The notes under the pieces: model-generated
Told to the model about the DNA's origin: nothing
Seen by the model: only the letters and a program-made list of their open reading frames with translations
Database searches by the model: none
DNA from: Bacteroidota bacterium
GTDB taxonomy: Bacteria > Bacteroidota > Bacteroidia > UKL13-3
DNA: 64,000 bases
Assembly: GCA_040388375.1 (NCBI GenBank)
Contig: JAZKBU010000007.1
Span: 248,823 to 312,822 of the forward strand
Direction of reading: 5' to 3'
Translations under genes and position numbers: made by a program
Shown here: in pieces, positions 1-64,000 of the stretch
Layout of the letters: each line of letters starts with the position of its first letter
How positions within the stretch are numbered: the stretch's first letter is position 1

Positions 1-90
1 ATGCCTGAAAAAAACTGAATTTTCTAGCTGCTGACCCTGGCTGGTAATCCCACAGACAAAAAATAAAAATAGTAGTAAGTATGTTTTCAA

Positions 91-816
91 TTAAGCTCTT
101 TGGTGTATGTCGTTTCCATATGATTTAATACCTACTGGCGAAGAAACTGGCACGTTACCATTTACCGCTGTGCTTAGTGCAACTCCAAAATTATCTGTCC
201 GGAACGGCCCAAATATACCCACATAAGGTACCGAAGGTTTATCACCCCCCTCATTTGAAATTACGTTTACAGTAAATTGGTCATTCGGGCTTTCCAACTT
301 AAAGTTGTTGCTGCAAACTATATCACCTTCATGTAAGTCCATATTAATAATAATATAAACACTTCTATTCTCTTTATAAGAAGCAAAAGGAGCCGACACA
401 TAATCAATTTCATACTCTTTACCTTCATTACTGTAAGCCCCTAAAGTATATATAACTTCTCTCTCAGTCTTAACGCTTTTATCACCATGAATATTCACAG
501 CAACCAACTGAATATTTAATACCTGTTCAATTTCATTGTTCATTGGCTCATACACACAGTTTGTATAATCAACAACGCCCGTTAAATCACTGGGATTCTC
601 TTTAATGTAATAAATAAGGGTATCAGGCCCCTCAGTACTTCTTTTAAACTCATGTGTCACCGTATCACCTGCATTGATAGTGAAATCAATAAAAATGCCT
701 GCTGCATCTTTTTCTGGGCTTAACCAAGTAGCAACTACCTTATTGATGTAATAAGGTTCTGTATTATCCAGTTTGTTCATAATAAAATTGTTTAAATAGT
801 TTATACAAAAAAACAA
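91..816 (-). CDS. hypothetical protein (241 aa), no recognisable motifs
   Basis: Long ORF in the six-frame track; no signal peptide or catalytic motifs recognised by eye. Confidence 0.45.
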   Translation of the reverse strand: MFFCINYLNNFIMNKLDNTEPYYINKVVATWLSPEKDAAGIFIDFTINAGDTVTHEFKRSTEGPDTLIYYIKENPSDLTGVVDYTNCVYEPMNNEIEQVLNIQLVAVNIHGDKSVKTEREVIYTLGAYSNEGKEYEIDYVSAPFASYKENRSVYIIINMDLHEGDIVCSNNFKLESPNDQFTVNVISNEGGDKPSVPYVGIFGPFRTDNFGVALSTAVNGNVPVSSPVGIKSYGNDIHQRA

Positions 817-1174
817 TATACAATATTCTTATCGAATACCTGTTTTCAGGTATTTCTGGACACCCCTTTATTTAGGAGAAACATCTTCGTTCTCATATAA
901 ATTCCCCAGTGCTTCAGCAGGAGTTTCTCCATTGGTTGGTGTATCAGTTTGAGTTACTTCCGGGCTTATAGCCGGGTTAATGGGTGTAGTAGGCATCATG
1001 TTCAATTGATAAAAATAGGTATAAGCAATGTATTGTTTTTTTGTTGAAAACAAATGCATGTAATCAAAGCAATGTAAAAAATGGCGGGTTTACCCTACAA
1101 TTTTTATTACAACCTAACATTTCCATTTTAGTTATCGTACTACAGTTTCATACAAGCTAAAACCAATAAATATT

Positions 1175-2305
1175 ATGAAACTTTTTACAAACCCTATCAA
1201 TCAGTACCTATCAAAAAGTGTTTTGGTAGTATTATTATCCTTTGCTAGCTACCAGTTTACGCAAGCACAATGTGTAGCCAATTTCACCCACAGCGTAAAC
1301 GACTCTACCAAAACAGTCACATTCACCAATACATCTACCGGAGGGGCCGGCTTGCGTTCATGGTGGGATTATGATGGCGTCATTAGTATGTCAACCAATA
1401 CCAGCCCTGTATTTACTTTTCAAAATCCCGGATGGCATTATGTTTGTTTAAATATATCGAGGTTAAACGATTCTACTTGCCGCTCTAAAAAATGCGATAG
1501 TATTTTTATTAATAAAACCTCTCCTTGTGTAGCCAATTGGTTTTTTTATGGCGATACCAATGGAATGATGTGGTACAATGCTACACAATCGTTAGGTGCC
1601 AATTTGGTTTACTTCTGGAGTTATGATGACGGCTCACCTATTTCTGTTGAACCCTACGCAGTAACCGGACACCAGTTTCACCGAAAAGGAATCCACAATG
1701 TATGCTTAACAGTTGTCAATAGTTTAGATACAAGTTGCAAAAGCACTTCTTGCAAAACCATTTCAAACAGTAGTCCTTGCAGTGGGGCATTTTATTCATA
1801 TACAGATACTATAACCGATACCACCCAATTCATTCCACAATATTCAGTACCAAATACTTCTTATACATGGACTTTTGACGATGGTACGGGCACTATTACC
1901 ACTACAACTATACCTTTAAAACATAAATTCAATACACCCGGCCCACATGTAGTTTGCCTTACCGTAACCAATACAGCTGATTCTTGTACCGCTACTTCAT
2001 GCGATACAATAATGGGCTCACCAAGTACCGGCATAAACACCATAAATAATGTCAAACGGAATTACTTCAGCACTTTCCCTAATCCGGTTGAAAATGTATT
2101 AAACATTATTATAAGCCAACCCGTTACCGAAAATGCTTATTTAAGTATTTACAACTCAATCGGGCAAAAAGTAATGGAACAAAAATTAGAACCGAGCCAT
2201 AGCGAGCGAACAGTAAAACTAAATACCGAATCGCTACCTGAAGGCATCTACGTCATTGAGCTAAAAGGCTCCGATATGAAGCAGGTTGCTAAGTTTTATA
2301 AATAA
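1175..2305 (+). CDS. Secreted protein with Cys-containing PKD-like repeats and a C-terminal type IX secretion (Por) sorting domain
   Basis: N-terminal signal peptide (LSKSVLVVLLSFASYQFTQAQ). Repeated modules with paired cysteines (VCLN.../VCLTV...). The C-terminal ~80 aa (FPNPVENVLNI...LSIYNSIGQKV...LPEGIYVIELKG) matches the T9SS CTD beta-sandwich pattern. Confidence 0.8.
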   Translation: MKLFTNPINQYLSKSVLVVLLSFASYQFTQAQCVANFTHSVNDSTKTVTFTNTSTGGAGLRSWWDYDGVISMSTNTSPVFTFQNPGWHYVCLNISRLNDSTCRSKKCDSIFINKTSPCVANWFFYGDTNGMMWYNATQSLGANLVYFWSYDDGSPISVEPYAVTGHQFHRKGIHNVCLTVVNSLDTSCKSTSCKTISNSSPCSGAFYSYTDTITDTTQFIPQYSVPNTSYTWTFDDGTGTITTTTIPLKHKFNTPGPHVVCLTVTNTADSCTATSCDTIMGSPSTGINTINNVKRNYFSTFPNPVENVLNIIISQPVTENAYLSIYNSIGQKVMEQKLEPSHSERTVKLNTESLPEGIYVIELKGSDMKQVAKFYK

Positions 2306-2440
2306 TTCCTCATACATATATATTTTTTATTAGTTAAAAACTAAGGGCTTGTAAATTAATTTTACGGCCCTTTTTTATGCATATTGATGCTACATTTTTC
2401 TCTTGAAATTTATGATTCATTATACTTATCTTGCGCCTTT

Positions 2441-3232
2441 ATGGAAAAACAATTGAATTTAGAATACAATACCCAGCGTAGTAAATTAGTGTTGTCAGAA
2501 TATGGGCGTAGTATTCAAAAAATGGTTGAATATGCTACCCAGATTGAAGACGTGGAGAAACGCAAAAAAGTAGCCGATGAAATTTTAACTTTAATGGGTC
2601 AGTTGAATCCGCATTTGCGCGATATTGTTGACTACAAACACAAACTATACGATCATTTATTTATTATTTCCGATTTTAAACTTGATTTAGAATCACCATA
2701 TCCTAAACCAACTCCGGAGTCAATATACGTTAAACCACCGGCTATGGCCTATCCGCAAGAAAAAATTGTATATAGGTTTTATGGTAAAAATATTCAAAAC
2801 ATGATAGACCATGTAACTACTTTAGAAGACGGTAGTTTTAAAACGGCTTACATCAATGCTATTGGAAGTTTTATGAAAACCAATTGCCGCAACTGGAATG
2901 ACGAAGTATTGGGTGACGAACAGATTATGGCCCATCTGGAACAATTAAGCGGTGGTAAAATTGTTATCAACGATGCGGAGGATATCGATTTTAAAGCGCA
3001 GCAAATGCGCAGGTTAAACAATAATAATAACAATAGCCGCAGTAACAGTAACAACAATAATAACCGCAACAATAACAACCGTAATTTCAGAAACAACAAC
3101 AATAATAATAACGGTAATAACAGAAATAACAATAACCGCAATTCTAATAATAACAACCGCAACAACAATAGCGGTAGCGGAGCACCCGGCACAGACAGCG
3201 GTTACAGGAAATTTAACAGCAAGGATCGTTAA
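2441..3232 (+). CDS. DUF4290-family protein with a ~70-aa Asn/Arg/Ser-rich low-complexity C-terminal tail
   Basis: Conserved Bacteroidetes DUF4290-like N-terminal region (MEKQLNLEYNTQRSKLVLSEYGRSIQKMVEYA...). Start chosen at the internal ATG at 2441. The tail is encoded by an AAT/AAC-rich microsatellite-like tract at about 3008-3190. Confidence 0.65.
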   Translation: MEKQLNLEYNTQRSKLVLSEYGRSIQKMVEYATQIEDVEKRKKVADEILTLMGQLNPHLRDIVDYKHKLYDHLFIISDFKLDLESPYPKPTPESIYVKPPAMAYPQEKIVYRFYGKNIQNMIDHVTTLEDGSFKTAYINAIGSFMKTNCRNWNDEVLGDEQIMAHLEQLSGGKIVINDAEDIDFKAQQMRRLNNNNNNSRSNSNNNNNRNNNNRNFRNNNNNNNGNNRNNNNRNSNNNNRNNNSGSGAPGTDSGYRKFNSKDR

Positions 3233-3296
3233 TTGTATTACCCGTTTATCTTAACCCATGCATTTACAAAGGATAATTTTTAATTTTAAAAATGGC

Positions 3297-4583
3297 ATGG
3301 AGGCCCTGCTTACCAATAAGTTTAGGGCTTTACTTACCTCGCTTGGAATTATTTTTGGTGTAGCGGCCGTTATTACCATGTTAGCCATAGGTAATGGGGC
3401 TGAAAAACAAATATTAGAGCAAATAAAACAAGTAGGCTCTAATAACATAGTTGTAAAACCTATTATTAAAACCAAAGACGAAGAAAAGCAGCTTAAGGAA
3501 AGTGGCATTGAGCAAAATAAATTCAGCCCCGGCCTAACAACCAAAGATGCTGAGAACATATCGCTTATTTTACCTGCTGCCGAAGCAGTAAGCAGCGAAA
3601 TAGAACAACAAAATTTATTTATAAGAGAGGGTATAAAGCTAAGTGGGAAGCTGGTAGGTGTTAGCAATGCCTATTTCCACTTGTTAGACTTTACACTCAT
3701 CAAAGGCAACCTGTTTTCCGATTTTCAGCTTAACAATGCTCAATCAGTTTGCATAATTGGGGCAAAAGTAGCCACCAAGTTTTTTAATACCGTTGACCCT
3801 ATTGGGCAGGAAATAAAATGCGGCAACAACTGGTTAAAGATTGTAGGCGTTCTACGACCTAAAAATGTAGATGAAAGCAATATGCAAAAGCTCTCCATTC
3901 GCAATGCCGACCTGGAAGTATACACACCCGTAAAAACCTTCTTATTGCGATACAAAAACAGAGGTTTAGTAACTATAGCCAGTATTAAAGCCTCACAAAA
4001 CCAAGAGGAAGGCGCTCCCAAACAAACAGACAACAATTACCACCAAATAGACAGGCTGGTAGTAAAAGTAGATAAAAGCGAAGCCATTGAATCGTCAGTT
4101 GATGTAATACAACGTATATTAGCAAGACGCCACAACGGAGTGAACGATTTTGAAATTATAGTACCCGAATTGCTGCTGAAACAAGAGCAAAAAACCAAAA
4201 AGTTATTCAATACTGTTTTAGGCATTATTGCCTCCATTTCACTACTAGTGGGTGGCATTGGTATTATGAATATTATGCTGGCCAGCGTGTTAGAACGTGT
4301 AAGAGAAATTGGTATACGCATGAGTATAGGTGCCAGCAAGCGCGATATCGTTATGCAGTTTATGGCAGAAAGCGTTACCATAAGTATTTCCGGGGGCCTT
4401 ATAGGTATTGTACTGGGCGTTGTGCTCAGCTTATTAATAGAACAATTAACCGATATAGAAACCATTGTTTCCCCTATAAGCGTGTTTTTTAGCTTTACCA
4501 TTTCCATTAGCGTGGGTTTGGTATTTGGTATTTTACCCGCCAAAAGAGCGGCAGAACAAGACCCTGCCGAATGTTTAAGATAA
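3297..4583 (+). CDS. ABC transporter permease, FtsX/MacB-like
   Basis: N-terminal TM helix (LLTSLGIIFGVAAVITMLAIGNG), a large periplasmic domain, and a C-terminal FtsX-type four-helix region (LGIIASISLLVGGIGIMNIMLASVLERVREIGIRMSIGASKRDI). Start taken at the internal ATG at 3297. Confidence 0.8.
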   Translation: MEALLTNKFRALLTSLGIIFGVAAVITMLAIGNGAEKQILEQIKQVGSNNIVVKPIIKTKDEEKQLKESGIEQNKFSPGLTTKDAENISLILPAAEAVSSEIEQQNLFIREGIKLSGKLVGVSNAYFHLLDFTLIKGNLFSDFQLNNAQSVCIIGAKVATKFFNTVDPIGQEIKCGNNWLKIVGVLRPKNVDESNMQKLSIRNADLEVYTPVKTFLLRYKNRGLVTIASIKASQNQEEGAPKQTDNNYHQIDRLVVKVDKSEAIESSVDVIQRILARRHNGVNDFEIIVPELLLKQEQKTKKLFNTVLGIIASISLLVGGIGIMNIMLASVLERVREIGIRMSIGASKRDIVMQFMAESVTISISGGLIGIVLGVVLSLLIEQLTDIETIVSPISVFFSFTISISVGLVFGILPAKRAAEQDPAECLR

Positions 4584-4592
4584 AATAAGTGT

Positions 4593-6035
4593 ATGCAAAA
4601 AATAGCTAATTATATTGATGGTTCGTTGGTTGAACCTATTTCTAAAAACTATATTGATAATGTAAACCCCGCTTTAGGTAGTGTATATTCTCTTTGCCCG
4701 GACAGCGATGAGAATGATGTACAGTTAGCCTACGAAGCAGCCGAAAAAGCATTTCCTGTTTGGAGCAATATGCCGGTTAATGACCGTAGCAGGATACTTT
4801 TAAAACTAGCGTCATTAATTGAACGCGATAACGATAAACTAGCTTTGGCAGAAAGTATTGACCAAGGCAAACCGGTTTGGTTAGCTAAATTAGGCGAAAT
4901 ACCGCGTGCGGCACAAAACATACACTTTTTTGCAACAGGCATAGAGCATTATGCCAGCGAATCGCACGCTATGGGTACGCATGCCGTTAACTATACCTTG
5001 CGTACTCCTATTGGTGTGGTGGGCTGCATAAGCCCTTGGAACCTGCCTTTATATTTATTTACATGGAAAATAGCTCCAGCTTTAGCCGCAGGTAACTGCG
5101 TAGTAGCTAAGCCAAGTGAAATTACACCCATGACAGCTTTTCTTTTCTCCGAATTATGTATAGAAGCCGGTTTACCTAAAGGTGTTTTAAATGTAGTACA
5201 CGGCTTGGGGCCAAAAGTAGGTTCAGCCATTGTAAGTCACCCTAAAATAAGTGTTGTTTCCTTTACCGGAGGCACCAAAACAGGGGCAGAAATAGCCCGC
5301 GTAGCGGCTCCTATGTTTAAAAAACTGTCGTTGGAGTTAGGTGGCAAAAACCCCAATATTATTTTTGCCGATTGTAATTTTGACAAGGCTGTAAGTGAAA
5401 GCGTACGTTCTTCTTTCACCAATCAGGGCGAAATATGCTTATGTGGTTCCCGTATTTTTATAGAAAAGAGCATTTATGAAACCTTTAAAACGGCTTTTGT
5501 AGCCCAAACACAGAAAATGAAAGTAGGTAATCCGTTAAGCGATGATACCAAAGTGGGCGCTATTGCCAGTCAGGTTCATTTTGAAAAAGTTTTAAGTTAT
5601 ATTGATTTAGCCAAACAGGAAGGCGGGCAAATACTAACAGGCGGACACGCAGTTCAATTAACAGGTGAAAACGCTAACGGATACTTTATAGCCCCTACAG
5701 TAATAGAAGGATTGGCTTTTGACTGTAGAACCAATCAGGAAGAAATATTCGGCCCTGTAGTTACTTTAACCCCTTTTGAAAGTGAGGAAGAAGTATTGCA
5801 GATGGCTAATAGTACACAATACGGACTGGCAGCTACTATTTGGACAGAAAACCTGAACAAAGCACATACCATGGCTGCTAAAATAAAAAGTGGCATTATT
5901 TGGATTAATTGCTGGCTTTTACGCGACTTACGTACCCCCTTTGGAGGCATGAAACAAAGTGGTGTAGGTCGCGAAGGAGGCTGGGAAGCGCTACGTTTCT
6001 TTACAGAGACTAAAAATGTTTGCATAAAACTATAG
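4593..6035 (+). CDS. NAD(P)-dependent aldehyde dehydrogenase
   Basis: ALDH family motifs: LELGGKNP (catalytic Glu region), a Cys-containing EICLCGSR segment, and FTGGTKTG (cofactor-binding Gly motif). Starts 10 nt after the permease stop, so probably co-transcribed. Confidence 0.9.
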   Translation: MQKIANYIDGSLVEPISKNYIDNVNPALGSVYSLCPDSDENDVQLAYEAAEKAFPVWSNMPVNDRSRILLKLASLIERDNDKLALAESIDQGKPVWLAKLGEIPRAAQNIHFFATGIEHYASESHAMGTHAVNYTLRTPIGVVGCISPWNLPLYLFTWKIAPALAAGNCVVAKPSEITPMTAFLFSELCIEAGLPKGVLNVVHGLGPKVGSAIVSHPKISVVSFTGGTKTGAEIARVAAPMFKKLSLELGGKNPNIIFADCNFDKAVSESVRSSFTNQGEICLCGSRIFIEKSIYETFKTAFVAQTQKMKVGNPLSDDTKVGAIASQVHFEKVLSYIDLAKQEGGQILTGGHAVQLTGENANGYFIAPTVIEGLAFDCRTNQEEIFGPVVTLTPFESEEEVLQMANSTQYGLAATIWTENLNKAHTMAAKIKSGIIWINCWLLRDLRTPFGGMKQSGVGREGGWEALRFFTETKNVCIKL

Positions 6036-6077
6036 ATTAAGTCTGTTCGAGCATAGTCGAGAATATTAATATTATAA

Positions 6078-6106
6078 AAGCTGCCTCAAAAGGGCGGCTT
6101 TTTTAT
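6078..6106 (+). terminator. Intrinsic terminator after the aldehyde dehydrogenase
   Basis: Stem AGCTGCC/GGCGGCT (one G-U pair), loop tcaaaag, then a TTTTTT tract. Confidence 0.6.
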
Positions 6107-6409
6107 TTCCAGCTATTACACAGTAGTAATTTTAGTGTTTAAGAAAGGTTTTTATGATTAAGTGCTATCACCCGAAAAATAACACCTGAAAACCTCTTTT
6201 TACAAATGTTTCGCCTGCTTTTCATTTGTAAAGTTGTTTGAAATTATCTCATTTAACACGCTTATTTTCAATAAATAACATATGTAAACCTGAACCAGCA
6301 CGCAGACCAGCTACTTTACATTTCTGCATAACACTTTTTACATTTGTTAAATAACATTACATTTGTAAATAGGCGGCTTTACAAATGTTTTAAGTCACTT
6401 ATAGTCAAG

Positions 6410-6868
6410 ATGGATGCACTGAATGAGCGCGTTTGCGCAATAATGGATAAGTTTAGCAGTTCTAAATCTGCTTTTGCTAATGAATTGGGAATTGGACTAC
6501 CCTCAATTACCCATATTACCAGTGGCAGGAACAAGCCTGGTATAGATATTTTGCAAAAAATACTACACACCTACCCGACCATAAATGCCGCTTGGCTACT
6601 CATAGGTAAAGGCGATATGATTACCCAGGAAAAACCCGGTATTGATATTGACAATGAATTGAATGCATTAATTTCATATACCCACGAATTAGAGCAAATA
6701 AAAGAAGAAAGCCAGCAAGTAATTACCTACCACAAGCTCTTACTGGACGAAATTAAACACCTGCATGAGTTAGACAAAAATATCATTGCCTCACATGCGC
6801 AAATAGACAAAGCCAAGCAAAAAATAGCCGAACAGGTGGCCGCTATTAAATCTAAACTAAAAAAATAG
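6410..6868 (+). CDS. Small DNA-binding (HTH) protein with a C-terminal coiled coil
   Basis: N-terminal helix-turn-helix-like segment (SAFANELGIGLPSITHITSGRNKPGIDILQKIL) followed by a charged helical tail. Start at the internal ATG at 6410. Confidence 0.55.
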   Translation: MDALNERVCAIMDKFSSSKSAFANELGIGLPSITHITSGRNKPGIDILQKILHTYPTINAAWLLIGKGDMITQEKPGIDIDNELNALISYTHELEQIKEESQQVITYHKLLLDEIKHLHELDKNIIASHAQIDKAKQKIAEQVAAIKSKLKK

Positions 6869-7059
6869 ATTCAAAGACACAAGCACCTGAAAATATATAG
6901 TAAATATTTCTAATTAATTAAACAATTAGCCATTTAACAATGCGTATTAATTAAACAATTCAACAATAAAACCATCTGACAATATTTATTCGCTAAAACA
7001 ATTGAATGAAGATAAATGTTATTTGTATGTTTGCCGTTCTCAATTAAATAAAAAATAAA

Positions 7060-7632
7060 ATGACCGATACCGCATTTTTAAATGTATACGCAGAACAAAC
7101 GCCCAATCCGGAAACGATGAAGTTTGTTTTTAATAAAATGGTTTTGCCTGACGAGGCTGAAGATTATCCGACAAAAGAAAAAGCCAATGCTTCGCCTCTG
7201 GCTAAAAGCCTGTTCGAATTCAGCTTTGTAAATGGTGTGTTTGTAATGAACAACTTTGTAACCATTACACGCGCTCCGGGAGGCGAATGGGACGAAATTG
7301 TACCGATTGTAAAAGAATTTTTAAAGGCCTATGTAGAAGCAGGCGAGCCTATCTCTTACAAATCAGATAAGTCAAGCATTGAGGGATCTGATAATATTAT
7401 TGTAGCGCAAATTCTGGATGTATTAGATACTTATATTAAACCTGCTGTTGAAGGCGATGGCGGAATGATTTCATTTAAATCGTTTGACGAAGAAAGCGGA
7501 CTGGTAACCGTAGAGTTAAAAGGCTCGTGCAGCGGCTGCCCTTCATCAACGGTAACACTAAAAAAAGGTATTGAAGGCTTGCTTACCCGCATGGTTCCGC
7601 AGGTAAAAGAAGTGGTAGCTGAAAGCCTATAA
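7060..7632 (+). CDS. NifU/Nfu-type Fe-S cluster assembly scaffold protein
   Basis: Nfu N-terminal domain followed by a C-terminal NifU domain with the CxxC motif (GSCSGCPSS). A strong intrinsic terminator follows at about 7673-7704. Confidence 0.85.
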   Translation: MTDTAFLNVYAEQTPNPETMKFVFNKMVLPDEAEDYPTKEKANASPLAKSLFEFSFVNGVFVMNNFVTITRAPGGEWDEIVPIVKEFLKAYVEAGEPISYKSDKSSIEGSDNIIVAQILDVLDTYIKPAVEGDGGMISFKSFDEESGLVTVELKGSCSGCPSSTVTLKKGIEGLLTRMVPQVKEVVAESL

Positions 7633-7672
7633 TCACTGGTAAAACTAGTAGGATATAAAAGATTGAAATAAA

Positions 7673-7704
7673 GAGGCTGTCCTTATGGAGCAGCCTTTTT
7701 TTTG
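7673..7704 (+). terminator. Intrinsic terminator after the nifU-like gene
   Basis: aggctgtcc-ttat-ggagcagcct hairpin followed by T8. Confidence 0.75.
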
Positions 7705-7782
7705 TATCGGTCAGTTTGCAATAGCACATTTGGTTCGCCCAGACTGGCCACTAATAACTAATATACCTGCTAACCGTACCTA

Positions 7783-8901
7783 CTAAATAGCCATCCTGTA
7801 AGTTCTATGCACTTTCGTAGTTCTTGCACCCAGCTTATGGAACAAGCCGTGCATTTTAGGGTTAAAATCGCCAATCCAGGCCAATTCTGATGCATTTATT
7901 TCAGGATATTTCTGCATTGAGTCATATAGCTGAATAATCATGGCCGTTTCTATTCCTTTTTCCTGGTAAGCGGGAGCCACACCAAACACTTCTCCCCTAA
8001 TCCTCCTCACAGTTCCAAATGTTTTGTAAAAGAAAAACTTAATGATGCCCAGCCAGTTCATTTTCCCGTTTACATGTTTAAAAATTTCGTTGATGTCAAT
8101 TACACTTACATAAAAGCCAATAGGCTTCCCATTGGCATAAGCAAACCAAATGGCTTCTTCAATAATGATGGGTTTTAACTGCTTTAATTCAGCCATAATA
8201 CGAGCTTCATCCATAGGCACAAAATCCTCACGGTGTGCCCAGGCTTGATTGTACACTTCCACAAAGTCTAAAGCATATTTTTTAAGGTTATTCATCTTAA
8301 AATGCTCAAAACTATATATGGGGTTTGCCAATACGCGATCCGACATTTTACGGAAACGGGCCATATCGAAAGTTTGATAGGTTATTTCGCTGGTGGTTTG
8401 TTCCGTTAATTGTTTGAAGCCATAAGCTAAAAACAAGTTTTCGTAATAAGGCCAGTTGAAATTTTCTTTGTACGAAGGATTTTTAAATCCTTGCACCATC
8501 AATCCCCAAAAGGCATTTTTCTCGCCAAAATTAATAGGTCCGTCAACCATATTAATGCCTTTGGATTGCAGCCATTCAATAGCCGTATCAAATAACAATT
8601 TAGAAGCAGCGGTATCATCAATACATTCAAAAAAACCTATGCCTCCCGCCCTTTCATTCTCCTTAAAATTATCGCTATTGTAGAATGCCGCAATGCGCCC
8701 GATCGCTTTATTGTCGGCAGTTTTCAGTATCCACTGAGCCGACTCGCCTGTTTTAAACGCAAGGTTATGATTTGGGTCCAATACTTTTTTTATATCATTA
8801 TCCAAGGGGCAAACCCAGTCAGGATTGTTTTTATAAATGAGTCGATGTACGTTAATAAACTCAGCCAATAAAGAGGCTGAATTAACCGATATAATTTTCA
8901 T
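7783..8901 (-). CDS. GNAT-fold acyltransferase-like protein of unknown specificity (372 aa)
   Basis: C-terminal acyl-CoA-binding-like motif (GVAPAYQEKGIETAMI). Last gene of a three-gene minus-strand operon. Confidence 0.55.
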   Translation of the reverse strand: MKIISVNSASLLAEFINVHRLIYKNNPDWVCPLDNDIKKVLDPNHNLAFKTGESAQWILKTADNKAIGRIAAFYNSDNFKENERAGGIGFFECIDDTAASKLLFDTAIEWLQSKGINMVDGPINFGEKNAFWGLMVQGFKNPSYKENFNWPYYENLFLAYGFKQLTEQTTSEITYQTFDMARFRKMSDRVLANPIYSFEHFKMNNLKKYALDFVEVYNQAWAHREDFVPMDEARIMAELKQLKPIIIEEAIWFAYANGKPIGFYVSVIDINEIFKHVNGKMNWLGIIKFFFYKTFGTVRRIRGEVFGVAPAYQEKGIETAMIIQLYDSMQKYPEINASELAWIGDFNPKMHGLFHKLGARTTKVHRTYRMAI

Positions 8902-8958
8902 TTGTTAATGGGGCTATAAAAAACAAAAGCGATAGTTCTGTTATCGCTTTTGTGGGTA

Positions 8959-10065
8959 TTACATTCTTTTAAATAAATCCTTAATGGTGTCAATAGTCAC
9001 CTTATCTTTCCAATCAGTTCCAATGGCATGGTTCCACATGTGTGGCAAGTTATAAGCTACGTGAGCCATAGCGGTTATATCTTCGTCCGACCAGTTTTTA
9101 CTCAGACCTTGCGGCAAGGTAATATTATGTTTGGCCAACATGGTATTAAACTCTGCTACGCCTGCCGGGTAATAATCGGCCAGGTGTTGAAACGCCAAAC
9201 AGTTGGCATAACAATGTTTTTCGCCAAATATTTTGCTTAAGCCGTAACTCAAAGCATGACAAACACCTACTTCGCTATAAGTTAAACTTAAACCTCCCAT
9301 TAAAGAAGCAACCATTAACTTATCATCGTTTTCAGGGCTTTGTCCTGCGGCTTCGCTTGAATAAATATCGCGGCAAAGTTTTAAGCTTTGTTCGCCATAA
9401 GCCATGCTGTATGCATTGTTTAAAATACCATCACGGCTTTCAATACAATGTATAAAAGTATCCATTCCGGTATAAAACCATTTGTCAACCGGTACAGTCG
9501 CAGTAAGCTCAGAGTCCAGTATTACCTGATCAAATATCGTCCACTCGCATTTTAAACCCAATTTTTTCTCAGGCCCGGTTAGTACAGCCGTCATAGAGCA
9601 TTCGGCTCCTGTTCCTGAAATAGTAGGCACGCCTACATGGTATACACCCGGTTTTTTTATCAGGTTTAAACCCTGGTATTGTTGCGAGGGGCCTTCGTTG
9701 CAAAGCATTAAAGCCAATGCTTTGGCTATATCCATAATAGAACCTCCGCCAATACCAATTACACCGCTTGGTAAACCTTTGCCCGCTAATATTTCATCGC
9801 GTAACTGGTCTATTTGCTCAGTGGTTGGCTCATGCGGATCAACATCTATAAAGTAAACGGTATCTTCGGGTTTGTTTTGCAGTTTAGTGGCTAAACTTTT
9901 TCCTTTAAAGTAATTATCTACAATATATACAAAGTATTTATTGTTTTCGCTGCGTTTCGGGGCTATAATTTCATCCAGTTGGCTAAAACTACCACGACCG
10001 AAAACGGTTTTTTCTATACTCTTAAAATTTTTATGACTCATTATGTATGTAAACACAGGTTGCAT
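8959..10065 (-). CDS. Iron-containing (group III) alcohol dehydrogenase family oxidoreductase
   Basis: GGGSIMDIAKALA motif (GGGSxxDxAK) and a His-rich metal site (CHALSYGL...EKHCY). Middle gene of the operon. Confidence 0.75.
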   Translation of the reverse strand: MQPVFTYIMSHKNFKSIEKTVFGRGSFSQLDEIIAPKRSENNKYFVYIVDNYFKGKSLATKLQNKPEDTVYFIDVDPHEPTTEQIDQLRDEILAGKGLPSGVIGIGGGSIMDIAKALALMLCNEGPSQQYQGLNLIKKPGVYHVGVPTISGTGAECSMTAVLTGPEKKLGLKCEWTIFDQVILDSELTATVPVDKWFYTGMDTFIHCIESRDGILNNAYSMAYGEQSLKLCRDIYSSEAAGQSPENDDKLMVASLMGGLSLTYSEVGVCHALSYGLSKIFGEKHCYANCLAFQHLADYYPAGVAEFNTMLAKHNITLPQGLSKNWSDEDITAMAHVAYNLPHMWNHAIGTDWKDKVTIDTIKDLFKRM

Positions 10066-10095
10066 GAACTTGTTTGCAACCTGTGTTTTGTATTG

Positions 10096-11301
10096 TTAAG
10101 CTGTTTGTGATAATGCGGCTTGTATAGAAGTGCTCATTTTAGCTACTAAAGCTGTTAGCTCCTCTTGTGTCCAAGTGGCTTTAATACCGAATGATATTAA
10201 ACGGCCTACTGTTTCCTGTGTTTTTGGTATATCAAGGTTTTTGTAATCTTGCGGAGCCCCTAATAACTGTACGTTTGTTTTAGCAGCTACACGGCCTTCT
10301 TTAATATGATCCCATTGGTTAATAAAATGGTACATATTGGTAAACCAGTAGTTAAAGCCGGCTACACCATTTTTGTTAAACTCTTCTACAGTTGCTTTGG
10401 CAGCAGCTGTATTGGGCATTAATATATTTAAGAAGGTAGCTGAGTCGCCATTGGCATCAGGAATGGTGGCAAAGTTTACCCCTGCAATTTTTCCTAACTC
10501 GGCCATCATGTATTTTTTGTGTTTGTTGTTGGCTTCGCGAATCATAGGCACTCTGCGTGTTTGCGCCAAACCCACTGCTGCGTGCAACTCTGAAATGCGG
10601 TAATTAAAACCTAAAACCGGATGGTTTTCCATACCTCTGTTGCTGCCAACGTGGTCATGTCCGTGGTCGGCATAATTATCGGCTAATTTATAAGCGGTTT
10701 CATCGTTGGTTACCATTACGCCACCTTCGCCTGCGGTGGCTATTTTAAAGAAATCAAAACTATAGCAACCTGTTTTACCAAACAAACCTGTTGAAGTTCC
10801 TTTGTAGCTGGCTGCCATGGCCTGGCCTGCATCTTCTACCAAAACAAGGTTATGCTCTTTCACTACGGCCATTATTTCGTCCATTTGAGCCATTTGACCA
10901 CACATGTGTACCAAAACAATGGCTTTGGTTTTAGGTGTAATGGCTTTTTTAATACCTGCTGCGCTTAAGCAAAGGGTTTCATCTATTTCGGCAAAAACAG
11001 GTAATGCACCTGCAAATATAACGGCTTCAACAGTGGCTATATAGGTAAATGGAGGTACTATTACTTCATCGCCTGCGCCAACACCTGCTGCGGCTAATGC
11101 ACAACTTACGGCAGTACTGCCACTGCTTACGGCATGTGCATATTTAGCACCTACCAGTTTGGCTACTTCTGCTTCAAACTCTTTTGCTTTCCATATATTG
11201 TTGCGTTGTGCATCGTGGTTATAACGAAATAAAATACCTGTTTCTAATACATCGTTTACTTCTTTGCGCTCTTCTGCGCCAAAATATTCGTTTCCTGCCA
11301 T
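10096..11301 (-). CDS. DegT/DnrJ/EryC1/StrS-family PLP-dependent aminotransferase
   Basis: Length and conserved segments of sugar/cyclitol aminotransferases (family identified by the translation's overall match; no lysine motif pinpointed). First gene of the operon. Confidence 0.8.
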   Translation of the reverse strand: MAGNEYFGAEERKEVNDVLETGILFRYNHDAQRNNIWKAKEFEAEVAKLVGAKYAHAVSSGSTAVSCALAAAGVGAGDEVIVPPFTYIATVEAVIFAGALPVFAEIDETLCLSAAGIKKAITPKTKAIVLVHMCGQMAQMDEIMAVVKEHNLVLVEDAGQAMAASYKGTSTGLFGKTGCYSFDFFKIATAGEGGVMVTNDETAYKLADNYADHGHDHVGSNRGMENHPVLGFNYRISELHAAVGLAQTRRVPMIREANNKHKKYMMAELGKIAGVNFATIPDANGDSATFLNILMPNTAAAKATVEEFNKNGVAGFNYWFTNMYHFINQWDHIKEGRVAAKTNVQLLGAPQDYKNLDIPKTQETVGRLISFGIKATWTQEELTALVAKMSTSIQAALSQTA

Positions 11302-11390
11302 GTTTGTTAAATATTATTATGAATTAAAATTTTTATTGTACAAATATAATTTTTGGGTTGATTAAATGAAATGGGAATTGATGGATGGTT

Positions 11391-11424
11391 TATTTGTTAA
11401 CAGGTTGACTTGTTAACAGGTTGA
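11391..11424. promoter_or_regulatory. Tandem 17-bp direct repeat (TTGTTAACAGGTTGA x2) upstream of the DegT/FeADH/GNAT operon
   Basis: tttgttaacaggttgacttgttaacaggttgaaagg, about 90-125 nt upstream of the operon's first start codon. It contains GTTAAC palindromic cores. Confidence 0.4.
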
Positions 11425-11476
11425 AAGGGCCATTCAACTATTCAACATATAAACCAATCAACCCACCCTCAAAAAA

Positions 11477-11515
11477 AAAACCTGACCGAATTACTTCAAT
11501 CAGGGATTTTTTATA
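11477..11515 (-). terminator. Probable (bidirectional) terminator after gdhA
   Basis: Short stem CCCTGA/TCAGG(G) flanked by an A10 run on one side and a T6 run on the other. On the minus strand the hairpin is followed by T10. Confidence 0.5.
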
Positions 11516-11529
11516 GTTATTGGTTGTTA

Positions 11530-12807
11530 TTACAAACCAAATTTACCTCTTAATTTTTCTACTTCAGCTACGCGTTGTATTGATACTGCGTAAGCTGCTA
11601 TACGCATTGGTATATTGTATTTTAATGATGCTGCGTAAACACCTTCAAAAGCTGTTTTCATTACGCGGTCTGCTCTGCGGTATACACGCTCTTCTGTCCA
11701 GTAGTAACCTAAACGGTTTTGTACCCATTCAAAGTAACTTACAGTTACTCCACCTGCGTTGGCTAAAATATCAGGCACTACCATAATACCTTTTTCGTTT
11801 AATATATGGTCAGCACTGGCACTTGTTGGGCCATTAGCACCTTCTACTATAACTTTGGCTTTTATGCGGCTTGCGTTTTCTTCTGTAATTTGGTCTTCCA
11901 TAGCTGCCGGAACCAACACGGTAACATCTAATTCCAATAACTCTGCATTGGTAATTTTAGCCGCTTTATAACCTTCTAAAGTTCCGTTGTTTCCATCGCG
12001 GTAAGCAATGGCTGCAACTACATCTATACCTTCAGCATTGTAGTAAGCTCCGCTTACATCGCTAATAGCTACTATTTTTAAACCTTGTTGTGCTATTAAT
12101 TTAGCGCTGATTGAACCTACGTTACCAAAACCTTGTACCGCACAGGTAGCACCTATTGGCGAAATGCCTAATTTGCTTAAAGCGGCTCTGGTTGAAACCA
12201 TCACACCACGACCTGTAGCTTCCACACGGCCTAATGAACCACCTAAAACTATTGGTTTACCTGTAACTACTGCAGGCGATGAATGACCTACTAGTTTTGA
12301 ATACTCATCCATAATCCACGCCATTTCTTGCGGGCCTGTTCCCATATCAGGAGCAGGTATATCTTTATCGGGTCCAAATACATCAACCATTAAGTCGGTA
12401 TATGAACGGGTTAATCTTTCTAATTCGCCTTTGCTCATGCTGCGGGGGTCGCATTTAATACCACCTTTACCACCACCATAAGGAATACCTACTACGGCAC
12501 ATTTCCATGTCATCCATGCAGCCAAAGCTTTTACTTCGTCCAAGTGTACATCCATGCTGTAACGGATACCACCTTTACTTGGGCCTAGGTTAGCATTGTG
12601 TACTACCCTGAAACCTTCAAACACTTTCACTTTTCCATCGTCCATGGTAACAGGAATATTTACTATTACTGCTTTTTGTGGAGCTATTAATACGTTGTAA
12701 TCGCTTTCGTCAAGACCAATAATTTTAGCTGCCTGGTCAAATCTTTGTTTCATTGACTCGAATGGATTTTCTGAGCCATGTTTAATCACGTTATCTTTTT
12801 GTGACAT
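11530..12807 (-). CDS. gdhA: Glutamate dehydrogenase
   Basis: Glu/Leu/Phe/Val dehydrogenase signature (KGGIRYSMDVHLDEVKALAAWMTWKCAVVGIPYGGGKGGI) and a Rossmann fold (GFGNVGS). Confidence 0.9.
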   Translation of the reverse strand: MSQKDNVIKHGSENPFESMKQRFDQAAKIIGLDESDYNVLIAPQKAVIVNIPVTMDDGKVKVFEGFRVVHNANLGPSKGGIRYSMDVHLDEVKALAAWMTWKCAVVGIPYGGGKGGIKCDPRSMSKGELERLTRSYTDLMVDVFGPDKDIPAPDMGTGPQEMAWIMDEYSKLVGHSSPAVVTGKPIVLGGSLGRVEATGRGVMVSTRAALSKLGISPIGATCAVQGFGNVGSISAKLIAQQGLKIVAISDVSGAYYNAEGIDVVAAIAYRDGNNGTLEGYKAAKITNAELLELDVTVLVPAAMEDQITEENASRIKAKVIVEGANGPTSASADHILNEKGIMVVPDILANAGGVTVSYFEWVQNRLGYYWTEERVYRRADRVMKTAFEGVYAASLKYNIPMRIAAYAVSIQRVAEVEKLRGKFGL

Positions 12808-12932
12808 AGTTTTATTATTTATAGTTTAGTTAAAATAAAAGTGCTGGCAAACCTAAACATTTTTTATAAAAATGCTAATTATAATCGTTCAGTTATCCAC
12901 GCTTTATTGGGTATTATTTGTTTTTTTATATT

Positions 12933-13901
12933 TTATGAAATACGGGTCATTAAATCGTTGGCTGTTTGCCTTAAAACACTCAGCTTAGCCTCGCCTACAG
13001 TTAGCTTGTTTAAATGGTCAAAAGCAAGATCAAGGTATTGTTGTTTTTGGTTTTGCGCAAATTCCTCAATCATATATTTGGTATACAGGCTTAAAACAGT
13101 CTCTATTTTTTCTTCGGTATTATCGTTTTTAACAGCGGTTTCTATCAGCTTTTTATCGTCTTTGTTTACACAAGCCAGCAGCTCTATAAACAGCAATGTT
13201 TTTTTATTGGCTGCTATATCGCCTCCTATTTTTTTACCTACGGTAGTGCCTTCGCCAAAGCTGTCTAAAATATCGTCCTGTATTTGAAAAGCTATACCTA
13301 TGTTTTTACCAAACTCATACAGGTGTTGCGCTTCTTCTTTGCTTGCCCCTCCTATTAAAGCCCCTATTTGTAAGGAGCAGCCCAACAGTACGGCTGTTTT
13401 TAGTTTTATCATTTCAAGGTAATCGTTGTGCAGCACATTAGCCTGTGTTTCAAAATTCATATCTATCTGCTGCCCTTCGCATACCTCAATAGCGGTTTGG
13501 TTAAATACTTCGAGGAGTGATGATAAATCAGCAGAATCGGTTTTGCATAACAACTGGGTGGCTTTTATCATCATTAAATCGCCACTGAGTATGGCTATGG
13601 GCATATTCCATTTTTTATATACCGTTTCCTGCCCCCTGCGTAAAGGCGCATTGTCCATTATATCATCGTGTATAAGGGTAAAGTTATGGAATACTTCTAT
13701 GGCGTGGGCTGCATGCAGGGCTTTATCTACTTCGGTGCTGAATATATTGCAAGACATAAGGGTGAGTATGGGGCGCAAACGCTTGCCGCCCAATTGCATC
13801 ATGTATTGTATAGGTTGGTATAACTCTTTGGGATTACTACCGTAATTGGCCTCGTTGATATGGGCCATAAAAAGGTCGTACAGTTGCTGGTATGTTTTCA
13901 T
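12933..13901 (-). CDS. Polyprenyl diphosphate synthase (trans-isoprenyl synthase family)
   Basis: First Asp-rich motif (LIHDDIMD) and second Asp-rich motif (FQIQDDILD). Confidence 0.85.
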   Translation of the reverse strand: MKTYQQLYDLFMAHINEANYGSNPKELYQPIQYMMQLGGKRLRPILTLMSCNIFSTEVDKALHAAHAIEVFHNFTLIHDDIMDNAPLRRGQETVYKKWNMPIAILSGDLMMIKATQLLCKTDSADLSSLLEVFNQTAIEVCEGQQIDMNFETQANVLHNDYLEMIKLKTAVLLGCSLQIGALIGGASKEEAQHLYEFGKNIGIAFQIQDDILDSFGEGTTVGKKIGGDIAANKKTLLFIELLACVNKDDKKLIETAVKNDNTEEKIETVLSLYTKYMIEEFAQNQKQQYLDLAFDHLNKLTVGEAKLSVLRQTANDLMTRIS

Positions 13902-13941
13902 TAATTGCCTTGGTAAACGTAATTTTAAAAAGGGTTTGCTT

Positions 13942-15201
13942 TTAGTGTAATTGTTGTAATGCGGTTTCCAGTTTGCCTAACAATTCGGGTATATCGATTT
14001 CTTTTAAAGTGCCTACGGATATACGGTACCAATCGGTTCCGGCAGGGCAACCAAAAGCGGTAAAAGGCACTACGGCCAGTTGCGCGTGGTTTAACAGGAA
14101 GGCTGTAATCTGTTCTGTTTTTTCTATTTTAATACCTTCGGGTGTGGTTTTACCCATTAAAGCAAATTGGGCTGTTAGGTATATAGCGCCTTCGGGTGTA
14201 ATTAATTGTACGGGATATCCTTTTTGTTTCAAATCCTGAAAGCCTTTGTACAGGGCGTTAAAACGTATATCGAGCTTTTGTTTTAACTCGTTTAAAAAGC
14301 TGTTTAAAGCGGTATCGTTGTTTAAAAAGTTGGCTGTAGCCATTTGCTCGGCTTTGGGCGCCCAGGCTCCTATATGGCCTAGTATGGATTTCATGCGGCT
14401 TATTACATGGGCAGGGCCTAGGCTCCATCCTACTCTTACACCGGTAGCGGCTAAGCTTTTGCTAATGCCATCTACAAAAATGGTGTATGCTTTCATTTCG
14501 GGGCGCAGGCTTACGGGGTTGTAATGTTCTATGCCGTTGGTGCGCAACATCCAGTATATTTGATCGTATATAATGTACAGGGGCTTTTCGTCCGGGCCTC
14601 GTTTGTTGTTTTCGGCCAGTACCATATCGCATATGGCTTCGAGCTGGTCTTTTTTAAAGGTGGTGCCCGTTGGGTTGAGTGGCGAGCAAAGGGCTAACAA
14701 CACTGCTCCTTTTAAGTGCGGTGCCAGCTCCTCCGGTGTAGGCATAAAACCGTTTTCAGCACGGGTTTGTATTTCTACCTTTTGTGCATCGCTCAGATGG
14801 CAATAGTGGTTATTATTCCAGCTCGGTACAGGGTATATTACTTTGTCGTTTACATCTACTATGGTTTGGTATATGGCATGTATGAGCGGACGACCTCCAC
14901 CGGCTACCATTATTTCATCATCCGCAAAATCTATATGTTCGTATTTGCTGATGAATTGTTGTATGGCTTTTTTTAGCTCTAATACGCCATCGGCAGGCGG
15001 ATAATTGGTATGGTTATCCTGGTAAGCGTTAATGATTAGCTGCTTTAATTCATCGGGAATGCTGAACACATTGGGGTTAAAGTCCCCTATGGTCAGGTTG
15101 TATATTTGTTGTCCTTCGCGTATTTTCTGATTGATTTCATTGCCCAGTTTTATAATCTCTGAGCCTATTAAATTAGCTGCTTTGGTGGATACTTTTTGCA
15201 T
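13942..15201 (-). CDS. PLP-dependent aminotransferase, class I/II
   Basis: Fold-type I aminotransferase length and conserved segments, including a Lys-containing region (DGISKSLAATGVRVGW). Confidence 0.7.
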   Translation of the reverse strand: MQKVSTKAANLIGSEIIKLGNEINQKIREGQQIYNLTIGDFNPNVFSIPDELKQLIINAYQDNHTNYPPADGVLELKKAIQQFISKYEHIDFADDEIMVAGGGRPLIHAIYQTIVDVNDKVIYPVPSWNNNHYCHLSDAQKVEIQTRAENGFMPTPEELAPHLKGAVLLALCSPLNPTGTTFKKDQLEAICDMVLAENNKRGPDEKPLYIIYDQIYWMLRTNGIEHYNPVSLRPEMKAYTIFVDGISKSLAATGVRVGWSLGPAHVISRMKSILGHIGAWAPKAEQMATANFLNNDTALNSFLNELKQKLDIRFNALYKGFQDLKQKGYPVQLITPEGAIYLTAQFALMGKTTPEGIKIEKTEQITAFLLNHAQLAVVPFTAFGCPAGTDWYRISVGTLKEIDIPELLGKLETALQQLH

Positions 15202-15318
15202 GAACCGAAACTATTATTATTTTATAAAAGTAAATAATAAATATTTCAACAATGTTGGGAATACTTGCTACGCAGAACGAGCGGGCGCTTGCACCAGCAG
15301 TGAGGCCGCCAACAATCA

Positions 15319-16167
15319 TTAAGTTGTTTTGTAAATATACCACCCATTTCCTATTTCACGTACCATTATTACTCGATTTGCATTCATTTTTGGCAACTCT
15401 TTTTTATCTTTTACATATAGGTATCCAACGGTATTATCAATCATACCTCCAATTAAAAAGTTGATGCAGTTGCCTAATTCATAGCCACCTGTTGAAACAG
15501 AGGAAATAAACAATTTCCGATAATCTGTTTTTAAATTTTCAATCAGTTGTATACTTCTTTCTTCGTCTACTTTTTCTTTTTCGAGTTGTGTTAATGCTAA
15601 ATTTTTAAGTTGCTCAAAAGCTACTTGATTTGCTACAAAATGTTTGACGATGTTGTCGTCTAATTCAATTGTCAGTGTTGCATTGCCTAACTGAAAGTTA
15701 TAATCTTCCCATGACGTAAACATTGAAAAGCTATCTTTTTTCTTTTTTTTAGGCTTGGTAATAAAATCGTTTACTTGCTGTGTCGTCATATTTTCAAGTT
15801 CCGTTTTTATTTGTTGAATTATGCCTGTCATTGCCAATGCTCTAAAGGCATTCATTTTCCAAATTGCATCTTTTTCAAAGTACAAATAGGTATCAAGTCC
15901 TTTGCCTAATGAGTCTAAAATGGTCATTGCAACAACTGCTGTTTTCTGTGTCTGTTCAAGTACAATGAATTTTGTTGTAGCTCCTTTTTGTAAATCTTGC
16001 CCGTTGGGATGCCCTTTATATTCGCCAGTTATAAAATTGCCAATGGGTAATAAGCTGTCTTTGCTAAATATTTTTTTTGCTAAATCCAAAGGTTCATAAG
16101 CCTGCCCGTAAACGGTGCTTATTGTTTGCATTAGAAGTAGAAATATGATAGTTATTCGAGTAGTCAT
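15319..16167 (-). CDS. Hypothetical secreted protein (282 aa)
   Basis: N-terminal signal peptide (IIFLLLMQTISTVYGQA); no known motifs. Lies in the accessory island. Confidence 0.5.
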   Translation of the reverse strand: MTTRITIIFLLLMQTISTVYGQAYEPLDLAKKIFSKDSLLPIGNFITGEYKGHPNGQDLQKGATTKFIVLEQTQKTAVVAMTILDSLGKGLDTYLYFEKDAIWKMNAFRALAMTGIIQQIKTELENMTTQQVNDFITKPKKKKKDSFSMFTSWEDYNFQLGNATLTIELDDNIVKHFVANQVAFEQLKNLALTQLEKEKVDEERSIQLIENLKTDYRKLFISSVSTGGYELGNCINFLIGGMIDNTVGYLYVKDKKELPKMNANRVIMVREIGNGWYIYKTT

Positions 16168-16217
16168 AAAAAGAGTATTACTTTATGCTCGCATTTTTGC
16201 GAATAAGCATATTATTT

Positions 16218-16712
16218 TTAAGATAAGGTTATCTTTCCATTTTTAATGGTAAAGCTGTACAATTCAACAGTATCAACTGAAATGTTTTTAATTTTTCCGG
16301 CTGTCCAAGTTTTTAGTTCTGTAAATACAGCTACTATTTGGCTGTCCAGTTCTGTACTTTTTGTTTTATTGCTTATCTCACACTTTACAAGTTCGCCTTT
16401 ACAGTTTACAATTAAACTAACCATTCCCTTATCTTCATAATCTGGCTTATCTTTCAGAAAACTCACTTTAGCATTTAACTCCTGTATAATCTCTTCTTTG
16501 GTTTTAGTAGCTTGCGCTTTAACTTGTCCATTACCGGGAATTGGTAAAATAGCAATTACATTGGCATTGTCACAAACACCTTTTATGGGCTCTTTTACTT
16601 CCATTCTGGCAACCATATTATTTATTGAACTGCTTTTGGATGTTGCGCATGAGCTAATAATTCCGATGCTTATTAAGCCAATACAAATTGTTGTTAGTTT
16701 GTGTCTTTTCAT
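16218..16712 (-). CDS. Hypothetical lipoprotein
   Basis: Lipoprotein signal peptide with a lipobox Cys (IGIISSCATS). Confidence 0.5.
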   Translation of the reverse strand: MKRHKLTTICIGLISIGIISSCATSKSSSINNMVARMEVKEPIKGVCDNANVIAILPIPGNGQVKAQATKTKEEIIQELNAKVSFLKDKPDYEDKGMVSLIVNCKGELVKCEISNKTKSTELDSQIVAVFTELKTWTAGKIKNISVDTVELYSFTIKNGKITLS

Positions 16713-16813
16713 TTTTATCTACGGTTGCTGTTAACTTATTTATTAAGTTATATATTTCTCTTATTCGCAAAAGTATTTTATTATTCCACACCTCAAAATA
16801 CTGCGCAAAAAAA

Positions 16814-16837
16814 AAGGTTGGTGAGGACACCAACCTT
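16814..16837. repeat. REP-like perfect hairpin AAGGTTGGTG-AGGA-CACCAACCTT (family copy 1)
   Basis: 10-bp perfect arms downstream of the 16882 gene. The same sequence recurs at 22216-22239 and about 25340-25366; a degenerate copy sits at about 31968-31996. Confidence 0.75.
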
Positions 16838-16881
16838 GGACAAAACGCACTCGTTTCATCGCTAATCGCGAGGCCACTAAC

Positions 16882-17439
16882 TCAGCAATGGTTATTTTTG
16901 CTAAAGTCACGTTTAAAAAGTATCTTATTGTTTCGCGCAATATAGTCGCCTGATATAATCAAATAGGGATGATTAGGCGAATACCCTGCACTGCGGCTTC
17001 TTACCATTATTTTGTCGTTCACTTTCAGGCTTTTTAACTGCTCAAAATCCTTAGGCGTAAATTGCATCATGTATTCTTCGCCATTAATCCTGACGATAAG
17101 CCATTTTATTCCTGATGATTTCCCTTCGCGCTGAAAAGTAACGGAGGTTACCACGGCCTCCATATTGGTAAAATCTTTTATGTACTTCTTTATTTTATTA
17201 TGACTGGCATGCACCTTTTTACCTGCGGGAGAAACCTCCCATGCTTTGTAGTGTATACCGTCAGCAGAAGCTTCCCATTTTTTTCTTTCATCTGCCATGC
17301 GGGCTTCCCTGTCAGCAGTGGACAACGGCTTTGGAGATGGCTTGGTTTCATTTTTAATTTCACGATTGGCAAATACGAGTCCGCTCACCACAACCAGCAG
17401 TAAGATGAGCACATAGCTATTTTTTTTCATATGTTTCAT
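16882..17439 (-). CDS. Hypothetical secreted protein
   Basis: Signal peptide (VLILLLVVVSGLVFA); charged and hydrophilic. A REP-like hairpin follows at 16814-16837. Confidence 0.5.
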   Translation of the reverse strand: MKHMKKNSYVLILLLVVVSGLVFANREIKNETKPSPKPLSTADREARMADERKKWEASADGIHYKAWEVSPAGKKVHASHNKIKKYIKDFTNMEAVVTSVTFQREGKSSGIKWLIVRINGEEYMMQFTPKDFEQLKSLKVNDKIMVRSRSAGYSPNHPYLIISGDYIARNNKILFKRDFSKNNHC

Positions 17440-17694
17440 ATCCTTTCCAATTGATGCTACGAATCTAGTTTAATATTTTCCGGACTGAGCTGTAAATCTT
17501 GTTAATGAATTGTAAAAAGTATTTACTGAAACAATCCGCACTCGCCAGTGTTCCGCTAGTTAGTGCGGGTGCATTTATAGAAGGTTTGATATCGATATTG
17601 GTAACCGGCAGATATAATAAGAATATTCCCGCTGTTTTCATGAAAATTATCTACAATCAAATCCCCATCAATTGTTAAGCCGAGCCTATAGCGT

Positions 17695-18087
17695 TCAATA
17701 TGAACTTTGCTGTATAAAATGGGTACAATGGGTGGGACCTCCATTCTTTTCAAGATAAAATTCATAATAACCTTTTTTTGAAAAGCGTCCTGCATATGTT
17801 TTTGTGAATTCCTTACCTTTATACTTGAATGCAATTGTTAGTTGCTTGTTGCTATTAAAAAAAACATTTACACTGTCAATATTCCCTTTAGTTTCATGGA
17901 GTATTGTTAATAATTCATGGTGATCCTTGCCAAATTCTTTCTCCGGGCTGATTTTATAAGGAACGTTGGCAATTGTTGCTGAAAAAAGAGGGGTCAAGGG
18001 CTGCACTTTCGATTTTCTGACTTGTAAGCCCGATCCACAAGAACAGAAAAGCAAAACAGATAGCGTAATGGTTATTATTCTTGTCAA
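17695..18087 (-). CDS. Hypothetical lipoprotein
   Basis: Signal peptide followed by a CSCGSG lipobox-like motif. Confidence 0.45.
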   Translation of the reverse strand: MTRIITITLSVLLFCSCGSGLQVRKSKVQPLTPLFSATIANVPYKISPEKEFGKDHHELLTILHETKGNIDSVNVFFNSNKQLTIAFKYKGKEFTKTYAGRFSKKGYYEFYLEKNGGPTHCTHFIQQSSY

Positions 18088-18157
18088 GTTTTATGTTGTT
18101 TAAAATGCCCTATAACGTTTTACGGCTAAGTAGCCGTTAAATGATTGTTGTATTGCT

Positions 18158-18183
18158 AAGACGTTGTATGCAAAGTCTCTACG
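18158..18183. repeat. Palindromic element AAGACGTTG(T/C)ATGCAA(A/C)GTCTCTACG, two copies in the window
   Basis: Second copy at 37224-37249, whose core GACGTTGCATGCAACGTC is a perfect 18-bp palindrome. Both copies are intergenic. Confidence 0.6.
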
Positions 18184-18203
18184 TTTGTTGTTGCTTAGCA
18201 GTG

Positions 18204-18722
18204 CTACTGCCAGTTTTCTTTTTTTACGATGTATCTTCTATCCATACAGTTGTCGTCTGCGTTAAAAAATTCTTTCTGCATGGTAAAAAACTTGTTCAGT
18301 ATTTTAACTGATTTCACATTGTCAACGCATACATCAGCCGTTACCAATTCTGATTTCATTTGAACAAAACAAAAATCAATGAGTCCTTTGGCTATTTCGG
18401 TTCCATAACCGTTACCCCAGTATCTTTCTATAACCCGGTAAGCAATTTCATCTTCATTGGCATCGTTTTTTAAAACGCCACCAATGCCAATCAGGTTGTT
18501 ACTGCCTTTTTTGCAAAGGCTCCATATTTTTGTGTCGGATGTTTTTTCCAGTAAGATGAGGTTATTTAATTTGGCAAAACTCCCGGCTTTGTCGAAAGCT
18601 TTTTGAGGGATGGGGTTGGTTATATTGGGATTGCCCATTAGCTCAAAAAATGCGGCCTCGTCATTTTGTTCGAGTCTTCTTGCATAAAGTCTTTCCGTTT
18701 CAAATACCATAGTTAAAAGCAA
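18204..18722 (-). CDS. GNAT family N-acetyltransferase (RimJ/RimL-like)
   Basis: GNAT motifs (YRVIERYWGNGYGTEIAKGLIDFCF). Confidence 0.75.
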   Translation of the reverse strand: MLLTMVFETERLYARRLEQNDEAAFFELMGNPNITNPIPQKAFDKAGSFAKLNNLILLEKTSDTKIWSLCKKGSNNLIGIGGVLKNDANEDEIAYRVIERYWGNGYGTEIAKGLIDFCFVQMKSELVTADVCVDNVKSVKILNKFFTMQKEFFNADDNCMDRRYIVKKENWQ

Positions 18723-18769
18723 TCTAATACTATTTCACCAATCATCAAATGGGTTTTTATTTGCTTATT

Positions 18770-18798
18770 GGAACGAGCGGACGCTCGCACTAGCGGGG
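18770..18798. repeat. Palindrome-containing repeat GGAACGAGCGGACGCTCGCACTAGCGGGG (family copy; direct-repeat partner at 22277-22303)
   Basis: Near-identical copies at 22277-22303 (same orientation), and 27898-27919, 30265-30290 and 32375-32406 (inverted orientation). Confidence 0.7.
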
Positions 18799-18825
18799 TA
18801 CGAAGTATTGAACTATAAAAAAATG

Positions 18826-21800
18826 TTAAATAAAAAGCCTATAATCATAAGTCTTTCCTTCAAATCTAGAAAGCAATTTTCCAATTCGAGCAATTTGATT
18901 TGAAGAATCAATTGTCGATGGTAACTTAGAATATAAGTCTAATGAATTCCAATTCATTTTTGTTAGTCCTAATATCTCTGTTGCAATAGTTTGTATATTA
19001 GACTCGCCATAATGTTTGGTTATTTTGACTGGCGCAGGGATACTTCTACCGCCCAAATAAAACTTATAGTTTTGTTGTCTTACAGAAGGAACAATGCCAT
19101 GAGTCCATAATAATGCTGTATGCTTGTTTGTGACAATACACGTACCTCTCGAAATTGGAAACTTGTCAATCTGAAGTTCATTTTGATAAACACTCATAGC
19201 TAGGAAACGTGCATCTACTTCATAATTGATTTCAACTAAATCTATTTTCTTAATCCCAGCTTTATTTAGACTAGCTTTAATACCATTTATTTCATCTTCC
19301 GTAAATTTTGTTCTTTTGTGTATTACTACTCTTTCTGGAAGTTTATCAAGTGACTGATAAAACAATTCACGAATGGATACTCCAAATTGAAATGCATCTT
19401 TATAGGATAAATATGGGTTAAGTTGCTTGTCAAGAAAGTAGTTATCAATTTTTGAAAGTCTATACTTTAATCCTTGCCCGTTTGAATCGTAAATATGACT
19501 ACAGCCAATTACAATTTCAGATTTATCTTGAATTCGTGAAACACTATACCCGATTCCCGCATAAGCTGTATTTTTCTCTTGATTATTCAAAATCCAAGGT
19601 GTTCTAAGCGACTTAACATAAAAAGATAATGATAACCACCAATAGATTTGACACTTTAGGGTGTCATTAAGTGTTTCTTCCCTAATAAGTTGTGTCGAAA
19701 TACCTCGAGAAGCTGAAAATGCTTTAATATAGTCGTGTAAATCAAAACTTTCCCCTTGATTGATATAATTTTCAAATAATTGCCATTCATTAGGAATAAA
19801 AATTACGATAGTACTCTGACTTTGTGTATTCGCAATCTGTTCAATTTTGCTTGTGATTAGACGAACTAGTTTTATTGCATTTTCGTGGCTTTCCAAACCA
19901 TTTTCTGGATTGAATTCAATGCCAATCCATTTTTCGCTACTATCAAATAATGGAATATTAATTGGAATATTAAAAATGGAAGAGAAGCCAGGGTAATCAA
20001 TTAAATAATCAGGATTAATATTTTCTGTTGAGTGCTTTACTTGTAATTTTGATAGGAAATCATAAAATCTGTTCGAGTATTCTTTCCCACAAATTACTGA
20101 AAGATTTATTTCATTTGAATGAATTACTCCATTTAGATTTACATCAAATGGCCTGTTATTCACCAAACCTCTCATTGGATGATAGTCCTTAAACTCTACA
20201 TCAGTAGCCACATTTCTAAAAACTAATTGGGGCTCTAAAAATTGTACCCCTTTAAATTGAGTTTGTCTCTTATCATAATTATTTGGTGTATATGACCTAA
20301 AGTTAGGGTCAAGCACATTTATTTCTCCAAATGCTGTATTCGATGAAATTTGAAATTCAAAACCTGTTCCAGATGAAATTGGGTATTCAAATTTGATTCG
20401 TTGATTACTAAATAATGTGGCATTCCAAAAGTCTAAAACTTCATCATATTTATTGTTGTATAATTTTTCTAGTTGATTTTTACTTACTTGTTGTTTCTGT
20501 GTTTTTGTTATTTCCTCAGAAGATGAAAGATAAACGGTTGGAGTAAAGGTTAAATAAGCAAAGCCCGCGTTTTTATCAAAATAGAATGACAAGTAGATAG
20601 ATTTATGAACACCAATATTACCAAATTGCCTTTCATTTTTCTTGATCCAAATCTTATCTTTAAGATTTGTTTCAATTGTACTGTTAGAACTGAAATGTTT
20701 CAGGATTGCTTGAAGCATTAAGGATTTAAATGCGGAAACTCTCTCAATATCAAATTTTGAAATTGGCTCTCTTTTTATTTCGGATTTTAGATGCTTTTTA
20801 AAGGCATTGCTAATTTCAGAAAGAGTACCTAAAGCAAATACCTTTTTCTTGAAAGGTACAGCACAAATATTTGTATCTTTCGTAACTGCTTTTAAAAACG
20901 CCCAAGGCTTTTCTTCTTTATAATCAATTTCAAATTGGAATATCTCTTTAGGAAATACAATTGGATGAAGATTACTTTTGATGTATTTGTCTGTTCTTGA
21001 AAAACTCAAACTAAATTCAGTTTTGAAATATTCTTCATCATCAGAAACTTCCAAGGCTTCTTGAATTTTTTTAGAAATGGTTTGATTGTCTTCAAATGCT
21101 GATTTTGATAAATGAATCAACGTTTTATCAAATCCATCTGTTGCTACGTAATAAGCCTCTCTTCCCGACTGTCTAATTTGCAAAATAAGTTCGAGCACTT
21201 CTTTATTTATTTGGTCTCCATAGCCACACCAATATAATCTTCCTGCACCATTTTTGCTAAATGCAATTTTAATTGCTTGCATTAATGAATTATCTCTCCC
21301 ACTATAACCAATTACAATTAGATTTTTATCAATATGATAATTTGCTAAATGCTCTTTGAACGTTTCATTTTGATTATCTAATTCTTTTTCCGTGTTTTTT
21401 AATGTGGAAAATTTATAGTCACCGTGTAGTGCAATTGATAATAGTTCTTTACTACTTTGATTGCGGTAAATTTTATCAGTATTGTCAAGCGTAATCTCTA
21501 TTGGTGTTAATTTATTTTGATGTGCTGAACGTACCGTTAAGCCATCGAAGTTCGTAGTCCAAACTGATTTGACTATTCCATATTCCGCTAAAAGACAGAG
21601 TAATTTATAGCCAATATAAGGCTCTTTATTCTCTATTAGACTTAAAAAATATTTTCGTCTATCTTCAGCAATAGGATAAGCCTTTTCTGCATAAAAAGAA
21701 TATTCTTCGGGTGAGTCTAGTAATGGATACTCGCCTTGATTATCTAACCAAGTCTGTATACTTTTTCTAACAGCTTCTTCTTTATAGTTTTTATAAAAGT

Positions 21801-21984
21801 CAGCTGAATTAATATTTTTAGATAGATATATATCTTTTTTCCATTCCCAAATACAATCATAGGCTGTTTGTATCCCAGAACTTATTGAAGTTCCTGCTCC
21901 CAATAAGAAGGAATGAGGGACGTCTATATTCCTTTTAAAAGATCTTAAAAAAGCATCGTATTCAAGATGTATATTTTCTACCAT
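18826..21984 (-). CDS. Single-chain SIR2-APAZ-short prokaryotic Argonaute fusion (short-pAgo immune effector; catalytically inactive PIWI)
   Basis: N-terminal SIR2-type NADase motifs (FLLGAGTSISSGI; TTNFDGL; LHGDYK). Middle APAZ-sized region (~300 aa). MID-like 5'-end-binding Y..K...Q...K pattern (HDYIKAFSASRGISTQLI...YVKSL). PIWI first strand GIGYSV, with the catalytic Asp replaced by Gly. Ago-type C-terminal segment (GGRSIPAPVKITKHY). Confidence 0.8.
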   Translation of the reverse strand: MVENIHLEYDAFLRSFKRNIDVPHSFLLGAGTSISSGIQTAYDCIWEWKKDIYLSKNINSADFYKNYKEEAVRKSIQTWLDNQGEYPLLDSPEEYSFYAEKAYPIAEDRRKYFLSLIENKEPYIGYKLLCLLAEYGIVKSVWTTNFDGLTVRSAHQNKLTPIEITLDNTDKIYRNQSSKELLSIALHGDYKFSTLKNTEKELDNQNETFKEHLANYHIDKNLIVIGYSGRDNSLMQAIKIAFSKNGAGRLYWCGYGDQINKEVLELILQIRQSGREAYYVATDGFDKTLIHLSKSAFEDNQTISKKIQEALEVSDDEEYFKTEFSLSFSRTDKYIKSNLHPIVFPKEIFQFEIDYKEEKPWAFLKAVTKDTNICAVPFKKKVFALGTLSEISNAFKKHLKSEIKREPISKFDIERVSAFKSLMLQAILKHFSSNSTIETNLKDKIWIKKNERQFGNIGVHKSIYLSFYFDKNAGFAYLTFTPTVYLSSSEEITKTQKQQVSKNQLEKLYNNKYDEVLDFWNATLFSNQRIKFEYPISSGTGFEFQISSNTAFGEINVLDPNFRSYTPNNYDKRQTQFKGVQFLEPQLVFRNVATDVEFKDYHPMRGLVNNRPFDVNLNGVIHSNEINLSVICGKEYSNRFYDFLSKLQVKHSTENINPDYLIDYPGFSSIFNIPINIPLFDSSEKWIGIEFNPENGLESHENAIKLVRLITSKIEQIANTQSQSTIVIFIPNEWQLFENYINQGESFDLHDYIKAFSASRGISTQLIREETLNDTLKCQIYWWLSLSFYVKSLRTPWILNNQEKNTAYAGIGYSVSRIQDKSEIVIGCSHIYDSNGQGLKYRLSKIDNYFLDKQLNPYLSYKDAFQFGVSIRELFYQSLDKLPERVVIHKRTKFTEDEINGIKASLNKAGIKKIDLVEINYEVDARFLAMSVYQNELQIDKFPISRGTCIVTNKHTALLWTHGIVPSVRQQNYKFYLGGRSIPAPVKITKHYGESNIQTIATEILGLTKMNWNSLDLYSKLPSTIDSSNQIARIGKLLSRFEGKTYDYRLFI

Positions 21985-22215
21985 TATTATGTTGTTTTAT
22001 TTATTAAATTAGGTTATCTGCTATTTTATGTTGCAAAATAGCCTATTTCATAACCCCTGTTTACAAAACTTATTCCAATATTATAAGCCACAGAAAAATT
22101 TAATTATTTTTTTATGTATAGGGGTTTTGCTTTTTGAGTAGCAGTTTTACTCCCCGCTTTTTTAAAAGAATATATAAATGAAGGGTTGGTACATATACTG
22201 GCAAGTACGAGTGGA

Positions 22216-22271
22216 AAGGTTGGTGAGGACACCAACCTTGGACAAACTTGTTGGTGAAGAACACCAACAAG
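22216..22271. repeat. Tandem pair of REP-like hairpins (AAGGTTGGTG-AGGA-CACCAACCTT, then CTTGTTGGTG-AAGAA-CACCAACAAG) upstream of the pAgo gene
   Basis: Two adjacent perfect 10-bp-arm palindromes. The second is a sequence variant of the first. Confidence 0.75.
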
Positions 22272-22276
22272 GGCAG

Positions 22277-22303
22277 GAAACGAGCGGATGCTCGCACCAG
22301 CGG
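22277..22303. repeat. Second same-orientation copy of the GAACGAGCGGAYGCTCGCACYAGCGG repeat, 5' of the pAgo gene
   Basis: gaaacgagcggatgctcgcaccagcgg. Together with 18770-18798 it brackets a 3.5-kb segment containing only the SIR2-APAZ-pAgo ORF. Confidence 0.7.
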
Positions 22304-22317
22304 AGTGTTTGTGCAAT

Positions 22318-22353
22318 AAAAAATCCCTTCTATTTTGTAGAAGGGATTTTTTG
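22318..22353 (-). terminator. Bidirectional intrinsic terminator downstream of the 22361..23254 gene
   Basis: aatcccttcta-ttttg-tagaagggatt 11-bp stem with T-tracts on both sides. Confidence 0.7.
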
Positions 22354-22360
22354 TTTGTGG

Positions 22361-23254
22361 TTAGGCTTTGATAAGGCTTACCTGGAGCTGGGTTATTTTA
22401 CCCTGCTCAACAGTGGCTTGAACGCTTTGGGTTATATAGCCGCCTGCTTCTATACGCAGGGTGTACTGGCCTGCGCGCATTTTGGTTATTTCGCATATAC
22501 CTTGCTGGTCGGCTTCATCGGTTTTGGTGCTACCCTCTAAAATGGCTTTGGCAATGGTAAGTGGGTTATTGCTTGCTGCATCTGTTACTTTTATGCTTAC
22601 GCCTGTTTTGCGCACGGCTGCTTCGTTTATGACTTTGGTGGCTATAAGGATGCCGGCAAAAGCGGGGACATTCATTGCATTGACTACTAAATCGGTAATG
22701 ATGGCCAAGCTGGCATCGGCTGCTTTGAAGAGGCTATTGGTTTCGGCTACCATGTTTTTTTTGTTTTTTACAGCGCTTTGTGTAGTACCTAAACTGGTTT
22801 GGAATGCATTTACTAACTGGCGTGCGGCTGTTACATCGGTAGGCTTGATGTTGAGGTCAACCAAATTGCGTGCATTGGTTTCGATGGGTGTTAATACTGC
22901 ATTGGCTTTGGCATAACAGTCGGCATCGGGTAAGCGGGTAAAATCGGTTTTGGTTACATTGAAAAGGGTCATGAGTGGTATGTCTTTTTCATCCTTTGCC
23001 CATACGTAAGCGGCTCTTGCTAGTTTACAAAGGGTTTCGGTCATGGTTAATTTTAGCTGGGTATTGTTATTGGTAATACCTTTTGTGCTTACGCTGAGGC
23101 TGGAATTCAGCTCATCTATGCGTGCTAAGATTTGGTTGAAATGCTGCACCTCGGTGTCTAACCTTGCTAATAAGTTAACGGAGGCTGTGTTGGTTTTTAA
23201 AACTTGCTGTACGGCCTGGTACATGTTAAGTTTTGCAATTGAATTCTTATTCAT
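22361..23254 (-). CDS. Hypothetical protein with a C-terminal carboxypeptidase-regulatory-like beta-sandwich segment
   Basis: C-terminal RAGQYTLRIEAGGYITQSVQATVEQGKIT resembles a CarbopepD_reg-like domain. The rest is helical and uncharacterised. A 780-bp repeat-rich region lies upstream. Confidence 0.45.
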   Translation of the reverse strand: MNKNSIAKLNMYQAVQQVLKTNTASVNLLARLDTEVQHFNQILARIDELNSSLSVSTKGITNNNTQLKLTMTETLCKLARAAYVWAKDEKDIPLMTLFNVTKTDFTRLPDADCYAKANAVLTPIETNARNLVDLNIKPTDVTAARQLVNAFQTSLGTTQSAVKNKKNMVAETNSLFKAADASLAIITDLVVNAMNVPAFAGILIATKVINEAAVRKTGVSIKVTDAASNNPLTIAKAILEGSTKTDEADQQGICEITKMRAGQYTLRIEAGGYITQSVQATVEQGKITQLQVSLIKA

Positions 23255-23424
23255 ACGATTTTTAATTTATTGGTTGTTATAACGTTTTTGATAGCTGTTT
23301 TATTATTTTAAGCTGCTATAAAATGTTTGTTATATGGCTTGTTCAGGGGTATGAATTTGATATGTGGTTTTATTTTATTTTGATTGGCATTGGAAGGAGT
23401 TTGTTTGGGATGTAGAAGCTTATG

Positions 23425-23795
23425 TTTATGCTTTGATGGCATTTGTTTGATTCCCGATATGGTTTGTTTGACTGTTGGTATTGTTTGTTTACTCTTTGAT
23501 TGCCTTTGTTTAAGGTTTGACTGCATTTGTGTCACTTTTGATAGCGTATGGGTTAACTCTTGATTTTGTTTGTTTGACCTTTGATGGCGTATGTTTAACC
23601 TTTGGTTGACTTTGCATCAGGTGCGGCTGAATTTGTGTCACTTTCAATGGCTTATGTTTGACTTTAAAAGTGATTTGTTTGACTCTTGATGGCTTATGTT
23701 TAACCTTTGATGGCATTTGTTTAAGGCTCGACTGAATTTGTGTCATATTGAGCGGCTTATGTTTGACCCTTGATGTGATTTGTTTGGGATTGGGT
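23425..23795. repeat. Degenerate 21-bp tandem repeat array (about 17 units) with a 105-bp (5-unit) higher-order periodicity
   Basis: Units such as ctttgatggcatttgtttaag, ctttgatggcgtatgtttaac and tcttgatggcttatgtttaac. Every fifth unit is the variant ...gactg(c/a)atttgtgtca(c/t). The units are contiguous with no spacers. Confidence 0.8.
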
Positions 23796-23810
23796 GGGGT
23801 TTGCACCGCA

Positions 23811-23880
23811 TTTCATACGGTGTATCTACCGTATTTTATACGGTGTATCTACCGTATTTCATACGGTGTTATTGAAATTA
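23811..23880. promoter_or_regulatory. Two and a half tandem copies of a 23-bp unit carrying the palindrome TACGGT-N6-ACCGTA (operator-like)
   Basis: tttcatacggtgtatctaccgta / ttttatacggtgtatctaccgta / tttcatacggtgtt. 6-bp inverted arms separated by 6 bp, which fits a dimeric HTH binding site. Confidence 0.5.
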
Positions 23881-24032
23881 AATCACTTCGTGATTTTTAT
23901 ATGGGGGTGACTATATATGGAATGGAAATACATAATTATGCCTGGCCCCGTTCTTCTTCTATATCCTCATTGGGCCATTTTACTCGTTTTTCTTCCATGG
24001 TATAATATACTATTTGGTAAGATTGTTCTTAC

Positions 24033-24623
24033 TTATACTTTAATTCTCTTATCACGTGCTTGCATTCCATTTAACGTGCTGTGTATTTTCCTTTGTTTGT
24101 TAATAATATCAACAAGCTCTGCAATATTGCACGCAAGAGCAGTTGAGGAGATACTTAATGGCGTTCCATAAACACGGTAATTCATGTTCATCCAAAATTT
24201 CTTAAACAGGTTTGCATTGTTGATGTATTGGTGTGGATTATTCACATAGATTAATACAAACTTTGTTCGCTTAACGGCTTCTATACGGAGGTGTGTTATG
24301 TCGTCCCATTTTATGGTTTGCCCGCCAATTGCGCTGGAGTTATCGGTTATGCCCATGTGGTTTATTATTATTCCCGGTTTGGTGTCGAATAGTTTTCCAA
24401 AACCTATTATTCCGAACAGTCCGAAAAGAAGGAAATCCATGAGGGCTACTATCCTTACCACAGTTGAATCGTAACGTGCCTGCCTCTCGGCTATGTACCA
24501 CAGCCAAAGTCCGGCAGCTACAAACAATAAAGCCCCGATGGTGAGCAAAACAATTTTAAGCTTGTTTAGCGGTATTTCAATAGAGTCGTTTTTGTTTTGT
24601 ATTAACATAGTACTTTTATCCAT
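24033..24623 (-). CDS. Membrane-anchored protein (two TM helices plus a cytoplasmic PH-like domain?)
   Basis: Hydrophobic N-terminal helices (LLTIGALLFVAAGLWLWYI; FLLFGLFGIIGFG). Promoter copy A lies upstream. Confidence 0.45.
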   Translation of the reverse strand: MDKSTMLIQNKNDSIEIPLNKLKIVLLTIGALLFVAAGLWLWYIAERQARYDSTVVRIVALMDFLLFGLFGIIGFGKLFDTKPGIIINHMGITDNSSAIGGQTIKWDDITHLRIEAVKRTKFVLIYVNNPHQYINNANLFKKFWMNMNYRVYGTPLSISSTALACNIAELVDIINKQRKIHSTLNGMQARDKRIKV

Positions 24624-24677
24624 AGCGCTTAAAAACCAAGCCTGTCAGTGTGCTCCGTATTAAATAAATTAACTTCC

Positions 24678-24731
24678 CTAACAAAAGTATTGGTTTATTT
24701 GATTCAGCAAAATGTTGTCTAAATAAAAAAA
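24678..24731 (-). promoter_or_regulatory. Bacteroidetes-type promoter, copy A of a repeated extended promoter element
   Basis: The minus-strand reading gives TTTTGCTGAATCAAATAAACCAATACTTTTGTTAG, i.e. a -33 TTTG, an 18-nt spacer, and a -7 TACTTTTG (TAnnTTTG). It lies 45-100 nt upstream of the 24623 start. Confidence 0.6.
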
Positions 24732-24778
24732 ATTAGCGATGACACTAACTCTGGACAATACCATAATACATACGTTTA

Positions 24779-25216
24779 TTAAAAGAATTTTCTTGGCCCT
24801 CCTTTGAAGTCCCACGAACTTATTGGGTTAGGGTTATCCATATACCAATTGTCTGTTTGCTTAATGTCAACCAGCCATTCATAAGTATGCGTCCCTACCA
24901 ATTCTGTTTCTAAATGTATGGTAGCACTTGTCCAATAAAGCAGTTTAAGAATAGCTTCAAATTTATTTAACCATTCGGTCCATTCATATTCAACAGACTT
25001 ATAAGAAGCCCCAAATACTATTACCTGGTCTCTATAGGTCCCTTCAATATTATGTGGGTCTTGGCAAAGAAACATATTTCGGTGTATCCATGGAAAGGTA
25101 TCTGTTTCCGGCAGAGCGCTTAAAATTTCTTTATTAAGCCGTTGTAATTTATGGTAATCTTCCGTTTTCCATGTTGCCCCTATTATATTTCCATAAACGA
25201 TTGAAACGTGTCCCAT
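24779..25216 (-). CDS. Hypothetical protein (145 aa), Trp/Tyr-rich
   Basis: ORF with no recognisable motif; promoter copy B lies upstream. Confidence 0.4.
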   Translation of the reverse strand: MGHVSIVYGNIIGATWKTEDYHKLQRLNKEILSALPETDTFPWIHRNMFLCQDPHNIEGTYRDQVIVFGASYKSVEYEWTEWLNKFEAILKLLYWTSATIHLETELVGTHTYEWLVDIKQTDNWYMDNPNPISSWDFKGGPRKFF

Positions 25217-25287
25217 TGAAATTGTTATTTTATATCTATAATAAACTTAAACCAATCACAACTATTATAATCTGGTTCATAATCTTC

Positions 25288-25341
25288 ACTAACAAAAGTA
25301 TTGGTTTATTTGATACAGCAAAATGTTGCCTAAATAAAAAA
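25288..25341 (-). promoter_or_regulatory. Promoter element copy B (about 55 bp, nearly identical to copy A)
   Basis: Same TTTG...TACTTTTG architecture, upstream of the 24779..25216 gene. Confidence 0.6.
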
Positions 25342-25467
25342 GGTTGGTGAGGGAACACCAACCTTGAACAAATTGTATTTAGCCAGGGGCTCATGTATAT
25401 ACTCACTCGCAAGATACCAACATGCAGCAGAAACACCTGTCCATTTGCTTCGCTTGCCCTGCCCTTG

Positions 25468-26403
25468 TTACTCTATTATTGTTATCCCTGTTAAATTTGC
25501 CTGGTTGTTTTTTAAAAAGGCATAGGTAATTTTATCTACTTTACAGTCAATAAACTGTACGCGTTTAAATTTTCCATTATACTTAAAAAAGGTATTTAAA
25601 ATGGTTGCATTCTGAAATGTAACATTATAAAATGTACAGTTTTCAAATTGGCAGTTCTCTAAAGTGCCTTCAAAAACAATATCGCTAATACCTGCATTTT
25701 TAAATGATGTAAATTTCCACACGGCATTTTTCACCACATTACTTTCAAAATTTACTCCGGTAAACTCAGCCCCCGAAAAATTCGTTTCAGAAAAATCGCA
25801 TTTGCCAATATTGCTTTTTAAAAATGTAGCATCTATCAATAAACAATTATTAAACTGGTTATTTAACAAATTAGATGATTGAATTTTGCTGTTTCTAATG
25901 TCTGAAGAGGAGAAATCGCACATTTCAATATTATTGCTTCCAAGAATAAGCCCCGACAAATCAGCGTTTGCAAACTTGCAGTTCTTCATATTGGAAGAGC
26001 TGAATTTTTCCTTTAAGTTCTTTAAGCCTGAAAAGTCAGCGTCAACCCAATTCCCTTTGGACATATCCCAACTCCAATCAAATTTGTTCTTTGCTTTAGC
26101 CTCCGGAATTTCTACTGTTTGGTTGTCAAACTGCTCGTTGGTTGTTGTTGAAATTTCATCAGCCTTAAAACTGTCAGAGAAATAGTTAAGATCAACTCCA
26201 AAAATTTCAGCCAGTCGGTTTAATGTGGTAATGTCGGGCATGGATTCACCACGTTCCCATTTTCCAACTGCTTGTGAACTGATTGATACTTGCTGGGCAA
26301 GTTCTGCTTGTGAAAGATTCGTTTTCTTTCTTGCTGTGGCAATTTTATTGCCAATTGTTTTTGAATTTAGCATCTTATGTTTTTTAAAATTTTGATGCTG
26401 CAA
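25468..26403 (-). CDS. XRE-family HTH domain fused to a pentapeptide-repeat domain
   Basis: HTH segment (NLSQAELAQQVSISSQAVGKWERGESMPDITTLNRLAEIF) followed by many A(D/N)(L/F)xx pentapeptide repeats (ADFSG, ADLSG, CDFSS, ATFLK, CDFSE, AEFTG...). Confidence 0.75.
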   Translation of the reverse strand: MQHQNFKKHKMLNSKTIGNKIATARKKTNLSQAELAQQVSISSQAVGKWERGESMPDITTLNRLAEIFGVDLNYFSDSFKADEISTTTNEQFDNQTVEIPEAKAKNKFDWSWDMSKGNWVDADFSGLKNLKEKFSSSNMKNCKFANADLSGLILGSNNIEMCDFSSSDIRNSKIQSSNLLNNQFNNCLLIDATFLKSNIGKCDFSETNFSGAEFTGVNFESNVVKNAVWKFTSFKNAGISDIVFEGTLENCQFENCTFYNVTFQNATILNTFFKYNGKFKRVQFIDCKVDKITYAFLKNNQANLTGITIIE

Positions 26404-26520
26404 AGCTATTTCTACCTGTTGCCATCATGCAAATAAAGCCCGCTACTTACTGTTGTAATTGCACTACTTATAGTTGTTTTTTGACAACCATTAGTAGTAT
26501 GACGGAGTTTTGGTAGCGTA

Positions 26521-26556
26521 TTAACAAAAGTATTGGATTATTTGACACTGCAAAAC
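26521..26556 (-). promoter_or_regulatory. Promoter element copy C
   Basis: ttaacaaaagtattggattatttgacactgcaaaa, upstream of the HTH-pentapeptide gene. Confidence 0.5.
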
Positions 26557-26642
26557 AACTTTCTCCTGTCCACGGTAACGTCTCCCGACTAACCGCTCGT
26601 ATTTTGCAAGTGAGTATTTTTAATGCTGAACAAGGAATTTAT

Positions 26643-27101
26643 TTAGTCTTTTTTTATCAAAATATAAAATACCTGCCTTACCATCGTTATTACAAATAAT
26701 ACTATCCAGGTAAAATAGCCCAATATCGCAACGATTACGACACCTTTATAGACGGACGAAACAATACTATCGTCAAGAGGTTGGTTTGGCATAAATGTTT
26801 CTAGAAACGGCAATGAAACCAAAGTAAACAATAAGGGCATTAATAACATTAAATGAATCAATATAGTCTTGTCGGTAATGGTAGATTTTTTGTTTTGCTT
26901 AATAACCCGAAACAATTGGCCCAATAAAAAAATGATAGCGGCTAAAATGAAAATGAAATCCGATACTAAAAATTGATGATTGAAATTTCGAAAGCGTGAG
27001 CCCATGTCCGTGTCCACAAGAAATAACTTTGTTACTATACCAATTACTAAAATAACCAATGCGGTATAAGTATATATTGAAATACGTTTGTAATTGATCA
27101 T
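26643..27101 (-). CDS. Hypothetical integral membrane protein (about 4 TM helices)
   Basis: Multiple hydrophobic helices; no motifs. Confidence 0.45.
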   Translation of the reverse strand: MINYKRISIYTYTALVILVIGIVTKLFLVDTDMGSRFRNFNHQFLVSDFIFILAAIIFLLGQLFRVIKQNKKSTITDKTILIHLMLLMPLLFTLVSLPFLETFMPNQPLDDSIVSSVYKGVVIVAILGYFTWIVLFVITMVRQVFYILIKKD

Positions 27102-27233
27102 ACTATTTTGTTGTTAAGGTTTTAGGCTTGGCAAGGTAAGAGAAATTATGCTCAGCCGGAAACTTAGCTAACTATATACTCACTCGCAAGATGCGAACGG
27201 ATGCGAATAGCACAAAGGTGTACCCTGTTTTTT

Positions 27234-27875
27234 TTAATGATACCATTGTCCGGTAGCTTGCGAAGTCCACTCCCCTTTTTCTTTTTCAAATAGAATTGTC
27301 CAACCCGTTCCACAAAGTCCGGGACATAAATTTCTAATCATCATTACAACCTTTTTCTTGTCTTGCGAAAAAACAGGGACAGAGAAAACATACCAGTTCT
27401 TGCGATTATTAAGGTTAAAGCCTAATCGCGAATTGTCCCAACTAAATATTTTAAGTCTGGCTTTTTGTTCTAGCATAAATTTGATGTCTGGTTTAGTCAG
27501 GCACTTGTTAAGTTGTGATGAACTAATTGTACTAGTAGTATTTACCCAGTTGCCAGTATCAACTTGTATGTCTTCCTTTTTATTGTCAATAAGCATTGTA
27601 TTTAAAAATGTCTGATCATCTTGCGACAAATCAAAATTAGGTTGCGGCTCAAGTGTCAGTCCATAATTTAAATCTAATTTTTGGTCAGCAATAACAACTT
27701 TCATAAAGTTATAAATGGCTTGATTGGAAGTATCAGGCTCACTAATTAAATGCTCAATATGATCTTTAGTTGTTGTGTCAGTATAAAGTTTCGCTTCGGT
27801 AACAGGCTTATTTTCTGACTGCCCGCAACCTAAAAGTGAAATAGATACTATTGGTATATAAATTAGTTTTTTCAT
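27234..27875 (-). CDS. Hypothetical lipoprotein
   Basis: Internal start MKKLIYIPIVSISLLGCGQS (lipobox). The upstream extension of the tracked ORF is a translated REP-like repeat. Confidence 0.5.
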   Translation of the reverse strand: MKKLIYIPIVSISLLGCGQSENKPVTEAKLYTDTTTKDHIEHLISEPDTSNQAIYNFMKVVIADQKLDLNYGLTLEPQPNFDLSQDDQTFLNTMLIDNKKEDIQVDTGNWVNTTSTISSSQLNKCLTKPDIKFMLEQKARLKIFSWDNSRLGFNLNNRKNWYVFSVPVFSQDKKKVVMMIRNLCPGLCGTGWTILFEKEKGEWTSQATGQWYH

Positions 27876-28089
27876 TGTCCTATTGGCCTCCTTACTGGTT
27901 TGAGCGTCCGCTCGTTCCTTTATATATAACCAAGGCAATGTACCGAATGTTGAATAGATTGCCCCAACTCTTTACCCCCTTTAAGTGTAAATTATGTATT
28001 TTTTTTCACAAGTTATGTAAGGCTTTGTTGTACTTCCATAAGTACGTTTGTGTTTGCAAAGTAACAATTTACGATTAAAAACAAACACT

Positions 28090-28926
28090 ATGGAAACAGC
28101 AACTAAAGGATACAATTTAACTATTCCGGTAAATAACGTTCAGTTATCTTACAATGATATTGGAGAAGGAAGCATTCCTGTTATATTCATGCACGGTTAT
28201 CCTTTCGATAAAACGATGTGGCAGCTTCAACTTGATTTTTTAAAATCCGGCTACCGTTTAATCTCTTTTGACATTAGAGGATTTGGAAAATCAACAGACG
28301 AGGAATCACACCTGAGCATTGATTTGTTTGCGGAGGATTTAATAGCGCTGATGGATAAGCTGAACATTGATAAAGCAATTGTTTGTGGATTATCTATGGG
28401 TGGTTTCATAGCACTCAATGCACAAAAAAGATTCCCTGATCGCTTTGCAGCATTAATTTTATGCGATACACAATGTATTGCCGATACAGCCGAAGTAAAA
28501 GAAAAACGCAATAAGATTATTAATGAAATAGCCGTTGATGGCGTTGCTCCTTTTAATGAAGGATTTATAAAAAGTGTTTTCCATAAAGATTCATTAAGCA
28601 ATAAAAAGGAATTGGTTGAGCTGTTACGCAGTGTTGTGTTTGCTAATTCACCACATATTATTACAATGGGGCAAACTGCTTTGGCTGAACGTTCAGAAAC
28701 CTGCTCTACTTTGAACGAGATAACTATTCCAACATTGATTATTTGCGGCCGTGAAGATATAGTAACACCTCTTGCTCAATCTGAAATGATGCATAACGCC
28801 ATTAAAGGGTCAATACTGCATGTTATTGACAATGCGGGGCATGTATCTAATCTGGAGCAACCTGATGAATTCAACAAACATCTGCTAGATTTCTTAACTA
28901 CTTTGAGTGCTGATGGCAGACCTTAA
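28090..28926 (+). CDS. Alpha/beta-fold hydrolase
   Basis: HGYPFD start, nucleophile elbow GLSMGG, and an acid/His region (DNAGH). Confidence 0.8.
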   Translation: METATKGYNLTIPVNNVQLSYNDIGEGSIPVIFMHGYPFDKTMWQLQLDFLKSGYRLISFDIRGFGKSTDEESHLSIDLFAEDLIALMDKLNIDKAIVCGLSMGGFIALNAQKRFPDRFAALILCDTQCIADTAEVKEKRNKIINEIAVDGVAPFNEGFIKSVFHKDSLSNKKELVELLRSVVFANSPHIITMGQTALAERSETCSTLNEITIPTLIICGREDIVTPLAQSEMMHNAIKGSILHVIDNAGHVSNLEQPDEFNKHLLDFLTTLSADGRP

Positions 28927-28933
28927 AAGGCAA

Positions 28934-29425
28934 TTACCTTAATTCATACTCTACTTCATTGTCACCCAAAGTAGCCACTTTTATAAAGTGAAGCCTTTCC
29001 ATAAGCTTCATGGCTGCTGCATTATGTTGGCTTGTTATAGCCCAAATACGTTTTAAGCCTATATCATGTAGTCCAAACTCAATGGCTAATAACATAGCAG
29101 CAGTCATATAACCTTGCCCGCGGTATTGCGGTAATAAAACACAACCCAGTTCGCCCTCCCCTTTGTTTAGCCCTCTGTAGTAGCCACAAGTCCCTACTAT
29201 TTTATTTGTTAATTTATCTGCAATGCCCCAATGTATGGAGTTGCCATCAACATAATCATTGTTTATTTTAGCTTGCATGGCTGCAGCCTCTTGCACCGTT
29301 TTAGCCTGCACAGCATCGTAAAACGAAATCTCCACAAGGTCTTGCATGTCCTCCGTAATGATTTGCCGTAATACAATGTTATCACCTGTAATAGTAGGAA
29401 AAATGGAATATGGCGGTAGATTCAT
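28934..29425 (-). CDS. GNAT family N-acetyltransferase
   Basis: RGQGYMTAAMLLAIEFG motif. Confidence 0.75.
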   Translation of the reverse strand: MNLPPYSIFPTITGDNIVLRQIITEDMQDLVEISFYDAVQAKTVQEAAAMQAKINNDYVDGNSIHWGIADKLTNKIVGTCGYYRGLNKGEGELGCVLLPQYRGQGYMTAAMLLAIEFGLHDIGLKRIWAITSQHNAAAMKLMERLHFIKVATLGDNEVEYELR

Positions 29426-29454
29426 TTTGTTTGTTATTGTCTATTTATTAGAAA

Positions 29455-30180
29455 TCAGTCACCAAAAAATCTTAATCCTTCTATTGGTGTATCGTAGGTG
29501 TGATTCTCTTTTAACCTAAGCCAGCCAACAAGTCCAAATTCGGTTTTAACTAAAAAAAACTTCTCTGAATTGTCAGTACCCGGGTCGCAAAGCAGTACCT
29601 CAACATCATAGTCTTTAGGAATGGAAGCAATCACTTCATTACCTGTCTTTGCTTTATACAATGTTAAAGCAGCAGTGGTTTTGCTTTTTAGTCCAACATA
29701 ATAAAATGATTGCCGAATTTCTAATAAAGTATCTGGTAAAAGTTGAAACTTTCTTCTCTTGTTAAACATATTATTGGTATGTCCTGCCGTGTATATAATG
29801 TTGTTTTCCATGACATACAATTCCAGCGCATTAATACTTCCAATTACTCTTCCACTCTTCTTTGCTATAATAAATTCAAAATCATCACTTGGCCCCGTAT
29901 CAAAAAGAATATCCAGTGTATCTGTTATTTGTTTATTATGTATTTGTGTCAGCTTTGTAATAGTTTCCGGATCGCCATCGCCACAATACCAATAATCTGT
30001 TTTGGGTAAACGGGAGCATTTTACATTTAGTAGTTTAATTGATTTGGCATCATACCCAAAAATGAATTCTTTACGAGCCGTATCTATATATATTTTCTTT
30101 AAGTTAGGAAAGTATGCGGGTTTCTGTCCGTAGGAGTAATAGCATGTTAATATAAAAAGGGTAGTAATAATGTTCTTCAT
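29455..30180 (-). CDS. Hypothetical secreted protein
   Basis: Signal peptide (IITTLFILTCYYSYGQ); promoter copy D lies upstream. Confidence 0.5.
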   Translation of the reverse strand: MKNIITTLFILTCYYSYGQKPAYFPNLKKIYIDTARKEFIFGYDAKSIKLLNVKCSRLPKTDYWYCGDGDPETITKLTQIHNKQITDTLDILFDTGPSDDFEFIIAKKSGRVIGSINALELYVMENNIIYTAGHTNNMFNKRRKFQLLPDTLLEIRQSFYYVGLKSKTTAALTLYKAKTGNEVIASIPKDYDVEVLLCDPGTDNSEKFFLVKTEFGLVGWLRLKENHTYDTPIEGLRFFGD

Positions 30181-30208
30181 ATCGGGGTCGAATAACCTGT
30201 TCTTTGTA

Positions 30209-30245
30209 TTAACAAAAATATTGTATTATTTGACACCACAAAAGA
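30209..30245 (-). promoter_or_regulatory. Promoter element copy D
   Basis: ttaacaaaaatattgtattatttgacaccacaaaa, about 30 nt upstream of the 30180 start. Confidence 0.5.
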
Positions 30246-30316
30246 TTTCATGCCTGCTACATTGCTGGTGTGAGCGTTCCGCTCCTTCCTTTTCGCCAAT
30301 GTTGGCGTCCTATTTA

Positions 30317-30523
30317 CTATTGCTTATTATTTTTCATTTTGTTAAACCACAGGTAAAGCGACCAAACTACCGTGATTCCGAAAACGATAAGCACAGCAAT
30401 ATAGTAAGTGCGGAAAAAGTCGTGAAAGTATGCTCCAACTAACACGTATGCCGATGCCATGCAAATTTTTAACAAAGCAAATTCAGCATTGGACCAGCTT
30501 GTTTTTATTTTTAAGAAATTCAT
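30317..30523 (-). CDS. Small two-helix membrane protein (about 68 aa), uncertain
   Basis: Hydrophobic ORF whose 5' end would overlap the globin gene in the tracked ORF. It was trimmed to an internal Met to remove the overlap; that is a guess. Confidence 0.3.
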   Translation of the reverse strand: MNFLKIKTSWSNAEFALLKICMASAYVLVGAYFHDFFRTYYIAVLIVFGITVVWSLYLWFNKMKNNKQ

Positions 30524-30537
30524 ATTGCTTTTTAGTT

Positions 30538-31011
30538 TTAGTCTGTAATGTAAGGCCCTCCTGTTTCGCCCCAACCCCACTTGGGCATTGGTTCATTTGT
30601 GAGCATTGGATTTTCGCTTAATTGTGAATTTATAACAGCGAGTCGTGTACCCCACTCAATATAACCAACAAATGCTGACCGGAATTCGGGGTCGCTTTTA
30701 AGCCCTACTTCATCAGCTGTTTGTAATAGCAAATGAACCCAACGCTGTCTCATTTCTTCAGTGAGCATTTTGCCTATATGATGCCCAACCATACTTGCGT
30801 GGCTTCCTTTGTCGTGGGTGGTATATAGTTTATCGCCACCAAATACTTCCGCTACAAAATGCGAAACGTGCTTAACATGCTCTGACGACATATTTTTAAA
30901 TATTTCGCCAAGCAAATTGTCTTTTAATACCTTGTCGTAAAACTTCGTAAACAGGGTTTCGAAGGTTTGCATATCGCCAGCCCATTCGTATAATGTTGGA
31001 ATATTTTTCAT
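30538..31011 (-). CDS. Group II truncated hemoglobin (trHbO-like)
   Basis: 2-on-2 globin pattern: YEWAGD...FY.KV..D..L..IF, proximal His region HFVAEVFGGDKLY, and Trp in the distal site region (RWVHLLLQTADEVG). Confidence 0.7.
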   Translation of the reverse strand: MKNIPTLYEWAGDMQTFETLFTKFYDKVLKDNLLGEIFKNMSSEHVKHVSHFVAEVFGGDKLYTTHDKGSHASMVGHHIGKMLTEEMRQRWVHLLLQTADEVGLKSDPEFRSAFVGYIEWGTRLAVINSQLSENPMLTNEPMPKWGWGETGGPYITD

Positions 31012-31050
31012 TATTTTTATGTCGGTTTATAGTATTTAGGTTAATACTGT

Positions 31051-31518
31051 TTATTGCTTACTGGTCACATAATGGGCTAACTTTTCTAATGACTGCTCTG
31101 TACCCGCTTCATTGTCTTTTGGGTTGATACCTGTTGGAATATTCTTAAAAACAATGGTCACTTTTGTAGCGTTACTTTCGTGTTCTTCTAAAAATACTTC
31201 CATCAGCATTTCGCCTGCAAACTCGTTTTTGTCTGACAAAAAATGAATAGACTGAACAATTTTTTCATAAGGATTGAGCTCAACAAACTTTGCTGAAAAA
31301 CGATCTTCATTTGCCGCTGTTTTGCCTTCAGTTTCGCCATCCAAGTAAAATAGCGACATACTATATCCTCCTCCAACTTTCAGGTCAAAGTCATGTATTT
31401 TACCTTTCATATCTGTAGGTGCAAGCCAAAATTCCAAAGCACTCTTATTGGTGAAGGCATTGTAAATTTGCTGCTTTGTAGCCCGGATTACTTTTGTATT
31501 TTTTGTTGTTGATACCAT
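31051..31518 (-). CDS. SRPBCC/AHSA1-like domain protein
   Basis: Length and an alternating-strand pattern typical of Activator-of-Hsp90-ATPase-homolog-like (SRPBCC) proteins. Confidence 0.6.
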   Translation of the reverse strand: MVSTTKNTKVIRATKQQIYNAFTNKSALEFWLAPTDMKGKIHDFDLKVGGGYSMSLFYLDGETEGKTAANEDRFSAKFVELNPYEKIVQSIHFLSDKNEFAGEMLMEVFLEEHESNATKVTIVFKNIPTGINPKDNEAGTEQSLEKLAHYVTSKQ

Positions 31519-31532
31519 CTGCTTTATTCCTG

Positions 31533-31898
31533 CTATGAGCCACGCAATATCTTCTCCATCTTCCTACCCTTTGCCAATTCATCTACCAGCTTATCTAAAT
31601 ACCTTACCTGCTGCGTTAAAGTATTGGTAATATCTTCCACACGGTAACCACATATTACACCCGTAATAAGCTGCGCATTTTTATTAATAGTAGCCTGCTT
31701 AAAGAATTGTTCGAACGTTGCTTTTTTATTAATCAGGTCTTGTAGTTGCTTATTATTAAAACCCGTTAACCATGTTATCACTTCATGTAGCTCTTCTTTT
31801 GTCCTTCCCTTCTTCTCTACTTTTGTCAGGTATAATGGATAAACTGAAGCAAATATCATTTTTGCCATACGCTCATCATGTGTTGCGGTTGTGTTCAT
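31533..31898 (-). CDS. DUF2200 domain protein
   Basis: Conserved DUF2200-like sequence (MIFASVYPLYLTKVEKKGRTKEELHEVITWLTGF). Promoter copy E lies upstream. Confidence 0.6.
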   Translation of the reverse strand: MNTTATHDERMAKMIFASVYPLYLTKVEKKGRTKEELHEVITWLTGFNNKQLQDLINKKATFEQFFKQATINKNAQLITGVICGYRVEDITNTLTQQVRYLDKLVDELAKGRKMEKILRGS

Positions 31899-31914
31899 AG
31901 CTTATTTTACTTCT

Positions 31915-31955
31915 ACTAACAAAAGTATTGGATTATTTGAAATCACAAAAACTTT
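31915..31955 (-). promoter_or_regulatory. Promoter element copy E
   Basis: ctaacaaaagtattggattatttgaaatcacaaaaa, immediately upstream of the DUF2200 gene. Confidence 0.5.
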
Positions 31956-32050
31956 TCATGCTTACTCACCTAAGGTTGGTGAGGACATCAGCCTTGGGCA
32001 AACATTCAGGAACATACCCTGCGTTTGTTACTATCGACCAAACTTCAGTT

Positions 32051-32314
32051 TTAGTGCGTTAAAGATGTATATATCAGTAAAAGAACCAAGCCCATGAAGC
32101 CGGCAATAAGAAATGAAGCAGTAAAGGCCCATTTGTTCTTTTTCTTATAAAAGTAAATGGCTGCAATAGCACTTACAAGGCCAACCACTACCATGAATCC
32201 AAGTATTTGTAATAATGTTTTAACTGCTCCCATTTGGTCGGCAAATGCCAATGCAGGTAAGGCGAGTATCGTTAGTAGTGCTACTATTTTTTTCTTGTTG
32301 TATTGGTTTAGCAT
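32051..32314 (-). CDS. Small membrane protein (about 87 aa)
   Basis: Internal start MLNQYNKKKIVALLTILALPALAFA with two TM helices. The tracked ORF's 5' extension covers a REP-like repeat. Confidence 0.4.
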   Translation of the reverse strand: MLNQYNKKKIVALLTILALPALAFADQMGAVKTLLQILGFMVVVGLVSAIAAIYFYKKKNKWAFTASFLIAGFMGLVLLLIYTSLTH

Positions 32315-32463
32315 AGCGGGGGTATATTTGTTTATCGCTACCTCACAAATGTTATGCCAACGCTTGTTTATTATCCGCTGCTGGTGCGAGCGTCCCGCTC
32401 GTTCCCTAAAATGCAAACACTGCACTTGGACAATATTCTTAAAAAAGTTTATCATTGCATGGT

Positions 32464-33444
32464 ATGCAACAAAGCAATTCTATTTATAAACTAACTGCAC
32501 TGTGGGCCTTTACCGAATGTAGCCTGGGTGGCTTAATGCACCTATTTAAAATACCTTTTACCGGGTTTTTTGTAGGTGGCTTTGCCGTTATTATGATTGG
32601 ATTAATTGCTTACTTCAGTAAACAAAACTTCCGAACCATTTTACAAGCTACTATATTGGTAATATTGGTAAAAGCTGCCGTTAGCCCCCAATCGCCACCA
32701 CCCGCTTACTTTGCCGTATTATTCCAGGGCTTTTTTGGTGCTGTTATATTTGGAGGCATGGGCTTTAACAGGTTTAGTGCTATGCTGTTTGGTGCAGTTG
32801 CCATGGTTGAATCGAGCCTGCAAATGATTATAAGCAAAACTATATTTTATGGCATGGACTTTTGGAAAGCCATTGATTTATTATTTCAAAACATTTTAAA
32901 AGACTTTGGCTTGAGCACTACCCTTTCGTTTAGCTTTTGGTTGATATTTTTATACGTATTGTTATATGCCCTTTGGGGTTTACTGCTTGGCTTTTGGTGC
33001 AGTCAATTACCTTTTAAACTAACGGATAAATGGGAGTTGATTACACCCCGATTACAGGCAATACATAACACAGCCATACCAACGCCCAAACAAGGCCCTT
33101 ACCGAAAGCTAAAATGGTTAGGCGTAGTTTTTACCTTATTGTTTATTATAACTGTTTTATTGATGAATGGTGAACAGATAGGCAAAGCGTGGTTTATTGT
33201 TTTGCGTACCATTCTGGTTGTTTCTATATTGTATTTTGTAGTAGCACCTCTTATTCAATATATCATTAAAAGATTTTCGGCCGACAGGCAAACACAAATA
33301 AATGCCATAGTAAATGACCTGCCCGCCATTAAACAAACTGCTTTACTGGCTTATACATTGGCAAGCGAAAACAAAAAAGGATTGGCTAAATACCGCGAGT
33401 TTGTTTGGATACTGATTACTTTAACCCTCTACCATGAAGACTAA
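32464..33444 (+). CDS. Integral membrane protein of unknown function, translationally coupled to the mobA-like gene
   Basis: About 8 hydrophobic helices. Its stop overlaps the next gene's start (33434..33444). Confidence 0.5.
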   Translation: MQQSNSIYKLTALWAFTECSLGGLMHLFKIPFTGFFVGGFAVIMIGLIAYFSKQNFRTILQATILVILVKAAVSPQSPPPAYFAVLFQGFFGAVIFGGMGFNRFSAMLFGAVAMVESSLQMIISKTIFYGMDFWKAIDLLFQNILKDFGLSTTLSFSFWLIFLYVLLYALWGLLLGFWCSQLPFKLTDKWELITPRLQAIHNTAIPTPKQGPYRKLKWLGVVFTLLFIITVLLMNGEQIGKAWFIVLRTILVVSILYFVVAPLIQYIIKRFSADRQTQINAIVNDLPAIKQTALLAYTLASENKKGLAKYREFVWILITLTLYHED

Positions 33445-34513
33445 TATTTATATAGTAAGCAAGGCTATACAAACGGGTAAAACAACGGCTCTTCTTCAGT
33501 GGTGTAAAGAACAAAGCAATGTAGCCGGTGTATTAACACCTGATGTAGATGGTAGCCGCAAACTATATGATATTAAGCAAAAGCAAACCTTTGATTTTGA
33601 AACCAAGGAGACCTTGCCTGCAAATGAAATTACACCCATTGGTCGCTTTCATTTTTTAACCGAAGGTTTTAAGCAGGCACAACAAATAATACATGCCGGT
33701 GTTGGCAGCGAGTATTTGGTCATTGATGAAATTGGCCGCTTGGAGTTAAACGAAGGCAAAGGATTAGAACCAAGCTTAGGGCAGGTTATAAAGCAATATG
33801 TTTCAAAAGCAGTAAGTGGTAATTTGGTATTGGTTATCCGCGATTATTTATTGGAAGCTTGTATGGAGAAATATAGTTTATACGATGCACAAATTATTCA
33901 ATCACCGGAAGAAATAAACAAGCAAAATGAATTGATTGGTTTGGTATTATGCGGAGGCAAAAGCACCCGTATGCATACCGATAAAGCTTTTATAAACTAT
34001 CACGAAAAGGAACAGGTTTATTATTTAGCTGACAAAATGAGGCTACTTTGTTCATCAGTTTTTATTGCTTGCAATGCTACCCAAAAAGAAAAGATAAGCG
34101 AGCACTACAAAACGATTTGCGATAGTGCGACTTTTGAAAACACAGGACCTATAGCTGCCATTCTAACCGCATTAGCGCACTATCCTACCCATTCGTTTCT
34201 AGTACTAGCTTGTGACTATCCACTGCTTACTTTAACTGATATTTTAAAACTTAAAAGTGCATTTCTAAGCACGCAAAAATCGGTTTCGTTTTATAATGAT
34301 GAAACTGGTTTCAGGGAACCTTTATTGGCTATTTACCATGCGCATGATTTGCAAAAACTGTTATCGTTTTATGAAACTGGAAATACCAGCTTACAGCATT
34401 TTTTAAATGAAATAGATGCGGTAAAAGTAAAGCCAACTGATTTAAAGGCTATAAAAAGTATTGATACCAAACTGGAGTTTGATGAAATAAAATCCTTAAT
34501 TACGCATAACTGA
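33434..34513 (+). CDS. Fusion of a DUF2478/THEP1-like P-loop NTPase with molybdenum cofactor guanylyltransferase (MobA-like)
   Basis: Walker A-like IQTGKTT and Walker B-like LVIDEIG in the N-terminal half. MobA signature LVLCGGKSTRMHTDKA and a LACDYPLLT segment in the C-terminal half. Confidence 0.7.
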   Translation: MKTNIYIVSKAIQTGKTTALLQWCKEQSNVAGVLTPDVDGSRKLYDIKQKQTFDFETKETLPANEITPIGRFHFLTEGFKQAQQIIHAGVGSEYLVIDEIGRLELNEGKGLEPSLGQVIKQYVSKAVSGNLVLVIRDYLLEACMEKYSLYDAQIIQSPEEINKQNELIGLVLCGGKSTRMHTDKAFINYHEKEQVYYLADKMRLLCSSVFIACNATQKEKISEHYKTICDSATFENTGPIAAILTALAHYPTHSFLVLACDYPLLTLTDILKLKSAFLSTQKSVSFYNDETGFREPLLAIYHAHDLQKLLSFYETGNTSLQHFLNEIDAVKVKPTDLKAIKSIDTKLEFDEIKSLITHN

Positions 34514-34515
34514 TT

Positions 34516-35370
34516 ATGACTAAACCTGCCGTTGCTCCTGCCCAAATTGTAAAAGTAAACAACCATGAATTTTTGCAAACCAATGATTTACTGGCGGTGG
34601 AAGAGCCTTTGGAAATACGTATTGGCTATGGACTTAAAACGCAGCGCGAGCAACGCAATATTTCAGTAACCATGCGCACACCCGGCCACGATTTTGAACT
34701 GGCTTTGGGTTTTTTGTTTACAGAAGGCATTATAGAAAGTAGCCAGCAAATTGCACAGATAAGGTATTGTACTGAGTTAAATACACAGGAGAATAATGAA
34801 AACATTGTAAGGGTTGAGCTGCACGAAGATGTAGTTATAGATTTTAGTAAACTGCAACGTAACTTCTACACTACTTCCAGTTGTGGTGTGTGTGGCAAAG
34901 CCAGTATTGATGCCATTAAAACCGTTTGCCAAAACCAAAATCCGGTATCCGATTTTAAGGTACATGAATCCATTATTTTATCGCTACCCGACCAGTTAAG
35001 AGCGCAACAAAATGTATTTGAATATACAGGAGGTTTACATGCTTGTGCTTTGTTTGATGTAAAGGGAACTATTAAACTGTTGCGTGAAGACGTAGGCCGC
35101 CACAATGCATTAGATAAGCTAATTGGTGCTATAGTGGGGCAAACCAATACAGAAAATTTGTTTGTGGATACTGTTTTGTTGCTCAGTGGCAGGGCTAGTT
35201 TTGAATTAATACAAAAAGCAGCTATGGCCGGTATACCCGTTATTTGCGCAGTAGGTGCGCCCAGCAGCTTAGCCGTAGCAACGGCAAAAGAATTTGGTAT
35301 CACCTTAATTGGCTTTTTAAGAGATAAACGATTTAATATTTATACGAACGAACAAAGAATTTCGTTTTAG
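34516..35370 (+). CDS. fdhD: FdhD sulfurtransferase (formate dehydrogenase accessory protein family)
   Basis: FdhD signature Cys loop (SSCGVCGKASID) and a C-terminal GRASFELIQKAAMAGIPV region. It starts 3 nt after the mobA-like stop. Confidence 0.85.
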   Translation: MTKPAVAPAQIVKVNNHEFLQTNDLLAVEEPLEIRIGYGLKTQREQRNISVTMRTPGHDFELALGFLFTEGIIESSQQIAQIRYCTELNTQENNENIVRVELHEDVVIDFSKLQRNFYTTSSCGVCGKASIDAIKTVCQNQNPVSDFKVHESIILSLPDQLRAQQNVFEYTGGLHACALFDVKGTIKLLREDVGRHNALDKLIGAIVGQTNTENLFVDTVLLLSGRASFELIQKAAMAGIPVICAVGAPSSLAVATAKEFGITLIGFLRDKRFNIYTNEQRISF

Positions 35371-35401
35371 TATTACTTGGACATAATTAGATTTTATTAA
35401 C

Positions 35402-35445
35402 AAAAAACCACATGAGCCTTTTACAGCTTATGTGGTTTTTGTTAT
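35402..35445. terminator. Bidirectional terminator between fdhD (+) and the convergent minus-strand gene
   Basis: aaaaaccacat / atgtggttttt 11-bp arms around a 16-nt loop, with A/T tracts on both sides. Confidence 0.65.
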
Positions 35446-35469
35446 TTAAAGTAGCTTACTACTTTTAGT

Positions 35470-37074
35470 TTATTTTTTAACAGGCACTAATTTAATAGCA
35501 AACAAACGGTTACTCGCAATGGAGTAATGGCCTGAACCGCTACCAAAAACATTTGGCAAGGTTGATAATATACCTCCATGTAAATAACCTACTACAGCAC
35601 CATCAGCATGTTTTTTAATAAAATCATCATACTTAATTACACCATTTTTATGCATCAATGCTTCATCTAAAGTCCATATAAATTCCGACTCCGAACCATT
35701 GAAAGCAGTAGAACCTGCAGGATAAACAGAACCCTTAATAGTATCTGATTTATTAACAACAGGAGGTAAATAATAAGGAACCTTGGTTAAAGGGAACGAA
35801 TCTGGTAACAAGTATTGTGCAAACTCATGTTTAGCATTAACTGCAAGCGTTGTAATCTGGTTAGAGAATGCAACGTGGTCAAACGGATTTTTTGTATTGA
35901 TAGGTGTTATTGGTGCATTTTTTTCATCCAGCAATATCGCCTTGCCTGTTGGCTTGCCATTGTATATAGCATTGGTCATACCACCTAATAAAGTCGCATA
36001 TGATTCTTTTTTCGACTCACTATGTACAGGCACTACCTGACAGGTATATACGTTTGAACGCATTACAAAATCTTCTTCTTTGGCTGCATCTTTGCTAATC
36101 CATACCGGTGAATCAAAATTGGTATTACCATTTTTAAATACACCTGCATAGTATATCATCATTTGCGAATTATCAGCAGGGTCTATCAATGCACTTAAGC
36201 TTCCATCGCGTCTGCGGTAATTTCCTGTAGATGAAGTATCCTGCTCTCCATCCCAACAAGTTTTGCAAACATCCACTTTACTTACTGTAAGTGTTTTGCC
36301 ATCATCTTTATAAGTATATTTACGTATCTCGTGCGTATATAAATCGCCTCCGCTAAATGAGAAATCCCAGCCAAATACCAGGTAAACTGTTTTATCAATA
36401 ATGTTTAACTCACCACCGGTAACAAGAAATGATGAATCAATGACCTGTCGGATTGAATTAGGTTTCATTTTCTCGCCTTTGCTTACTGCATTTACCAAAT
36501 CGCCCAAATCAATAGCGGTAAAATAAGGTAAAGTGATAGGTTGTTGGGTCGGGGCATTTGCATTTAACATTTTAGCGCCTTTTACAAATTCAAAACCACC
36601 GTCTACATTGTTCGGGTTTTTAAGTTTGGTTTCTTTGTTAGCACCCAATAATCCGCCTATAATATACAGTACATTATTTTCGGTAAAGAATTGCGCATTG
36701 TTAGCGGTGAATTGTTCTTTGTTTTTAAATTCAATTTTACTGCTATGCATACTATCAACAGTCCATGTAAGCGGATCGCCCCAGCTTTTGGTGTCAATTA
36801 CATAAATGTACTGGTTGGTACGCTTTTGTGAAAACTCGTACGGTTGCCCATGTAGTCCATTGGTACGGCCTCCTATCATAATTATCTTATCGCCATAAAC
36901 AGCATGAGAGTAAGAATGTAAAGCGGGTAATTTAGGATTAACAAACTCCTCTATCTGAACAGTATAAGGAGGTTCGGGTGTCTTGGAGTCGCCTCCGTTT
37001 GAGGTGGTTGTGGGGTTGTTGCAAGCAAAAATGGTGGTAAGTAATGCTCCAACATAAAGGGTAATTTTCTTCAT
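35470..37074 (-). CDS. Secreted lipoprotein-like beta-propeller (Kelch-like) protein
   Basis: Signal peptide with a Cys (LLTTIFACNNP) and repeated GG/Y/W blades (KIIMIGGRTNG; LYIIGGLLG). Confidence 0.5.
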   Translation of the reverse strand: MKKITLYVGALLTTIFACNNPTTTSNGGDSKTPEPPYTVQIEEFVNPKLPALHSYSHAVYGDKIIMIGGRTNGLHGQPYEFSQKRTNQYIYVIDTKSWGDPLTWTVDSMHSSKIEFKNKEQFTANNAQFFTENNVLYIIGGLLGANKETKLKNPNNVDGGFEFVKGAKMLNANAPTQQPITLPYFTAIDLGDLVNAVSKGEKMKPNSIRQVIDSSFLVTGGELNIIDKTVYLVFGWDFSFSGGDLYTHEIRKYTYKDDGKTLTVSKVDVCKTCWDGEQDTSSTGNYRRRDGSLSALIDPADNSQMMIYYAGVFKNGNTNFDSPVWISKDAAKEEDFVMRSNVYTCQVVPVHSESKKESYATLLGGMTNAIYNGKPTGKAILLDEKNAPITPINTKNPFDHVAFSNQITTLAVNAKHEFAQYLLPDSFPLTKVPYYLPPVVNKSDTIKGSVYPAGSTAFNGSESEFIWTLDEALMHKNGVIKYDDFIKKHADGAVVGYLHGGILSTLPNVFGSGSGHYSIASNRLFAIKLVPVKK

Positions 37075-37271
37075 AGTATTTTATGTTTTTAGGTAAAACA
37101 ATAATACTCTTTTATTTGAATTATCAAATTACCGCTTTGTTAACGATGAAGGACCATTGCAAGGCTTATAGTCCAATAGTTATCGGACTTCGCTTGAACT
37201 GACGACATGTATGTTGGGTTTAAAAGACGTTGCATGCAACGTCTCTACGCCTGTAATGGTTTTACAGGCAA

Positions 37272-38666
37272 CTATAATGATTGTAGAAACGCAATTAATG
37301 CTGTGCGGTCAGCTTTGCTTAGGTTTTTATAAGCCAATTTCGATTTTTCTGCCTCACCTCCATGCCATAAAATGGCTTCGCTTATGCTGCGTGCTCTGCC
37401 ATCGTGTAAAAAGTTGTTGTGTCCATTAACCGTTTTACTTAACCCAATACCCCAAAGCGGAGCTGTTCTCCACTCGTTACCGCTTGCTTTGTTGTCTTGC
37501 CTGTGGTCGCTTAAATCATCGCCCATATCGTGTAGCAACAAATCAGTATAAGGAAAAATATGTTGGTTTGATACCTCAGGATAAATCACATCCGTTTGTG
37601 TAGTGTAATACGATTTGTGGCAGGCATTACAACCTACTTTATTAAATATCATTTTGCCTTGTTTTACCTCAGGCTTGTCAACATCTCTTCTGCCCGGTAC
37701 AGCCAAGGTTTTAATATAATAAGCTACTGCAAATAATATACTATCGCTTAACTCTTGTTTTCCTTTTGAAAGTGCGTGTTGTGGCTGATCGATGCTGCTT
37801 TCTACCGGGAAAATAAAATTGGTAACACCCATGTCTTCATTGTAAGCCCCGGCTGATTGCTGAATAATAGACGGCATTCCTGCTTTCCAACCAAACCTGC
37901 CAATACTATATGTTTGGTTCATTACATCCCAAACCCAGTTTACTTTGCCCGAAATACCATCCTGGTTTAAGTCCATTTCATCAGCCTGCTTTTGTATATC
38001 GGCAGCACTAATGGCTTCCAATAAACCTAAACCGAATATGGGCGAAGCCATACGGGCTGAAACCAATACATTGGCCGGTAATGCAGTATAAGTATTGGTT
38101 AAAGTATAAACAGGTTTTCTTAACTGGTAAGTTTCGCCATCAGCATAAGCACCGTTAACGGTTGTGTATTGCACATCAACATTGGCTTCAACCTGTGCAC
38201 CTAAAATAGCTCTTGGTTGTAGCTGTCCGCCAAACATAGGTGCGCCCATTGGCCCACCATGCGGATTGGTTCCTTCTATACTTAAACGCAGTAATAAGGA
38301 ATTTAAATTTTCACCTGCTTCCGGTGCTTTTCCGCGCCCATCGCCTACATGGCATGAAGCGCACGAAACATTATTGTATAAAGGACCCAAACCATAGTTT
38401 AATTGGTTTGGGTCACTGTTAAATACGGCTTCAAAACCAGCATCACCCATTCCATGCAAAATACTTTTGTAGATAGGAAGCCCATTAAACTCTTGGCTAT
38501 AGGCACCCGAACCACTGTTAAAAGCAGTTTGCACACCTCCTGAATACCATTCGTTTAATTCATCTTCGGTTAACGCCACGGCTTTTTTACAGGCCGAAAA
38601 AAAGTTGGTTAATCCTACTGATAAACTGACTAGTCCTATTACAATAAATAACTTCTTATGGGTCAT
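37272..38666 (-). CDS. Di-heme cytochrome c peroxidase-like / thiol oxidoreductase (DUF1111-type), imelysin-associated
   Basis: Two CxxCH heme motifs (CASCHVGDGRG and CNACHKS). Confidence 0.75.
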   Translation of the reverse strand: MTHKKLFIVIGLVSLSVGLTNFFSACKKAVALTEDELNEWYSGGVQTAFNSGSGAYSQEFNGLPIYKSILHGMGDAGFEAVFNSDPNQLNYGLGPLYNNVSCASCHVGDGRGKAPEAGENLNSLLLRLSIEGTNPHGGPMGAPMFGGQLQPRAILGAQVEANVDVQYTTVNGAYADGETYQLRKPVYTLTNTYTALPANVLVSARMASPIFGLGLLEAISAADIQKQADEMDLNQDGISGKVNWVWDVMNQTYSIGRFGWKAGMPSIIQQSAGAYNEDMGVTNFIFPVESSIDQPQHALSKGKQELSDSILFAVAYYIKTLAVPGRRDVDKPEVKQGKMIFNKVGCNACHKSYYTTQTDVIYPEVSNQHIFPYTDLLLHDMGDDLSDHRQDNKASGNEWRTAPLWGIGLSKTVNGHNNFLHDGRARSISEAILWHGGEAEKSKLAYKNLSKADRTALIAFLQSL

Positions 38667-38686
38667 TTGCTATCTTTTTATGCTAA

Positions 38687-39760
38687 TTAGTTAGTGTGTA
38701 ATTTCACTAAATCCATTAAATCTTCTTCTATTACTCCATGCAATGCACCAATCGCATCAATTGCATTTTGTACTTGAGTTGGTTGTTCTGAAATAGCTTT
38801 ACCAAAAGGTACTGTAACATTTCCTAAAGCTGTTTTTGCAGCAGCAATGTGTTGTTTTATTTTAACGTCAAGCGATAGGCTATAAAAACGTACAAAATCT
38901 TCCATTCCTTTATCGTTACCGTTACCATAAGTACCTAAGTACATGTTTTCAACACTCTTAATATTGTTGGTAAAGTCAACCATTGAGTTTTTAGCAAATG
39001 GCGACTCTTCTAAACTTGCATCTTGTTTGGTAAATGGTTCTGACATTTTACCGTCAGCTACCTCTTCGCATATTTCAAACATAGCAGTTACAACTTGCTC
39101 GTATACTTCGCGTTGGTTTTTGTAAACACCGTTTGCGCTTGGATTGTTAAAATCAACACTGAAACCTGCAGCCCAACCGGTAGTAATACTGTTTGATAAT
39201 GTTTTTAAGTTTTCAGCCAATGCCAACAAATAATCTTTTTGTTTGCCGGTAAAATCACTTGCTTTTTTATCGCCATTTTGGCCAAATAGTAAGTACTCAA
39301 TCGGGTGGAAACCTCTTAATGCATCTTCCAATGTTTCAATATAAGCTGATGAGAAAGTGCTGTTGCTGGTTAAAACCGAATCCAACGACTGGTAATTAAC
39401 CGGCCATGTATCAATACGAGGGTCAACATTTTCAGTAGCAACCGGTCCGAATAAAAAACCTTCTGATTGCTCCCATGCAGCACGCATAGTATACCAGCTG
39501 GTTCTGCATTTTACTAAATTAGCGTCAGTTCCATCAGCAATAAAAAGTTGAATATTGGTATATAATGAAACAGCTTCCTTATTCATGTCGGCATAAGTAG
39601 GTAGTATAACATTAGCGCTTAAGCTTGTTATAACGGAGCTTTTCATGGTAGCTTCTGTTACTGAGTTACCTGTAGCTGTTGACGAATCTTTACTACAAGC
39701 ACCTAATGTAAGAGCAATTGCTCCTGCACCGATTAAAAATAATTGATTAAATGATTTCAT
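38687..39760 (-). CDS. Imelysin-family (peptidase M75-like) lipoprotein
   Basis: Lipobox (LGACSKD) and an imelysin GxHxxE-like motif (GFHPIEYLLFG). Confidence 0.7.
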   Translation of the reverse strand: MKSFNQLFLIGAGAIALTLGACSKDSSTATGNSVTEATMKSSVITSLSANVILPTYADMNKEAVSLYTNIQLFIADGTDANLVKCRTSWYTMRAAWEQSEGFLFGPVATENVDPRIDTWPVNYQSLDSVLTSNSTFSSAYIETLEDALRGFHPIEYLLFGQNGDKKASDFTGKQKDYLLALAENLKTLSNSITTGWAAGFSVDFNNPSANGVYKNQREVYEQVVTAMFEICEEVADGKMSEPFTKQDASLEESPFAKNSMVDFTNNIKSVENMYLGTYGNGNDKGMEDFVRFYSLSLDVKIKQHIAAAKTALGNVTVPFGKAISEQPTQVQNAIDAIGALHGVIEEDLMDLVKLHTN

Positions 39761-39770
39761 GTTTTATTTT

Positions 39771-40190
39771 TTATAGGGTTATTATTATTTGATTGTTTTC
39801 TACACGTGTTTTAAATTGTTGCAAGGGCTCAATAGCAGGTTCTTTTTGCACATTGCCATCTAAATCAAAACTGCTGCCATGCGCTACGCAGAATAGACCT
39901 GTTTCCGTAGCTGATAGTATCTGATCCTGATGTGAACATTTCATGTATAAAGCTTTGTATTCTTCTTCTGTTTTTTTAACCAATAAAATATCAAAACTCA
40001 TCCACGGTGCACTTACCACTAATACCTTTGACTGCATAAACTGGCTCACAGGTACGCTTATTTCTTTGCCTTTTGTTGCTTTATAAGTAGGTAAACTCTG
40101 GCACGACTCTAACATCGTTAGTATACTACCCCCCAGCAAAAGGCCTCCACAGGCTAAGCACGATTGTTTGATGAAATTTCGTCTTTGCAT
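39771..40190 (-). CDS. Rieske [2Fe-2S] domain protein with a Tat-like signal
   Basis: RRNFIKQ twin-Arg motif. Rieske boxes CSHQ...(17 aa)...CVAHGS. Confidence 0.6.
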   Translation of the reverse strand: MQRRNFIKQSCLACGGLLLGGSILTMLESCQSLPTYKATKGKEISVPVSQFMQSKVLVVSAPWMSFDILLVKKTEEEYKALYMKCSHQDQILSATETGLFCVAHGSSFDLDGNVQKEPAIEPLQQFKTRVENNQIIITL

Positions 40191-40203
40191 GTGTTACAAT
40201 TGA

Positions 40204-41418
40204 TTAAAAACTATAACCAAAACCTACGTTAATCTGATGATTACTTTTATAAAACGGCAACTGCGTGGCGTAAGGATTTACCACATACAACTGCGTGTTA
40301 TAATTACCTGTTTCACTATAAATATAATCGGCTTTAAATACGATACCTCTTACCGGTTGGTAAGTAATACCACTTACCCAATATTGTTTTTCCTGAAAAT
40401 TATCTTTTACTCCGTTTTCAGGTAATTTATTGTTTAGGTTCATGTATTCGTAACGACTAAATACTGACAGGTTTTTCTCCGTTTTCGGATTGAAATAATA
40501 CAATACATTGTAAGCAGCCTCTACGTAAGAGCCCACCATTTGCGAAGGTGTATTAGATGCATAAGCCCTGTTTATTTTATCAGCGTCATATATATCAACT
40601 ACGGTAGTCAATGCTTTTACACTTATTCCTTTATTGTGGTACTGTATGTTTGATTCTAACAATGAAATGGGGGTACCAAAAGCACCGTGGTCTAATTGCA
40701 AGCTATCTGATTCGCGTTTCGATAAACCGTTGGCTCCACCGTAATAACCCGAAACCTGAAACCTGAAATTGTGGAAATAATATAATAAAGCACCCGTTAC
40801 AGCTACATTACCTGCTGTTGCCTGGCTGCCTTCAAACCTGCCTTCTCTAATACCCGAACCAAATGAAAAACCTTGTGCATTTAAGCCGTTTATAACCGCT
40901 ACTGAATAGTTTAAGCCGGGTATGCTACGTGTTTGCCCATATAAGCCAATTCCTATTTCGCGCCACGTTGATGGGATAATTAATTGCTCTACAAAAGGCC
41001 TGTCGTTACCATTAAAAGTAGTAGGTAAATGGTTTTCGTTAATAGTACCTATTCGTGGAATAAACAAACCCGTAACCAAATACATATTGCGGTTCAGGTT
41101 GGTTTTAAGGAAAAGCTGCTCTAGTGATATTTCGCCAGATGCACCATTGGCTACTTTGGCATTTTCCAATTCTGTTTCGCTAAAAAAGCCAAATTGATCG
41201 TTGAATTTATGACCAAAAAACATAACGTTTCTGGTTATATTAGCCTCGCCTGTTCCAAAACGTAAATCATAAGCTACTTTGGCTTGTCCGTAGCCCGAAA
41301 TAACGGTAGCATTGGTACCGGGAGTCAGGCCTGCGTTTAATGAATCTTCTTTGGTAATTATTTGAGCATTAGCCACAAAACAGCTAATTGCTACTATAAA
41401 TAATAGTAGGTTTTTCAT
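40204..41418 (-). CDS. Outer-membrane beta-barrel protein (porin-like)
   Basis: Signal peptide, alternating amphipathic beta strands, and a C-terminal aromatic residue (GFGYSF). Confidence 0.5.
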   Translation of the reverse strand: MKNLLLFIVAISCFVANAQIITKEDSLNAGLTPGTNATVISGYGQAKVAYDLRFGTGEANITRNVMFFGHKFNDQFGFFSETELENAKVANGASGEISLEQLFLKTNLNRNMYLVTGLFIPRIGTINENHLPTTFNGNDRPFVEQLIIPSTWREIGIGLYGQTRSIPGLNYSVAVINGLNAQGFSFGSGIREGRFEGSQATAGNVAVTGALLYYFHNFRFQVSGYYGGANGLSKRESDSLQLDHGAFGTPISLLESNIQYHNKGISVKALTTVVDIYDADKINRAYASNTPSQMVGSYVEAAYNVLYYFNPKTEKNLSVFSRYEYMNLNNKLPENGVKDNFQEKQYWVSGITYQPVRGIVFKADYIYSETGNYNTQLYVVNPYATQLPFYKSNHQINVGFGYSF

Positions 41419-41586
41419 GCTGCAAATATGTTTATTTTTAATTAGTCTAAATAAGAATAATCCTAATATTTGTCAGAAAAATGAATGATGCTCGTCTGCT
41501 TTATGAAAATGCTTGATTTTAAAGGCTATTCGGCCATTTGTAAAATTAATAATAACAATAATTTAACGTATTGCAGCAATGCTTTT

Positions 41587-41946
41587 TTAAGAATGGTAAA
41601 CTCTTGAAGCCACTATTTTACCCTCTTTTATAACCAATACCTCACCTACTCTCAAATCCTCTTCCCCGGGCGTTTGGCGAATGTATTCCATAAAAACCTG
41701 TTCGTCATCGGCAGTTAGTTTTATAACGTGGTAATACAATTCCGGAAGCCTCTCAAAAGCATCAGTCCACCATGCCCGCAGTGTTTCCTTTCCTTTTATT
41801 AAGCCATTGGTTTCCGGTTGACGCACTTTCAATTTAGGGCTATAATGCTCGGCTTCGTCACTATACAAAGCCAATAGTGCTTCTATATTATGGGTATTGA
41901 AAGCATGAAACCAAGCCAGCGCAATTTCTTTTAAATCAATGGGCAT
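41587..41946 (-). CDS. SnoaL/NTF2-like (ketosteroid isomerase-like) protein
   Basis: WFHAFNTHNIEALLALYSDEAEHYSP matches an NTF2-like fold start. Confidence 0.55.
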   Translation of the reverse strand: MPIDLKEIALAWFHAFNTHNIEALLALYSDEAEHYSPKLKVRQPETNGLIKGKETLRAWWTDAFERLPELYYHVIKLTADDEQVFMEYIRQTPGEEDLRVGEVLVIKEGKIVASRVYHS

Positions 41947-41974
41947 ATTGTGGGTTTTTAAGTAAATGATTAAA

Positions 41975-42005
41975 TAAAAAAAGCACGTTAACCGTGCTTT
42001 TTCTT
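41975..42005 (-). terminator. Intrinsic terminator after gldC
   Basis: agcacg-ttaac-cgtgct stem extended by A/T pairs. On the minus strand it is followed by a ttttttatttta tract. Confidence 0.65.
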
Positions 42006-42011
42006 TCTTTA

Positions 42012-42356
42012 TTAATGTTGGTGGTCTGGACCAAATATATCTGTTTTATGACCAAAATGATGGGCAAATTCTCTTATCTCGTCAGCTATTTCTTTGTTAT
42101 TGGTAGCACGCTCGTAAGTATCGCCTAAGGTTGATAAGGTTTGAAACATAAATAAATTCATTTCATCTACTTGCATTTCATTCGTCCAAAGGTCAATACG
42201 CATAGCATTTTGTTGTAAGCCATCAAACAACGAAAGCAATACCGCTTTAGCAGGTTGTTGCCCGTCAAAATCAGCATCATCAGCATCCCATTTAATCATG
42301 GTAGGCATGTTTTCTGCATCTATTTCTACATCTATTCTTATTTGCGATTTTTTCAT
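42012..42356 (-). CDS. gldC: Gliding motility protein GldC
   Basis: Sequence closely resembles Bacteroidetes GldC (IRIDVEIDAENMPTMIKWDADDA...MRIDLWTNEMQVDEMNLFMFQTL). Confidence 0.7.
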   Translation of the reverse strand: MKKSQIRIDVEIDAENMPTMIKWDADDADFDGQQPAKAVLLSLFDGLQQNAMRIDLWTNEMQVDEMNLFMFQTLSTLGDTYERATNNKEIADEIREFAHHFGHKTDIFGPDHQH

Positions 42357-42461
42357 TTTTTATAGTTAATATGTTGATTGGTTAATTTTAGGTTGAATTG
42401 TTAATTGCTTGAGTCATTTTCTTAAATCAAAAATCATAACTCAGCAATCACAAATCAAATA

Positions 42462-43823
42462 TTAGCTGATTGCTTCTATCAAATCCTGTTTGGTTATAAT
42501 ATGTACCTGGTTCATTAAGTCTTTTACCAATACGGCTGCATTGTCTTTGGTAATCATACGCGATACATCTTCCATACTGCTTTGTGGGTTCACGAATGGA
42601 AATGGCGCACTCATTACTTCACTTACCAGTTTTTGTTTTAGTTCATGGTTTTCCAACAACATGCTAAACAAGGCCGCATCGTTTAAAGAACCTACAAACT
42701 CACCTGCTTCATTGGTAACCGGCAATTGAGAAATAAAGAATTTTTTCATCATTTGTACAGCCACGCCAACCGTATCAGTTGTTTTAGCAGTTACTAACTT
42801 TTGGTGTTTGTGGGTTTCTATTAAATTAATGGCTTTGGTTTGTTCGCTTAATAAAAAGCCTCTGTCACGCATCCAGTCATCGTTAAACATTTTACCTAAA
42901 TAACGGGTTCCGTGGTCATGGAAAATAACCACTACCACATCGTCCTTGGTAAACATGTCTTTCATTTGTAATATACCTGCTAAGGCTGAACCTGCTGAAT
43001 TACCTACAAAAATCCCTTCTTCGCGGGGAATTCTACGGGTCATCATGGCTGCATCTTTATCAGTTACTTTTTCAAAATGGTCAATTAAATCAAAATTTAC
43101 ATTGGCAGGTAAAAAGTCTTCACCTATACCTTCGGTTATGTATGGATAAATTTCATTCTTATCAAAAATACCTGTTTCCTTATATTTTTTAAATACCGAA
43201 CCATAAGTATCAATACCCAATACTTTCACATTCGGGTTTTGTTCTTTTAAATATTTACCTGTTCCGCAAATGGTTCCACCTGTTCCCACACCTACTACCA
43301 AATGGGTAATTTTACCTTCGGTTTGTTCCCAAATTTCAGGGCCAGTTTGCTCGTAATGGGCTAATGAATTAGAAAGATTATCGTATTGGTTGGGTTTCCA
43401 TGAATTGGGAACCTCGTTTATCAACCTGCTCGATACGGAGTAATAAGAACGGGGATCTTCCGGTTCTACATCGGTTGGGCAAACAATTACTTCTGCTCCA
43501 AATGCTTTTAAAGCATCTACTTTTTCTTTGCTTTGTTTATCGGTTGTAGTAAAAATACATTTATACCCTTTTATAACGGCAGCTATGGCTAAGCCCATAC
43601 CCGTGTTTCCACTGGTTCCTTCTATAATAGTTCCGCCCGGTTTTAAACGACCATCGCGTTCGGCATCTTCTATCATTTTCAATGCCATTCTATCTTTTAT
43701 ACTGTTTCCCGGATTACCCGTTTCTATTTTGGCTAATACGGTACAAGGAAGGTCTTTTACTATACTATTTAGCTTTACCAAAGGCGTATTACCAATGGTT
43801 TCTAAAACATTGTTTTTCCACAT
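42462..43823 (-). CDS. Cystathionine beta-synthase (PLP-dependent; tandem CBS domains)
   Basis: PLP Lys region (GNSIKDR), a Gly-rich loop (GTSGNTG) and two C-terminal CBS motifs. Start taken at the internal MWKNNVL. Confidence 0.85.
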   Translation of the reverse strand: MWKNNVLETIGNTPLVKLNSIVKDLPCTVLAKIETGNPGNSIKDRMALKMIEDAERDGRLKPGGTIIEGTSGNTGMGLAIAAVIKGYKCIFTTTDKQSKEKVDALKAFGAEVIVCPTDVEPEDPRSYYSVSSRLINEVPNSWKPNQYDNLSNSLAHYEQTGPEIWEQTEGKITHLVVGVGTGGTICGTGKYLKEQNPNVKVLGIDTYGSVFKKYKETGIFDKNEIYPYITEGIGEDFLPANVNFDLIDHFEKVTDKDAAMMTRRIPREEGIFVGNSAGSALAGILQMKDMFTKDDVVVVIFHDHGTRYLGKMFNDDWMRDRGFLLSEQTKAINLIETHKHQKLVTAKTTDTVGVAVQMMKKFFISQLPVTNEAGEFVGSLNDAALFSMLLENHELKQKLVSEVMSAPFPFVNPQSSMEDVSRMITKDNAAVLVKDLMNQVHIITKQDLIEAIS

Positions 43824-43939
43824 GGCGGCAAACTTAGCAATACTATACTTGAATACAAAAAGAAAAGATAACATTCTGCTACAGGTTGAAACCCATAGCC
43901 ATTGATTGGTTTTGTTTATTTGGTGGATTTTCTGTTCCC

Positions 43940-43962
43940 TCCAGATTTATCTGGAGGGTAGA
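43940..43962. repeat. REP-like hairpin ccctccagat-ttatc-tggaggg flanking the RAYT transposase gene
   Basis: 7-bp perfect inverted repeat immediately downstream of the transposase. Confidence 0.5.
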
Positions 43963-43993
43963 ATTTTTGCATATAAATAAGGCTTTAGCCAAA

Positions 43994-44464
43994 TTACTCG
44001 TCTTTGATGATTTCAAAACCATATTTATCTATCATTTCCTTATATTCATCTTGGAAAACGGTTTTTCTATGGTGTTGTTCTTGCTTTTTAATATAGGCCC
44101 TTACTTTATCTAACATAGACAATGAAACAGAGGTAGCAAAATATTCATCTTGCCATTCAAATTTTTGTATTCCATCATTAATGGTATTGGGTAAATCAAA
44201 CAATAATCCTTGTTTATTAATCCAAAAAGAAGACTCTCCTTTTATTAGCTGCATTACTTTTTGTATTGTTTGGTCAACACTTAATGATACCAAACAATGG
44301 CAATGGTCTGAATAGCCACTGATATGGTCTATAAAAATGCCTTTTTCTTTTGCATTCTCTTTTATGTGATTCCAAACTTTTACCCTGAGTTCTTTTGAAT
44401 GTAGAAAAGGAATTCTGTTTTTGGTACTCCAAACAAAATGAATATATACTTTTACAAAAGGCAT
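43994..44464 (-). CDS. IS200/IS605-like HuH tyrosine transposase of the REP-associated (RAYT) type
   Basis: 156 aa. HuH motif DHCHCLV, and a conserved tyrosine near the C-terminus (VRAYIKKQEQHH) that is a plausible catalytic Tyr candidate; the exact position is unassigned. Flanked by hairpins at about 43940-43962 and 44490-44612. Confidence 0.75.
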   Translation of the reverse strand: MPFVKVYIHFVWSTKNRIPFLHSKELRVKVWNHIKENAKEKGIFIDHISGYSDHCHCLVSLSVDQTIQKVMQLIKGESSFWINKQGLLFDLPNTINDGIQKFEWQDEYFATSVSLSMLDKVRAYIKKQEQHHRKTVFQDEYKEMIDKYGFEIIKDE

Positions 44465-44489
44465 TGATATAATTGATTTATTGATGACA

Positions 44490-44612
44490 TAAAATCATTT
44501 TATCCATTGGGTTAAAACCCTTTAACAATGATTTCTGCCTTTACGAAATAAATATATTTCTATTTTAATTCAATGAATTAAAACCATCTTTTCCGATGGG
44601 TTGAAACCCATC
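44490..44612. repeat. Pair of related hairpins upstream of the RAYT gene (ccattgggtt-aaa-accc... and gatgggtt-gaa-acccatc)
   Basis: Two copies of a GGGTT-N3-AACCC-type palindrome about 75 bp apart, next to the transposase start. Confidence 0.5.
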
Positions 44613-44620
44613 GCTATTGA

Positions 44621-46033
44621 TTACCCCAATTTAGGTTCTACCAATAGAATCTCTTCTTTCTCTACAAACACCTGCCCGGGTTCGGCACCTTTGGGTTTGC
44701 GTACAAATTTTTTGGGTGTATAAATTACAGGCACCATCGCACTCCCTTTTGATTTACTGTAATAGGCTGCAATTTGTGCTGCGTAGGTAATTACATCGGT
44801 AGTAAAGGTGTTTTTGTTTTGGTGTTTAATAATTACATGGCTGCCGCTTACGCCTTTGGCATGTAGCCATAAATCGTTTTTATGCGCAATTTTCAAAGTC
44901 AGCTCATCGTTATTGGCGGCACTTTTCCCTACCAGTATTTTAAAGCCTTTATAAGTAAATACCCGATATTGCTCCCGTTGTTCCAGTTTACTTTTCTGTT
45001 TGCTAACAGGTAACTCAAATGCTTTTAAATCGCGCATGGTTTCAGCGGCTAATACAATAGCTAATTTCTCTTCGTTGGCTTGTACTTTTTCTTGTGCTTG
45101 TTTTATTTTATTGGCTAATAGCTGCTCTTCGTTTTTCTGGTTGCGGGCTTTTTTATAATAATATTGTGCATTCTCCTGCGGATTTAAATTAGCCTTCAGT
45201 TTAATTTGAATAGGTTCATTGGTGTAAAAATCCAAGGTGTTTAAATGCTCTGCTCCTTTTTGCATGGTATGCAAGTTAGCCATAATAATATGACCCAATT
45301 CTTCATTACGCGCATTGCTTTGTAAGTATTGTAACGCCTGAGTCGCATTTTGCGCAACAGGCCGCCAACGCTTCAACTCCCCTTCGCATTGTTGTTTTAG
45401 CTGATCGCGCTTTTGGGTAAAAAACCACTTGCCTAAATACTGCCTGCTAAACTCATTATAGACTTCTAAAAGGCTCTCACCAGTATACAAAACAGGCTTA
45501 TCTGTTGCCTCATTTTGTAAAACAGGAAATCCTTTTTCATCTTGTACAATATAAAAAGAGTCGGATAAAACCGGTTGGTATTCGGCATTTTCTAATGCGG
45601 TAAATTGAGCAAGAGTAGCCTGCTTATCACTTTCTATTTGCGGCCTGAACAAGTCAGTTAATTGCTCCCCATCAAAAAGCAATACATTGGCTAAAGAGCC
45701 ATACAATTTAAATACAAGGCTTTGGTTGTTTTTAAAAACAATGCGGAACGAGCGTTCATTCTCGTGTAAATAGATGCCTTCTACGGAAGCTTGCTTTAAA
45801 CTTTCAAATAAAATATAAGTGGAACCTTTGCGCTCCATCGGGTAATCATAAAACTGAACAAAAAAGGTCCGCGCTTCAATAATCAGTTTTATACTTAACC
45901 ATCGGTCTATTTGGTTAAACACCAAAACCAGCTCATTTTTATTCACACTGAAAGCATCATAAAACAAATAACCTTGCAAATGTTTTTGCAAGGTTAATCC
46001 TAATTGATGTATCAGTGGGTGTTTATGGTGCAA
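44621..46033 (-). CDS. NFACT-family (FbpA/RqcH-like) protein with a C-terminal NFACT-R (DUF814) domain
   Basis: C-terminal HAKGVSGSHVIIK motif typical of NFACT-R. The N-terminal NFACT-N and coiled-coil region are of the expected length. Confidence 0.65.
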   Translation of the reverse strand: MHHKHPLIHQLGLTLQKHLQGYLFYDAFSVNKNELVLVFNQIDRWLSIKLIIEARTFFVQFYDYPMERKGSTYILFESLKQASVEGIYLHENERSFRIVFKNNQSLVFKLYGSLANVLLFDGEQLTDLFRPQIESDKQATLAQFTALENAEYQPVLSDSFYIVQDEKGFPVLQNEATDKPVLYTGESLLEVYNEFSRQYLGKWFFTQKRDQLKQQCEGELKRWRPVAQNATQALQYLQSNARNEELGHIIMANLHTMQKGAEHLNTLDFYTNEPIQIKLKANLNPQENAQYYYKKARNQKNEEQLLANKIKQAQEKVQANEEKLAIVLAAETMRDLKAFELPVSKQKSKLEQREQYRVFTYKGFKILVGKSAANNDELTLKIAHKNDLWLHAKGVSGSHVIIKHQNKNTFTTDVITYAAQIAAYYSKSKGSAMVPVIYTPKKFVRKPKGAEPGQVFVEKEEILLVEPKLG

Positions 46034-46142
46034 TGTGATTTTGGTTTATTAGTTTATTGATTGATAAATATAATAATTTAGCATTTTGATGTTCGAGTTT
46101 CGCTATTCTAAAATCAAAAATCACACACCACACATCAAAAAT

Positions 46143-47669
46143 CTATTCCCATTCAATGGTTGCAGGTGGCTTACTGCTAATATCGTATACTACGCGGTTA
46201 ATGCCTTTTACTTCGTTGATAATACGATTTGATACATGGGCTAAAAACTCATGTGGCAAATGGCAAAAATCGGCTGTCATTCCATCAACTGAAGTAACGG
46301 CTCTTAAGCAAACTGCATTTTCGTAAGTACGCTCATCGCCCATTACGCCTACTGATTGGACAGGTAGGAATATAACGCCCGCTTGCCATACGTTTTTGTA
46401 TTGGTCTTTACTTTTCAGTTCACTAATAAATATATGGTCAGCGTCTTGTAATATGGCTACTTTTTCAGGAGTAATATCGCCCAATATTCTAATGGCTAAA
46501 CCGGGTCCCGGGAAAGGATGACGGTTCAATATAATATCGGCTATACCTAGCTCCTTGCCTACCTTTCTTACTTCATCTTTAAATAAAGTACGCAAAGGCT
46601 CTATTACTTTCAGGTTCATTTTTTCAGGCAGTCCACCCACATTGTGGTGCGACTTAATAGTAGCTGAAGGGCCTTTAACGCTTACACTTTCTATTACATC
46701 GGGATAAATAGTACCTTGTGCTAACCATCTTACACCCTCTATTTTCTTCGCTTCGTCATCAAATACTTCTATAAAAACACGACCAATGGTTTTGCGTTTT
46801 TGTTCCGGGTCTGATACGCCTTTTAATTCGCTTAAGAAACGCTCTCCGGCATCAACGCCAATTACGTTTAAGCCCATGCCTTTGTAAGCTTCTAATACTT
46901 GCTCGTATTCGCCTTTACGTAATAGACCGTTGTTTATAAATATACCAGTTAAATTATCGCCAATGGTATGTTTAAGCAATATGGCTGCCACACTGCTATC
47001 TACTCCACCGCTTAAGCCTAATATTACTTTATCGTCACCAATTTTGGCTTTCATTTCAGCAGTAATATTGCCAATAAAATGGGTTGGTGTCCAGTCTTGG
47101 TTTAGTTTGGCTACATGTTTTACAAAATTCTCCAACATCATCAAACCATCGGTACTATGTGTAACCTCCGGGTGAAATTGGAATGCATAAGTAGGCTCAC
47201 CTTCTATTTTAAAAGCGGCTACTTTTACCGCATCGGTACTGGCAATTATTTTAAAATTATCCGGAATACTTTGTATCGTATCGCCATGGCTCATCCATAC
47301 TTGTGTATTTTCCTTGATGCCCGTAAACAATACATCATCTGAAAGATAATTTAAATTGGTACGGCCGTATTCCCTGATTTTTGATGGAACTACAAAACCT
47401 CCATTTTGTTGAGCCATTAACTGTGCGCCATAGCATAAACCCAATATAGGTAGTTTACCACGCCAGGCACTCATATCAATATTCGGCAGCAAGCCATCGT
47501 TTACCGAATAAGGGCTTCCGCTCAGAATAATGGCTTTGGTAGCCTCGTCAATAACTGGTAAATGGGTGCAAGGATGTATTTCGGAATACACATTTAACTC
47601 GCGCAACCTACGAGCAATTAGCTGTGTGTACTGACTCCCAAAATCGATTATTAATATTTTTTGTTCCAT
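46143..47669 (-). CDS. guaA: GMP synthase (glutamine-hydrolysing)
   Basis: Class I glutamine amidotransferase domain ([13 protein letters not shown]), an ATP pyrophosphatase SGGVDSSV motif, and a conserved C-terminal dimerisation domain. Confidence 0.95.
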
Positions 47670-47813
47670 GATTTTGGGGCACGAAGATGCTATTATTATT
47701 TGAGAATTGAAAAAGAAATTATAGGAAATAAAAGGAGGTGTATTGATTGAGGAAATACAATGATATTGACGGTTGTAAGTTACTTAATAATTGAGTTTAA
47801 TTGGAAAATAGTA

Positions 47814-49121
47814 TTAAGTTAGAATATCTAAAACCTCATTCATTTTATATAAATGTGGCAAATTCTGTGATTTTATTCTAAACTGACTGCGTTTTTTTAT
47901 TTTAGGCTTTGTTGAGGCATTTTCCATTTTTATTCCTGGATCATAATAAATATTTCCATTTGCCATTTGTCCAAGGAACAATTGAAAATCTGTCCCCGCT
48001 CCTAAAATAATATTATTACCATATTTATATTTTCTTTCATTGGTTGTTTGAGAGAGTGAAGGCACATAACAAGCCTGATTGTGTTTTCTATTCCAATGTA
48101 AAAGCATAGATGCAAAACTCCAAGAAGCAGTTTCATTTCCATTAATGTCCACAAGTGAAATTCGCCCATTAGTATTTCTTATTTTCCCACTTTCAGCATC
48201 AAAACCAATTAACTGCATTTCTAAATTTGTCATAGGATGCCTTACACCCGATTTATGGACACCTCCAAAATTTATTCTATCTTCTTTTCCCATTTTGTCG
48301 GCATAACCATACTTTCTTAGAAAAGCTTCAGCACCTTCATTTTTATATATTCCATCAGTTGGTTCAGGTGTCATTAAAGTTATAATTGCAGAGTTAACTC
48401 TAGCAAAATTTGTAACTCCAAACTGTTTAATTTCCCATCCTAAAAAATCAGGTTCAGAGTAGCCATTCGGGGTTATTCCTAATTCCGCTTCAAGCGTATA
48501 TCCCCCACAATTGGGAGCTTCACAGGCCACCAAATTACCAAGCCTATCTAGCCTTTTTGATTGTATCCAACCTAATTGATGAATACGAAGTAATTCATTA
48601 ATTAATTTTACTTTATTATTTGCCACTTGCGGCAATTCGATAACTTTAAAAACACCATGTTCTGATACATCTTCTTGATTAATAAACTCATTTGCAAGTT
48701 CTGAGTCTGGAGCAGTGACATAGCCTAAAACAGAACCATTCTTTGCAACTGAAAAGAATAAAAGCCTGTCAGCTAGTCGTTGCGTCATTAATTCTGATGG
48801 GGGATTTTGGCATTTCGCTAAAAATCCTGAAAACCTTACCTCTGGATACTTAGGGTATAATATAAGTTGTGCATTTGGGGCTGGAAACAAATTTCCGTTT
48901 TCCGCAATCCAAGAAAAATTTATAGCTGCTTTAAAACGTTCTTTATTCCAATCTCCAGCTTCTTCATTTTTAATTTCAGAAATCGGAAGAATATTTAAAA
49001 TCTCGAAGCTACCACCAAAGTAAACTTGATTTTTCGAGTTATCATTTGGTGAAAGTTTTTTAATATAAATTTTTGTGCAGCCGTTATCAATGAACAGCCT
49101 CTTTAGATTTTGTAAGTTCAT
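47814..49121 (-). CDS. Putative type II restriction endonuclease (cognate to the adjacent C5-methyltransferase)
   Basis: Position immediately downstream of, and overlapping, the methyltransferase in a C-M-R arrangement. A possible PD...E.K-like segment ([11 protein letters not shown]). No family assignment is possible by eye. Confidence 0.5.
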
Positions 49122-50319
49122 TGATTTTAGAAATTTCTTTAATAATATTCTTTCCAACAGCTTGAATCAAAGGTGTTACAACAGAGTTTCCAAATTGTTT
49201 ATATGCTTGATTGTCTGAAACAGGAATTAAAAAACTATCAGGAAACCCTTGAAGTCTTGCACATTCCCTTGGAGTTAAACGTCTTGGATTTTTTCCTTCT
49301 TGTGGTATTAATATCTCTGCGCCATCTTTATAATATCTTGCACTCATTGTTCTTGAAATTCCATCTAGGTTGGTAAGGCCAAAACCAAATCCATTACCCT
49401 TTGCTTTGTGCTTCTTTGCATACTCCTGTAAGTAATTCCATAATTTGTCGGATAAAGTATATTTAGGATCAACTTCATCTTCTAAAATGTCTCTTATAGC
49501 AAATTTTTTATCCCCTACTTTAGGAAATTCGAAAGATTCTTTTCCTTTAAAAATATTGTTATTGAAACCTACAATTATTATTCGTTCTCTATGTTGTGGG
49601 ACAAAATGTTGCCCATCCAAAACTTTAAAATGAATAGAATATCCCAACTCTTTTAAAGTCTCTTTTATAATTGTAAATGTTTTTCCTTTATCATGAGATA
49701 CAAGATTTTTTACATTTTCCAACATAAATGCTGATGGCATTTTATATTTAATAATCCTTGCAACATCAAAAAATAATGTTCCTTGAGTTTCATCTAAAAA
49801 GCCATGAGCTTTACCTAAGGCATTTTTCTTTGAAACTCCTGCTATTGAAAAGGGTTGACAAGGAAAACCACCGAGTAAAATATCATGGTCTGGAATTTCT
49901 TTTTCTGAAATTTTTGTAATATCTCCAAATGGAACTTCTCCAAAATTAGTTTCATACGTTTTTTTTGAATAAGTATCCCATTCACTTGTAAACACACATT
50001 TCCCACCAAGATTTTGAAAAGCCAATCTTATCCCACCAATTCCTGCAAATAAATCAATAAATTTAAATTTTGGTGTTGTTTGAGGAGGAAAAGGAATGTC
50101 CCATTTTATTGGTAAGTAATATTGAAAATCCGGCTCTTCAACAATATTTAATTTCTCGTGTAAGTCACTTAAATAACTTGTTGCTATTGGTTTGAAATAC
50201 TTCGAAACACCATTTTTATGATTTTGAAAATAGTGCGTAAGGTGAGCTAAGTCGTTTCCAGTTGCCTTCGTTACTTCAATTTTGAGTTTATCCTTTATGT
50301 CTGAATACTTTTTGTTCAT
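49087..50319 (-). CDS. DNA (cytosine-5)-methyltransferase
   Basis: Motif I (DLFAGIGG), motif IV catalytic PCQ ([12 protein letters not shown]), ENV motif (FMLENV). A C-terminal variable region lies before motifs IX and X. Confidence 0.9.
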
Positions 50320-50538
50320 TTATTCGAAAACCTTATCATTAAAAAATGAAACAAAAGACTGATCTAAGGCAAGCAAAATTTTTTGGAGACTTGCTATGGT
50401 AATATTGCGTTTACCATTCTCCACTTCACTTATATATGTAGTATCTAAATCTGCTTTTTCTGCTAGTTTTTCCTGAGTTATATTCAGTTCTTTTCTTAAG
50501 CTTTTGAGCCTAATACCTACTTTTTCAGAAATGTCCAT
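50320..50538 (-). CDS. Controller (C) protein, XRE-family HTH
   Basis: 72 aa HTH (ITQEKLAEKADLDTTYISEVENGKRN) directly upstream of, and abutting, the methyltransferase start. Confidence 0.7.
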   Translation of the reverse strand: MDISEKVGIRLKSLRKELNITQEKLAEKADLDTTYISEVENGKRNITIASLQKILLALDQSFVSFFNDKVFE

Positions 50539-50585
50539 ATTTGCAACTTATTGGTATTTAACCGGCAAAAACATAGACTATAAGT

Positions 50586-50626
50586 GAAGTTGTGTTGAGC
50601 TATTTTGACTACATTATAAGTTTCTA
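50586..50626. promoter_or_regulatory. Candidate C-box-like operator repeats upstream of the controller-protein gene
   Basis: GACTATAAGT ... GACTAcattATAAGT direct repeats, 48-88 nt upstream of the C-protein start. Confidence 0.3.
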
Positions 50627-50818
50627 ATTATTAATTAGGAAGACTTATTTAAAAACAGCATTTGTATAAAATGTTTATATTTAGTTAGTAGTATCTTTAA
50701 TTGTCTTAGCTTCTACTAAAAGTCACTTCTTAATGGCATTTTCCATTAAAAATATCATGGCAAGAAATAATATACCTTTAGGGCAAGGGCAAAGAGGAAG
50801 TTTGGAATTACTTTTTAA

Positions 50819-52120
50819 CTAAAACAGCACAAGCGTACTATCTATTTCATCCCTCAGTTTTGGCGAAACATTTACAGCATTGGCAAATCGTTTCCATTCA
50901 CTAACAGTTTCGCTTATTTCTTTAATGGTAGCCAAGGCTTTTTTGTTGTTTATTGATTTACCAATAAGCAATAAATCATCTTGCGTAATATCTTTTCTTT
51001 TGCCATTAATACTCAGTGCATGTTGGCTCACCCATCGGTGGTCGGGTTTGTAGGCATGGCAAACATCGTAAGCCGGAGCCAACTCCCATTTACTATCCTT
51101 TTTTAGTCTGAATGAAAAATTTTTAGTATGGTCATCGCAATTTCTGGCAACTACATTAAATACCATCCGCCTGAATAATTGCTCCGCATCAGGATAGGGC
51201 AACTTCAGTTCACGCATGGTTTGAAACAGTTGCTCGTAACTAAAACTTGTTACTTCATTGTAATCAAAATGTTTGATACCACAAAAAGTTTGTATATGGT
51301 GTTTTATATCGCCACCTTCCCTGTCAAATCGTTTGGTCATAAAATGCGCCCTGCCATTTTCTTCTAACAGTTTAGAAGGCATCATGTCAATACCACAGGC
51401 TTTGGCCATATTGTAATAAGCCATCTCTACCCTGCCATAACCTTTGCTATCGCCCAACTGCACATCGCTCACACCATCCAGTTTTATTAACCAATGCTCA
51501 AATCCATTAGGCGAATTGGTTTGCCCGGATTTTACTTCACCTGTTTTTTCATTATAAGCAATGACTGCCTTTGGCCTTGCTCCGCCTGCCGATGTGCCAA
51601 TCTTTAATATTTCCATCACGGCATTTTCTTCTTCCTTTTGCAAATTGCTTACAAAGGCTTCTTTTTTCGAAAGCATTTTTTGTGCAATATCTACCAAGCT
51701 TTCTATTTCAATACCAAATGTCCGCTTATTTTCTTTAAATGTGGTGGGCTCAAACTCTAAGGCGCCCATACCTCTGGTACCAATAAAACAAAGCATTTCT
51801 ACAGGATTCATATCGTCTTGCGGACGGCCTTGCTGTGCCAGCCACATATTAATTAATTGGCTTCCGTACCTGTCAGGCAAAACATCAGCGAGTAAGCCGG
51901 GAAGCCCTTTAAAAGTATCGTAGTCTGTATTTTTACCTTTTCGTAATTCAGGGAAATTTATTTCTTTTCGGGTATCAGCAAGAGGCATTTTGAGTGGCGC
52001 TAAATCCCATCCTAATCTTTTAAACTTGGTATCATACTCAAAACCGGCAACACCGGTAGCTTCATTCCAAGCTACGGCACCAACCAGTTCTCCCCATATT
52101 TTTACAAATGCAGTATTCAT
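50819..52120 (-). CDS. hipA: HipA-family Ser/Thr kinase toxin
   Basis: HipA N-terminal domain and the catalytic motif RNCDDHTKNFSF (D-x-H-x-K-N). Confidence 0.85.
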   Translation of the reverse strand: MNTAFVKIWGELVGAVAWNEATGVAGFEYDTKFKRLGWDLAPLKMPLADTRKEINFPELRKGKNTDYDTFKGLPGLLADVLPDRYGSQLINMWLAQQGRPQDDMNPVEMLCFIGTRGMGALEFEPTTFKENKRTFGIEIESLVDIAQKMLSKKEAFVSNLQKEEENAVMEILKIGTSAGGARPKAVIAYNEKTGEVKSGQTNSPNGFEHWLIKLDGVSDVQLGDSKGYGRVEMAYYNMAKACGIDMMPSKLLEENGRAHFMTKRFDREGGDIKHHIQTFCGIKHFDYNEVTSFSYEQLFQTMRELKLPYPDAEQLFRRMVFNVVARNCDDHTKNFSFRLKKDSKWELAPAYDVCHAYKPDHRWVSQHALSINGKRKDITQDDLLLIGKSINNKKALATIKEISETVSEWKRFANAVNVSPKLRDEIDSTLVLF

Positions 52121-52122
52121 AA

Positions 52123-52470
52123 TTACCAGTCACTTTTATTATCGGTGTCCTTCTTCGTATTTCTTACTCTTTGTCTTTTATCTTGTTCCAGCTTTGCCAA
52201 CGCTAAGGGACTGGGTGTTTTATCTATTTTAAATAAATCCATAACGGACAATAGATCCAATGCCCTTAATACTTGTATAAAAGTATTTAAAGCAACAACA
52301 CCATCCCGTTCCAATAAACTGAGGGTGGAGCGACTTATACCGGCTGCACGTGCCAGCTCTTCCTGCGTTTTGTGTTGTTCTATTCTATGGTGTTTTATAT
52401 AAGCCCCAATGGTCTCAGTGAGACTTTGGTCGCTCATAGCATTCCAGTTTGTGTATGATTTATCAGTCAT
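52123..52470 (-). CDS. hipB: HipB-like XRE-family HTH antitoxin
   Basis: HTH (KTQEELARAAGISRSTLSLLERDG). Its stop lies 3 nt upstream of the hipA start. Confidence 0.7.
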   Translation of the reverse strand: MTDKSYTNWNAMSDQSLTETIGAYIKHHRIEQHKTQEELARAAGISRSTLSLLERDGVVALNTFIQVLRALDLLSVMDLFKIDKTPSPLALAKLEQDKRQRVRNTKKDTDNKSDW

Positions 52471-52693
52471 AAAGTATACTATTTAGCTATAATGCATGAT
52501 TTGCCATACAAATATGGTACTTTATTTAACAAATAAAAACAATACTATCAAATAACCACACTTTATGTATGATATATCAGTCATAAAGTATATAATTTAA
52601 CCATAACGCATGATAAGTCATACATTAAAAACTAAAAATCATCAACTAACAACTAACACCTAAAAATATCACTGAAAATATTATTTTGCGCCC

Positions 52694-53941
52694 ATGGCAA
52701 TAATAAAACCCTTTGCAGCATTGCGCCCGGCTAGAGACAAGGCCGCCCAGGTATCGGCTCCTAGTTATGACAGTAGTTTACGTGAACTTTCCACCCACGA
52801 AATTATGCGTAACCCTTATAGCTACCTGCATGTAGTAAAGCCGTATTTGCATTTTAAAGGAGAAAAGAAAAACCCTGAAAAGCATTTTCCGTTGGGTTTA
52901 GAATATCTCAATAAATTTAAAGCTGAGCAGGTCTTAATCAAAGAAAACCAACCTTGCTATTATATATATCGCTTAATAAAAGGTAGTGTGGCTTATACTA
53001 CTTTAATTGCAACGGCCTCGGTTGACGATTATAACAACAACAATATATTAAAACACGAAAACACATTAACCGAAAAGCAAAATGAGTTAGCGGAACACAT
53101 TGCTTTTTTCAGTGGCTTGGGTAATCCGGTATTACTTACTTACCCTGACAACAATACCATTGAAGAAGTAATTAATAAAGTAATTACGCACCATGCTCCT
53201 GAATATAATTTTATAAGCCAGGATCAAATAAAACACAATTTATGGCCTGTTCATCAGGTGGATGATGTAGAAGCTATTGAAACTGCTTTCGCAAGTATAG
53301 ACAAACTATATATTGCGGATGGGCATCACCGCAGTGCCGGATCTGCCGCTTATTGCGAAGCCATGCGCCAACAAGTGGGCAACTATACCGGAACAGAATT
53401 ATTTAACTTTTTTCCGGTTTGTTTAATTCCGTTTAACAAGCTGCATATTTTTGAATACCATCGTTTGGTGAAGGATGAATCAATTGTAAATGGAGAAGAC
53501 TTTTTAAATAAAGTAAGCCAATACTTTGATGTTATACCGAGTGGGCATGTGCCTGTACAACCTTTGGTAAAGCGCGAGTTTGGTATATACTTTAACAACG
53601 ATGCGTATGTGCTTACTTTAAAACCTGCTTACGAGAAAGAACTAACAGGTACTTTGGCGCAATTGGATGTTAGCATTGTAGAAGAATTTATATTGAAACG
53701 TTTGTTTGATATACACGATAGCAAAACGGATAAACGTTTGAGTTTTTTAGATGGTAGCCGTGGTTTACTTACCTTACAAAACTCAGTAGATAGTGGCGAT
53801 TTTGATTTAGCTATTACTTTATACCCAACCAGTATTGAAGAGGTAAAACAGATAGCTGATGAAAACTTGATTATGCCTCCAAAATCAACCTGGATTGAAC
53901 CCAAAATAAGAACGGGTTTAATTATTTACGAAACGGTTTAA
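52694..53941 (+). CDS. DUF1015 family protein
   Basis: Characteristic N-terminus (MAIIKPFAALRPARDKAAQVSAPSYD) and length (about 415 aa). Confidence 0.7.
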   Translation: MAIIKPFAALRPARDKAAQVSAPSYDSSLRELSTHEIMRNPYSYLHVVKPYLHFKGEKKNPEKHFPLGLEYLNKFKAEQVLIKENQPCYYIYRLIKGSVAYTTLIATASVDDYNNNNILKHENTLTEKQNELAEHIAFFSGLGNPVLLTYPDNNTIEEVINKVITHHAPEYNFISQDQIKHNLWPVHQVDDVEAIETAFASIDKLYIADGHHRSAGSAAYCEAMRQQVGNYTGTELFNFFPVCLIPFNKLHIFEYHRLVKDESIVNGEDFLNKVSQYFDVIPSGHVPVQPLVKREFGIYFNNDAYVLTLKPAYEKELTGTLAQLDVSIVEEFILKRLFDIHDSKTDKRLSFLDGSRGLLTLQNSVDSGDFDLAITLYPTSIEEVKQIADENLIMPPKSTWIEPKIRTGLIIYETV

Positions 53942-53962
53942 GGCTGTGGAGTAAATACTTTC

Positions 53963-54559
53963 TTAAAACCCGTAAGCCAAGGAAAGACCCAAACGTAAAT
54001 CAAATTCGGATACGTCTTCAAAACGGTCTTCCAATGCACCCGTTTTAAAATGTATGGGATAATAGCCAGCACCCGCAAATAGATTAAAACCGATACCCCA
54101 TTTACTTATTTTTTGGTAACCTAATTTAGCACCTCCTCCTATTTGATTATGGTATTCATCAGCTTGGCCTAGATAAATGGAATTGCTACTATTGTTGGGG
54201 TCTATTTTATAGTATACATTATTTAAATAACTTACATTTCTGTATTTTATATATGGTGCCATATAGAAACCTTGGCAAGCTTGGTTGGTATATCTTTGGG
54301 CATCAACAGTAATACCTGTCCAAGTGGCATTTTTGCTATTGAAAATGGGTTTATTTTCAAAGTAATTAAAGCTGGCAGCAATACTCCATTTGTCAAACAT
54401 GGCTCTTTCGTATGCTACATTGAAAGAGGTAAATAAAATGGGTAATAAATTCACCGATACTACTTGGCTTACCTTTTTATGTTGTGTGGATTGGGCTTTG
54501 GGTTTATCACCTAAACATAAAATAAGTATCAATACAAGGGTAATTTTAGTATACATCAT
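53963..54559 (-). CDS. Outer-membrane beta-barrel protein (DUF3575-like)
   Basis: Signal peptide, alternating beta-strand pattern, and a C-terminal aromatic residue (LAYGF). Confidence 0.5.
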   Translation of the reverse strand: MMYTKITLVLILILCLGDKPKAQSTQHKKVSQVVSVNLLPILFTSFNVAYERAMFDKWSIAASFNYFENKPIFNSKNATWTGITVDAQRYTNQACQGFYMAPYIKYRNVSYLNNVYYKIDPNNSSNSIYLGQADEYHNQIGGGAKLGYQKISKWGIGFNLFAGAGYYPIHFKTGALEDRFEDVSEFDLRLGLSLAYGF

Positions 54560-55167
54560 TATGCTTGAATAAGACGTTGATGTAACTCCACCACTTGCTG
54601 AATTAATGAATGAGCTTCATCGTTTTTTATTTCAAAATGGGCTTTGCTTAGCTTCTCTTCCTGGCTCCATTGGTTGTTCATTCGGGCTTCCACTTGCTCT
54701 TTTGTTATATTGTCGCGCTTAACCGTTCGGCTTATCCTTAGCTCCAAGGGCGCGGTTACCACTATAAATTTTTCTAAACCTTTGTAGCTATCCGTTTCAA
54801 ACATCAAGGCAGCTTCTTTTAAAATATAGGAATGGTTTTGAGTACGCTGTTCTAATACCCAATTATCAAAATCAGCAAATACTACAGGATGTACCGTTTG
54901 ATTTAACTGGGTTAATAATTCTTTATTGTTAAAGGCTAAATTGGCTATGTGAGCTCTGTTTAAATCTCCCTTAACATCATAGCTCTCTGCTCCAAACAAT
55001 TCACTTACACGACTTATAATAGCTTGGTTTGATACCATTAAGTACTTGGCTCTTTCATCAGCATTGTATACAGGTACGCCCAATTCTTTAAAAATAGTAG
55101 CCACAATGGTTTTACCACTGCCTATACTACCTGTAATTCCAATTTTTTGCATATTCAAATAAAACAA
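54559..55167 (-). CDS. coaE: Dephospho-CoA kinase
   Basis: P-loop (GITGSIGSGKT) and a conserved ADxxA region (VYNADERAKYLM). Confidence 0.85.
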   Translation of the reverse strand: MFYLNMQKIGITGSIGSGKTIVATIFKELGVPVYNADERAKYLMVSNQAIISRVSELFGAESYDVKGDLNRAHIANLAFNNKELLTQLNQTVHPVVFADFDNWVLEQRTQNHSYILKEAALMFETDSYKGLEKFIVVTAPLELRISRTVKRDNITKEQVEARMNNQWSQEEKLSKAHFEIKNDEAHSLIQQVVELHQRLIQA

Positions 55168-55200
55168 AAAAGCCAGACTTTTCAGTCTGGCTCTTATACC
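55168..55200 (-). terminator. Intrinsic terminator after yajC
   Basis: agccagact-tttc-agtctggct 9-bp stem, followed on the minus strand by tttttgtttt. Confidence 0.7.
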
Positions 55201-55214
55201 AAATAAAATAATTA

Positions 55215-55544
55215 TTATTTTTTAGCTTCTTCTTTTTTAGGAGCCGTTAAAGCAACAGTAGCTTCCATGCTTACTGCACTTTTGTTAATACGTAACTTAG
55301 TACCTTCGCTCTCAATTAAAAAACTGGTTTCAGCTACTTCAATAATTTTTGCTTGTATACCACCTAAGGTTACAATTTTATCGCCTTTACCAATTGATTC
55401 GATTAACTTTTTTTGCTCTTTTTGTTTTTTCATTTGAGGGCGAATCATAAAAAAGTAAAAAATAGCGATCATTGGAATAAAGAATAACATTTGTGTTAAT
55501 CCTCCGCCTGAAGCAGGTGCTGCTTGTAATAAAATAGTATTCAT
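55215..55544 (-). CDS. yajC: Preprotein translocase subunit YajC
   Basis: Single TM helix (MLFFIPMIAIFYFFMIRPQMKKQKE) followed by the characteristic KGDKIVTLGGIQAKI segment. Confidence 0.85.
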   Translation of the reverse strand: MNTILLQAAPASGGGLTQMLFFIPMIAIFYFFMIRPQMKKQKEQKKLIESIGKGDKIVTLGGIQAKIIEVAETSFLIESEGTKLRINKSAVSMEATVALTAPKKEEAKK

Positions 55545-55572
55545 GTTTGTGTATGTGTTTTTTATTTAATGT

Positions 55573-56037
55573 TTATTGGTTTTTAGGAGTTACATCGCCT
55601 TTAATTAATAACATGGTATTGGTAGGGCTGGTATTGGCTGTAACGGTTACTGTTTTTTCTACATGGTTTGGTTTGCCTTCGCTGTTAAAGGTTACATCTA
55701 TTTCGCTCGTCTGACCGGGCATAATAGGTTCTTTAGGCCAGTTAGGCACTGTACAGCCACAACTGGCAACAGCATTGCTGATTAACAAGGGTATTTTACC
55801 TGTATTTTTAAATTTAAATTTATAATTAACCAACTCCCCTTCTTTAATCGTACCAAAATCAAACATGTTTTGATCAAATGTAATTTCGGTTAAATTATTG
55901 TTTTGTGCATTTGGATTTTCTGCACTTGCCGGGTTATTTACAATATCTGTTTCTGCTTGTTTAGTACCTTTTTCGTTACCACAAGCTATGGCTGATAAAA
56001 TAAGCGCTGCGATGATTATTTTTTTCATTGATATCAA
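55573..56037 (-). CDS. DUF1573 domain lipoprotein
   Basis: Lipobox (LSAIACG) and DUF1573-like core (FDFGTIKEGE...KFKNTGKIPL...CGCT). Confidence 0.65.
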   Translation of the reverse strand: MISMKKIIIAALILSAIACGNEKGTKQAETDIVNNPASAENPNAQNNNLTEITFDQNMFDFGTIKEGELVNYKFKFKNTGKIPLLISNAVASCGCTVPNWPKEPIMPGQTSEIDVTFNSEGKPNHVEKTVTVTANTSPTNTMLLIKGDVTPKNQ

Positions 56038-56079
56038 TTTATTTGTGTAAATTATTGTGTTTATAAAAGGATAAAAATC

Positions 56080-57027
56080 TTACTCCATTAAGCCTCTACC
56101 CGTTTTATTTATTTTGCTTTCTTTGCGTAAGTCCAATTGAATTTTATCCAATACACCATTCATAAAAGTATGGCTGTTCGGACTGCTGTATAATTTGGCT
56201 ATCTCTAAATACTCATTAATACTTACTTTAACCGGTATTTGACTAAAATGCAATATTTCGCACATTGCCATTTTCATTAAAATCATATCAACGGTAGCTA
56301 TACGGTCAGCATCCCAATTTTGTGTTTTAGAGCTGATTAATAGCAATAACTCATCTTCGAACTGCAATGTTTTATAAAACAAATCAGATACAAACTCCGT
56401 ATCTTCTGACTTGTCATTGTAAAAACCGGCTAATATTTCTACTTGTTTGTGTAGCTTAACCGATGATAATGTTTTTTGGAAAGCCATTACTACCATTACT
56501 TCATCATCTTCCCAGTTTAAAAACTGTTCTTCCAGTTTATGGTTAAATACTTCGCTGTCGGCTATTAAACTTTCAATTATTTCTAACAACAACTGCTTGT
56601 CGTTAAATATACTTTGGTTGTTTTCATCTTTGGCCGCATCTACAATAGTATCTATGGCTTTAAGCTCCGTTAAAATTTGTCTAAAAAAATCACCACTTTG
56701 ACTCCAGTCTATTTTTAATGCTTTAATCTTTTCCTGTAAAATAACATCGTTCTCAAAAGCGCTAATGGCACTATTGGTGTACAGTGAATTTAAAAAAGCA
56801 ATTTGATCTGGTTGAGGGATGTGTTTGTTTTGGTGAATTTCTAATTCTTTACCAACAAAGAATTTTAACTCAACAATAAAGGCAAGCAAGTAAATATAAA
56901 TATCGTATGCCTTGTCTAACGATTTAACAAGATTTTTTTGAGCCACAGCTCTGCTTATACTTTCATCTTGCTTGAAAGCGTATAAGGCCTGAAATGTTTT
57001 TATGCGTAAAAAACGTCTGAATAGCAT
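56080..57027 (-). CDS. nusB: Transcription antitermination factor NusB (long Bacteroidetes form)
   Basis: N-terminal NusB core (RRFLRIKTFQALYAF...) with a C-terminal extension. Confidence 0.7.
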   Translation of the reverse strand: MLFRRFLRIKTFQALYAFKQDESISRAVAQKNLVKSLDKAYDIYIYLLAFIVELKFFVGKELEIHQNKHIPQPDQIAFLNSLYTNSAISAFENDVILQEKIKALKIDWSQSGDFFRQILTELKAIDTIVDAAKDENNQSIFNDKQLLLEIIESLIADSEVFNHKLEEQFLNWEDDEVMVVMAFQKTLSSVKLHKQVEILAGFYNDKSEDTEFVSDLFYKTLQFEDELLLLISSKTQNWDADRIATVDMILMKMAMCEILHFSQIPVKVSINEYLEIAKLYSSPNSHTFMNGVLDKIQLDLRKESKINKTGRGLME

Positions 57028-57130
57028 GGCTATTATTTTTTGTATTGACTAAATTAATTATAGAAGTTCTAAAGGCTTAGCAATACCCATTTTCAATTAC
57101 CTAAAGAACGATTTTGTTTTTATTATATTA

Positions 57131-57167
57131 AAGCAAGTCTTATTAAAAACAGAAATAAGACTTGCTT
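57131..57167 (-). terminator. Strong hairpin between the leucine dehydrogenase stop and the nusB start (terminator or leader structure)
   Basis: Perfect 14-bp stem aagcaagtcttatt / aataagacttgctt with a 9-nt loop. The downstream U-tract is only moderate. Confidence 0.5.
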
Positions 57168-57178
57168 TTAAATGCTGC

Positions 57179-58246
57179 TTAGTATGTTGAACCTACACGC
57201 ATCATATCGTGAATGCGTTTTTCAGCCAATTCAGTAGCTGCTTTTTGTGTATGTACTTTGTCTTTTACTGATTTTTGGAAAATAGCTAAAGTAGTATCAT
57301 AAATTTTCTCTGTATTACTAAATGCTGTTTCGCGGTTGTAACCAATATGCTCTTGGTACACGTTAATTAAACCACCTGCATTAATTAAAAAATCAGGTGC
57401 ATAAGCAATACCTTTTTCCATTAACATAGGACCGTGAATGTTTTCATCAGCTAATTGGTTATTGGCCGCACCAGCTACTACTTTACATTTTAGTTTATTA
57501 ATATTTACCGAATCTAAAATAGCACCTAAAGCACAAGGAGCAAAAATATCTACATCTAAACCGTATATTTCATCACCTTTTACTACTGTAGCACCAAACT
57601 CTTTGCTATATTTTTTAAGCATTTCCTCGTTAATATCAGTAACAAATAATTGAGCACCTTCTTTGTGTAAGTACTCTACTAAATGACCACCTACTTTACC
57701 TAAACCTTGTATAGCTACTTTTTTACCTGCTAAATCATCAGTTCCAAAAGCATGTTTTACTGCTGCTTTCATCCCTACAAATACACCATAAGCAGTTACC
57801 GGACTAGGATCTCCTCCTCCACCCATGCTTTCAGGTAAACCCACCACGTGTTCAGTTTCCATGTTTACATACTCCATATCGCGGGTAGTTGTATTCACAT
57901 CTTCAGCAGTAATATATTTACCGTTTAAATTTTCTACAAAACGGCCAAACTTACGCATTAAAGCTTCAGTTTTTAAAGTTTTAGCATCGCCAATAATTAC
58001 TGCTTTAGCTCCGCCTAAGTTCAATCCTGAGATTGAAGCTTTGTAAGTCATTCCTCTACTTAATCGCAAAACATCGTTAACAGCATCAGCCTCGCTTGTA
58101 TAATTCCATACGCGCGTTCCACCTAAACCTGGCCCTAAAACTGTATTATGAATAGCAATAATTGCTTTTAATCCAGTGTACTCATCTTGGCAAAATACTA
58201 TTTGCTCATGATCGTGTTGTTGCAATTGAGAGAAAATATCCGACAT
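57179..58246 (-). CDS. Leucine (branched-chain amino acid) dehydrogenase
   Basis: Glu/Leu/Phe/Val dehydrogenase N-terminal signature (LGPGLGGTRVWNY...LSRGMTYKASISGLNLGGAKAVI) and a Rossmann fold (GLGKVGG). Start at the internal MSDIF. Confidence 0.85.
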   Translation of the reverse strand: MSDIFSQLQQHDHEQIVFCQDEYTGLKAIIAIHNTVLGPGLGGTRVWNYTSEADAVNDVLRLSRGMTYKASISGLNLGGAKAVIIGDAKTLKTEALMRKFGRFVENLNGKYITAEDVNTTTRDMEYVNMETEHVVGLPESMGGGGDPSPVTAYGVFVGMKAAVKHAFGTDDLAGKKVAIQGLGKVGGHLVEYLHKEGAQLFVTDINEEMLKKYSKEFGATVVKGDEIYGLDVDIFAPCALGAILDSVNINKLKCKVVAGAANNQLADENIHGPMLMEKGIAYAPDFLINAGGLINVYQEHIGYNRETAFSNTEKIYDTTLAIFQKSVKDKVHTQKAATELAEKRIHDMMRVGSTY

Positions 58247-58377
58247 GTTTAATTGTTTTTTAAAGCGTGCAAAAGTATATTTATTTTTCACATTTCATAA
58301 AACCTTTTTACACCAAAAAACGGAACTATTTTAAGGTTATGGAATAAAGCCTCTAAGCATTATATTCGCGCACTTTT

Positions 58378-60159
58378 ATGATTCAACAAGTACTAAAAAA
58401 ACATATAGCTGCGGCCCTTTTAAATCTATACAAAATAGAAACAGATGAAAACCAATTGGTAATTGAAAGCACCAAAGCGGAATTTGAAGGCGATTTTACT
58501 TTTGTTGTTTTTTCTATTTTAAAACAAACGCAAAAAGGTCCGGAACAAACAGCCAATGAAATTGGGAATTATTTAAAAGAGCATTTGATTCAATTGGAAT
58601 CATTTAATGTAATAAAAGGATTTTTAAACTTAAGCCTGCACCAAAACTTTTGGTTTGATTTTATTGATCAAACGTATGCCAATGGTTCATTTGGCTTTCA
58701 GCAAAACCCAACAGGTAAAAAAGTATTGGTAGAGTACTCTTCGCCAAATACGAACAAACCACTACATTTAGGACATATTAGAAACAACCTGTTAGGTTAT
58801 GCTGTTGCGCAAATACTAAAAGCCAACGGACACCAGGTTAATACCTGTAATCTGGTAAATGACCGTGGTATTCATATTTGCAAAAGTATGCTTGCCTGGA
58901 TGCGTGAAGGAAATGGAGAAACACCGCAATCGAGCGGGATAAAAGGCGACCATTTGGTGGGTAAATACTATGTAGCTTTCGATAAACAATACAAAAAAGA
59001 AATTGAAGAACTGAAAGCAAGTGGTTTAAGTAGCGAGGAAGCAGAAAAACAAGCCCCTTCTATTATAGCCGCCCAACAGTTGTTACAAAAATGGGAAGCC
59101 AACGACAAGGAAACCGTTGACGTTTGGAAATTAATGAATGGCTGGGTGTACGAAGGTTTTGAGGTTACTTATAAAAAATTAGGTGTTCAGTTTGATAAGT
59201 TTTATTACGAATCAAATACCTATATTTTAGGAAAAGACATCGTACAGGAAGGCTTACAAGCCGGTGTGTTTTTCAAAAAAGACGATGGTTCCGTTTGGAT
59301 TGATTTAACTGCTGACGGTTTAGACCAAAAACTTTTACTACGGGGCGATGGCACTTCGGTTTACATAACCCAGGATATAGGCACAGCCGAACTTAAATAC
59401 CAGGATTTCCATTGCGAAAACTCGGTTTACGTAGTAGGTAATGAACAGGATTACCATTTTAAAGTATTACAATTAATTTGTAAAAAACTAAATAAGCCGT
59501 TTGCCGATGGCATTTATCACCTTAGCTACGGCATGGTGGAGTTACCTGAGGGTAAAATGAAAAGCCGTGAAGGCACAGTAGTAGATGCGGACGACTTAAT
59601 TGACGAAATGGTTGCTACTGCAACTGAAACTACACAAGCTTTAGGCAAAACTGATAATATACCTGCCGCTGAATTAGAAAAACTATATGAAACTATTGGT
59701 ATGGGTGCCTTAAAATACTTTTTGTTAAAGGTTGACCCTAAAAAGAAAATGATGTTTAACCCAAAGGAATCAATAGATTTTCAAGGAAACACAGGCCCTT
59801 TTATTCAATATACCCATGCGCGTATCAAATCAATATTACGCAATGCAGGAAGTGTAGACTATTCAAATTTTGACATAAACAACACTACACTAAACAAAGC
59901 TGAACGTAATTTATTATTTACGGCTTACCAATATCCGCAAGCCATTGCAGATGCAGGCAAAGAAATGAGCCCGGGTATTATTTGTAATTATGCTTATGAT
60001 TTAGCAAAAGCATTCAATCATTTTTACCATGAGTGCTCAGTTTTAAAAGAGGAAAATACAGACCAACGTAATTTCAGAATTCAATTGGTGCAATTAAGTG
60101 CTCATATTATTAAATCGAGCTTTGCTTTGTTGGGAATAGATGTACCTGAAAAAATGTAG
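58378..60159 (+). CDS. argS: Arginine--tRNA ligase
   Basis: HIGH motif (PLHLGHIRN), class I aaRS architecture, and the C-terminal anticodon-binding DALR region. Confidence 0.95.
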   Translation: MIQQVLKKHIAAALLNLYKIETDENQLVIESTKAEFEGDFTFVVFSILKQTQKGPEQTANEIGNYLKEHLIQLESFNVIKGFLNLSLHQNFWFDFIDQTYANGSFGFQQNPTGKKVLVEYSSPNTNKPLHLGHIRNNLLGYAVAQILKANGHQVNTCNLVNDRGIHICKSMLAWMREGNGETPQSSGIKGDHLVGKYYVAFDKQYKKEIEELKASGLSSEEAEKQAPSIIAAQQLLQKWEANDKETVDVWKLMNGWVYEGFEVTYKKLGVQFDKFYYESNTYILGKDIVQEGLQAGVFFKKDDGSVWIDLTADGLDQKLLLRGDGTSVYITQDIGTAELKYQDFHCENSVYVVGNEQDYHFKVLQLICKKLNKPFADGIYHLSYGMVELPEGKMKSREGTVVDADDLIDEMVATATETTQALGKTDNIPAAELEKLYETIGMGALKYFLLKVDPKKKMMFNPKESIDFQGNTGPFIQYTHARIKSILRNAGSVDYSNFDINNTTLNKAERNLLFTAYQYPQAIADAGKEMSPGIICNYAYDLAKAFNHFYHECSVLKEENTDQRNFRIQLVQLSAHIIKSSFALLGIDVPEKM

Positions 60160-60173
60160 TAATAAACTACCTT

Positions 60174-61445
60174 TTATTCACTCCACTTTAAACCTATTGT
60201 ATCTTTAGGAGTAGATAAGTAAACCTCTTCATTAGCCGTTAAACCATTTAAAATCACTGTATGGGTTTCATTGCTAGCGGCTGTTTTTACGGCTTGTTTA
60301 ACAATAGAAGTACCTTTCTTTTTGTAAACAAAACTCTTAGCCCCTTCAGCATGCACACTTTCTATAGGCACGCTTAATACCTTTTTTAAAGTATTGGTCG
60401 AAATAGTATTGGAAGTTGTCATAGCCGGTCTTAATGAGGTATCGGCAGTAATTACATCAATCACAACCTCAAACACTTTGGCTTCGCTGTTGGGTTTTTG
60501 CTCCCCAATACTGGCTACTGACTTTACTATTCCTTTTAATTTTTTGCCCGGTTGTGCATCCAACCCAATTTCAACCTGTTGGTTTAATTTTACTTTTTGA
60601 ATATCCACTTCGTTTATATAAGTAACACTTTCCATGGTACGTAAATCGGGCAAATTAGCCACAGTTGGATCCCATGTATTTACAGTACTGCCTACTATTT
60701 TCTTTTTACCATCCCACTCCTTGGCATATATAACCATTCCACTTTTAGGTGCAGTAATAGTTAACTGTTCCAAAGTAGTAGTTAGTTCATTTAACCTGTT
60801 TTGAGCCTTGGCTAATTCGCTACCTACAATTTGCATTTTGGTTACGCTTTGCTCCTTCTTGGTTTTATAGTTTTGCTTTTTTTGGTCTAGGTTTCTAACT
60901 GCTTTTTCATACTCAATTTCAGCTTGTCGCAATACAGCAGGCGGCTCGTAAATAGACTGGTCTTTGGTTAATTTTCTTTCTTCAACAGCATATTGTAAAT
61001 TAATCAATTCATCGCGTGCATCACGCATGGTTAAGGTAGTATCTAATTGTGTTTGCGTGTACTCTGATTGCTTTTTCTGAACGTTTAATTGCTCATCATT
61101 CAGCTTATTCATTACTTCCGTTTTATCTAATTCGGCTACAAACTCTCCTTCTTTTACTACAGTTCCTTCTGCAACCAAATTACTTATTTTTATTTGCCAA
61201 ATATTTACCTGACGCAAACTACTAGGCGCTGAAATTTCAGTATAATTTTTAGCTCTCAACTCACCCGTATTGGTTACTGTAACATTAAAATCGCCATCAG
61301 AAACAGTGGTTACAATATCGTTGGTAGCTGCTTTAGCTACAAACAAAAAATAAATGGCCAGTACCATTACCACACAAGCAGCTATTATTATTTTATTTTT
61401 ATTCTTTTTCAAACCTTTATTCCGTTTAATAGTTATTATAAGCAA
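60174..61445 (-). CDS. HlyD-family membrane fusion (periplasmic adaptor) protein
   Basis: N-terminal TM anchor, a long coiled-coil hairpin region, and a C-terminal beta-barrel segment (GMVIYAKEWDGK...). Confidence 0.7.
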   Translation of the reverse strand: MLIITIKRNKGLKKNKNKIIIAACVVMVLAIYFLFVAKAATNDIVTTVSDGDFNVTVTNTGELRAKNYTEISAPSSLRQVNIWQIKISNLVAEGTVVKEGEFVAELDKTEVMNKLNDEQLNVQKKQSEYTQTQLDTTLTMRDARDELINLQYAVEERKLTKDQSIYEPPAVLRQAEIEYEKAVRNLDQKKQNYKTKKEQSVTKMQIVGSELAKAQNRLNELTTTLEQLTITAPKSGMVIYAKEWDGKKKIVGSTVNTWDPTVANLPDLRTMESVTYINEVDIQKVKLNQQVEIGLDAQPGKKLKGIVKSVASIGEQKPNSEAKVFEVVIDVITADTSLRPAMTTSNTISTNTLKKVLSVPIESVHAEGAKSFVYKKKGTSIVKQAVKTAASNETHTVILNGLTANEEVYLSTPKDTIGLKWSE

Positions 61446-61792
61446 ATAAACATTAAGTAATCAATAAACAAAACTTTATTCATTATTGATTTTTCTTCAA
61501 TAATAGCTCGTTTCACAACAAACAAGCTACAAGTTTTATTGCTAACGATTGTTGTTAAGAAATTATTATGTCGCGATTCGCAATAAACATAAGTGAGCCC
61601 TTTATAAAAAGTGAGTGCACTCAATGTGCATAAAACAAATTTCATTATCAGCACAATAACGTAAATTTGTGTAGATACTAACACTAGTCTAACATTCATT
61701 TTTATTATGTGTACAATATTTTGTCACTTGATTCCCCTTCAAATAACATTGATTTTTGATGCTGTCACTTAATAAATAACCAATACATTTTC

Positions 61793-63367
61793 ATGGCTGA
61801 GACCACTATAAATAGGAAAAAACGTACATTAACCACCACCAACTTTCTTGAGTCGGGTAAATTACCTCCGCAAGCAAGAGATTTAGAGGAGGCGGTTCTT
61901 GGCGCTTTGCTATTGGAAAAAGATGCCATAAATATAGTAGCCGAGGTTTTAAAAGCAGACAGTTTTTACGACCCTAAACACCAGAATATATACAATGCCA
62001 TATTAGCCCTTTGGCAAAATGGTAGCGCTGTTGATATATTAACTGTAACCCAACAACTAAAAAAAGAAGGTACACTTGATATTTCAGGAGGTGCTTATTA
62101 TGTTACTTCATTAACCAATCGTGTGGCCTCATCGGCCAATATTGAATACCACGCAAGGATTATTGCCCAAAAGTTTTTACAAAGAGAATTAATAAGAATA
62201 AGTGGCGAAATAACAACCGATGCTTTTGAAGACAGTACTGATGCTTTTGAATTATTAGACAAAGCAGAAAGAAAACTATTTGAAGTATCGCAAGGCAATA
62301 TAAAAAAGGATTACAGAGGCATACGCAGTGTAGTAAATGATGCCATTGCAGAAATAGATAGTTTACGTGGAAAAGAAGGCGGTCTAACAGGTATTCCATC
62401 TGGTTTTTTAAGATTAGACAGGGTTACATCAGGCTTCCAGAAATCAGATTTAGTAATTATTGCGGCAAGGCCCGGTATGGGTAAAACAGCCTTTGTATTA
62501 AGCGTGGCTCGTAATGCTTGCTTATCTAACACCGAAACACCGCGTGCAGTAGCCGTATTCTCATTGGAGATGAGTTCAAGGCAATTAGTAACCCGTATGA
62601 TAAGTGCGGAGGCGGAGATTGAATCAGAAAAACTAAAAAAAGGTACATTAGAAGAACACGAGTGGCAACAGTTAAATACCAAAATAGCCAAACTAAGTGA
62701 TGCTCCTATATTTATTGATGATACACCTGCTATTTCAGTATTTGAATTGCGTGCAAAATGCAGACGACTCAAACAACAGAACAATATTCAAATGATTATT
62801 GTCGATTACTTACAGTTAATGCGTGGCGATGATGCCAACAATAAAAATGGTAATCGTGAGCAAGAGGTAAGTTATATATCGCGAAGTTTAAAAGCTTTGG
62901 CCAAAGAGCTGGATGTACCTGTTTTAGCCTTGGCACAGTTAAGTCGTCAAAGTGAAAAACGCGGAGCAGGCTCAACACCCGGAACAAGTACTGGTCGCCC
63001 TATCCTATCCGATTTACGTGAATCTGGATCAATTGAGCAGGATGCGGATATGGTAATGTTTATTTACCGTCCGGATTATTACAAATTAACAGAATGGGAT
63101 GACGGAACGCCTTGTAAAGATGAAGCAGAAATAATGATAGCCAAACATAGAAATGGGGAGCTTGATAACGTACGCTTACGCTTTATAGGTAAATACACCA
63201 AGTTTACTGATAAAACAGATTTCGATAATTTCTCAACGCCTGATTACAATCCAAGTGGCAACAATAACAATGGTACTATTACCATTAGCTCAAGTATTAA
63301 TTGGGATAGCGATGTAGAGGATGACTTAAATTCAAGCACTTCTTTCGATTCAGAAGCACCATTTTAA
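61793..63367 (+). CDS. dnaB: Replicative DNA helicase DnaB (with a C-terminal N/S/D-rich extension)
   Basis: N-terminal DnaB domain (PPQARDLEEAVLGALLL), Walker A (ARPGMGKTAF), Walker B (IIVDYLQLM), and an arginine finger region. Confidence 0.95.
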   Translation: MAETTINRKKRTLTTTNFLESGKLPPQARDLEEAVLGALLLEKDAINIVAEVLKADSFYDPKHQNIYNAILALWQNGSAVDILTVTQQLKKEGTLDISGGAYYVTSLTNRVASSANIEYHARIIAQKFLQRELIRISGEITTDAFEDSTDAFELLDKAERKLFEVSQGNIKKDYRGIRSVVNDAIAEIDSLRGKEGGLTGIPSGFLRLDRVTSGFQKSDLVIIAARPGMGKTAFVLSVARNACLSNTETPRAVAVFSLEMSSRQLVTRMISAEAEIESEKLKKGTLEEHEWQQLNTKIAKLSDAPIFIDDTPAISVFELRAKCRRLKQQNNIQMIIVDYLQLMRGDDANNKNGNREQEVSYISRSLKALAKELDVPVLALAQLSRQSEKRGAGSTPGTSTGRPILSDLRESGSIEQDADMVMFIYRPDYYKLTEWDDGTPCKDEAEIMIAKHRNGELDNVRLRFIGKYTKFTDKTDFDNFSTPDYNPSGNNNNGTITISSSINWDSDVEDDLNSSTSFDSEAPF

Positions 63368-63404
63368 GCATATTATAAATTAGATACGAGTCTTGAACTC
63401 GTAT

Positions 63405-64000
63405 CTAAAAATCTTCAATCAATATGCCCATTTTACCCATTTGGTAATCGCGGATGGCCTGCATAATTTCTGTTTGATTATTCATTACAAACGGCCCATA
63501 AGTAGCTATTGGTTCATCAATGGCTTCCATATCAAAAAACAATAATCTGGTAGGCTCATTAAATTCAATAGTTACTTCCGTTGCATCTTTATCAAATACA
63601 ACCAAGTTTGAACCGAATACAATTTGTCCATCCACTTGTATGCTATTGTCTAAATTATAAATAGCATGTTCCCAACCTTTATGTAAACTAAAAGTATGTT
63701 TGGCCTTGCCTTTAGTATGAACTTCTAACATAGTCATTGGACTTTGCATTTCATTAAAGCCTTGCACCCCATTGTAATTACCTGCTACTACTTTTATCTG
63801 CAAGTTTTCTTGCTCAATGGTAGGAATGGCGTCTTTATGTAATGCATAATATTTAGGTTGTTCTTGTTTAAATTTAGCGGGCGAATTAATCCAGATTTGA
63901 ATAATTTCCTGCGTCCCTCCTGTAGCTGCTAATTCCAACGAAGGACGTTCACTGTGTATAATGCCTTTACCTGCATTCATCCATTGTACTCCACCCGCTT
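63405..64000 (-). CDS. Pirin-family protein (C-terminal portion; the N-terminus runs off the window end)
   Basis: Cupin/pirin-like segments (GKGIIHSERP...). The ORF is open to the window edge. Confidence 0.65.
   Translation of the reverse strand, partial: AGGVQWMNAGKGIIHSERPSLELAATGGTQEIIQIWINSPAKFKQEQPKYYALHKDAIPTIEQENLQIKVVAGNYNGVQGFNEMQSPMTMLEVHTKGKAKHTFSLHKGWEHAIYNLDNSIQVDGQIVFGSNLVVFDKDATEVTIEFNEPTRLLFFDMEAIDEPIATYGPFVMNNQTEIMQAIRDYQMGKMGILIEDF

What the first reader, a model, noticed from the sequence alone, without database searches (positions are those of the whole stretch)
23425..23795. A roughly 17-unit 21-bp tandem repeat array with a 105-bp higher-order period in a 780-bp intergenic region
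Between the stop of the 24033..24623 gene and the start of the 22361..23254 gene there is an array of contiguous 21-bp units. The consensus is cTTTGATGGC(A/T)TATGTTTGAC. Every fifth unit is a distinct variant (...GACTGaATTTGTGTCAc), which gives a 105-bp superperiod (10 helical turns) repeated about 3.5 times. A 21-bp period is two helical turns, the kind of phasing expected for a cooperative DNA-binding protein or nucleoprotein scaffold (iteron- or centromere-like sites). The units lack unique spacers, so it is not CRISPR. A minus-strand reading gives Lys/Gln-rich heptads (KVKHKPS...) but in two different frames and without a start-to-signal logic, so a non-coding role is more likely. Such ordered higher-order satellites are unusual on bacterial chromosomes.
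Basis: seen in the sequence. Interest (0 to 1): 0.6.

Follow-up and report, generated by a model that had tools for sequence, protein, structure and literature searches.

The report
Conserved 21-bp repeat array upstream of gene
A real, non-coding array of about twenty 21-bp repeats (grouped in fives, 105 bp) sits in front of a gene of unknown function, and the same layout, though not the same sequence, recurs before relatives of that gene in other freshwater Bacteroidota; this points to an undescribed cis-acting control element whose binding partner is unknown.

Summary
Window 23368-23803 is a head-to-tail array of about 20 units of 21 bp with a 105-bp (5-unit) superperiod. One 1-bp insertion causes the apparent frame switch.

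The array is non-coding. It is not CRISPR, not a known or stably folded RNA, and not consistently curved DNA.

The main result is comparative. Array, 297-aa gene (helical bundle plus transthyretin-like domain) and terminator form one conserved module whose flanks are unrelated between genomes. All 15 homologous loci at 51% identity or more that have enough upstream DNA carry a 21-bp array in the same place and orientation, usually with the 105-bp superperiod. A relative at 32% identity has its own 21-bp x 10.8 array. Unit sequences diverge beyond recognition.

In 10 loci (about five clades) a sigma-54-type -24/-12 promoter lies between array and gene. The window's clade lacks it. Its units instead carry Bacteroidetes -33/-7-like boxes on the opposite strand.

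Best reading (about 0.45): a helically phased protein-binding (enhancer/operator-like) array. Iteron or centromere membership is not supported. The adjacent HTH-pentapeptide gene is not a conserved partner.

The module usually borders anti-phage defence genes.

The parts
23368..23803 (-). Tandem array of about 20 units of 21 bp. On the gene's sense (minus) strand each unit is a core AAACAWA plus 14 less conserved bases. On the plus strand the consensus is cTTTGATGGCWTATGTTTGAC. The 5-unit (105-bp) superperiod has copies at 23463-23567, 23569-23673 and 23674-23778. The last 2-3 units towards the gene are degenerate.
   Evidence: Homology with L001 starts at about 23803.
23547..23557 (+). The one 22-bp unit. 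An extra base in TATGGGTTAAC (minus strand AACCCAT, where L001 has AAACAT) shifts the repeat register and the open frame.
   Evidence: The base is reproduced in an independent Logan assembly.
23632..23660 (+). Bacteroidetes sigma-A-like -33/-7 motif TTTG-N17-TATGTTTG, on the strand opposite to the gene and pointing away from it. It is formed by the 'fifth' unit and the unit that follows it.
   Evidence: Consensus match only; function not shown.
23737..23765 (+). Second copy of the TTTG-N17-TATGTTTG motif, 105 bp from the first.
23255..23367 (-). A/T-rich stretch between the array and the start codon. It holds a block conserved in the window's clade (CAAACATTTT..GC..TTAAAA..TAAAA) but no recognisable sigma-54 or sigma-A promoter.
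22361..23254 (-). 297-aa gene. Residues 1-213 form a long helical bundle with no Pfam family; residues 218-294 form a transthyretin-like CarboxypepD_reg beta-sandwich. No signal peptide is evident.
22315..22350 (-). Hairpin followed by a T-run (AAATCCCTTC..GAAGGGATTTTTTATT), read as an intrinsic terminator that closes the module. Homology with L001 ends at about 22318.
   Evidence: read from the sequence.
23805..23869 (.). Three 23-bp units, each containing the palindrome ACCGTAT-N3-ATACGGT. They abut the distal end of the array but lie outside the conserved module.

Best explanation
The array is a non-coding, cis-acting upstream control region of the 297-aa gene. It is a row of asymmetric protein-binding sites spaced exactly two helical turns apart, so that bound factors lie on one face of the DNA. 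Five differentiated site types make a 10-turn (105-bp) module that is itself repeated. In most clades of the family the array lies 50-190 bp upstream of a sigma-54-type -24/-12 promoter. It would therefore act like an oversized enhancer (UAS) on which an oligomerising activator assembles. In the window's clade the sigma-54 promoter has been lost, and the unit cores double as sigma-A -33/-7-like boxes on the opposite strand, so the regulatory logic there may differ. Shown: the array is real and non-coding; its architecture, position and orientation are conserved with the gene family; sigma-54-like motifs are present in relatives. Inferred: that proteins bind it, which proteins, and the effect on transcription.
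For: (1) A 21-bp array lies directly upstream, in the same orientation, in all 15 loci at 51% identity or more that have enough upstream DNA. Lag-21 identity is 0.51-0.63 against a background of 0.25-0.31. Lag 105 is the top or near-top lag in W, L001, L003, L005, L006, L010 and L017. (2) A relative at 32% identity (P0043, locus L025) has its own 21-bp x 10.8 array, ending 94 bp before its ATG. (3) The flanks are unrelated while array, gene and terminator are conserved: W-L001 homology covers only 23803-22318. (4) TTGGCAC/T-N5-TTGA/C lies at -43 to -47 from the ATG in 10 loci from about five clades. Sigma-54 promoters are functional in Flavobacteria and depend strictly on enhancer-binding activators (PMC9723704). 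(5) A shared unit core, CG(G)TT, lies 8-12 bp (mod 21) from the -24 element in four independent clades (post hoc, roughly p = 0.05). (6) Units are homologous only in the same orientation, and partial cores are shared across clades (AAACA, CATAA, TGCATA, ACAATG). (7) The alternatives fail: coding, RNA fold, intrinsic curvature.
Against: No binding protein is identified. No enhancer-binding protein or RpoN signature occurs in the 64-kb window. The window's own clade and L017 lack the sigma-54 motif. Known UAS elements hold 2-5 sites, usually dyads, not 12-25 direct repeats (own knowledge). Between close relatives the array sequence diverges about as fast as 4-fold degenerate sites, or faster. 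Strong sequence-specific constraint is therefore limited to short cores. The distant-relative support is a single locus.
Confidence: 0.45

Rival explanations
1. Divergent promoter ladder, specific to the window's clade. On the plus strand the 21-bp period equals the -33 to -7 box spacing of Bacteroidetes sigma-A promoters. Successive T(A/T)TGTTTG cores could then act as -33 and -7 boxes, recruit RNA polymerase, and fire short transcripts away from the gene towards the three hairpins at 23805-23869. Possible effects are an upstream non-coding RNA, a polymerase sink, or supercoiling-coupled control of the gene.
For: Each of W, L001, L003 and L005 has exactly two strict TTTG-N17-TAnnTTTG matches on the antisense strand. 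The boxes are kept although the spacer between them differs between W and L003. Only 16 strict matches exist in the whole window on both strands, and 2 of them are in the array. Relaxed matches number 5 in W against a shuffle mean of 0.26. The -7 box occupies -12 to -5 in Flavobacterium (PMC9723704). No sense-strand promoter was found for the gene in this clade.
Against: The motif is absent from all other clades that keep the array, so it cannot explain the conserved architecture. The boxes may simply be a by-product of the conserved AAACATA and ACACAAAT cores. There is no transcript evidence. The plus-strand RNA shows no excess folding (z = -0.45).
Confidence: 0.15
2. Selectively neutral minisatellite (VNTR) that hitch-hikes next to the gene and keeps its period through unequal crossing-over.
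For: Sequence divergence is similar to 4-fold degenerate sites. Copy number changes in 21-, 42- and 105-bp steps between close relatives. The host genomes are rich in other short tandem repeats.
Against: The array persists at the same position, in the same orientation and with the same period down to 51% identity, and in one case 32% identity, of the adjacent protein, while both flanks are replaced. The 5-unit superperiod recurs in several clades. No comparable array occurs elsewhere in the 229 kb examined.
Confidence: 0.12
3. RNA-level element: the repeats are transcribed with or ahead of the gene, as a long A/C-rich leader or as a ToxI-like repeat RNA that controls the protein. This would fit the defence-island setting.
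For: There are tandem repeats directly upstream of a single gene that usually lies among defence genes. No sense-strand promoter was found between array and gene in the window's clade.
Against: A sigma-54-like promoter lies between array and gene in most clades, and no terminator separates them. There is no excess RNA stability (W z = -0.9, L017 z = +1.06). There is no Rfam family. The protein has no nuclease fold.
Confidence: 0.08
4. Iteron or centromere-like site used for replication or segregation of a mobile island.
For: There are direct repeats of about two helical turns, the size range of plasmid iterons (own knowledge). The module has unrelated flanks in different genomes.
Against: No Rep, Par, integrase or relaxase gene is linked to it. 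It lies on a 495-kb chromosomal contig. The protein family has no plasmid, phage or viral match. The array is always tied to the promoter side of one gene.
Confidence: 0.05
5. The array encodes a Lys/Gln-rich heptad-repeat protein, and the frame break is an error or a programmed shift.
For: One sense frame is largely open in W, L001, L003 and L005. Gene callers emit ORFs over the array (161 aa in L001, 87 aa in L010, 78 aa in L024, 151 aa in L025).
Against: The frameshift is reproduced in a second assembly. L001 has an in-frame TAA. L003 and L005 have no start codon. L006, L008, L012, L013, L015 and L017 have 3-24 stops in every sense frame. The implied peptides are basic in W and acidic in L010. 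The openness follows from the T-poor composition.
Confidence: 0.02

Closest known systems
Upstream activating sequences (enhancers) of sigma-54 promoters bound by bEBPs such as NtrC, NifA or XylR
   Same: Cis sites lie tens to hundreds of bp upstream of a -24/-12 promoter, and face-of-helix phasing matters. Relatives of this locus have such a promoter 50-190 bp downstream of the array.
   Different: Known UAS elements hold a few, mostly dyad-symmetric, sites. This array has 12-25 asymmetric direct repeats with a 5-unit higher order. The window's clade has no sigma-54 motif, and no bEBP is linked.
Plasmid and phage iterons (for example R6K 22-bp x 7, or P1 and F 19-22 bp)
   Same: Tandem direct repeats of about two helical turns, with a conserved core and variable remainder, bound cooperatively.
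   Different: There is no initiator gene, no replicon, and far more copies. The array is tied to one chromosomal gene's upstream region.
Type Ib/II partition centromeres (R1 parC, 2 x 5 x 11-bp; pSK41 parC, 20-bp repeats)
   Same: A phased repeat array upstream of, and overlapping the control region of, the adjacent gene.
   Different: There is no ParR-like RHH adaptor and no ParM or ParA motor, and the locus is not on a plasmid.
ToxI-type repeat RNAs of type III toxin-antitoxin systems
   Same: A tandem repeat array immediately upstream of a single protein gene in a defence-rich neighbourhood.
   Different: ToxI units are 34-45 nt, fold, are transcribed from a promoter upstream, and are separated from the toxin gene by a terminator. 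None of these features is seen here.
Higher-order repeats of eukaryotic satellites, and the 21-bp repeat promoter elements of SV40 and HTLV-1
   Same: Monomers are differentiated into a fixed multimer that is itself repeated and homogenised. In the viral cases, 21-bp units act as transcription-factor sites.
   Different: Those are eukaryotic. No bacterial counterpart turned up in the four literature searches on tandem or higher-order repeats.

Membership tests
CRISPR array | Identical repeats separated by unique spacers of similar length | tested here: not met
   The units are contiguous, with no spacers.
Iteron-type replication origin | Tandem direct repeats of about 17-22 bp | tested here: met
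   21-bp period.
Iteron-type replication origin | Linked initiator (Rep) gene on a plasmid, phage or mobile replicon | tested here: not met
   The neighbours have no Rep domain. The 297-aa protein is a helical bundle plus a transthyretin-like fold. There are no plasmid, phage or viral relatives. The contig is 495 kb.
Partition centromere (parC/parS-like) | Adjacent adaptor and NTPase partition genes | tested here: not met
   None occurs in the window neighbourhood or in any related locus.
Sigma-54 enhancer (UAS) | A -24/-12 promoter (TGGCAC-N5-TTGC) downstream of the sites | tested here: not met
   In the window the best match is 7 of 10 and lies inside the array. The feature is met in 10 related loci at -43 to -47 from the ATG.
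Sigma-54 enhancer (UAS) | Binding by an AAA+ enhancer-binding protein | not testable with these tools
   No GAFTGA or Walker-A bEBP signature occurs in the 64 kb. The rest of the genome was not available.
Type III toxin-antitoxin (ToxIN-like) | Repeat RNA that folds, transcribed from an upstream promoter, with a terminator before the toxin gene | tested here: not met
   Folding z-scores are -0.9, -0.45 and +1.06. In relatives the promoter lies between array and gene. No terminator was found.
Type III toxin-antitoxin (ToxIN-like) | Endoribonuclease toxin fold | tested here: not met
Protein-coding heptad repeat | One reading frame kept open, with start and stop, across homologous loci | tested here: not met
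Known RNA family (Rfam 15) | A match at the gathering score | tested here: not met
   None in the window. The only match is 20 bits against a threshold of 50 (Gut-1), on the neighbouring hairpins.
Intrinsically curved DNA | Predicted curvature above that of composition-matched shuffles, conserved across loci | tested here: not met
   W falls at shuffle fractions 0.15-0.25 and L017 is straighter than random. Only L008 and L010 are curved in both models (the wedge parameters were taken from memory).
Bacteroidetes sigma-A promoter (-33 TTTG / -7 TAnnTTTG) | Both boxes at the canonical spacing | tested here: met
   Plus strand 23632-23660 and 23737-23765. This is a consensus match only; activity was not tested.
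VNTR / minisatellite | Copy number differs between close relatives in whole units | tested here: met
   There are 21-, 42- and 105-bp length differences between W and L001 and between L003 and L005.

The most novel reading that the evidence does not exclude
The 21-bp/105-bp array and the helical-bundle/transthyretin-like protein form a previously unrecognised two-part system that is widespread in Bacteroidota (about 2,200 protein clusters). A long, helically phased DNA scaffold would be an obligatory partner of the gene. It might act, for example, as a nucleoprotein switch or sensor that sits at the edge of defence islands and controls or seeds them. On this reading it is not an ordinary promoter-proximal operator.
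Probability: 0.15. Interest if true: 0.85.

Novelty: new variant of a known kind. Interest (0 to 1): 0.62.

Why it matters
Higher-order tandem repeats are regarded as a eukaryotic satellite feature. Here a 5 x 21-bp order is kept next to one bacterial gene family while the sequence itself turns over, down to at least 51% identity of the protein and in one case 32%. That separates selection on architecture from selection on sequence. It also offers a tractable bacterial model for phased nucleoprotein arrays. The element may be an unusually large sigma-54 enhancer in a phylum where such regulation is poorly known. It gives a first handle on an uncharacterised protein superfamily of about 2,200 clusters. 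It also marks a recurrent anchor of anti-phage defence islands in freshwater Bacteroidota. Gene callers emit spurious 'proteins' from these arrays, which is a practical annotation problem.

Tried and rejected
**Coding repeat protein:** rejected.

**CRISPR:** rejected because there are no spacers.

**Structured or known RNA:** Rfam at gathering and at E-value thresholds found nothing relevant. RNA folding z-scores show no excess stability in W or L017. Only L006 is stable.

**Intrinsic curvature:** tested with two wedge models and not conserved across loci.

**Inversion of the array in the window's clade relative to other clades:** no reverse-orientation similarity.

**Sigma-54 motif in the window's clade:** absent.

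**E. coli-type promoter and terminator scan:** uninformative.

**The 297-aa protein as the DNA binder:** it has no DNA-binding fold, and the N-terminal domain of distant relatives is acidic.

**The HTH-pentapeptide neighbour as partner:** not conserved in any other locus.

**Plasmid, phage and viral searches for the protein and for two distant relatives:** all empty.

**Literature:** searches for bacterial 21-bp or higher-order arrays found nothing.

**More contexts for distant relatives:** attempts failed.

Full report
**Observation**

The 778-bp gap between the 196-aa gene (24033..24623, minus strand) and the 297-aa gene (22361..23254, minus strand) contains a head-to-tail array. Over 23380-23800, base identity is 0.573 at lag 21 and 0.551 at lag 105. 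The mean over all lags is 0.314, and the largest value at any lag in 500 shuffles was 0.433. TRF reports period 21 twice and period 105 at 23569-23786 (score 275). The repeat finder lists four 105-nt copies.

The unit pattern gives 9 hits inside the array and only 2 weak three-mismatch hits elsewhere in the 64 kb (11 in all, 0.92 expected by chance). Read on the gene's sense strand, each unit is AAACAWA followed by 14 less conserved bases. Every fifth unit is the GACACAAAT variant.

The array extends in degenerate form to about 23368, so it has about 20 units rather than 17. One unit is 22 bp long (minus strand AACCCAT where L001 has AAACAT). This explains why lag 211 exceeds lag 210 and why the open frame switches. 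A separate Logan assembly is identical over 2509 bp and includes this base.

**Not coding**

The open frame (K-Q/H-x-P-x-K-V heptads) follows from a T-poor strand (A 46%, C 25%, G 11%, T 17%). It is broken by the frameshift in the window and by an in-frame TAA in L001 (KHKP*KV). It has no start codon in L003 and L005. In L006, L008, L012, L013, L015 and L017 every sense frame of the homologous array has 3-24 stops. The implied peptides are basic in the window and acidic in L010. Gene callers nevertheless emit ORFs over the arrays.

**The comparative result**

The 297-aa protein belongs to a very small family: 38 clusters at 90% identity among 5.8 billion proteins. All members come from freshwater Bacteroidota MAGs. 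No member is found in plasmids, phages or viral contigs.

In every locus at 51% identity or more with enough upstream DNA, a 21-bp array lies directly upstream on the sense side. These loci are W, L001, L003, L005, L006, L008, L010, L012-L015, L017 and L021-L023. Lag-21 identity is 0.51-0.63 against a background of 0.25-0.31. Lag 105 is the best or near-best lag in W, L001, L003, L005 (0.78), L006, L010 (0.79) and L017 (0.85). In the RecG clade lag 168 comes first and lag 105 second.

Unit sequences are unrecognisable between clades (for example AAGTGCTGCAAACCGTTTAGC, AAACAATGAGGTTTTAAGGTA, GGATGCAACATTATGTCAGGT). Residual similarity appears only in the same orientation, and only short cores are shared. 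The 46%-identity clade (L019, L020) has only 237 bp of intergenic DNA and no array.

Homology between the window and L001 (90% protein identity) covers only 23803..22318, that is array, gene and terminator. Both flanks are unrelated. Between close relatives the array diverges at roughly the rate of 4-fold degenerate sites, and at larger distances faster. Length changes come in 21-, 42- and 105-bp steps. So the architecture is kept and most of the sequence is not.

A profile of the N-terminal helical domain finds 2,188 clusters (526 at E <= 1e-10). These proteins are 214-410 aa long, with no Pfam family and no informative name. The single distant member whose context could still be fetched is P0043, at 32% identity. 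It carries its own array of GCGTTCTGGCATCTGGAGGTC x 10.8 (88% matches), ending 94 bp before its ATG.

**What lies between array and gene**

In L006, L008, L010, L012-L015 and L021-L023, a motif TTGGCAC/T-N5-TTGA/C sits at -43 to -47 from the ATG. This is the sigma-54 -24/-12 pattern; L010 matches TGGCAC-N5-TTGC exactly. Sigma-54 promoters of this type are active in Flavobacterium and need enhancer-binding activators (PMC9723704; consensus also in PMC12316311). A shared unit core, CG(G)TT, lies 12, 10, 8 and 10 bp (mod 21) from the -24 element in four independent clades. This is suggestive of helical phasing, but the motif was chosen post hoc and the estimate is roughly p = 0.05.

The window's clade (W, L001, L003, L005) and L017 lack this promoter. 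No Bacteroidetes -7 box occurs on the sense strand between 24100 and 23200. Instead, each array of the window's clade has exactly two strict TTTG-N17-TAnnTTTG motifs on the opposite strand. In the window they lie at 23632-23660 and 23737-23765, 105 bp apart. Only 16 such strict matches exist in the whole 64 kb on both strands. No other clade has them.

**Other properties tested**

- Rfam: nothing at gathering thresholds. The only sub-threshold match (Gut-1, 20 bits against a threshold of 50) falls on the neighbouring hairpins.
- RNA folding: z = -0.9 (sense) and -0.45 (antisense) in the window, +1.06 in L017, and -3.7 only in L006.
- Predicted curvature is not consistently above shuffles. The wedge parameters were recalled from memory, so this result is approximate.
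- The N-terminal domain has pI 9.2 in the window's protein but about 5 in distant relatives. The encoded protein is therefore an unlikely generic array binder.
- No bEBP or RpoN signature is present in the window.

**Interpretation**

The array's position, orientation, strict two-turn period and linkage to a promoter region are conserved while its sequence turns over and its flanks are replaced. This argues for a cis-acting, phased protein-binding array. It would be enhancer- or operator-like for the adjacent gene, and most plausibly an oversized UAS where a sigma-54 promoter is present (confidence about 0.45).

For the window's clade, a divergent sigma-A promoter ladder is a live alternative or addition (0.15). 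A neutral minisatellite is hard to reconcile with persistence down to 51% identity, and in one case 32% (0.12). RNA-level (0.08), iteron or centromere (0.05) and coding (0.02) readings each fail defining tests.

**Context**

The module has its own terminator. It is followed in the window by a SIR2-APAZ-pAgo fusion. In relatives the adjacent genes are:

- AbiJ/Abi_C plus a type ISP restriction-modification (RM) enzyme (L006)
- an ORC/Cdc6-like ATPase plus HsdM and RhuM (L008)
- SIR2_2 (L010)
- a STAND NTPase plus MmeI (L013)
- HsdM (L015, L021)
- Dcm, HpaII and AAA_21 (L022)
- an HsdR-like helicase (L023)
- Eco57I and ParE (L020)

In the RuvB-DinB-RecG clade the left flank and the module are fixed while the cargo changes. 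L025 is not in a defence context.

**Novelty**

The four literature searches on tandem or higher-order repeats found no description of a bacterial 21-bp/105-bp higher-order array or of this gene family. I rate it a new variant of a known kind (phased tandem binding-site arrays). It has a notable open question, because architecture is conserved without sequence.

Noticed in passing
window 18826-21984 (-): A 1052-aa SIR2-APAZ-pAgo fusion (a short prokaryotic Argonaute defence system; PADLOC pAgo model at E = 0) lies immediately downstream of the 297-aa gene.
   Followed up: partly
L008, L013, L015/L021, L022 (all downstream of the 297-aa homologue); also L006, L010, L020, L023: The 297-aa gene usually borders anti-phage genes: restriction-modification (RM) types I, IIL and ISP, Abi, SIR2, STAND, AAA_21 and ParE. 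In the RuvB-DinB-RecG clade the left flank plus module is constant and the downstream cargo is swapped, which is the behaviour of a defence-island hotspot.
   Followed up: partly
window 23805-23869: Three 23-bp units each contain the palindrome ACCGTAT-N3-ATACGGT and abut the distal end of the array. They are unique in the window and not homologous to L001, which has different palindromes in the same relative place. L003 and L005 have AGACGTTGC-AC-GCAACGTCT there. There is a weak sub-threshold Rfam match to Gut-1 (20 bits against 50).
   Followed up: partly
window 16816-16835, 22218-22237, 31974-31993; also L001, L003, L005, L015 intergenic DNA: A REP-like hairpin element, GGTTGGTGAGGACACCAACC, recurs in intergenic regions of this genome and of related genomes. 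Copies lie on both sides of the module in L001.
   Followed up: no
L025 3681-3907: A relative at 32% identity (410 aa, with two extra C-terminal domains) has its own GC-rich 21-bp x 10.8 array. A canonical -7 box, TATGTTTG, lies right after the array. All three sense frames are open, and a 151-aa ORF was called over it.
   Followed up: partly
L008 2800-3500, L010 230-690, L013 5070-5500, L022 3400-4520: The intergenic DNA upstream of the arrays in several relatives is packed with unrelated short tandem repeats (7-, 14- and 16-mers such as TATTGCC and GGTTAATTGTTTAACT) and a 441-bp duplication. These genomes tolerate unusually repeat-rich spacers.
   Followed up: no
L008 3604-3860 (also L013, L015, L021, L022): Many units of the RecG-clade array read as three-codon mini-ORFs (ATG-NNN-NNN-stop, for example ATGAGGTTTTAA). 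This is not seen in other clades and is probably incidental.
   Followed up: no
window 24033-24623 (-) and 25468-26403 (-): The upstream neighbours are an STM3941-family membrane protein and an XRE-HTH plus pentapeptide-repeat protein (with weak PADLOC RmrA-like hits to the HTH part). Neither is conserved next to the array in other genomes.
   Followed up: partly

What the first reader, a model, noticed from the sequence alone, without database searches (positions are those of the whole stretch)
24678..31955. Five near-identical copies of an extended Bacteroidetes promoter drive a set of small accessory genes
An element occurs five times: A at 24678, B at 25288, C at 26521, D at 30209 and E at 31915. 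Each time it lies 10-150 nt upstream of a minus-strand gene. The plus-strand form is (c)TAACAAAAGTATTGG(A/T)TTATTTGA(C/T)AC..CAAAA. Read on the coding strand it gives TTTG, then an 18-nt spacer, then TACTTTTG, which matches the Bacteroidetes sigma-A consensus (TTTG...TAnnTTTG). What is unusual is that the whole spacer, CAAATAA(A/T)CCAATA, is conserved as well as the boxes. Copies A and B are about 55 bp with only 2 mismatches. The genes driven are a PH-like membrane protein, a 145-aa unknown, an HTH-pentapeptide regulator, a secreted unknown and a DUF2200 protein. This points to a co-regulated module that may be stress- or envelope-related (a truncated hemoglobin, an SRPBCC protein, hydrolases and GNATs are interspersed), or to a mobile promoter spread by recombination.
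Basis: partly seen in the sequence, partly recalled or inferred. Interest (0 to 1): 0.5.

Follow-up and report, generated by a model that had tools for sequence, protein, structure and literature searches.

The report
Repeated portable promoter in accessory-gene array
A 34-base promoter-like sequence is copied in front of five (plus one decayed sixth) unrelated gene units inside a fast-changing accessory-gene stretch of an uncultured Bacteroidota genome, and sister genomes carry the same sequence in front of yet other genes, so it looks like a reusable promoter module rather than a new kind of system.

Summary
Five copies of TAACAAAAGTATTGGWTTATTTGA-N5-CAAAA lie at 24679, 25290, 26522, 30210 and 31917 (0.06 expected by chance). 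A decayed sixth copy is at 16765. All sit 18-148 nt upstream of co-oriented minus-strand transcription units with unrelated genes. On the coding strand the module reads TTTTG-N5-TCAAATAA-WNNRA-TAYTTTTG-TTA. That is a full match to the Bacteroidota primary-sigma consensus. Similarity starts at the -33 box and stops where the transcription start is predicted. Nothing comparable occurs in the other ~47 kb of the window, which holds housekeeping genes, so within this window it does not behave as a generic promoter. Two ~97%-identical genomes keep all the copies, and one has an extra copy before another unrelated gene. Two ~80-88%-identical genomes each have one copy, 30/31 identical to each other, with unrelated flanks and unrelated downstream genes. 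Changes between orthologous copies cluster in the N5 block; the TCAAATAA box hardly varies. Best reading: a lineage-specific propagated promoter module, often paired with an upstream terminator hairpin, that expresses units of a hypervariable accessory/defence array and may also carry an operator. Integron attC, inverton, structured RNA and neutral duplication were tested and not supported. Transcription and the genome-wide copy number remain untested.

The parts
24679..24712 (-). Promoter module copy A (TTTTGCTGAATCAAATAAACCAATACTTTTGTTA), 55 nt (or 70 nt) upstream of the 196/191-aa gene
25290..25323 (-). Promoter module copy B, 73 nt upstream of the 145-aa gene
26522..26555 (-). Promoter module copy C, 148 nt upstream of the HTH_3-pentapeptide gene
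30210..30243 (-). Promoter module copy D (2 variant positions), 29 nt upstream of the 241-aa gene. It is the only copy with an ortholog in the more distant genome L014.
31917..31950 (-). Promoter module copy E, 18 nt upstream of the DUF2200 gene
16765..16798 (-). Diverged family member F (TTTTGAGGTGTGGAATAATAAAATACTTTTGCGA), 52 nt upstream of the 164-aa gene. It keeps both sigma boxes but has TGGAATAA in place of TCAAATAA.
22061..22098 (-). More diverged family member H, upstream of the SIR2-pAgo gene. In the relative L023 the matching site reads TTTTGTGGTGTGGGATAATGGGGTAATTTTGTTA, and homology with the window stops right after its -7 box.
25340..25365 (-). 10-bp hairpin followed by a T-run (terminator-like), about 16 nt upstream of module B
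16814..16837 (-). Hairpin of the same family plus a T-run, upstream of F
24729..24752 (-). Diverged hairpin plus T-run upstream of A. The stem is kept through changes on both arms.
31972..31995 (-). Decayed copy of the hairpin upstream of E (2 mismatches, no T-run)
30317..31898 (-). Unit headed by E: DUF2200, AHSA1/SRPBCC, bacterial globin and a 68-aa protein (gaps of 14, 39 and 14 nt)
28934..30180 (-). Unit headed by D: the 241-aa signal-peptide protein and a GNAT acetyltransferase (29-nt gap)
25468..26373 (-). Gene headed by C: HTH_3 plus pentapeptide-repeat protein
24779..25216 (-). Gene headed by B: 145-aa protein with no family hit
24033..24623 (-). Gene headed by A: 196-aa (or 191-aa) protein with no significant family hit
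16218..16712 (-). Gene headed by F: 164-aa protein with no significant family hit

Best explanation
The element is a lineage-specific family of about 34-bp primary-sigma (Bacteroidota sigma-A type) promoter modules. These modules have been propagated to the heads of several unrelated transcription units inside one hypervariable accessory/defence gene array.

Each copy supplies a TTTG -33 box and a TAYTTTTG -7 box, so RNA polymerase should start 1-2 nt past the conserved TTA. In three copies a conserved hairpin plus T-run just upstream terminates the preceding unit, so each junction is a terminator-promoter insulator.

Shown: the copies exist and far exceed chance; they match the consensus; they sit upstream of, and co-oriented with, non-homologous genes; similarity is bounded by the -33 box and the predicted start; sister genomes carry the same module in other contexts; and changes avoid all of the module except a 5-nt block.

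Inferred: that the copies fire as promoters; that they spread by recombination (copying of the module, or replacement of genes on either side of a retained module); and that the invariant TCAAATAA box at about -25 to -18 is a functional contact for a shared regulator or for polymerase, which would make the units co-expressed.
For: 1. Five copies against 0.06 expected, scoring 47-52 bits against 16 bits or less for everything else in the window except the decayed copy F.

2. Six of the 14 full TTTG-N17-20-TAnnTTTG matches in the 64 kb belong to this family, where 3.7 matches are expected in all. The consensus and the -12 to -5 position of the box are taken from PMC7366714 and PMC9723704. The -33 box is reported as needed for full activity (PMC2483708).

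3. Every copy lies 18-148 nt upstream of a co-oriented start codon at the head of a unit. None lies inside the tightly packed operons.

4. In the multiple alignment, similarity begins at TTTTG and ends at TTA; leaders and upstream flanks do not align.

5. The downstream genes are not homologous to one another.

6. The hairpins upstream of B and F are the two best terminator-like sites in the region. A's hairpin keeps its stem through paired changes.

7. Relatives. GCA_040384145.1 (L013/L023) and GCA_040384025.1 (L015), both ~97% identical, keep A-E, and L023 also keeps F. L015 adds copy G before an unrelated 136-aa gene. L014 and L019 share genes at 72-88% nucleotide identity (most blocks 77-88%) but share the module at 30/31. 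In those two genomes both flanks are non-homologous and the downstream genes differ: 241 aa in L014, 171 aa in L019.

8. Of 6 mismatches between orthologous copies in the window, L013 and L015, 5 fall in the 5-nt block after TTTTG and 1 in TCAAATAA.

9. There is no copy in the ~47 kb outside the array, which includes GMP synthase, glutamate dehydrogenase and polyprenyl synthetase.
Against: There is no transcript or start-site evidence; the organism is known only from metagenome assemblies. The copy number elsewhere in the genome is unknown. The exact core was absent from the GTDB representative genomes, JGI metagenomes, IMG/VR and the plasmid collection, because this lineage is not in them. 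No mobilising mechanism is visible: no transposase, integrase, terminal inverted repeats or target duplications. All array genes share one strand, so the co-orientation of the copies is partly confounded. Gene gains and losses seen between strains do not use the module. The invariant spacer box has no known role in sigma-A promoters.
Confidence: 0.7

Rival explanations
1. The conserved block is mainly a regulator's operator that overlaps an ordinary promoter. One transcription factor binds TCAAATAA (or the weak dyad TTTG-N6-CAAA), and the copies define a small regulon, for example a stress response. This overlaps with the best explanation and does not exclude it.
For: The TCAAATAA box is as invariant as the sigma boxes, while the 5 nt next to it are hypervariable. 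The module is better conserved (30/31) than neighbouring coding DNA (72-88%) between L014 and L019. The gene content is typical of detoxification and stress sets: globin, SRPBCC, GNAT and DUF2200 here, DinB, glyoxalase, YceI and HxlR in relatives. An HTH_3 protein in the array is itself preceded by copy C.
Against: There is no convincing dyad; only 4-bp arms are present. No regulator gene is shared by all arrays that carry the module: HTH-pentapeptide in the window clade, cNMP-binding and HxlR proteins in L014 and L019. F and H keep both sigma boxes but have replaced the TCAAATAA box. No expression data exist.
Confidence: 0.3
2. The modules are recombination sites that delimit exchangeable gene cassettes, making an integron-like capture array. 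The promoter likeness would then be secondary.
For: The array is hypervariable between relatives and lies next to a conserved divergent anchor gene. Homology breaks exactly at the module edges in L014 versus L019. It also breaks right after the -7 box of member H, where a SIR2-pAgo gene in the window is replaced by a TIR/ORC-like block in L023. The 3' edge of that swap sits next to a REP-like repeat.
Against: No integrase or other recombinase was detected by Pfam among the ORFs screened in and around the array; the anchor protein has no recombinase domain. RYYYAAC...GTTRRRY pairs occur at chance level and only inside genes (6 found against 4.7 +/- 3.3 in shuffles). The module has no palindromic partner or stable fold. 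Units between modules hold 1-5 genes. Observed gene indels occur at junctions without modules, through short A/T-rich repeats.
Confidence: 0.1
3. The copies are a selfish or neutral short intergenic repeat (REP/MITE-like, or leftovers of recent local duplication) and only resemble a promoter by chance in A/T-rich DNA.
For: The same array holds other short repeat families: the hairpin family and the REP-like family GAACGAGCGGACGCTCGCACCAG. A and B share 72 nt, which looks like a recent duplication or gene conversion.
Against: Both sigma boxes are invariant in all strong copies, at fixed spacing. Changes are confined to one 5-nt block. The module is conserved at 30/31 across genomes whose genes are 72-88% identical. 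Every copy lies upstream of a start codon and none lies 3' of a convergent gene or inside a gene. There are no terminal inverted repeats and no palindrome.
Confidence: 0.08

Closest known systems
Putative mobile promoters (PMPs; Matus-Garcia, Nijveen and van Passel, NAR 2012, PMC3488235)
   Same: Homologous upstream sequences lie in front of non-homologous genes within one genome. Some families are shared between genomes. There is no IS element or riboswitch. The proposed role is expression of newly arrived or rewired genes.
   Different: The PMP screen required at least 50 nt at 80% identity or better. Only the A/B pair (72 nt, 88%) passes. The family core here is just 31-34 nt, coincides with the -35 to +1 footprint, and is clustered in one hypervariable array instead of being dispersed.
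Bacteroidota primary-sigma promoters (-33 TTTG / -7 TAnnTTTG; PMC7366714, PMC9723704, PMC2483708)
   Same: Both boxes and their spacing match. TAAAA-type translation signals lie near several of the start codons.
   Different: Ordinary promoters share only the boxes. Here about 13 further spacer positions, including TCAAATAA, are also invariant, and the copies are related by descent.
Integron cassette arrays (attC sites, Pc promoter); comparison from my own knowledge
   Same: An array of mostly co-oriented small accessory genes of varied or unknown function, with repeated sequences between units, next to a conserved divergent gene, and with content that varies between relatives.
   Different: There is no IntI and no attC core sites or bulged hairpin. 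The repeats are promoters at the 5' end of units, not recombination sites at the 3' end of each ORF. Units hold several genes.
Promoter-carrying small repeats and IS-borne outward promoters (for example Neisseria Correia elements, or Bacteroides IS elements activating cfiA/cepA); comparison from my own knowledge
   Same: Repeated DNA supplies a ready-made promoter to whatever gene lies downstream.
   Different: There are no terminal inverted repeats, target duplications or transposase. The module is far shorter than a MITE or an IS end.

Membership tests
Bacteroidota sigma-A type promoter | -7 box TAnnTTTG | tested here: met
   TACTTTTG or TATTTTTG is present in all five copies and in F.
Bacteroidota sigma-A type promoter | -33 TTTG at the appropriate distance upstream | tested here: met
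   TTTG lies 18 nt before the -7 box in every copy.
Bacteroidota sigma-A type promoter | Lies upstream of, and co-oriented with, the first gene of a transcription unit | tested here: met
   Copies lie 18-148 nt upstream of start codons and none lies within an operon. The same holds for the copies in L013, L014, L015, L019 and L023.
Bacteroidota sigma-A type promoter | A mapped transcription start about 5 nt after the box, and activity that depends on the boxes | not testable with these tools
   No RNA data are available and the organism is uncultured. The only indirect hint is that similarity ends 3 nt after the box.
Putative mobile promoter (PMC3488235) | Homologous upstream regions before non-homologous downstream CDSs | tested here: met
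   BLASTP finds no similarity between the downstream proteins, and their Pfam content differs.
Putative mobile promoter (PMC3488235) | Alignment of at least 50 nt at 80% identity or better | tested here: inconclusive
   Met by A/B (72 nt, 88%). The other pairs share only 34-38 nt.
Putative mobile promoter (PMC3488235) | Not an IS element, riboswitch or whole-gene duplication | tested here: met
   No Rfam hit at gathering thresholds. No transposase domains in the Pfam-screened ORFs of at least 100 aa. The genes are not duplicated.
Integron attC / cassette array | Adjacent IntI tyrosine recombinase | tested here: not met
   No Phage_integrase hit among the ORFs screened in and around the array. 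The divergent 326-aa anchor protein has no recombinase domain.
Integron attC / cassette array | R''(RYYYAAC)...R'(GTTRRRY) imperfect palindrome 3' of each ORF | tested here: not met
   6 such pairs are found, all inside genes, against 4.7 +/- 3.3 in shuffles. The module does not fold.
Invertible promoter (inverton) | Promoter flanked by short inverted repeats, with a nearby invertase | tested here: not met
   No inverted-repeat pair brackets any copy. No recombinase was found. Orientation is the same in all the genomes examined.
REP / MITE-type repeat | Palindromic body or terminal inverted repeats | tested here: not met
   The 34-nt module stays unpaired in the centroid folds. Only the separate upstream hairpin is structured.

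The most novel reading that the evidence does not exclude
The promoter modules, the terminator hairpins and the REP-like repeats together form the fixed junctions of a promoter-anchored gene-exchange array in an uncultured Chitinophagales-like lineage. Unrelated genes, including whole defence systems (SIR2-pAgo in one strain, a TIR/ORC-like block in another), would be swapped in precisely between a retained promoter (break right after the -7 box) and a retained 3' repeat. This would work without any integrase, as a functional analogue of an integron that uses short conserved expression signals as its recombination arms.
Probability: 0.12. Interest if true: 0.65.

Novelty: new member of a known kind. 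Interest (0 to 1): 0.33.

Why it matters
If the modules are active, they show how a Bacteroidota genome gives newly acquired or shuffled accessory and defence genes an immediate, uniform expression signal. They also add a compact (31-34 bp) natural promoter with a defined extra box, which could be tested as a part for genetic tools in Chitinophagales or Flavobacteria. The extra invariant box is a concrete, testable addition to the two-box model of sigma-A promoters in this phylum. The finding does not reveal a new class of system.

Tried and rejected
- **Public-collection scans.** I scanned GTDB representative genomes, JGI metagenomes, IMG/VR and plasmids. Only chance hits turned up, several with clearly protein-coding flanks (e.g. 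one beginning ATGGCT...), none preceded by TAAC. A genome-wide or cross-phylum count was therefore not possible this way.
- **Rfam and tRNA scans.** Nothing was found.
- **Integron reading.** No integrase and no attC core-site pairs above chance.
- **Structured RNA or DNA reading.** The module is unpaired; only the upstream hairpins fold.
- **Proteobacterial-type sigma-70 promoter scan.** The count was no higher than in shuffles: 72 sites against 66 +/- 9.
- **Gene-plus-promoter duplication.** Rejected, because the downstream proteins are unrelated.
- **TCAAATAA as a general feature of this genome's promoters.** Only one weak extra case was found, at 37096-37129.
- **Module-mediated strain indels.** The 2-gene indel between the 241-aa gene and the GNAT lies at short A/T-rich direct repeats, not at a module.
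- **Module always travelling with the 241-aa gene.** It does not: a 73%-identical homolog in L016-L018 lacks it.


Full report
**Observation.** AAAAGTATTGGWTTATTTGA with up to 3 mismatches hits 24683, 25294, 26526, 30214 and 31921, all on the + strand. The expectation is 0.06, and no shuffle of 100 reaches 5. As 34-nt modules they span 24679-24712 (A), 25290-25323 (B), 26522-26555 (C), 30210-30243 (D) and 31917-31950 (E). A weight matrix scores them 47-52 bits. The next best site is a decayed sixth member, F, at 16765-16798 (24.7 bits; 39 bits once relatives are added to the matrix). After that comes one 16-bit site at 37096-37129, and then chance level. A and B differ at 2 of their first 53 nt and are 88% identical over 72 nt.

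**Anatomy.** On the coding (minus) strand the module reads TTTTG-N5-TCAAATAA-W-NN-RA-TAYTTTTG-TTA.
- TTTG followed 18 nt later by TAnnTTTG is the published consensus of the Bacteroidota primary sigma factor (PMC7366714).
- In Flavobacterium psychrophilum the TAnnTTTG box occupies -12 to -5 (PMC9723704). On that basis the start would fall 1-2 nt after the conserved TTA.
- The -33 box is reported as dispensable but needed for full activity (PMC2483708).
- Full matches to TTTG-N17-20-TAnnTTTG are rare here: 14 in 64 kb, with 3.7 expected. Six of them are this family.
- In a multiple alignment with long flanks, similarity begins at TTTTG and ends at TTA. Leaders and upstream flanks do not align, apart from a hairpin described below.
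- The module-to-ATG distances are 55 (or 70), 73, 148, 29, 18 and 52 nt.

**Gene context.** Window positions 15.2-32.5 kb are a run of small, mostly minus-strand accessory genes. The run sits between core genes: an aminotransferase, polyprenyl synthetase and glutamate dehydrogenase on one side, and a 326-aa protein, a MobA-like protein and FdhD on the other.
- Intergenic distances show that E heads a four-gene unit (DUF2200, AHSA1/SRPBCC, globin, a 68-aa protein). D heads a two-gene unit (a 241-aa protein with a signal-peptide-like N-terminus (my reading of the sequence, not run through a predictor), then a GNAT).
- C, B, A and F head single genes: HTH_3-pentapeptide, 145 aa, 196 aa and 164 aa.
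- The proteins are unrelated to one another.
- No module lies inside an operon or a gene.
- Outside the array, about 47 kb that includes GMP synthase and other housekeeping genes has no copy.

**Junction structure.** About 16-25 nt upstream of A, B, E and F lies a second conserved element, AAGGTTGGTG-loop-CACCAACCTT.
- In B and F it is a perfect 10-bp stem followed by a T-run. These are the two best terminator-like sites in the region.
- A keeps the stem through changes on both arms and keeps the T-run. E's copy is decayed.
- The module itself stays unpaired in the centroid folds.
- These junctions therefore look like terminator-then-promoter insulators between independent units.

**Relatives.** The lineage is absent from the GTDB representatives, the JGI metagenomes, IMG/VR and the plasmid set. 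Exact-core scans of those collections gave only chance hits. Protein look-ups did find it.
- A Logan contig is identical to window 22246-37248.
- Two NCBI MAGs labelled Bacteroidota bacterium are ~96-97% identical and syntenic: GCA_040384145.1 (L013, L023) and GCA_040384025.1 (L015).
- Both MAGs keep A-E, and L023 keeps F. L015 has an additional copy G (17749-17782), 86 nt upstream of a 136-aa gene unrelated to any window gene tested.
- Two more distant genomes, L014 and L019, share the anchor gene at 90% protein identity and flanking DNA at ~80-86%. At the same place they carry arrays of largely different small genes: DinB, glyoxalase, YceI, DoxX, HxlR and a cNMP-binding protein.
- Each of these two genomes has one copy. 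In L014 it precedes the ortholog of the 241-aa gene, which is 82% identical in protein. In L019 it precedes an unrelated 171-aa gene.
- L014 and L019 share genes at 72-88% nucleotide identity (most blocks 77-88%), yet the module is 30/31 identical. The sequences on both sides of it are unrelated.
- A genome with a 73%-identical anchor (L020) and a 73%-identical homolog of the 241-aa gene in another context (L016-L018) lack the module.

**Constraint.** Between the orthologous copies in the window, L013 and L015 there are six mismatches.
- Five lie in the 5-nt block right after TTTTG and one lies in TCAAATAA.
- If the six mismatches reflect five independent changes (the D substitution being shared by L013 and L015), four of them fall in 5 of 34 positions. 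By my own binomial estimate that has a probability of about 2e-3.
- Across paralogs the same block is nearly saturated with differences, while TTTTG, TCAAATAA and TAYTTTTG-TTA do not vary.
- So the conserved spacer is not just recent common descent. A third box at about -25 to -18 is under constraint.
- Its role is unknown. It forms only a 4-bp dyad with the -33 box (TTTG-N6-CAAA). F and a still more diverged member H carry TGGRATAA instead.

**How it most likely works.** Shown: a family of homologous, consensus-quality promoter sequences sits at the heads of unrelated units. The family is bounded by the -33 box and the predicted start, is constrained as a whole, and is portable between gene contexts within and between genomes. 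Inferred:
- the copies are active sigma-A promoters;
- they arose by copying of the module, or by replacement of DNA on either side of a retained module;
- they give accessory genes in this variable array a common and perhaps commonly regulated expression signal.

This is what Matus-Garcia et al. called putative mobile promoters (PMC3488235). Only A/B meets their threshold of 50 nt at 80% identity. The other copies share the concept but not the length criterion.

**Rivals.**
- A shared operator or regulon is compatible with the data and partly favoured by the invariant box. It lacks a dyad, a common regulator gene, or expression data.
- An integron-like recombination site is not supported. There is no integrase and no attC core pairs above chance. 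The module does not fold. Units hold several genes. The strain-level indels I could examine use short A/T-rich repeats, not modules.
- One observation keeps a weaker cassette-junction idea alive. Where the window has a SIR2-APAZ-pAgo gene (PADLOC pAgo model, 1552 bits), L023 has a TIR_2 plus ORC/CDC6-like block. Homology stops right after the -7 box of family member H and resumes next to a REP-like repeat.
- A neutral or selfish repeat is contradicted by the pattern of substitutions, the cross-species conservation and the strict placement upstream of genes.

**Verdict.** The promoter interpretation is well supported at the sequence level but has not been tested experimentally. The element is a new, lineage-restricted member of a known kind. 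Its two mildly unusual features are a minimal module that coincides with the polymerase footprint and a constrained extra box. Interest is modest.

Noticed in passing
window 18826-21984 (-): The 1052-aa protein is a SIR2-APAZ-short-pAgo fusion (PADLOC pAgo model, 1552 bits, full length). In the ~97%-identical genome GCA_040384145.1 the same slot holds a TIR_2 protein, a 46-aa ORF, an ORC/CDC6-like ATPase and two small genes instead. The array therefore contains a defence-system swap site.
   Followed up: partly
window 23380-23905 (+ orientation): About 20 tandem 21-nt units (with a 105-nt super-unit) carry TTTG / TAtgTTTG-like boxes. They are followed by three 23-nt units, each a perfect 7-bp palindrome ACCGTATnnnATACGGT. 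Relatives L015 and L014 have a short, unexpanded version in the opposite orientation relative to the array genes; in L015 it abuts extra promoter copy G. No flanking inverted repeats were found. The function is unknown; it could be a tandem promoter or operator array, or iterons.
   Followed up: partly
window 15275-15297, 18771-18793, 22278-22300, 27895-27917 (inverted), about 30265-30290: A REP-like repeat, GAACGAGCGGACGCTCGCACCAG (core palindrome CGAGCG-NN-CGCTCG), occurs only in the array, mostly just 3' of genes. The same family follows four successive small genes in L014 (18917, 19240, 19581, 20104) and occurs in L023.
   Followed up: partly
window 22215-22246 and 16813-16844: The 32-nt hairpin repeat is identical at these two sites. 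At 22240-22275 it is followed by a second, similar hairpin (CTTGTTGGTG..CACCAACAAG). The public Logan contig of this strain ends at 22246, within this repeat.
   Followed up: no
window 23936-23995: A remnant of the first ~20 codons of a 185-aa gene that is intact in L015 (17035-17592). The window and L013 have a deletion here.
   Followed up: partly
window 37096-37129 (-): Upstream of the 534-aa gene lies ATTTGATAATTCAAATAAAAGAGTATTATTGTTT. It has the same layout as the module (TTTG-N5-TCAAATAA-N5-TAnnTTG) at 16 bits and is conserved in L013 and L015. It may be a distant relative of the module outside the array.
   Followed up: no
window 22100-22200 (-): An ~100-150-nt stretch upstream of promoter member H (…TTTTAAAAAAGCGGGGAGTAAAACTGCTACTCAAAAAGCAAAACCCC…) is conserved in L023 and also in the distant L014, where it precedes different genes. 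There is no Rfam hit and its role is unknown.
   Followed up: no
window 47814-49157 (-): An MvaI/BcnI-family restriction endonuclease domain (Pfam E = 2e-46). The overlapping 410-aa ORF at 49087-50319 was not examined.
   Followed up: no
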